Position numbers and translations under genes: made by a program | The notes under the pieces: model-generated | The model's database searches: none | What the model was told of the DNA's origin: nothing | The model's input: only the letters and a program-made list of their open reading frames with translations | In this document: one piece after another, positions 1-18,694 of the stretch | How the letters are laid out: each line of letters opens with the position of its first letter | Numbering within the stretch: the first letter of the stretch is position 1 | Assembly: GCA_016839745.1 (NCBI GenBank) | Contig: JAEOTS010000166.1 | Location: 1 to 18,694, forward strand | Direction: 5' to 3' | DNA from: Promethearchaeota archaeon | Lineage (GTDB): Archaea; Asgardarchaeota; Lokiarchaeia; Sigyniarchaeales; SOKP01 | Length of the DNA stretch: 18,694 nt

Positions 1-832
1 ATCCGATAAAAGGCGCATCTTTTGGATCAATAGGTTCTTTCGAGTATACATCTATACAAGCTCCTCCAATTTTATTGTTTTTTAGCGCGTTATATAGTGC
101 TTGTTCATTTACAACTCCTCCTCGGGCGACATTAACAAGTACCGCAGTAGATTTCATTTTTTCGATCTCAGAATAACTAATTAGATCTTTTGTTTGAGCG
201 GTTAAAGGAACGTGAATCGTAATATAATCTGATCGAGCTAAAAAATCGTCAAAATTATCCAATAACTCAACCCCTAAATCTTGACCACGCTTTTTTGGAA
301 CAAATCTATCAAACGCAACAATGTTCATATTAAATGCTTGACATTTTTTTACAACGGCGGCTCCTATATTTCCTAATCCAATAACTCCTACCGTTTTCCC
401 TTGTAACTCATAACCCCTTAAGAGTTTTTTATCCCATTTACCTTCACGCATTGAACTGTTCGCTTTATAAACATTTCGGGCAAAATTTAACATAAGACCT
501 ATTGTGAGCTCAACAACCGCATTAGTATTGCCTAAGGGAGTTATTAAAACAACAATACCATGTTTATTACATTCCTCAATATTTATGTTATCGTAACCAG
601 TTCCAGCTCGAACAATAACTTTCAATTTTTTCCCCTCACTAATTACATCCGGAGTGATTTTAGTAGCGCTCCTAACGATAATTCCATCGAATTGCTCTAC
701 AATTTCAAGAAGTTCTTCTTTACTTGTTTTATCTTTGATCGTGAGTTCAAAATTTTTGAATTTTTTTAATATCTCGACTCCTTCTTGAGCTAACCCATCC
801 GAGACCAAAACTTTGTACTTCTTTAATTCCAT
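1..832 (-). CDS. serA: D-3-phosphoglycerate dehydrogenase / D-2-hydroxyacid dehydrogenase (3' end runs off the window)
   Basis: Not in the ORF track; translated by hand: MELKKYKVLVSDGLAQEG...IIVRSATK...RAGTGYDNI...GKTVGVIGLGNIG...IHVPLT...NVARGGVVNE...DVYSKEP. Has the GxGxxG Rossmann motif and the catalytic Arg (ARGG) and Glu (EP). An alternative in-frame ATG lies at 838. Substrate specificity is not certain. Confidence 0.85.
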   Translation of the reverse strand, partial: MELKKYKVLVSDGLAQEGVEILKKFKNFELTIKDKTSKEELLEIVEQFDGIIVRSATKITPDVISEGKKLKVIVRAGTGYDNINIEECNKHGIVVLITPLGNTNAVVELTIGLMLNFARNVYKANSSMREGKWDKKLLRGYELQGKTVGVIGLGNIGAAVVKKCQAFNMNIVAFDRFVPKKRGQDLGVELLDNFDDFLARSDYITIHVPLTAQTKDLISYSEIEKMKSTAVLVNVARGGVVNEQALYNALKNNKIGGACIDVYSKEPIDPKDAPFIG

Positions 833-1026
833 AATCATTCATACCCATTATAGCAATTAACTTTTAATTCAACGCTTATTAGAAATAAATACTGTAAATT
901 TATTATCTTTTCGTATCAAATATCTAGTTTTATTGAGACCTTATCTAGTCTTGCTCCTAATATAATATTAAAAAAATGAAAAAAATATGTGAAAACGCTT
1001 TATAATAAGAAATAGATATAGAATTT

Positions 1027-1061
1027 AAAAAATAAAAAATAATAATTAGAAAATAAAAAAA
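1027..1061 (-). terminator. Oligo-T tract, probable archaeal intrinsic terminator
   Basis: A-rich runs on + (T-rich on -) immediately after the stop of 1064..2422. Confidence 0.5.
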
Positions 1062-1063
1062 TT

Positions 1064-2422
1064 TTAATAAAATTCGCAATCTTCAAGTATCATAGATAGA
1101 TCTATAACTGGCAAATCTGGTTTTGTTTGACTGGCAGCTAAATGTAAATTATTCTTACAAAAGACACAAGCGCTAACTAAAACCTCGGCTTCTGATTCGA
1201 TTGCTTCCTTTAAACGGTCTTCGTTAATGTTTTCCCAGCATGCTACAGTTTCGTCTAAGCGATTGCTAGCAATATCAAGCGAGATTTCTCCGTATAAAGC
1301 TCTTACTCCGCCACCCGCGCCACAGCATAACGACATTTCTTTGTTATGTTTCATCTCTATGAACTTAACGCCTTCGATCATGTTCATTAGCTCTCTTGGC
1401 TCGTCGTAAACACCACAATATCTTCCCAAATGGCAAGGATCGTGATACGTAATAATCATTGGGTCTTCTTTTGTACGCTTCGTATATCTTATTTTGAGTC
1501 CCTTTTGTTTTACGATTTTAGGAACGAATTGAACCAAGTGAGAAAGTTCAAAGGGAAGTTCTCCAACAAATTGAGGATATTCAGTGGTAAACGTAGAAAA
1601 ACAGCCAGCGCAAGAAAAGACGAGTTCTTTAACTCCTAACTTTTGGATCATCTCAGTATTATATTTAACTAATTGAACAGCTTCGTCTTCTAGTCCCGTT
1701 CGGAACATTACCGACCCACAACAATATTCATCGGGAAAAACGATGAACTTCACGCCTAATTTATCTAAAATTCGACAAGTTGCTGTGCTTAACTCATTAT
1801 TACGATACGAACTTGTACAACCTACGAAATAACCAACTAAATGCTCATCTATATCGCTTGCTTTTAATTCTCCAGATTCTATTTTTCTAGTATGTTCTAC
1901 TCCTCGTTGGTAAGCGTCATATCCTTCTATACAAGTTTCCGAATCACACCAGGTATATCTATCAGTTCCATCTTCGAGAAATGGATTTTTATTTGTTAGT
2001 ATCGAGTTTTTTAAGATTGCCAATTTTTCAGGTAGAACCCCTTTACGCACGGCAGTTCTTCTGTAATTTTGAAAAACTTCTAATGTATCGATTCCTACCG
2101 GGCAAACGGTCCTGCAATGGCCACAAAGCATACACTGATAGAGCGAAGGAATGATATCTTCTTTATTGAAATCAATCTCCCTTTTAGATAAAGCCTTGAG
2201 GATTCTATTTCGTCCACCAGCATAATCTCTTTCGGAAAAAGTTACATTATACACTCTACAAACGTTACGGCAATATCCGCACTGAATACATCGCTCGTAA
2301 TCTTCGTCAGTTTTATATCCAGGATCAACTAAATTCTCTTGATCTGGCGCAAACATGGAAGAAACTGTAGGACCAGTCGTTACTACTTTTTCAACATCAT
2401 TACTTACTTTTTCATCACTCAT
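1064..2422 (-). CDS. Fe-S oxidoreductase, GlcF/HdrD-like (2x[4Fe-4S] plus two CCG domains)
   Basis: Cluster motifs CIQCGYCRNVC and CMLCGHCRTVCP. CCG domain 1 is GC...YCCGS...SCAGC and CCG domain 2 is YHDPCHLGR...CCGAGGG...ACVFC. SD GAGGT lies before the ATG. Confidence 0.9.
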   Translation of the reverse strand: MSDEKVSNDVEKVVTTGPTVSSMFAPDQENLVDPGYKTDEDYERCIQCGYCRNVCRVYNVTFSERDYAGGRNRILKALSKREIDFNKEDIIPSLYQCMLCGHCRTVCPVGIDTLEVFQNYRRTAVRKGVLPEKLAILKNSILTNKNPFLEDGTDRYTWCDSETCIEGYDAYQRGVEHTRKIESGELKASDIDEHLVGYFVGCTSSYRNNELSTATCRILDKLGVKFIVFPDEYCCGSVMFRTGLEDEAVQLVKYNTEMIQKLGVKELVFSCAGCFSTFTTEYPQFVGELPFELSHLVQFVPKIVKQKGLKIRYTKRTKEDPMIITYHDPCHLGRYCGVYDEPRELMNMIEGVKFIEMKHNKEMSLCCGAGGGVRALYGEISLDIASNRLDETVACWENINEDRLKEAIESEAEVLVSACVFCKNNLHLAASQTKPDLPVIDLSMILEDCEFY

Positions 2423-2450
2423 TTTTATTTTTACCTCTATTCAATTTTTT

Positions 2451-3917
2451 TTAGGCTGTTCTGTATAATCGTTTCGCTATCCAAAAAAGGAGTCCGACGC
2501 GCCAAGTTCTCATTTTTGCTTTCACTAATCTATAAGAGTTAACGAGATCTTTGGGGTCTAATTTATTTTTCAAATTTAATAAGTACGCTGCTTTTTCAGG
2601 GTTAAACCTAAGAAAATAGAATGTGTTTACTACACCTAGGGTGTATAAAATGTCTTTATTTTCGTAGTTGTTTATTGTAATATCGTTAAAAACTGCTTTA
2701 ATTCCGAAAAATTCTCGAGAGTTTTTAATATCCGAAAGACCAAATAGTTTAACTCTATTCCCTCCTTTAGCTCCAGACATTAGATAAAATGCGTGTCGAT
2801 ACCGTTGCCTAGAAGTTTTTTCCTGGTAAAAGTCGTAAAAATCTTCAACTCTATCATCTGATACCCAATATTCTTGAAAAACGAGATTTTCACACCATCG
2901 TCCAACATTTAATTCAGTATCAGCTATGTCACGCCATTTTTCCTTTAGGTACCATTCCTCAACACTAAGTCCGTCTAATTTTGAAGCTGATTCTTTAGCA
3001 AATGAAACGCTCTGGGAGGTCGCATTAGGATTGTCAGAATATACTGCATAGACAAAATAAGCTCGAGATGGATAAGTCCAGTGAGCATACTTCTCAAAAT
3101 GTTTATCAGAAAGCGAAAGGAAAAGCGGTTTGTTTGTATCGCTATTTTTCAGAGTTCGAAAAAACTCAATTGCCATTTTAAATGTATTAAAGCTGTATCC
3201 TATCATTTCCATTGAAGTTTTAAGAGTAGTTACTTCTAATTCTACTTCAGCAACAGCACCAAATATACCAAAAGAGCCTATGATGTCATCAAGTGATAAA
3301 TCTCCTTGAGAATCCCGGGATATTGTCTCTGTAGAGCCATCAGGCTTCACAAAAACAACAGATCGTAATACATCCTTCATTATTCCGTTTTTCAAGACAC
3401 CAATTCCTACTTTACCGCTAGTAGCGACAAATCCGCTAACACAACTAGCCCTATAGCTAGTTGGATAACATTTTGGAGCTAATCCGTAGTCGAGAAGTTC
3501 TTCAATGAGTTTCTGCCACGCAATTCCTGCATCGCATTTAACAATCATGTTTTCCTTGTCAATTTTGTGTACATTGTTCATTCGTCGCAGATCAATTATT
3601 ACACCCCCTTTAGTAGGCGTGGAAGCTGAATAGCACGAAGTTCCCGCGGCTCGTAGGGTTACAGGCATTGAATATTGGTAGCATTTTTGCATTAATTTAG
3701 AAAGCTCTTCGGTGTTGCCAGGACGAATTACATGAGTGGCTTGATATTCTTCTTTAAACTTATAGTGATACTTCGATAACAACGAAAGATCACCGGAAGT
3801 TGCTTCAATCTCGTATCGATCTGTGCTTACGTGGGGGGAGGGTATGAATTCTTCTACTTCTTTTGTAAAATTAGTCTTTCCAATTTCTTGTTTTTTTTCA
3901 ACTTTTGTTTCATTCAT
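2451..3917 (-). CDS. FAD-binding oxidoreductase, GlcD/D-lactate dehydrogenase (PCMH/VAO-type) family
   Basis: Motifs RPGNTEEL, VTLRAAGTS, GGVIIDLRRMN, CVSGFVAT, IGSFGIFG and C-terminal KLDPKDLVN. The track's GTG at 3929 lies inside the SD GAGGTGA, so the ATG at 3917 is the likelier start. Confidence 0.85.
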   Translation of the reverse strand: MNETKVEKKQEIGKTNFTKEVEEFIPSPHVSTDRYEIEATSGDLSLLSKYHYKFKEEYQATHVIRPGNTEELSKLMQKCYQYSMPVTLRAAGTSCYSASTPTKGGVIIDLRRMNNVHKIDKENMIVKCDAGIAWQKLIEELLDYGLAPKCYPTSYRASCVSGFVATSGKVGIGVLKNGIMKDVLRSVVFVKPDGSTETISRDSQGDLSLDDIIGSFGIFGAVAEVELEVTTLKTSMEMIGYSFNTFKMAIEFFRTLKNSDTNKPLFLSLSDKHFEKYAHWTYPSRAYFVYAVYSDNPNATSQSVSFAKESASKLDGLSVEEWYLKEKWRDIADTELNVGRWCENLVFQEYWVSDDRVEDFYDFYQEKTSRQRYRHAFYLMSGAKGGNRVKLFGLSDIKNSREFFGIKAVFNDITINNYENKDILYTLGVVNTFYFLRFNPEKAAYLLNLKNKLDPKDLVNSYRLVKAKMRTWRVGLLFWIAKRLYRTA

Positions 3918-3930
3918 TTTCTTTTTCACC

Positions 3931-4548
3931 TCAAAAGTATAAGGGAGGAACGGGAAGTTCTAATAAGAGCCCTAAAAGAAAAGCGCCCCACCAACCGGCT
4001 AAGGTAAAGTATCCAGTCAACCTAGCGAGATTTCGTTGTCCAGAAGCCCCAAATAAGAAGCTTGCGGAACCCGTCATCAAACCAAAGGCTCCGAGAAATA
4101 TATGAAGCACATGGATCATTCCGGAATAGTTAAGTATTTCCAATGGAGTCAAGAATACTAATAGAATAACATTTATTATTGTAACTATCAGAGCCCCTCC
4201 TGCACAATATCCGTGCCATAAAACATATTTCGCCTCGTCGTATAAGACAAGAATTGTGCCAATCGATAATGAAATTAATGCTGGCAAACCTAGAATTATA
4301 CCTATATGCCAACTACCAAAATTTGGATCAAATCCAGGAGATTGATATTCAACTAGTCTAAACGGAAATATTTCAATGCCGTTCAATACGACTATTACAG
4401 TCATCAAAGTTCCGAATATGATCGCCATAATCCATATTAGAACTTTTTGCGTACCTTTTTTTCTAAAGTTCAATATTAAAATCAATGCTATAAATATTGC
4501 AACAGCTGCAACGGATAGTAATATTTGTATTTCAGGTGTTATTACCAT
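3931..4548 (-). CDS. Membrane protein (~6 TM), DUF420/CtaM-like or cytochrome b-like His-containing helical bundle
   Basis: Intramembrane His81, His112, His146 and His149. The LHIFLG...ARLTGYFTLAGW...LLG segment resembles the DUF420 C-terminus. Its stop overlaps the SD of the FAD oxidoreductase, and it lies directly downstream of ctaB. Confidence 0.5.
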   Translation of the reverse strand: MVITPEIQILLSVAAVAIFIALILILNFRKKGTQKVLIWIMAIIFGTLMTVIVVLNGIEIFPFRLVEYQSPGFDPNFGSWHIGIILGLPALISLSIGTILVLYDEAKYVLWHGYCAGGALIVTIINVILLVFLTPLEILNYSGMIHVLHIFLGAFGLMTGSASFLFGASGQRNLARLTGYFTLAGWWGAFLLGLLLELPVPPLYF

Positions 4549-4658
4549 ATATCTTACCTTTTTTTTTAAATTAGTTTATGATTAAATTTTAAATATTCAA
4601 TATTATCATTTATGATAATAAATAAAGATTTTTATTGTAAAATAGAAAGTAAGACGAG

Positions 4659-5543
4659 TTATATTAAAAGAACACCTAAAAACACTAATAAAAATCCAAG
4701 GATCATATAGAGAGAAGCAATCTTAAAAATGAGGAATGTGAGCTTATTTGAGGGTTTTATTAAGTTCTTTATTACTAAAATTATTATTAAAACGCAACAA
4801 ACACCCCAAATGATTCTTATAATTGCGTTTGCGCCTAGCAGTCTAGCAACTTCGTAAAGTGCTATACTGCTGATGAATGCTCCAATAGCGATAACCCGCA
4901 TGGTTTGGGCTTCCGAACTTACTATTGGCCACATAGGAACTCCCGCATCCTTATAACCTTTAAAATTTCGTGGTATTAATGCTATTGTGAGGATGTGAAC
5001 GGGAATCCAAGCTAAAATGAATATAAGAAATAGGAATCCAATCCAATCTAAGGTTCCGGTAATCGCTACTCTACCAGCCCAGGCGGGAAGACCACCCGCA
5101 ATTCCACCAAAAATTATGCTATATTTAGTTCTTCTTTTTAATAGTATGGTATATATTACAACATCGAAGAAAAAACCGAAAAATATAATTACAGCTGCTA
5201 TCCAATTGAGCGTTAAGAACGATAGAAACACTCCCACTACAGTTAACACTATTCCTATTATAAGGGCTATAGAAGGGGAAATTTTACCAGTTGGTAATGG
5301 GCGTTCCTTTGTTCGTTCCATGATCGCATCGATATCTCTGTCAATATACATATTTAATACGGTCGTACCTGATACGGCGAAATATAGCGATATTACCAAA
5401 TGTAATAGGTTAAACCAATTAATCTCAGCGGCATTGCTAGCTACCGTAATTAAGTAAGACAAAACTCCAGTGTAAACTAAAAGAATAGTCTGTCTTGCTT
5501 TTATTAGATTTCCAAAGAGAGAGAGTAGGTTTTTTAGGTTCAA
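4659..5543 (-). CDS. ctaB: Protoheme IX farnesyltransferase (heme O synthase), UbiA family
   Basis: Signature motifs LNMYIDRDIDAIMERTKERPLPTG, YTILLKRRT..SIIFGGIAGGLP, WIPVH and YKDAGVPM. TTG start. Confidence 0.93.
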   Translation of the reverse strand: MNLKNLLSLFGNLIKARQTILLVYTGVLSYLITVASNAAEINWFNLLHLVISLYFAVSGTTVLNMYIDRDIDAIMERTKERPLPTGKISPSIALIIGIVLTVVGVFLSFLTLNWIAAVIIFFGFFFDVVIYTILLKRRTKYSIIFGGIAGGLPAWAGRVAITGTLDWIGFLFLIFILAWIPVHILTIALIPRNFKGYKDAGVPMWPIVSSEAQTMRVIAIGAFISSIALYEVARLLGANAIIRIIWGVCCVLIIILVIKNLIKPSNKLTFLIFKIASLYMILGFLLVFLGVLLI

Positions 5544-5593
5544 TCTATCTTCAACAAAATAGTTGTTATTTGGAATATTTTCCTTATTAGGAG

Positions 5594-5601
5594 TTTATAA
5601 G
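5594..5601 (-). promoter_or_regulatory. Probable TATA box (CTTATAAA) for ctaB
   Basis: About 50 nt upstream of the start. The identical octamer recurs at 10484-10491 and 12089-12096, upstream of other minus-strand genes. Confidence 0.5.
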
Positions 5602-5649
5602 TTAAATTAAAAATACCATTTAAAATTTTATTTAGATAAAAATAAGCAG

Positions 5650-5671
5650 AAAAAAAAGATTAGAAAAAAAA
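5650..5671 (-). terminator. Oligo-T tract after protein A
   Basis: Two 8-nt A-runs on + just past the stop at 5683. Confidence 0.45.
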
Positions 5672-5682
5672 TTTAATAGATC

Positions 5683-7215
5683 TTAAACTGTCTTTTCGGT
5701 CAGAATCTGGGGTTTAGAAGCTGGTCCTCCGTGACGAGTTGGTGGCAGCGTTTTTACATTTTTACCAAGCGCGTACAATCCGATGACAAAACCTACTAAG
5801 AGAAACCATACTCCTATAAATGTAACAGTCCTAAAGAGTTCAAAATTTTCCAATGGTAAAGGACGTACCATATGCATCATTGCGAAAGGAAATGTTAAAT
5901 TAAATCCGATAAAAAATATCCAACCTAGGATTTTTTTTAATCGACCTTTAACCTGGAAAAAGTCAATAGCGTGTACCATCAACGCCACAGCGATCATGAC
6001 TGCCAATTGATGCCAATGTGCTACATTAAAATTATATTCCAATGTTACCATATCATGTAATCTATAATATTCGTCTGTAGTAAGCCCAACATAGATTTGA
6101 GGGAAAACTAAAAGTTGTGCTATCATAAGAAGATAATAATATGACATCTTTACAGGTTCACTAAACAAAGCTCTAATCTTTTGTCCGCGCGATGCATCTC
6201 GGTAATCGTCTCCAAGTTTATCTTTAATAACATTCTTCAAGCCAATTATTGACATAATTAATGTCCCAAGGATCAATAAACCAGCACCCACCCATATTAT
6301 ATAGTGGTTTAGAACCCAAGCACCATAAGATAATGTTATAACGCCAATTGGAGTAAACAATAAGATATATCTAAAAATCTTACCTCTCATTTTACTCGTA
6401 CGGAAGGCAACCAACATAACCATAGCTGCTGATTGAGCTAGCTGTATGTGAAGGTGACCAACTATCATGTCTTGGACGATATCGTGATGTCCCCCAAATG
6501 TAATACCTTTTCTAATGATTGCTTCTGCCAAGAACGCAATAGGCTCACGGCCTAGACCCCAAATAGTACCCGTAAAGTTTTCAATGGCGGAAAGGGCTCC
6601 GTATATTGCTGAAACCATAATGCATATCGCTAGAACTACAAGGTTGAAATACTCTAAGTTCAATCCACGGAATGTAGATCCTCTTGGATTGTGTTTAGGA
6701 AATCTACCTTTCACTGGCCAAGCTGAAATAATAAACACTATTCCACCGATAAAAACCAACAGTAAGCCGAAAGTGAAAAGTTCGTGGAAAAGTCTAATAC
6801 GTGTATAGGCAAAAAGCATTCCGTTTATACCTACGATAAACGCACTAGGTACTAAAAGAATTTTTAAAGTTGGAAGCAACTTCGGACGGATTTCGTAGTG
6901 TTCTAATATCCAGAATACGTTCGCTACAAAAAAAGGTAAAGCTAACGAGTGATATATCATGACAAGACGAGCTGTTCTTGATATTACGTCGTCGTTAAGG
7001 AAGAAAGGCCAGATCGGCTCTCCCCCTATTAGAACAGTCAAGGGTTCGGAAAATGTCATATACCATAGAACTTGAATAAAAACGAATACGAACAAAACAT
7101 AATGTATCTTCTTAAAACTCGTTTGTATTTCAGGTTTCATCTCCTGCGTTTCCATTGAGGATTCTCGACCAGTTTGCATTGGGACTGTTTCTGTTTCTAT
7201 TTCTATTTTTAGCAC
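5683..7215 (-). CDS. Protein A: 12-TM heme-copper-oxidase-subunit-I-like protein lacking canonical CuB/FeB ligands
   Basis: Twelve hydrophobic segments. His occur in helix II (YH89SLALP), IV (FH144EL), VI (GH254LH256) and X (VAH400WH402). Helix XI WIFFIGFNLTFP resembles COX1 FxGVNLTFFP. The exact start is uncertain. Confidence 0.65.
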   Translation of the reverse strand: MLKIEIETETVPMQTGRESSMETQEMKPEIQTSFKKIHYVLFVFVFIQVLWYMTFSEPLTVLIGGEPIWPFFLNDDVISRTARLVMIYHSLALPFFVANVFWILEHYEIRPKLLPTLKILLVPSAFIVGINGMLFAYTRIRLFHELFTFGLLLVFIGGIVFIISAWPVKGRFPKHNPRGSTFRGLNLEYFNLVVLAICIMVSAIYGALSAIENFTGTIWGLGREPIAFLAEAIIRKGITFGGHHDIVQDMIVGHLHIQLAQSAAMVMLVAFRTSKMRGKIFRYILLFTPIGVITLSYGAWVLNHYIIWVGAGLLILGTLIMSIIGLKNVIKDKLGDDYRDASRGQKIRALFSEPVKMSYYYLLMIAQLLVFPQIYVGLTTDEYYRLHDMVTLEYNFNVAHWHQLAVMIAVALMVHAIDFFQVKGRLKKILGWIFFIGFNLTFPFAMMHMVRPLPLENFELFRTVTFIGVWFLLVGFVIGLYALGKNVKTLPPTRHGGPASKPQILTEKTV

Positions 7216-7311
7216 CTTTATTTGTTTACTAGATTAAAAAAAATATTTTTTTACTAATTAAATACATATTGATTAATATATCTTTTGCTTAAGTTTGCTA
7301 AAAACCTTACG

Positions 7312-7351
7312 TTGTTAAGAATATCTTAACAATAGAATATCTATTCTATTG
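7312..7351. promoter_or_regulatory. Two overlapping perfect inverted repeats, putative transcription-factor sites
   Basis: TTGTTAAGA-ata-TCTTAACAA (7312-7332) and CAATAGAATA-tc-TATTCTATTG (7330-7351), about 100-135 nt upstream of protein A. Confidence 0.55.
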
Positions 7352-7487
7352 AATAAAAATTTGATAATTCGGATATAGGATAAAATAGAGTTTTTTGTTT
7401 ACTTAATATATTATGATTAATAGACATCTGGAATAAATTGTGTGAATTTAGTAAATTAATATTAGAAAATTAGTAGATGTCATCAAT

Positions 7488-7508
7488 AAAATAAAAAGAA
7501 AAAAAAAA
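7488..7508 (-). terminator. Oligo-T tract after the 7-TM gene
   Basis: Long A-run on + downstream of the stop at 7541. Confidence 0.45.
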
Positions 7509-7540
7509 TTTTTGCAAAAATGCTTTTTGATTATTTTAAA

Positions 7541-8290
7541 TTAATCTTCTAATTCGATTCCTGGAATTGCAAAGTTCCATCTTTTAGGAACGAATGTTCC
7601 CCAAGCAAAACATAATCCAGCTCCAAGGTAGACGAATGGAAATACATTAAAGACTATTAGTAAATATTCGTCAGTCGCAAGAATACCAAGGGTTGCAAGA
7701 GCTAAGAGAACTCCGACGAGACCCATTAGAACACCTGCTAAAGTCATTGCCAGTGCTGAAATTCCGTTTTCTTCTCTCGTTTGTAATGGAAGCCAAATTA
7801 TTAAAATTGCACTTGGAACGTGTAAAATCATTACTAAAATCGGTACAACTAATGCGGGAACGACAATCACTGTAGCTAAATTCTCAAGTTCAACAAGTTT
7901 AAAGAATCCTATTACGAGGGACATAATAACAACATAGTATAATAGGTAATTTCCCATTTTATCCTTTTCAGGCTTCACATTTTTAAATAGACCTACAGCA
8001 AACAGTCCTACCATTAATGCGTATAAAGTTGCTGGTACAGGATCTAGGAAAGTCGTGAAACTTCCACTAAATATAGCTACGTGAGTATTTATCCAAATCA
8101 AAGTGAAGGAAATACCCCAATATAAATGCGCAGGTTTCCTAGTAGTGAGATAGGAAGACAACAGAAATAACGCGAAAATAATCGCGACAATAGCTACCAT
8201 CCAGAATGCAATTTCGGCTACCTTTCCACTTCCAAAGTAAGTACAGAAATCCCACGGAGTATCCGGACAAGCTCCTTGAAATAACACCAT
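7541..8290 (-). CDS. Hypothetical 7-TM membrane protein
   Basis: Seven hydrophobic segments and an N-terminal CPDTPWDFC. The track's GTG at 8302 is part of the SD-like GAGTGA, so the ATG at 8290 is preferred. Confidence 0.75.
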   Translation of the reverse strand: MVLFQGACPDTPWDFCTYFGSGKVAEIAFWMVAIVAIIFALFLLSSYLTTRKPAHLYWGISFTLIWINTHVAIFSGSFTTFLDPVPATLYALMVGLFAVGLFKNVKPEKDKMGNYLLYYVVIMSLVIGFFKLVELENLATVIVVPALVVPILVMILHVPSAILIIWLPLQTREENGISALAMTLAGVLMGLVGVLLALATLGILATDEYLLIVFNVFPFVYLGAGLCFAWGTFVPKRWNFAIPGIELED

Positions 8291-8506
8291 TTTTGATATC
8301 ACTCTTTTTTTATATTTTTTTTTATAATTTAATTTATTAATTATTTAAAAAAGTTTTTTTCGATGTTTTTTTTAAATAATAGTTACTATTAGAAAGATGG
8401 TTCTATATAAAAGTTTGTTGTCCACTTTTTTCCCTTATGTATTAATGTGAATGCTTATTCATTAGCACGATATATTAGAATAAAATTACAGCAAAAAAAA
8501 TGAATC

Positions 8507-8514
8507 TTTATAAA
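8507..8514 (+). promoter_or_regulatory. Probable TATA box (TTTATAAA) for the + strand membrane protein
   Basis: Consensus archaeal TATA in a divergent intergenic region. A minus-strand counterpart (TTTTATATA) lies at 8404-8412. Confidence 0.4.
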
Positions 8515-8596
8515 TAAGATTGTATCCTACTATATAATCAATAGAATTTTTTCTATTTGTTTAAAAAAATTTATAAAAAAAAATATAAAAAAAAAC

Positions 8597-9367
8597 GTGG
8601 TGTTAAAAACGCGGATAAAAAGATCTGAATTGATTTTTAATCTTATTATAATAGCTCTTTTTGCAATAACGGCGAGTACTCAACTTTTAAGTGCTTATGG
8701 GGCTGTGTGTGTAACGTACAATATTCCTACTGGTAGGCCTTCTCCACCCTTTCCAGCAGGCGAAACATGGTGGAATGTGTTCGCTTATGCGGAAGCTTTT
8801 GCTGGGGTTTATATACCAATGAATATATTAACCTGGATTTTAGCATTCGCTTGGGGCTTTCTAATTTACGCCTATATTACTAAATGGCCTTGGAAGCGTT
8901 TCTTCTTAGTAGGTGTTATTGTAAGCGCCTTAGGATTCATTAGTGGAATTATCCCCGCAATAATATCAGATACTGGCGGATTTACGGCAGATTTTGATTT
9001 TGGTTCACCTCATTGGGGACGAACAATGGCAAATGCGTTAATGTTAGTTATACTTCTTCTAATGAATTTTGTGCCAAGGTTAAATATAGCAACCAAAAAA
9101 TTTGTCGAAGAACGCAGTGTAGCTGGACAATACATAAAACAATTAATATACATGTCCTTATTTTTCTTCTGGTTAGGAGCCGCTTCATTCCTTGGAACAA
9201 CTTTCATGGCAGACGCTCATCTAGTAAACGGACTTAACGTTTGGCAAACTATTGAGATCCAATTTATTGGTGGTGTAATTACATCAATCATTGGCGCTTC
9301 AATGTTGTCAACCGCTTTAATTTACAGTCAAATTCGACCTTCATCAGCACTGATAAAGACTAAATAA
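8597..9367 (+). CDS. Hypothetical ~6-TM membrane protein
   Basis: Long ORF with six hydrophobic segments and the motifs GSPHWGRT and DAHLVNG. It is followed by a strong oligo-T tract. Confidence 0.75.
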   Translation: MVLKTRIKRSELIFNLIIIALFAITASTQLLSAYGAVCVTYNIPTGRPSPPFPAGETWWNVFAYAEAFAGVYIPMNILTWILAFAWGFLIYAYITKWPWKRFFLVGVIVSALGFISGIIPAIISDTGGFTADFDFGSPHWGRTMANALMLVILLLMNFVPRLNIATKKFVEERSVAGQYIKQLIYMSLFFFWLGAASFLGTTFMADAHLVNGLNVWQTIEIQFIGGVITSIIGASMLSTALIYSQIRPSSALIKTK

Positions 9368-9403
9368 GAGTAGATAATCCTAAAGATATTATTAAATGTA
9401 TAA

Positions 9404-9433
9404 TTTTTTTTCTTTTTTTTCTTTTTTTCTTTT
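9404..9433 (+). terminator. Oligo-T terminator
   Basis: About 30 nt of almost pure T, 36 nt after the stop at 9367. Confidence 0.65.
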
Positions 9434-9705
9434 ACTTTGTTAAAAATTAATTGGAGATATTCATTACACAATTAAAGTCGGATTAATTCTGAACTACTTG
9501 GTTTTGTCGAAATACATCAAAGTTAATTGAAAGAAATAGCTTTAATTTTTAAGTGTTAATGGGTTAATTATTTAGAAATTAAACATGAAGCATTTAATAT
9601 CAACAACTACTTTTTTGGATCTAATTAATGCAATCCAATTCTAACTAAAATTAAATTAATAGATAATACAAAAAGAAAACAGTTAAAAAAAATGTTTTAA
9701 TTTGT

Positions 9706-10404
9706 TTAGTGCTTTTCTTCTGTTAATTTTGGTGCGTTCTTTTGACCTAACTTCGGTAAGGTAAAAAGTAATGCAAATACTATGATCGTCGAGATAGTTG
9801 CAGGCATCGCTGCTTCAGCGAAGGTTAGATGTGGGTTATAGTAAGGTAGTCCAACGTAATAATGCTCGGTTAGGACTCCCCCGAGAGAACATTTAACAGA
9901 TACAGTAATATTAGTCCGACCTTCACCTAGATATGGTACTATTTTTCCGGTATTTTCGTCAAACGGTGGATCATCTATCAGTTCTCCGGTTTTCTGGAGT
10001 CCTGGCAAAGGAAGAATATATATAGGTAGTGTGTGTGATGTAGTAATCTCACTCACATTAGTTGGTTGTTTAGAAAACGCATGATGGTTTGTTTCGTTGA
10101 ATGTGTATGTAGGCGCTTCTGTAGGAAGTATAGCAATAGCATAATTATCCTGATCATCGAAATATCTGTGATGATGATGATCTTCCCACACTTGTGTGAC
10201 ATTAACCCACACATCTATCTCGTATATATAGTGATACTCAGGATCCGAAACTCCGTGGGTAAGTCTAATGCTAAGTTCTTGCGCACCTACATCATATTCT
10301 AAATCTATATTTATAGGAGCATGCGCGTTCACGTTTAGAAAGCTCATCGTAATGCCGAGAAGCAGAAAAACGGACAAAGCGTAAAATATTTTTTTCTTTG
10401 ACAT
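9706..10404 (-). CDS. Exported, C-terminally membrane-anchored His-rich protein with a superoxide-reductase (neelaredoxin)-like ligand pattern
   Basis: Signal peptide ending VNA|HAP. Candidate ligands are H28, H50 (THGV), H58 (HYI) and C172 (CSLGG). Also an HHHH insert, four N-x-S/T sequons and a C-terminal hydrophobic helix. Confidence 0.55.
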   Translation of the reverse strand: MSKKKIFYALSVFLLLGITMSFLNVNAHAPINIDLEYDVGAQELSIRLTHGVSDPEYHYIYEIDVWVNVTQVWEDHHHHRYFDDQDNYAIAILPTEAPTYTFNETNHHAFSKQPTNVSEITTSHTLPIYILPLPGLQKTGELIDDPPFDENTGKIVPYLGEGRTNITVSVKCSLGGVLTEHYYVGLPYYNPHLTFAEAAMPATISTIIVFALLFTLPKLGQKNAPKLTEEKH

Positions 10405-10581
10405 TTTTATTCGGTTTTTTTTTAAATTTTAAATTTATGATTTATTTAAAATAGTTAAGCAATTTAATATTTTTACTTTTTCATTTATAAGAATTATAAC
10501 TTAAATACACTTTTTCCACATTTTAATCCCATATAGATAATTTTTGCTTATTGTTTGATTATAGATTGAGTTTCTAAGAAT

Positions 10582-10591
10582 AAAAAAAAAA
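10582..10591 (-). terminator. Oligo-T tract after protein B
   Basis: A10 run on + downstream of the stop at 10611. Confidence 0.4.
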
Positions 10592-10610
10592 GATGGATTT
10601 TTTAATATAA

Positions 10611-11963
10611 TTATTCGATGACGAACGGAATAATGTCTTCTGAAAATTTTTCCCGTTTAAATATTGCTTGGTAAACGAATAAGGCTAAGAAGAGAAGTAG
10701 GTCAAAGAAGAGAAGGAAAAAACCACCGAAAATTATATGGGTTAAAGTCGTTTCGCCAGCGACATCGAGGGGCGATCTTAAGAAAAAAAACGCTGCTGCA
10801 GGAAAGACAATAAAAAGACTTGCAAACAAGGTCCATCCAAACACCTTCCGTAATTTGTTTTTGGGTACCATGTTGTGTATAATTATACTGAAGACTACGA
10901 TAGCACCGAGAGTAATAAGTACATGGGGGTGTCCGGTAGCAAAATTGCGTTCAACAGGGTAATTCAAAATATTTCGATATGCTTCAAGGTCTGTAACAAT
11001 CAACAGTCCTGGTATTACTATAATAAACCCTGATAAAAAGTAAGTAATGAACATGCTCAGTCTCAAAGGATTTTTTAATACTGCAATAATTTTAGAACCA
11101 ATAGAGGAGGAACCGTAATCAGAACCGAGTTCTTCTTTTGATACTTTTATCCAACCGTCAAATGCAATTATTACGCCTGTAAACAAGATAAACGCCCGCG
11201 CGGGCATTAATATTGCATTCGCTGCTTTACCCATAACTAACATGAGGAAATACCCAGCTGTCATGGCAATAACACCAATTAATAGCAACCAAAGCCCAAT
11301 CTTAGCGAATTTACCTTTAACTCCTGTGTATCTGAAAGTAAGAATCAACACTCCAGTTAACAATAGTGCGTTCATTAATCGCATGTGAAAACTAGCGAGT
11401 TCTTGGAATAATTCTTTGGGAGTTCCCCGGAACAACACATACTCTACCTCTACTAAGAAGAAAGGCTCGTCAATTTCCAGCATTATAACCGCAGCAACAG
11501 CTCCGAATATTGCGAAGACGATCATGCTTCCTATGACAATTACAGCACTTAGATGTAGGATATTAAAGCCACCAATTTTAGGAATATCCCGATAATATTC
11601 GCTTTCTTTTACTTCTTTTCCAGGAATAAGGCCGTAAACTAGTAATACGGCACAAACAAATAAGAGACTTAACCCAACCAGAAAAAGATGATGTAGAAGA
11701 AAAAGATCTGTATAAGCCCAAAAAATAGCACCGATTCCCCCACAGACTCCACCTAGTGCTGCCGTATACTTAATTAGTTTAATGACTTTCGAGCGCATCT
11801 CTATTATATCGATAAAGAGCAGCGAGACAATCCCAATAAATGGTGTTGACATTGAGTGATATGTCATAATTACTTCATGGGCTTGGTGATGAACATCCGG
11901 CATCAAATAATGAAATGAAAACGCTACACCAAGGTTCACTACGATAATTATTGCTAATACCAA
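10611..11963 (-). CDS. Protein B: 12-TM paralog of protein A (HCO-subunit-I-like, no CuB/FeB ligands); may start at 12002
   Basis: Ungapped matches to protein A: MTYH36SMSTP vs MIYHSLALP; AYTDLFLLH91HLF vs AYTRIRLFHELF; FQELASFH193MR vs VQDMIVGHLH; YR...ERNFATGH345PH347VL vs YR...EYNFNVAHWHQL. Confidence 0.65.
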   Translation of the reverse strand: MVLAIIIVVNLGVAFSFHYLMPDVHHQAHEVIMTYHSMSTPFIGIVSLLFIDIIEMRSKVIKLIKYTAALGGVCGGIGAIFWAYTDLFLLHHLFLVGLSLLFVCAVLLVYGLIPGKEVKESEYYRDIPKIGGFNILHLSAVIVIGSMIVFAIFGAVAAVIMLEIDEPFFLVEVEYVLFRGTPKELFQELASFHMRLMNALLLTGVLILTFRYTGVKGKFAKIGLWLLLIGVIAMTAGYFLMLVMGKAANAILMPARAFILFTGVIIAFDGWIKVSKEELGSDYGSSSIGSKIIAVLKNPLRLSMFITYFLSGFIIVIPGLLIVTDLEAYRNILNYPVERNFATGHPHVLITLGAIVVFSIIIHNMVPKNKLRKVFGWTLFASLFIVFPAAAFFFLRSPLDVAGETTLTHIIFGGFFLLFFDLLLFLALFVYQAIFKREKFSEDIIPFVIE

Positions 11964-12089
11964 GATTAATAACTTATTTGAAAATCTACTTTTAGATTCG
12001 ATTTTAATTTCACCTTTGTTTTAAGTAATATTTTCAATTTAAATTTATGAAATTCTAATTGAATTATTTTTAAAATTGATCATAACCGT

Positions 12090-12139
12090 TTATAAGTCTT
12101 AACCTTATAATTTTATCGGATTTACTCCAATTAGAGTAA
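12090..12139. promoter_or_regulatory. TATA-overlapping inverted repeat plus a second short inverted repeat upstream of protein B
   Basis: TTATAAG-tcttaac-CTTATAA (12090-12110) and TTACTC-caatta-GAGTAA (12122-12139). Confidence 0.35.
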
Positions 12140-12182
12140 CATAAAAAAAGATATGGCTAAAGATGAATGAAAAAGATTTTGT

Positions 12183-13421
12183 CTATACTGGTTTAGGATT
12201 TTCTTTTTTATTAAGATTTAAAAATCTTAATAAGATTATAAGAAAAGCAGCAACTATCGACGGTACTATAATTCCCAACATTAAGGCTGCCTGTTCAGTG
12301 TAGAAGTCGTAAACATGACCAGAAATTGGCGCACCAATGGCTACACCAGCAACTATCAGAGCGTAGAATGTTCCTGTTGCTACACCGCTCTCAGAACCTT
12401 TGGTGTTCTCTTTAACAGCACCTGCTGAAGAAGGAAAAATCAATCCATGCCCAAGCCCCAGAAAAACCATTCCTATCATAGGTATTGGAACTTCGAAAGA
12501 AATCATGAATACTCCAAACGCAGATGCAACCAACAATAACCCAATCAGCATTACTTTAGTGTAGCCTATCTTGTCGCTCAGTATACCTGCTGGATAGTGA
12601 ATAAGTATCGAAAAGATCACCATTATGCTCAAAATCATGCCCGTTTGACCAACCGTGTATGCTGCGTTTTCTAACATTAGCGTATATACTGCTGTAACGA
12701 TTCCCATGTTAAACATCATCGCTAATATTGAAAAGTAAGGACTGATCATAGATTTTCGTAAAACTATTTTTCTAAATGTTTTAAACTCTTCTTTAAATGA
12801 TATTTTCTCTTTAGAAGGTTGATAGATCGATGGGAGAAAGAAAGAAGTGAAAGACATAATAAAGAGCACAATTGCCATTATTAAAAACAAATTACTTTCT
12901 CCAATTATTTGAGCAACCATACCTCCTAATAAGAAGCCTATTAAATTTGAAAATCCAATAGATATACCGTATAGTGCCATCCCCCTACCACTCCGTCTTT
13001 GGGTAGTGGCGTCGGAGATATAAGCCATTGTAGCAGGGCCCCCAAAACCCCCTCCTATTCCATGAACGATTCTACCAAATAATAAAAATAATGGATCTTG
13101 AGCGATAGCATATAATAACATCGAAATACCGTCTAAAAACACTCCAATGGATATTAACTTATTTCTACCGATTTTATCAACTAATCTACCAAATACTATA
13201 TTTGAAGGGATGTGTACCATGGAGTAAACTCCCACAATAAAGCCTGTAAATATAATTGACGCACCCAATTTCCCCGCATATGTCGCAATAATAGGAATTG
13301 CTGCGTTACTATCAAAATTGACCATAAAAGATAGGGTAAGTATTAAAAAAATATGCTTTCTCTTAATTATCGAGGATTTCTGAGTTTGAGCCTCGGTTGA
13401 ATTTAATAAGTTCTGTGTCAT
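12183..13421 (-). CDS. MFS transporter (DHA1-like)
   Basis: 12 TM. Motif A GRLVDKIGR and its repeat GILSDKIG; also GRIVHGIGGG and RGMALYG. SD AGGTG. Confidence 0.92.
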   Translation of the reverse strand: MTQNLLNSTEAQTQKSSIIKRKHIFLILTLSFMVNFDSNAAIPIIATYAGKLGASIIFTGFIVGVYSMVHIPSNIVFGRLVDKIGRNKLISIGVFLDGISMLLYAIAQDPLFLLFGRIVHGIGGGFGGPATMAYISDATTQRRSGRGMALYGISIGFSNLIGFLLGGMVAQIIGESNLFLIMAIVLFIMSFTSFFLPSIYQPSKEKISFKEEFKTFRKIVLRKSMISPYFSILAMMFNMGIVTAVYTLMLENAAYTVGQTGMILSIMVIFSILIHYPAGILSDKIGYTKVMLIGLLLVASAFGVFMISFEVPIPMIGMVFLGLGHGLIFPSSAGAVKENTKGSESGVATGTFYALIVAGVAIGAPISGHVYDFYTEQAALMLGIIVPSIVAAFLIILLRFLNLNKKENPKPV

Positions 13422-13558
13422 GTATTTTCACACCTAATCTTGTTTTAGGAGTATATTTAGCTATTTGTACAAAAAAGAACTTATCATCAAAATTAAAATT
13501 TTTTATTATAATTACATTATTTTATATATCAATTTTGACTATCTTAAGTGATTCTATC

Positions 13559-13894
13559 ATGAGCCCCCCTAAAAGCCGCTTAGAACAAGAACACAAAACA
13601 ATCAACACTATGATTCGGATGTATTGTAAACGCTTTCATGACTGTGACGATGATTTATGTCAAGAATGCACAGATCTTTTTCAATACGCTGAGGAACGAT
13701 TAAAAGGTTGCCGCTTCGGCGAAGAAAAACCTACTTGCGATACATGTACAGTTCATTGTTATAAACCTGACATGAGGGAGAAAATACGAACAGTCATGCG
13801 TTACGCAGGACCAAGGATGATATATACGCATCCAATTATGGGATTTCGACACTTATTTAAAAAAATGAAAAAAAATGAAAATTTAGAGATCTAA
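13559..13894 (+). CDS. ygbA: YgbA family ('nitrous oxide-stimulated promoter') Cys-rich protein
   Basis: RLEQEHKTINTMIRMYCKRFH...LCQEC..L..YAEERL..C.FGEEKPTC..C.VHCYKP.MREKIR.VMRYAGPRM...HP matches the family consensus. The likely start is the ATG at 13559, not the track's 13397. Confidence 0.9.
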   Translation: MSPPKSRLEQEHKTINTMIRMYCKRFHDCDDDLCQECTDLFQYAEERLKGCRFGEEKPTCDTCTVHCYKPDMREKIRTVMRYAGPRMIYTHPIMGFRHLFKKMKKNENLEI

Positions 13895-13934
13895 TAAACT
13901 CACTATTTATTTTGAATTGTTAGAATATTAGTAT

Positions 13935-14756
13935 CTAATTATACAATATTTTAGTCAATTCAACTTCTTCTCCTTTAAGGTACTTTTTAAGCGTATCTTT
14001 TTCATTCATAGAAAATATAGCTACTTCAAGACCTTTTATTATTTGATCTGTTATTGGAACCAGAGAAAGTAATTTACCTCGCATCCTTCCAGAAGCATCT
14101 GCCTTACTTGATTCATCTAATGTTTTTAAAAATTGATCAAGATCATTAATGTTTAATTCTTTGACCAGTTGAGCATTCGTACCTGATTGCGGATCTTGGT
14201 TATACACGCCAGGTACATCAGTTGCAAACATTAAATGTTTAGCATTTAAAACACGTGAGAGTACTACTGCGATTTGATCTCCGCCACAAACACTAAATCC
14301 CATACCAATATCGTACATCATATCTCCTCCTATCAAGGGCACCATCCCTAAAGATAAAAATCCCTTTAAAGAGTCAAATGCGTGATTAGTTATCACCATC
14401 TTATTGCCCACGATCATTGAAGAAGCGTGCATTAGATTTATAGGAATTCCTTTATCTAAAAATTTGGTAGCAATCGTTTTTCGAAGTTCGTTAACGATTT
14501 GTTGCGTTTTTGACATAGAAATTAGTTGTTCTTTATCCTTAAAACCCTTATGAAGGTTGTACCTCAACACAGGAGGATGACCGAAAGAACCCACTCCGTG
14601 GACTATAACTAGGCTCTTGATTAAGCCTAAATCAATACATTCTTTTATTTCAGTAGTAACTGCTTCTAGAACATCTTCTTTTAATGTGTATGGCGTTGAC
14701 TTGTCCGTAAGTAGAGAACCGCCGAGTTTTAAAACTAATATGTCTTCTGATGTCAT
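13935..14756 (-). CDS. ipk: Isopentenyl phosphate kinase family (amino-acid-kinase fold)
   Basis: LKLGGSLLTDK, VHGVGSFGH (IPK-specific His), GD.., ATDVPGVY..DP, and DASGRMRGK (variant of DVTGGMxxK). Confidence 0.85.
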   Translation of the reverse strand: MTSEDILVLKLGGSLLTDKSTPYTLKEDVLEAVTTEIKECIDLGLIKSLVIVHGVGSFGHPPVLRYNLHKGFKDKEQLISMSKTQQIVNELRKTIATKFLDKGIPINLMHASSMIVGNKMVITNHAFDSLKGFLSLGMVPLIGGDMMYDIGMGFSVCGGDQIAVVLSRVLNAKHLMFATDVPGVYNQDPQSGTNAQLVKELNINDLDQFLKTLDESSKADASGRMRGKLLSLVPITDQIIKGLEVAIFSMNEKDTLKKYLKGEEVELTKILYN

Positions 14757-14776
14757 TTAAATTCCTAGAAATTATA

Positions 14777-15580
14777 TTAGAAATTGAAAGCATATGGCCA
14801 AAAATCTGGAAACCCTAACTCAAGTATCAGAATTACAATTACGACCGCCAGAAAAATTGTGAAGTTATCCGTACCCTTAGGTGATAACGCTTCTACCACA
14901 GTAGCAACTATACTGACAACAATTATCGGTAGAATCAGTGTAACTATATTAATATGTGGAACTTCTAGAGAAAAGATCAAGACGAGAATAGAGCTTACTA
15001 ATATCGATCCAACTAGCATCCCGATACTTCCTACAATAGTTTTTTCGCTCCCTTTAATTCCAAACTTTTTTTCTCCGCCAAATTTGCGCCCGATAATGTC
15101 TGCTAACCCGTCTCCACCCGAAACGCACCCAATAATAAGTAATGCTGTAGGGTTTGCGTTATCTATGCCGGTAGACGGTACGTAAAACCAGAAAAAAGTC
15201 ATTAATACCATAACAATTGCATAGTAGAGCGTTCCTCCAAGAAGTTCTCGAGGGTCTCCTGATCTCGACATTGATGCCACAAAACTTTCGTTTTTCATCA
15301 ACCCCGTACCGATCGCCACGAATTGTAAAACAAATAATAACGGAACTATTACAGCAATGTAATGACTAATAACTTCGCCTGTAAAAAGCATCCACGTAAC
15401 AACGAATATAGGTCCCGCAAAAATATGGACGAATTTTCTCGTAATGATTTGAGAAACTTTTCCCTTTTTTTGCATCAAACCATTGATTTGTACCAACGCT
15501 AACAATATAACAATAGAGATAACGGTAGCAATTATGTCCCAAACAAAAGCCAAATCATTCCCAAACGGATTAAAAACCAC
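14777..15580 (-). CDS. Phytol/farnesol kinase (VTE5/FOLK-like CTP-dependent polyprenol kinase)
   Basis: TRKFVHI, SMSRSGDPRELLGGTLYY (close to the plant VTE5/FOLK motif), GDGLADIIGRKFG, KT..GS and VEALS..GTDN. Confidence 0.85.
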   Translation of the reverse strand: MVFNPFGNDLAFVWDIIATVISIVILLALVQINGLMQKKGKVSQIITRKFVHIFAGPIFVVTWMLFTGEVISHYIAVIVPLLFVLQFVAIGTGLMKNESFVASMSRSGDPRELLGGTLYYAIVMVLMTFFWFYVPSTGIDNANPTALLIIGCVSGGDGLADIIGRKFGGEKKFGIKGSEKTIVGSIGMLVGSILVSSILVLIFSLEVPHINIVTLILPIIVVSIVATVVEALSPKGTDNFTIFLAVVIVILILELGFPDFWPYAFNF

Positions 15581-15628
15581 GATTAATCACTAATCATATA
15601 AAAAAATTATTTTATGATAAATTAACTA

Positions 15629-15637
15629 TTATAAAAG
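15629..15637 (-). promoter_or_regulatory. Probable TATA box (CTTTTATAA) for the kinase pair
   Basis: About 50 nt upstream of the GTG at 15580. Confidence 0.4.
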
Positions 15638-15728
15638 TTCCTAAATTAAAAATAATTCCTAAAAATCTTAGAAGATATAAGTAAAACAACTTCTCTTACA
15701 CGATATTAACTTCATTTAGGTTTTCTTT

Positions 15729-15751
15729 AAAAAAAAAATTAAAAAAAAAAA
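15729..15751 (-). terminator. Oligo-T terminator of the tusA-yeeE-dsrEFH operon
   Basis: A10-TT-A11 on + after the stop at 15779. Confidence 0.6.
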
Positions 15752-15778
15752 TGAGTTTAAATTCTTTAAATTTCTTGA

Positions 15779-16078
15779 TTACATATTTATAATGCTATCG
15801 TTCTCAAAGATTAAGTCAATTACCTCGTCAGAAGCAACCAATCTGATATTATCAGAAATAAACTTATTCAATCCCCGGGTATCTATATGTTCTTTGCACG
15901 CAGCAACCTTCTTCTTTTGATTAAGAGCTTGTGAAATCGCTTTATTAGATTTATTTGCAAAATAAACCGCGTTTTGAAGTAAAAGTATGGTAACATCGTC
16001 ATCATCTGTGTGCTCCATCGCAAGTTCTACTCCTGTAATGTCTTCACTCGTTATAAAATATAAAACTTTTTTGCCCAT
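15779..16078 (-). CDS. dsrH: DsrH/TusB family sulfur relay subunit
   Basis: ILLLQNAVY and EHIDTRGL; 99 aa; third member of a DsrE-fold trio. SD GGAGGT. Confidence 0.75.
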   Translation of the reverse strand: MGKKVLYFITSEDITGVELAMEHTDDDDVTILLLQNAVYFANKSNKAISQALNQKKKVAACKEHIDTRGLNKFISDNIRLVASDEVIDLIFENDSIINM

Positions 16079-16091
16079 TTTTCTTTACCTC

Positions 16092-16436
16092 CTAAAACGG
16101 TATGGTTACGGTTGAATCCGCAATCATTTTTAATATTTCTCCATGTTCTTTCACTTCAACTTTATCAATGAGATCGTCTTTTGTTAAGCCACGCTCGTCA
16201 AGAGATTTCTTGTCAACAAAAATATCTAAATCGATATTTTTAATGAATTCTATGTGCATATCGTACATGGTTTTATCGACATCTTTTGTAAAGGTGTAAA
16301 CAGCGTCGTTAATCGCAATTGTAATCGGATCGAAATCAGCGCTAACAGCAACCGTCATCCTTAACCCTTCAACGGGGTAGAGAGTTCCGTGAGGTGGTTG
16401 CCGTAAAAGTATAACAACATTTTTTTTTTCAGCCAT
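16092..16436 (-). CDS. dsrF: DsrF/TusC family sulfur relay subunit
   Basis: RQPPHGT...EGLR, DAVY, VDKKSLDERGL...DLI and a C-terminal IPF; contains no Cys. Confidence 0.8.
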   Translation of the reverse strand: MAEKKNVVILLRQPPHGTLYPVEGLRMTVAVSADFDPITIAINDAVYTFTKDVDKTMYDMHIEFIKNIDLDIFVDKKSLDERGLTKDDLIDKVEVKEHGEILKMIADSTVTIPF

Positions 16437-16447
16437 TTTTTATCACC

Positions 16448-16810
16448 TTAACAAATTACTACAAGTTTATCGGTTTCTTCTATTATTTTCGCTAGATCGG
16501 GAGTTCCTGCTCGTTTTATATCGCCGCATTCTTTATTGAGACAGTTTTTCATGGTACCCCTGACTAAGAGACATAGATTACACAACCTAACGGTGGCTCC
16601 TTTATCTAGTATTTCCCTGAATCCTTCTTCAATGTTAAAGATACCTTCAATTTTCTTCTGGTTTCCTAATGCTGCGTTAACAGCATCCATATAACAAAAG
16701 ATACGAACTTCGTGTCCTTTGTCCAATGCCGCGCTGCTAAGCTTAATCACCGTTTCAGCAGCTTGCGTTTGGTATGGTCCATCAAAGAAAAGAATTCCTA
16801 ATCGAGCCAT
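16448..16810 (-). CDS. dsrE: DsrE/TusD family sulfurtransferase subunit
   Basis: GPY...AALDKGHEVRIF..DAV and LC77NLCLLVRG, where Cys77 is at the position of DsrE/TusD Cys78. Confidence 0.85.
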   Translation of the reverse strand: MARLGILFFDGPYQTQAAETVIKLSSAALDKGHEVRIFCYMDAVNAALGNQKKIEGIFNIEEGFREILDKGATVRLCNLCLLVRGTMKNCLNKECGDIKRAGTPDLAKIIEETDKLVVIC

Positions 16811-16835
16811 TTTATGATTTCATCTCCTTATCTAC

Positions 16836-17885
16836 TTAGTCCTTTTTCCGCATGAAGAGAAGATAGGCTGCTAGCCAAGATCCCAACATTATGCAAACAC
16901 CAACTACGATGCTATGTAAGGAAAGTTGGGGTATACCACCCAAGATGTTGGTAATATTACATCCCATCGCGGTTACTGCTCCGAATCCCATTAAAATTCC
17001 ACCTAAGAATTGTTTAAACAGTGTAAAACCATCTTTTGGAACTCTAAATTTGAACTCTTTCTTAAGGATTGCACTCACCATGGCTCCAATGAGAATACCG
17101 AAGATGATGAATCCAGACCATCCTAAGCCGCCTGTTGGTGAAAAATCACCAGCAGTTAACCAGCCACTAATGTTCATCCAACCTCCAGTTATGCCTACAG
17201 GGCCGCCACTGGCTACGAATCCAGCTGTTAGAATAAGGCCGATCAAAATTCCAGTTACCCACCATGGATACCCTTTTTTAAAGCCTGCTTCTACAAAGTT
17301 ATCAAACTTTACTAAGGGTTTATCCCCTCTCTTCTTTAACGCTGGCAATCCCCAGAAAAAAAACATCACAGCTATTCCAATAATACCAAGTATCAGCATA
17401 ACGACTGGGAGAATAACACTTGCAGGATCAAATACTCCAACAAGAGTAATTTTCCCTAGATTTGTAAGATGTAATACATTTTTTAAATCGTTCAAAACTC
17501 CTCCAGCTGTCATTAACGCACCGACAGTTAATCCGATGGCAGCAACAAAAGATCCCATCATTCCTTCTCCGACTCGATAGGTTGTTCCACTCGCACAACC
17601 ACCAGCAAGAACCATCCCAATCCCAAAGACAAGACCACCAACAATAGCAGCCCATGGTTTAAAATCTTTAGGACCGAGGTTCCAACCAGCGAAGGCAAAA
17701 ATAGCGAAACCAACCGCTAGCACTGCTAGAGATACTGCAACAGCCTTTGCGAGTTTAAACTCTTTCAAGAGAATAATATCTCTGAAGGCTGAATTCATGC
17801 AGAATCTTCCACTTTGCAATATAAAACCAAAAATGAACCCAATTATGAGTCCAGCTATTAAATAATATTCAAATCCCAATGCCAT
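16836..17885 (-). CDS. yeeE: YeeE/YedE (TsuA-like) thiosulfate/sulfur-compound transporter
   Basis: Three conserved Cys motifs, GRFCM, FGIGMVLAGGCASG and GGILMGFGA..AMGCNI; Gly-rich multi-TM protein. Confidence 0.92.
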   Translation of the reverse strand: MALGFEYYLIAGLIIGFIFGFILQSGRFCMNSAFRDIILLKEFKLAKAVAVSLAVLAVGFAIFAFAGWNLGPKDFKPWAAIVGGLVFGIGMVLAGGCASGTTYRVGEGMMGSFVAAIGLTVGALMTAGGVLNDLKNVLHLTNLGKITLVGVFDPASVILPVVMLILGIIGIAVMFFFWGLPALKKRGDKPLVKFDNFVEAGFKKGYPWWVTGILIGLILTAGFVASGGPVGITGGWMNISGWLTAGDFSPTGGLGWSGFIIFGILIGAMVSAILKKEFKFRVPKDGFTLFKQFLGGILMGFGAVTAMGCNITNILGGIPQLSLHSIVVGVCIMLGSWLAAYLLFMRKKD

Positions 17886-17896
17886 TTTTTTTTCAC

Positions 17897-18130
17897 CTAT
17901 TTTATTTTAATCAGGATTTCCCACGCAGACGCTCCCGTCTTTTCCGATGAGATTACTTCGTGGCCTAGAGATTCCATAGTCTCAGGAATCCTCTCTGCAG
18001 AGAGAGGATAATCGACTAAAATTTTTAAAACCTCTCCTGATTTCATTTTCTTTACTTTTCGTTTACTTTTTACGTCTGGATAGGGGCACACCTCGCCCGT
18101 ACAATCCAAAGTTTCAGTTATATCAACCAT
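17897..18130 (-). CDS. tusA: TusA/YeeD (SirA-like) sulfur carrier
   Basis: LDCTGEVCPYP (CPxP motif) and GEVLKILVD; 77 aa. Confidence 0.92.
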   Translation of the reverse strand: MVDITETLDCTGEVCPYPDVKSKRKVKKMKSGEVLKILVDYPLSAERIPETMESLGHEVISSEKTGASAWEILIKIK

Positions 18131-18161
18131 TTTTTATTAACCAGTTCTTTTAATTCATTTT

Positions 18162-18179
18162 TTTGAATATATATTCAAA
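18162..18179. promoter_or_regulatory. Perfect 18-bp palindrome TTTGAATATATATTCAAA, putative repressor operator
   Basis: Lies between a TATA-like TTTAAATATA (minus strand, 18220-18211) and the tusA start. Confidence 0.55.
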
Positions 18180-18551
18180 CATATATTCGATGATATTATT
18201 TATATTCTGCTATATTTAAAATTTATTAAATAACCATTAAAAGATGCTCAAAATGTGCGGGAAACTATATTTTTGTGTCAAATTTAGTATTTCTTCACCT
18301 ATAATTGATCAAAGTTAAAATCAGTTATCGCAGTTTTGAGAATAATTATTCAGAATTTATTTACCCAAACAAAGATAGTTGTAATAAGATGATTTTTTTT
18401 TGTTATAGCAATTTACTACATTAACCTATTGTGTAAATGCAAAAGCAGAATCTTTTTTATTAAATTATGATTAAATAAACACAACTAATTTTTTTAAATC
18501 AAATTAGCTAATTTTAAAAATTAATTAAAAAAAACAAAAATTTGATGAAAA

Positions 18552-18694
18552 ATGGTAAAAGTAGCTTTTATGCAAAATAGCGATTGTTGGGGGTGTCATC
18601 AATCCTTGTTGAACGCACACTTGGGATTGTTACCAATACTCCCAGCGCTTGATATTGTATATTGGCCAGCAGTTGTAGATTTCAAACACGATTC
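18552..18694 (+). CDS. mvhG: [NiFe]-hydrogenase small subunit, MvhG/VhuG-like (5' fragment, runs off the window)
   Basis: Not in the ORF track; translated by hand: MVKVAFMQNSDCWGCHQSLLNAHLGLLPILPALDIVYWPAVVDFKHD. The CxGC motif and IVYWP..VDFK are typical of group 3c small subunits. Confidence 0.75.
   Translation, partial: MVKVAFMQNSDCWGCHQSLLNAHLGLLPILPALDIVYWPAVVDFKHD

Follow-up and report, generated by a model that had tools for sequence, protein, structure and literature searches.

Among described members of the haem-copper oxidase (HCO)/NO reductase (NOR) superfamily, cbb3 CcoN (3mk7) and cNOR NorB (4xyd) are 12-helix proteins that hold two haems by a TM2 His and a TM10 HxH motif and carry a TM6 His followed, 50 residues on, by a His at the TM7/8 turn; in canonical oxidases, the distance from the TM6 His to the TM7 His pair is also 50 residues. 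In cytochrome bo3, the HCO-fold subunit is encoded with the haem O synthase CyoE and no haem A synthase, and is accompanied by canonical CuB ligands, the subunit II CyoA and a quinol donor. GlcDEF, Dld-II/LdhH and HdrDE pair an FAD_binding_4 protein with a protein bearing two 4Fe-4S clusters and a pair of CCG domains. Relatives of several of these elements lie together in an island at positions 1064-11963 of an 18,694-nucleotide stretch of DNA, hereafter the window, from a Promethearchaeota archaeon, a Loki-type member of the Asgard group (assembly GCA_016839745.1, contig JAEOTS010000166.1). We favour, with moderate confidence, the reading that this island is an undescribed membrane redox system around a divergent HCO/NOR branch, in which a haem O-containing oxidant reductase is fed by a dehydrogenase. 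A sequence-only reading of the same DNA had described seven of its genes, and their positions, order and shared location on the minus strand are correct; its observation was otherwise confirmed in part, and its interpretation is partly supported.

Protein A (5683-7215, minus strand; 510 aa, 12 TM) is a divergent HCO-superfamily subunit I-like protein. It had no Pfam or NCBIfam match, the Pfam COX1 model included, no PDB sequence match and no PDB profile match at E <= 10, and we found no paper on its family. An AF2 model was built (pLDDT 79, pTM 0.81), although on an alignment of no more than 21 sequences. In a VIA-wide comparison HCO/NOR subunit I filled the entire top 10 (Z 14.3-21.7, next fold 9.8), with 3mk7_A at Z 21.7 (392 residues, 3.8 A), 4xyd_A at Z 19.8 (371 residues) and 1fft_A at Z 18.4, and Foldseek gave HCO subunit I throughout among the matches listed (to rank 50). 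Both comparisons bear out the HCO-type fold that had been claimed for this protein: as modelled, protein A has the 12-helix fold of HCO subunit I, and protein B shares it by paralogy. Identity to CcoN and NorB is only 9-10%, and within the HCO/NOR superfamily the A family forms a very distant branch.

Four His are invariant across 36 A-family sequences, namely H89 (TM2), H254 (TM6) and H400 and H402 (TM10), and every conserved His of A sits within the outer membrane half. By hhalign, both the HxH motif of TM10 and the His of TM2 fall on the haem ligands of COX1, with a register of low confidence over TM6/TM7; judged from these alignments, the family retains the His positions that ligate both haems in known oxidases. 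We propose H89 and H402 as ligands of a low-spin haem and H400 as the ligand of a high-spin haem O. Instead of the canonical TM7 His-His pair, A has a TM6 HxH and a single His, H304, which lies 50 residues from H254. Since H256 and H304 are only ever lost jointly, never singly, in the 36 sequences, a rewired three-His metal site is suggested, and H254, H256 and H304 could form a candidate non-haem metal site. The earlier view that a copper site is absent is therefore perhaps overstated. The active-site Tyr of O2 reductases is not conserved, just as NORs lack the HPEVY-type Tyr of helix VI, and A is also without NOR-type Glu residues, including that of helix VI, which counts against assigning a chemistry. 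Protein B (10611-11963, minus strand; 450 aa) is a paralogue of A (BLASTP, 26% identity, E 2e-26) that keeps the four invariant His, with Arg and Asn in place of H256 and H304; having lost two of the three putative metal ligands, it may act as a relay or represent a variant form of the enzyme. Its orthologue in Thor locus L003, 59% identical, holds the same position.

A CtaB/CyoE-type haem O synthase of the UbiA family is encoded at 4659-5543 on the minus strand (PF01040, E 3.7e-45); it scored 207.7 bits against TIGR01473, just below the curated cut-off of 210.3, with the next family at about 50 bits. In a survey of 201 Asgard genomes, a CtaB-type synthase was present in 34 of the 35 with an A-family protein, and its gene adjoins A in at least 25. 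The link between ctaB and A drawn in the sequence-only reading is thus corroborated by adjacency and near-perfect co-occurrence, and the pair recurs in bacteria as well. Phylogenetic analysis placed A-linked CtaBs in a clade of their own (SH-aLRT 97), apart from COX1-adjacent CtaBs, and genomes with both A and COX1 hold one CtaB of each clade.

These data bear on whether ctaB works for a conventional haem-copper oxidase missing from the assembly, A and B being unrelated membrane proteins. The source genome (G000) is indeed incomplete (89%, 192 contigs), and neither COX1, COX2, cytochrome bd nor CtaA, the last sought in G000 only, was found in it. COX1 was, however, missing from every one of the 40 genomes sampled from its family, and COX1, COX2 and cytochrome bd from four congeners of about 100% completeness that carry A and CtaB, so that no canonical oxidase, of the kind that would have refuted the sequence-only reading, accounts for ctaB. 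Together with the HCO fold of A and the separate CtaB clade, this makes an unassembled oxidase extremely improbable. The region is without COX2, CtaA or a CxxCH motif in any real ORF, as had been noted before, and the island contains no CcoO/CcoP, NorC or cupredoxin subunit, in contrast to cbb3 and cNOR systems. Because G000 has no haem A synthase, haem O from the dedicated CtaB, the cofactor that we propose here, would be the end product. The host further differs from organisms with cbb3, cNOR or bo3 in being a haem-auxotrophic anaerobe in which quinone synthesis was not found: G000 and the four congeners yielded no HemB or HemC, and neither MqnA/D nor a MenA scoring above cut-off.

Downstream of A lie three genes of a putative dehydrogenase module. 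The first (3931-4548, minus strand) encodes a 205-aa membrane protein with H81, H112, H146 and H149 invariant in alignments of homologues. Its earlier label of DUF420/CtaM is rejected, as PF04238 matched neither the protein nor 20 homologues at E <= 1. We propose that it binds haem and serves the dehydrogenase as a membrane anchor or wire, recalling the HdrE/NarI-type cytochrome b anchors, although it belongs to no Pfam family, unlike the anchors of GlcDEF and HdrDE. A single base separates its gene from that of a VAO/PCMH-type flavoprotein (2451-3929, minus strand; FAD_binding_4, PF01565, E 3e-29), which the glcD and LctD models match at residues 66-260 only. Its C-terminal half resembles none of the known substrate domains and has no recognisable FAD-oxidase_C domain. 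The similarity to known enzymes is confined to the FAD-binding domain, and a 2-hydroxyacid is no more than a possible substrate. The third product (1064-2422, minus strand) is an HdrD/GlcF/TfrB-like iron-sulfur protein that combines two 4Fe-4S motifs with a pair of CCG domains (PF02754, E 1.4e-31; PF13183); its best PDB match was 9ojn_A (1e-33), HdrB matched at 1e-9, and every NCBIfam equivalog fell below cut-off. Equivalog models of GlcDEF, Dld-II/LdhH and HdrDE are far from satisfied, and we propose that the electrons go to an HCO-like protein and not to a quinone or heterodisulfide.

The three genes follow A in all eight Loki/Thor (subclade-1) loci, with flavoprotein orthologues of 57-68% identity in L001, L003 and L004. 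The link of FAD and CCG proteins to A holds in this clade and fails as a general rule: neither the other Asgard clades nor bacteria show it, and it is thus not intrinsic to the A family. This, and the probable separate transcription units in the window, would suit a self-contained dehydrogenase and four-His anchor of the lactate/glycolate or HdrDE type, using another carrier, with A fed otherwise and the proximity to A and CtaB reflecting shared regulation or joint acquisition; GlcDF-, GlpC- and HdrD-type proteins normally have their own anchors. The island genes here are separated by AT-rich spacers of 110-325 nt that contain oligo-T runs, a caution already raised in the sequence-only reading, and these suggest several transcripts in this window. 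By contrast, in L001, L004 and L031 the order His-protein, A, four-His protein, FAD, CCG is tight, with gaps of 0-18 nt. Strong matches to the four-His protein (E <= 1e-60) were confined, among the 201 genomes, to the ten subclade-1 A genomes of families f1 and f2, where the two co-occur in 10/10; those f1 genomes in the sample that lack A gave no such match. As quinone markers for such an enzyme to reduce were also not found, we regard an independent dehydrogenase as unlikely, though a serious contender.

Two genes overlooked in the sequence-only reading are also parts of the A system. One, just upstream of A (7541-8302, minus strand), encodes a 253-aa polytopic membrane protein without a Pfam match, homologues of which flank A/B in ten loci (L003, L027, L030, L032-L034, L038, L040, L042 and L044). 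The other (8597-9367, plus strand) encodes a protein of 256 aa and six TM segments in which a Cys following TM1 is conserved, a partner of the A and CtaB module whose gene adjoins A in 10 further Asgard loci. By profile comparison it is a partner common to Asgard archaea and bacteria (hhalign against the 229-aa protein of a bacterial operon: Prob 99.1%, E 1.8e-18, 194 columns). The uncharacterised bacterial operon, found in Anaerolineae and others, comprises a Crp/FNR-type regulator, an A-like protein, an FGE-sulfatase lipoprotein, a CtaB-like protein and this 229-aa protein. Its A-like protein belongs to the same family (25-28% identity) with identical invariant His, and the combination with CtaB and the exported FGE-like lipoprotein occurs in 471 or more bacterial species, most of which are Anaerolineae. 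Across 80 bacterial loci, CtaB lies beside the A-like gene in 73, the lipoprotein is present in 79, and the regulator is upstream in 45. Unlike the Asgard island, the operon has no FAD/CCG/four-His module, and its outer-face component is the lipoprotein instead of a His/Cys sandwich.

That Asgard component is a His-rich exported protein (9706-10404, minus strand), for which alignment A2 and a model indicate a C-terminal helix anchor and an Ig-like beta-sandwich. H50, H58 and C172 are invariant and H28 is kept in at least 90%, predicting a probable metal site at the outer face. Its best 15 Foldseek matches included seven chains named as superoxide reductase (SOR) and an eighth, PH1083, whose deposited name is hypothetical protein (all eight at E 2e-3 to 2e-2), while VIA returned generic sandwiches only. 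The gene accompanies A in the Loki/Thor subclade and is directly 5' of A in L001, L004, L027, L030 and L031. The presence of an exported metal-type protein with A throughout raises the alternative that A and B are transmembrane haem wires, conducting electrons out of cytoplasmic metabolism, either to a partner at the outer face (the SOR-like protein here; in bacteria, multihaem cytochromes or the FGE-like lipoprotein) or to an external acceptor, which could include a syntrophic partner, with no oxidant reduction. The hosts are syntrophic fermenters, multihaem cytochrome c genes lie nearby in 17 of the 80 bacterial loci, and B retains the haem ligands without the metal pair. A plain wire would nevertheless have no need of the conserved, co-varying H254/H256/H304 triad, and to our knowledge the HCO fold has so far come only from O2/NO reductases. 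The neighbouring genes, moreover, indicate oxidant stress over external electron transfer: in Prometheoarchaeum the island is flanked by genes for a flavodiiron protein, a Pyr_redox_2/Rubredoxin_C-domain (rubredoxin-reductase-like) oxidoreductase and a glutaredoxin, and Fur and catalase adjoin it in L004. The YgbA_NO gene described below and the bacterial Crp/FNR-type regulator belong to the same oxidant-stress context. We therefore judge a wire function to be rather improbable.

Beyond the island, an MFS transporter (12183-13421, minus strand; PF07690, E 7e-54) has orthologues in the same position in L003, L027 and L030, and an MFS gene is also found 3' of CtaB in L043. Divergent from it is a YgbA_NO family gene (13397-13894, plus strand; PF11756, E 1.2e-42), whose Pfam match begins at residue 61, so that the true start is probably further downstream; it too holds this position in L003, L027 and L030, four loci in all. 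An AA_kinase (IPK-like) and CTP_transf_1-like membrane protein pair follows (13935-15580, minus strand; PF00696, E 5e-34; PF01148, E 1.3e-4) and recurs near the cluster in L004/L029, where it is 3' of CtaB beyond one intervening gene, and in L027 and L030; it is possible that the pair supplies prenyl phosphate to CtaB. A NiFe-hydrogenase small-subunit gene begins at 18555. A lineage without HemB and HemC must import haem, and the transporter beside the island might, speculatively, carry it inward. Both points would fit A and B as haem importers, chaperones or sensors without redox catalysis. The conserved two-haem pattern of bis-His and mono-His ligation is, however, the arrangement of a redox enzyme, and the flavin/Fe-S dehydrogenase link and haem prenylation fit a catalytic cofactor rather than cargo; we consider haem handling very improbable.

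In the dehydrogenase-fed reductase that we favour, scavenged haem b would be prenylated to haem O by CtaB and inserted into A and B. The cytoplasmic FAD/Fe-S dehydrogenase would oxidise an organic substrate, possibly a 2-hydroxyacid, and electrons would pass without a quinone to the four-His membrane protein and on to the low-spin haem of A. As the donor module is cytoplasmic and the conserved His of A are all on the outer side of the membrane, a transmembrane wire would be needed, which counts against this scheme. At the high-spin haem O, next to the putative three-His site, A would reduce a small oxidant, most likely O2, NO or reactive oxygen species, with the exported metal protein working at the outer face. 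It is the gene context that points to O2/NO scavenging, and we likewise infer what is oxidised, what is reduced and which way the electrons flow. The island suggests an undescribed route by which 'oxidase-free' anaerobes may reduce O2, NO or an oxidant of a similar kind.

Protein A, a 510-aa protein with twelve transmembrane helices encoded on the minus strand (5683–7215), has no match by sequence in Pfam, NCBIfam or the PDB. A profile search of the PDB with the A alignment also gave no matches at E ≤ 10, and the COX1 model PF00115 matched neither A, nor its 450-aa paralogue B (10611–11963, minus strand; 26% identity, E 2e-26), nor ten distant relatives, nor any other protein of the source genome. 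The AlphaFold2 model of A (pLDDT 79, pTM 0.81), which comprises twelve helices, was searched against 48,161 PDB representatives. All of the top ten VIA matches were subunits I of haem-copper oxidases (HCO) or NORs, with Z scores of 14.3–21.7 (cbb3 21.7, cNOR 19.8, bo3 18.4, ba3 17.8 and qNOR 15.3) and the next fold at 9.8, and the Foldseek matches listed, down to rank 50, were HCO subunit I throughout. As modelled, A has the twelve-helix fold of HCO/NOR subunit I.

The likeness extends to the ligand residues. H89, H254, H400 and H402 (residue numbers of A) were invariant in an alignment of 36 sequences from Asgard clades, bacteria and distant representatives. In hhalign comparisons with twelve Asgard COX1 sequences, H400-W-H402 in TM10 fell on the HxH motif of helix X and H89 on the histidine of helix II (Prob 63–79%), which together are the expected haem ligands. 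Canonical enzymes bind CuB/FeB through one histidine of helix VI and a His-His pair of helix VII. Such a pair is lacking in A: its TM6 contains H254-x-H256, and one lone histidine, H304, stands at the TM7/8 turn; H254 and H304 are 50 residues apart, the same spacing as between the helix VI histidine and the helix VII pair in canonical enzymes. H256 and H304 were present in 32 of the 36 sequences and lost solely as a pair, in B and two distant members. Judged from these alignments, A may possess two conserved haem sites together with a permuted, non-canonical three-His metal site. Neither the active-site Tyr of O2 reductases nor the helix VI Glu of NORs was conserved family-wide in the 36-sequence alignment: TM6 reads HLHI(Q/M)LA, without Glu, and conservation of Y297 is limited to the Loki/Thor subclade, the branch of the A family to which the window belongs. 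The global hhalign placement of H244 on the histidine of the COX1 HPxVY motif was not adopted, H244 being unconserved and the local alignment confidence low. E231 and H144, the latter located where TM4 begins on the outer side, are both kept in 31 of the 36 members and both lost in five distant ones; we know of no corresponding ligand in canonical oxidases.

The gene following A (4659–5543, minus strand) encodes a UbiA-family protein with a strong match to PF01040 (E 3.7e-45) and, at residues 63–71, the Asp-rich motif N-M-Y-I-D-R-D-I-D, which conforms to the NxxxDxxxD of this family. Against TIGR01473, the model for haem O synthase (CtaB/CyoE/COX10), it scored 207.7 bits, 2.6 bits short of the cut-off of 210.3, with the next unrelated model at about 50 bits; A-linked CtaB orthologues scored 195–225 bits and so span both sides of the cut-off. 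The other UbiA paralogues of the source genome are lipid-type enzymes. When the A family, canonical COX1 and CtaB were searched in the same 201 Asgard genomes, they were found in 35, 13 and 42 genomes, respectively. Canonical COX1 was confined to three Asgard families and occurred in none of the 40 genomes of the family containing the source genome. CtaB was present in 34 of the 35 genomes with A, the exception being a weak partial match. In at least 25 genomes the distance from CtaB to A was no more than about 1.5 kb; eight genomes had CtaB without A, five of them with COX1. All 20 A-linked Asgard CtaBs formed one clade (SH-aLRT 97) in a tree of 45 CtaB sequences, apart from the COX1-adjacent CtaBs, and genomes with both systems carried one CtaB of each kind. 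At one locus (L042; G193:C13, 7309–9359), two tandem A-linked ctaB copies lie beside a single A gene.

COX1, COX2 and cytochrome bd were found neither in the source genome (89% complete) nor in four approximately 100% complete congeners carrying the cluster; CtaA, searched in the source genome alone, was likewise not found there. The proposal of the sequence-only reading, that the island contains prenylated-haem machinery serving no canonical oxidase, is borne out in that no such oxidase was found in these five genomes to explain ctaB and that the linkage of A and ctaB is recurrent. HemB and HemC were also not found in these five genomes, and haem must therefore be scavenged. A search for the menaquinone markers MqnA/D in the same genomes gave no match, and MenA did not rise above its cut-off.

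The window is a complete 18.7-kb contig of the 3.53-Mb source genome, whose closest named relatives are Lokiarchaeota/Promethearchaeota MAGs. In the order of transcription, the minus strand encodes an MFS protein (12183–13421), B, an exported His-rich protein of 232 aa (9706–10404), a 253-aa membrane protein (7541–8302), A, the UbiA-family protein, a 205-aa membrane protein (3931–4548), a FAD_binding_4 flavoprotein (2451–3929) and a 4Fe-4S/CCG protein (1064–2422). A gene for a 256-aa protein (8597–9367), omitted from the sequence-only reading, lies on the plus strand, flanked by those for the 232-aa and 253-aa proteins. The spacers between the genes are AT-rich with oligo-T runs, and CxxCH is absent from every ORF of the region. 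The 253-aa protein is related neither to the family of the 256-aa protein and its 229-aa bacterial counterpart nor to the 205-aa protein.

The order exported His protein, A, (CtaB), 205-aa protein, flavoprotein and CCG protein was found in all eight loci in which A shares 44% or more identity with that of the window, namely the window itself, Prometheoarchaeum syntrophicum (L001), a Thor genome (L003), L004, L027, L028, L030 and L031, with intergenic gaps of 0–18 nt in several of them. The 205-aa protein had earlier been labelled DUF420/CtaM-like; this label has to be withdrawn, as PF04238 matched neither 3931–4548 in the genome search nor any of 20 homologues at E ≤ 1. Alignments revealed four invariant histidines in its last four helices, and across the 201 genomes its strong matches coincided exactly with the ten genomes of two Asgard families (f1 and f2) that carry A. 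One homologue bears the UniRef name 'Cytochrome oxidase subunit I profile domain-containing protein', and kinship with A was rejected at an hhalign Prob of 0.4%. Paralogues of the four-His domain of the 205-aa protein lie within ORFs of about 300 aa elsewhere in Loki genomes, some of which have no A (G065:C20:17922–18269, G192:C7:48873–49220, G113:C50:33762–34121 and others).

The flavoprotein and its Fe-S partner had been read as a GlcD/GlcF-type pair, an assignment that held for the partner's domain make-up and failed for the flavoprotein. The latter has FAD_binding_4 alone, without FAD-oxidase_C, and reached 75 bits for glcD against 568. Its PDB relatives (such as LctD, glycolate oxidase and D-LDH) cover residues 66–260 only, the resemblance to known enzymes being confined to this FAD-binding domain. 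The CCG protein matched PF13183 and, in two stretches, PF02754, thus containing the two 4Fe-4S motifs and two CCG domains of a GlcF-type partner, with 84 bits for GlcF against a cut-off of 333. Within the Loki/Thor subclade, this flavin/Fe-S dehydrogenase would feed A directly through the four-His membrane protein. For the other Asgard clades, where A is 27–35% identical, linkage was limited to the 253-aa and/or 256-aa proteins, A and CtaB, and no recurring electron donor was seen among the neighbours of A. Directly downstream of the CCG gene, the window encodes an NAD-dependent D-isomer 2-hydroxyacid dehydrogenase (SerA/PGDH-like; 2–838, minus strand), a neighbour not kept in L001, L003 or L004.

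The exported protein has no Pfam match; in its model, an Ig-like sandwich is flanked by a signal helix and a C-terminal anchor. H50, H58 and C172 of this protein are invariant and H28 occurs in at least 90% of the sequences, while Gly replaces the His that follows the Cys in the four-His plus Cys iron site of superoxide reductase (neelaredoxin). Foldseek ranked superoxide reductases first with marginal E values (2e-3 to 2e-2); seven of the top 15 matches were chains named as such, and an eighth match among these 15, PH1083, was deposited as a hypothetical protein. Two VIA runs returned generic Ig/FnIII sandwiches (Z about 8) and did not raise superoxide reductase above them. The protein could perhaps be superoxide reductase-like, as the marginal Foldseek matches to its model and the order of its motifs would suggest.

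Several neighbours of the island relate to oxidant stress. A YgbA_NO gene (13397–13894, plus strand, in the window) and the MFS gene adjoin the island in four loci; the neighbours in Prometheoarchaeum include a flavodiiron protein, a rubredoxin-reductase-like oxidoreductase with Pyr_redox_2 and Rubredoxin_C domains, and a glutaredoxin, and those in L004 are Fur and catalase. A gene pair encoding an IPK-like AA_kinase and a CTP_transf_1-like membrane protein is a repeated neighbour of the cluster in distant genomes (window 13935–15580, minus strand; L004 16802–18470; L027 2902–4545; L030 4671–6325) and may be a source of prenyl diphosphate for haem O synthesis. The window also contains the beginning of a NiFe-hydrogenase small-subunit gene (18555–18692, plus strand), which shares 87% identity over 46 aa with the gene of the Thor locus L003, where YgbA, the MFS gene and B are likewise neighbours of the hydrogenase. 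A compact set of Pfam-matched genes, tusA, yeeE (Sulf_transp), dsrE, dsrE/F and dsrH, adjoins the island (15779–18130, minus strand); no such set was seen linked to the haem system in the other loci.

From 1.84 billion proteins, the A profile retrieved just 156 clusters at 50% identity. Ten distant clusters were scanned; none matched COX1, and some had C-terminal FGE-sulfatase or beta-propeller domains, as in P0127, P0192 and P0203, distant family members fused to an FGE-sulfatase domain or PD40 beta-propellers. A scan of species genomes with a narrow bacterial A-family alignment as the query identified at least 471 bacterial carriers of an A-like gene, mainly Anaerolineae, but also Ignavibacteria, Neomarinimicrobiota, Aminicenantes and others. 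An FGE-sulfatase lipoprotein gene directly followed the A-like gene in 79 of 80 bacterial loci; nearby were a CtaB-like gene (73/80) and a gene for a 229-aa membrane protein (40/80), and a Crp/FNR-type regulator was encoded upstream in 45. The FGE protein of unfused operons carries a lipoprotein signal. Seventeen of the 80 loci, including L023 (13244–14185), encode a cytochrome c that contains seven CxxCH motifs, together with a partner of 316 aa, near the A/FGE/CtaB operon. The 229-aa protein is homologous to the product of the plus-strand 256-aa gene of the window (hhalign Prob 99.1%, E 1.8e-18), and the latter is therefore a partner common to Asgard and bacterial A systems.

With its fold, conserved ligands, gene linkage and phyletic distribution shown, the A system is best explained as a haem O-dependent oxidant reductase belonging to a new HCO branch, of which we infer the cofactor, electron path, substrate and acceptor. 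We suggest, more tentatively, that it could constitute a third functional HCO class: a haem O enzyme that would depend on neither quinone nor cytochrome c, have a permuted three-His metal site, use scavenged haem and, in Loki/Thor, be wired directly to a cytoplasmic flavin/Fe-S dehydrogenase. Were this so, hundreds of Anaerolineae, as well as the 'oxidase-free' Asgard archaea, would be able to reduce O2 or NO by an enzyme at the membrane. In the literature searched, terminal oxidases among Asgard archaea are credited to Heimdallarchaeia only (PMC6737245; bioRxiv 10.1101/2024.07.04.601786), Loki- and Thorarchaeia are regarded as oxidase-free fermenters, and no description of the A family was found. 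Prometheoarchaeum syntrophicum, a cultured 'strict anaerobe', has an A homologue with 45% identity and the same exported His-protein, four-His, FAD and CCG neighbours, and its cultivation makes a bench test feasible. The A family is not represented in Pfam or NCBIfam, yet at least 471 bacterial species have it in their genomes, and it therefore constitutes a sizeable annotation blind spot for the respiratory potential assigned to sediments, digesters and the subsurface. A conserved HCO-fold haem O system in Loki/Thor lineages bears on how relatives of the ancestor of eukaryotes coped with oxygen, on how the oxidase/NOR superfamily diversified early on, and on how anaerobes scavenge haem.

Follow-up and report, generated by a model that had tools for sequence, protein, structure and literature searches.

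The window analysed here is an 18,694-nucleotide stretch of DNA from a Loki-type Asgard archaeon, an anaerobe. It carries two genes, A and B, which the original prediction described as differently wired paralogs of one family resembling heme-copper oxidases (HCOs). The locus raises the question of what B does with an oxidase-like fold in which two histidines of A are replaced. Our preferred answer, to which we lean with a little more confidence than doubt, is that B is a two-heme core subunit without a second metal, an alternative core within the oxidant-handling module of A and not an obligate partner of A. The two genes and the probable extension of B are located as follows.

10611–11963, minus strand: B, a 450-aa open reading frame (ORF) from TTG, encoding a 12-helix membrane protein with a predicted heme-copper oxidase subunit I fold.
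11964–12002, minus strand: probable N-terminal extension of B, in frame, without ATG, GTG or TTG, beginning with ATC at 12000–12002.
5683–7215, minus strand: A, a 510-aa paralog with the common family pattern H89, H144, H254, H256, H304, H400 and H402.

Conservation and probable start of B

The B ORF translates into 450 aa with no internal stop, and the G+C content of the window is about 33–37%. The relatives of its Asgard-type genes carry the labels Promethearchaeota, Lokiarchaeota and Thorarchaeota. Sixty-six homologs of B were found at identities of 57–90%, none of them named and none with Pfam domains. Across 24 homologs with 59–84% identity to B, more than 100 alignment columns are invariant, which argues that B is a real, functional and conserved gene under purifying selection. 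H91, H193, R195, N249, R256, E338, H345 and H347 are invariant in these B-type homologs (24/24), and H36, H92 and H363 are kept in at least 90% of them. The collection of homologs that the original prediction had suggested as a check thus upheld all five of the histidines it named, four as invariant (H91, H193, H345 and H347) and H36 at the 90% level.

The TTG codon is probably not the true start of B and makes the protein too short, since the conserved helix I extends upstream of it in frame. The frame remains open for 19 codons beyond TTG, giving 469 aa from stop to stop, and after TAA it reads NKGEIKIESKSRFSNKLLI. The B homologs begin helix I with a matching R-x-S-x-KLLI, and the ATC at 12000–12002 stands 7 nt past GGTGA (12010–12014, minus strand). 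The automatic gene call for B (P0004) has 395 aa and drops helices I and II, both of which are conserved. In the genome to which the window belongs (3.53 Mb, 89% complete), A and B are the only members of the family.

Residue differences between A and B

A and B are true paralogs. The pairwise alignment gave a significant match, with a BLASTP E value of 2e-29 and 26% identity over 396 columns with 25 gap positions in total, and the two genes are separated by 3396 bases, in agreement with the claim of a second HCO-like paralog 3.4 kb away. Helices II–IV, VI and X are ungapped, as had been claimed of the blocks around them, and the gap positions fall elsewhere. The residues that distinguish B, whose codon coordinates were verified, are listed below.

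11874–11912, minus strand: B-specific His-rich loop between helices I and II (H18, H25, H26, H29), predicted to face outward, kept in B and replaced in A.
11856–11858, minus strand: H36 in helix II, candidate axial ligand of the low-spin heme.
11688–11693, minus strand: H91 and H92 at the outer start of helix IV, H91 being shared with A (H144) and H92 being specific to B.
11379–11387, minus strand: helix VI motif H193-M-R195, in which H193 is family-wide and R195 takes the place of the second His (A H256).
11196–11219, minus strand: helix VII/VIII turn, with N249 for A H304 and the B-specific invariant R256, following a six-residue insert.
10923–10931, minus strand: H345-P-H347 in helix X, both His invariant and aligned by hhalign with H419 and H421 of CyoB.
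10776–10778, minus strand: R396 in the helix XI/XII loop, aligned by hhalign with CyoB R481 and invariant in A and B.

Five histidines had been proposed as kept between the paralogs, and all were found at the positions claimed, forming the B/A pairs H36/H89, H91/H144, H193/H254, H345/H400 and H347/H402 in the BLASTP alignment. The accompanying YR (B 329–330) and E338-x-N-F are likewise common to both proteins. H36 is invariant in the A+B alignment and retained in at least 90% of the 37 diverse family members. The two predicted replacements are also present: R195, within FHMR, stands opposite A H256, and N249 stands opposite A H304. The placement of A H304 inside helix VII did not hold, as the model of A puts this residue on the first turn of helix VIII, in the VII/VIII turn.

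The fixed differences between B and A are concentrated at B residues 191–196 and 239–260, the latter including the six-residue insert. B has gained the invariant R195 and R256, together with an outward-facing His cluster (H18, H25, H29 and H92). Most of this cluster lies in the His-rich loop that had been noticed before helix II; the stretch (residues 18–30) reads VHHxAH across the B family and is absent from A.

Relation of B to heme-copper oxidoreductases

AlphaFold models were built from shallow family alignments of 24 and 32 rows, and reached a pLDDT of 82.9 with a pTM of 0.82 for B and a pLDDT of 82.2 for A. In the B model, helix II spans residues 27–53, helix IV 88–112, helix VI 185–213 and helix X 332–365. 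H36 sits nine residues into helix II, and only three residues separate H91 from the outer end of helix IV.

Both models were searched with VIA-align against 48,161 chains. The same ten chains ranked best for A and for B, and all are HCO or nitric oxide reductase (NOR) catalytic subunits: cbb3 CcoN, cNOR NorB, mitochondrial and bacterial A-type subunit I, ba3 subunit I, bo3 subunit I and two qNORs. Their Z scores were 20.5–12.9 for B and 21.8–14.1 for A, with 360–415 residues aligned along the full length; among unrelated chains, the highest Z was 12.3 for B and 9.5 for A. The B model alone matched the ten chains over 362–406 residues, covering model residues 1–449, and so has the subunit I fold. 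Foldseek gave oxidase matches that were weak but uniform.

At the level of sequence, the relationship is picked up by profile-profile comparison alone. No Pfam or NCBIfam model matched A or B, and the Pfam COX1 model (PF00115) at E 0.01 matched neither A nor B nor any of the 37 diverse members. When HMMER profiles were compared with solved structures, the B profile found nothing and the diverse profile found chance-level matches only, none of them a solved oxidase. We then used hhalign to compare a profile of the 37 diverse members with 31 sequences of HCO subunit I; E. coli CyoB was one of these, and its known residue numbers were checked. The alignment had Prob 93.6 and E 2.2e-7 over 342 columns. 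Shallow profiles of B only and of A only against a narrow oxidase alignment gave Prob 0.1 and 9. The full-length structural matches and the profile-profile comparison support the oxidase-like fold that had been claimed, and on the strength of these models B is placed in a very divergent, uncurated branch of the heme-copper oxidoreductase superfamily.

Some ligand positions could be followed directly into CyoB. In both hhalign alignments, one of them global, H345 and H347 fall on CyoB H419 and H421, the ligands of the high-spin and the low-spin heme, respectively, and R396 falls on R481, the heme propionate Arg. N249, and with it A H304, falls on H333 or H334, the two CuB histidines, depending on the alignment. 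The register of helix VI relative to canonical oxidases differed in three alignments, which put R195 on H284, H193 on H284 and H193 on E286, and hhalign placed CyoB H106 on B H29, seven residues off H36 in helix II. Since these registers differed or shifted, the correspondences proposed for helices VI and II are based on conservation and helix depth only.

The CuB or FeB of HCOs has three His ligands, one in helix VI and a His-His pair in helix VII; helix VI also carries a cross-linked Tyr in O2 reductases and an active-site Glu in cNOR and qNOR. This three-His set is not complete in B, which has H193 only, with R195 and N249 where its relatives have His. In helix VI of B (FHMRLMNALL), neither Tyr nor Glu follows H193 within two turns, the register relative to the canonical helix VI being unsettled.

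B as the derived copy

A profile of A and B searched against 1.84 billion representative proteins gave only 160 matches, 38 of them below 1e-30. The ESM Atlas neighbors are unnamed clusters only, mostly from Chloroflexota, and our literature searches found no description of the A/B family. Nearly all of the 37 diverse members combine a helix VI HxH with a His at the VII/VIII turn; HxR with Asn is confined to the B cluster. In a maximum-likelihood tree of 71 sequences, B forms one clade (SH-aLRT 100%) on the longest inner branch (1.92), nested in a clade with 99% support that also holds Asgard A-type, Heimdall and Hodarchaeales members, all with HxH plus the turn His. Because its relatives keep HxH and the VII/VIII His, B is the form that lost two putative metal-site histidines. 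The tree and this residue pattern indicate that B is a derived, fast-evolved duplicate of an A-type gene that arose within the Asgard archaea. Its nested position, the clustered switches and the gain of the invariant R195, R256 and His cluster suggest that the duplicate was neofunctionalised.

The different wiring proposed for the active-site helices of B was thus borne out, as HxR plus Asn against HxH plus His. The roles assigned to the two copies were reversed: A had been read as serving electron transfer only and B as holding an open catalytic site, and the pattern of A turned out to be the common state. Judged by sequence, A is the better candidate for holding a second metal, since A H304, the His of the VII/VIII turn, aligns with a CuB His of CyoB.

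A third small derived subgroup (P0232, P0239 and P0294; locus L032) has H-x-S in helix VI and no VII/VIII His; its helix IV carries a Tyr, and the Glu before helix X is missing. One of its members, P0239 (858 aa), carries a C-terminal PD40 beta-propeller.

B might have kept its second metal by moving the site onto residues that it shares with A (His91, His193 and Glu172 or Glu338), and so be a binuclear enzyme with a new set of ligands, which comes near the non-canonical site of the original prediction. H91, H193, E172 and E338 do not vary in either A or B; H193 is also fixed in every diverse member (37/37), and B adds H92 beside H91. The helix IV position is nevertheless F, Y, Q or S in more distant members of the family, and H91, so near the outer end of its helix in the model, may be too shallow to reach the distal pocket. 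Taken together, we consider such a relocated metal site unlikely. The same residues bear on the original argument that conservation of the helix IV and first helix VI His between diverged copies makes the site functional: their conservation stands, and a functional site is compatible with it.

Genomic neighborhood of B

The neighboring genes that bear on the role of B are the following.

9706–10404, minus strand: exported protein, anchored at its C terminus and bearing motifs like those of superoxide reductase (hereafter SOR-like), encoded immediately downstream of B.
7541–8302, minus strand: polytopic membrane protein of 253 aa, single copy in the window.
4659–5543, minus strand: heme O synthase (UbiA family), directly downstream of A, Pfam UbiA 3.7e-45.

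The gene order is kept in relatives at about 55–60% identity, and runs YgbA_NO-like gene, MFS transporter, B, small exported protein, A, heme O synthase, DUF420-like gene, FAD_binding_4 dehydrogenase and Fer4/CCG. The MFS transporter is a conserved upstream neighbor of B. The YgbA_NO-family gene (13397–13894, plus strand) is a conserved divergent neighbor of the MFS–B pair in relatives; the family is named for an E. coli gene induced by nitrosative stress.

The exported SOR-like protein lies downstream of B in all of the B loci seen (5/5), either immediately or one gene later. It has H-x-P after the signal peptide, followed by HGVxDPxxHY and C-x-x-G-G, and no Pfam match at E ≤0.01. Its homologs occur in 83 of 301 Asgard genomes, often beside oxidase-fold genes, so that it may be a redox partner at the outer face. 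It also adjoins A in genomes that have A only, and this distribution rules it out as a partner specific to B.

In relatives, a polytopic membrane protein of 225 aa lies beside B and a paralogous copy of 244–252 aa lies beside A; in one such locus (L003) the two copies are at 11873–12550 and 15180–15914. These proteins of 225–253 aa may be accessory subunits. The 232-aa and 253-aa neighbors in the window were considered as paralogs of each other, which they are not.

The heme O synthase candidate scored 207.7 bits against TIGR01473, for which the cut-off is 210.3. A UbiA-family gene adjoins family members in Asgard archaea, in Hodarchaeales and on one bacterial-looking contig; the window copy alone was scored as a heme O synthase, and the other UbiA neighbors are presumed to be such. 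Bacterial-looking members (L028, 7001–10341; L031, 7001–9358) adjoin, or are fused to, an FGE-sulfatase domain with a UbiA gene nearby, and L028 has a Crp/Fnr-type regulator nearby as well. In MK-D1, the homolog DSAG12_01126 (L033, 5249–13116) lies between a flavodiiron protein gene and the same FAD_binding_4 plus Fer4/CCG pair that the window carries, and no UbiA gene is adjacent to it.

Co-occurrence of A and B

Genes of the HxH and HxR types were counted across genomes. Of the 301 Asgard genomes sampled, 48 carry A-like family genes and only two carry true B, namely its own genome and one of the same genus. Most genomes that carry an A-like gene therefore have it without B, and a 138-kb contig (L044) has B with no A within 10 kb. 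Because A is usually found without B, and B on one contig without A nearby, an obligate A–B heterodimer is unlikely on this distribution.

The same counts bear on whether B could be a non-catalytic partner of A, that is, a pseudoenzyme in a heterodimer that relays electrons or stabilises A. B has lost the putative catalytic ligands, and at five of the six B loci, including the window, B and A share one conserved island; such a role is nevertheless quite improbable, given the carriers of A that lack B, the L044 locus, and the separate membrane protein copies that accompany B and A in relatives. The gained invariant R195, R256 and His cluster also suggest a new function over decay.

Heme supply

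A canonical COX1 gene is absent from the genome that carries B and from all genomes of its family (0/68), and was found in four other families of the phylum only. The genome of B (89% complete) also has no gene for ALAD, PBG deaminase or heme A synthase. ALAD is likewise missing from five genomes of the genus that carry A, including three that are 100% complete. As the genus lacks these heme synthesis genes, heme would need to be imported or scavenged, and scavenging is further suggested by a heme O synthase that is present where ALAD, PBG deaminase and heme A synthase are not. Judged by their gene content, these organisms look like heme auxotrophs that still modify heme.

The idea that B works without heme, as an oxidase fold reused for a transporter, a heme- or metal-handling protein or a sensor in a heme auxotroph, would suit the lack of tetrapyrrole synthesis genes in the genus, the conserved MFS transporter upstream and the missing COX1 match, but is very improbable, as even very divergent members strictly retain the helix X HxH, the His of helix II and the propionate Arg, which is hard to explain without hemes, and heme O synthase is linked to the family in archaea and bacteria alike.

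Proposed function of B

Herein, we set out how B would work as a two-heme subunit. From the paralogy, fold, conservation, derived status and synteny described above, we infer heme binding, the absence of a second metal and a role in oxidant handling. B keeps the residues that hold two hemes in oxidases, presumably here too: His36 (helix II), His345 and His347 (helix X) and Arg396 (following helix XI). Arg195 and Asn249 replace two histidines that its relatives have near the CuB/FeB ligand positions. B would accordingly bind one six-coordinate and one five-coordinate heme, of type b or o, and the second metal would be absent. The heme would be scavenged and then farnesylated by the heme O synthase of the island. 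The open five-coordinate heme would face a polar pocket made of His193, Arg195, Asn249 and Arg256. Electrons would enter at the outer face, where the His cluster of B is predicted to lie and where the exported SOR-like protein is expected as well. B would thereby form an alternative core subunit of the same membrane module as A, handling O2, NO or reactive oxygen; this role is proposed from the neighboring genes only.

A bolder form of this proposal, which we put forward tentatively and regard as rather unlikely, is that B is the first natural oxidase-fold protein to work with hemes only. The guanidinium of R195, together with R256, N249 and H193, would then lie where CuB or FeB sits, and B would be a peroxidase-like or nitrite/NO-type membrane heme enzyme, or a gas-binding protein, for oxidant defence in Loki-type Asgard archaea.

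Significance

In the current account, Loki-type Asgard archaea are without terminal oxidases, unlike some Heimdallarchaeia (10.1101/2025.02.26.640444). The island described here reveals a hidden oxidase-fold family in Loki-type Asgard archaea, the cultured MK-D1 (DSAG12_01126) included, which is linked to heme O synthase; some lineages have it in two copies, the second with a remodelled active site. Should these proteins turn out to bind heme and to react with O2, NO or reactive oxygen, the family bears on how the anaerobic relatives of the eukaryotic ancestor coped with oxidants. For enzymology, B is a natural experiment, in which an oxidase scaffold has kept its putative heme ligands and two metal-ligand positions are now Arg and Asn.

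Comparison with known systems

The best structural matches of both proteins are the cbb3 oxidase subunit CcoN (3mk7_A; Z 20.5 for B and 21.8 for A) and the cytochrome c NO reductase NorB (4xyd_A; Z 19.1 for B and 20.8 for A). Like CcoN and NorB, B has the HxH pair in helix X, with H36 as a candidate counterpart of their helix II His, and its 12 helices superpose over the full length. Unlike them, it shares only 8–10% identity with these chains, has no Pfam COX1 match, lacks the His-His pair of helix VII, and has Arg and Asn at the His positions of its relatives. No cytochrome c subunit gene was noticed beside B.

The likeness to CyoB lies in the profile alignment, in which H345 and H347 fall on H419 and H421 and R396 on R481, and in the genetic linkage of the family to heme O synthase, which recalls cyoB–cyoE of E. 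coli. B is unlike CyoB in having no equivalents of H333/H334, Y288, E286 and K362. It also differs from cytochrome bo3 in that no homolog of the cupredoxin subunit II was found, and the host is an anaerobe without heme synthesis genes.

Changes to the metal ligands themselves have precedents. The HCO signature is a histidine sextet, and in putative NO dismutases (NOD), which are qNOR-like, a metal-ligand His is replaced by Asn (PMC3413370). For the gNOR enzymes, the replacement of an active-site His was reported as the first in any HCO family (10.1101/2021.10.15.464467). Like gNOR and NOD, B is a paralog of a standard enzyme with changed metal-ligand His. Those enzymes alter one His of the sextet and remain recognisable by sequence as COX1/NOR; B keeps four of the six, namely the three putative heme ligands and a single metal ligand out of three, and its branch goes unrecognised by sequence models. 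In conclusion, the change in B goes further than those of gNOR and the NO dismutase candidates, in which a single His is known to be altered.
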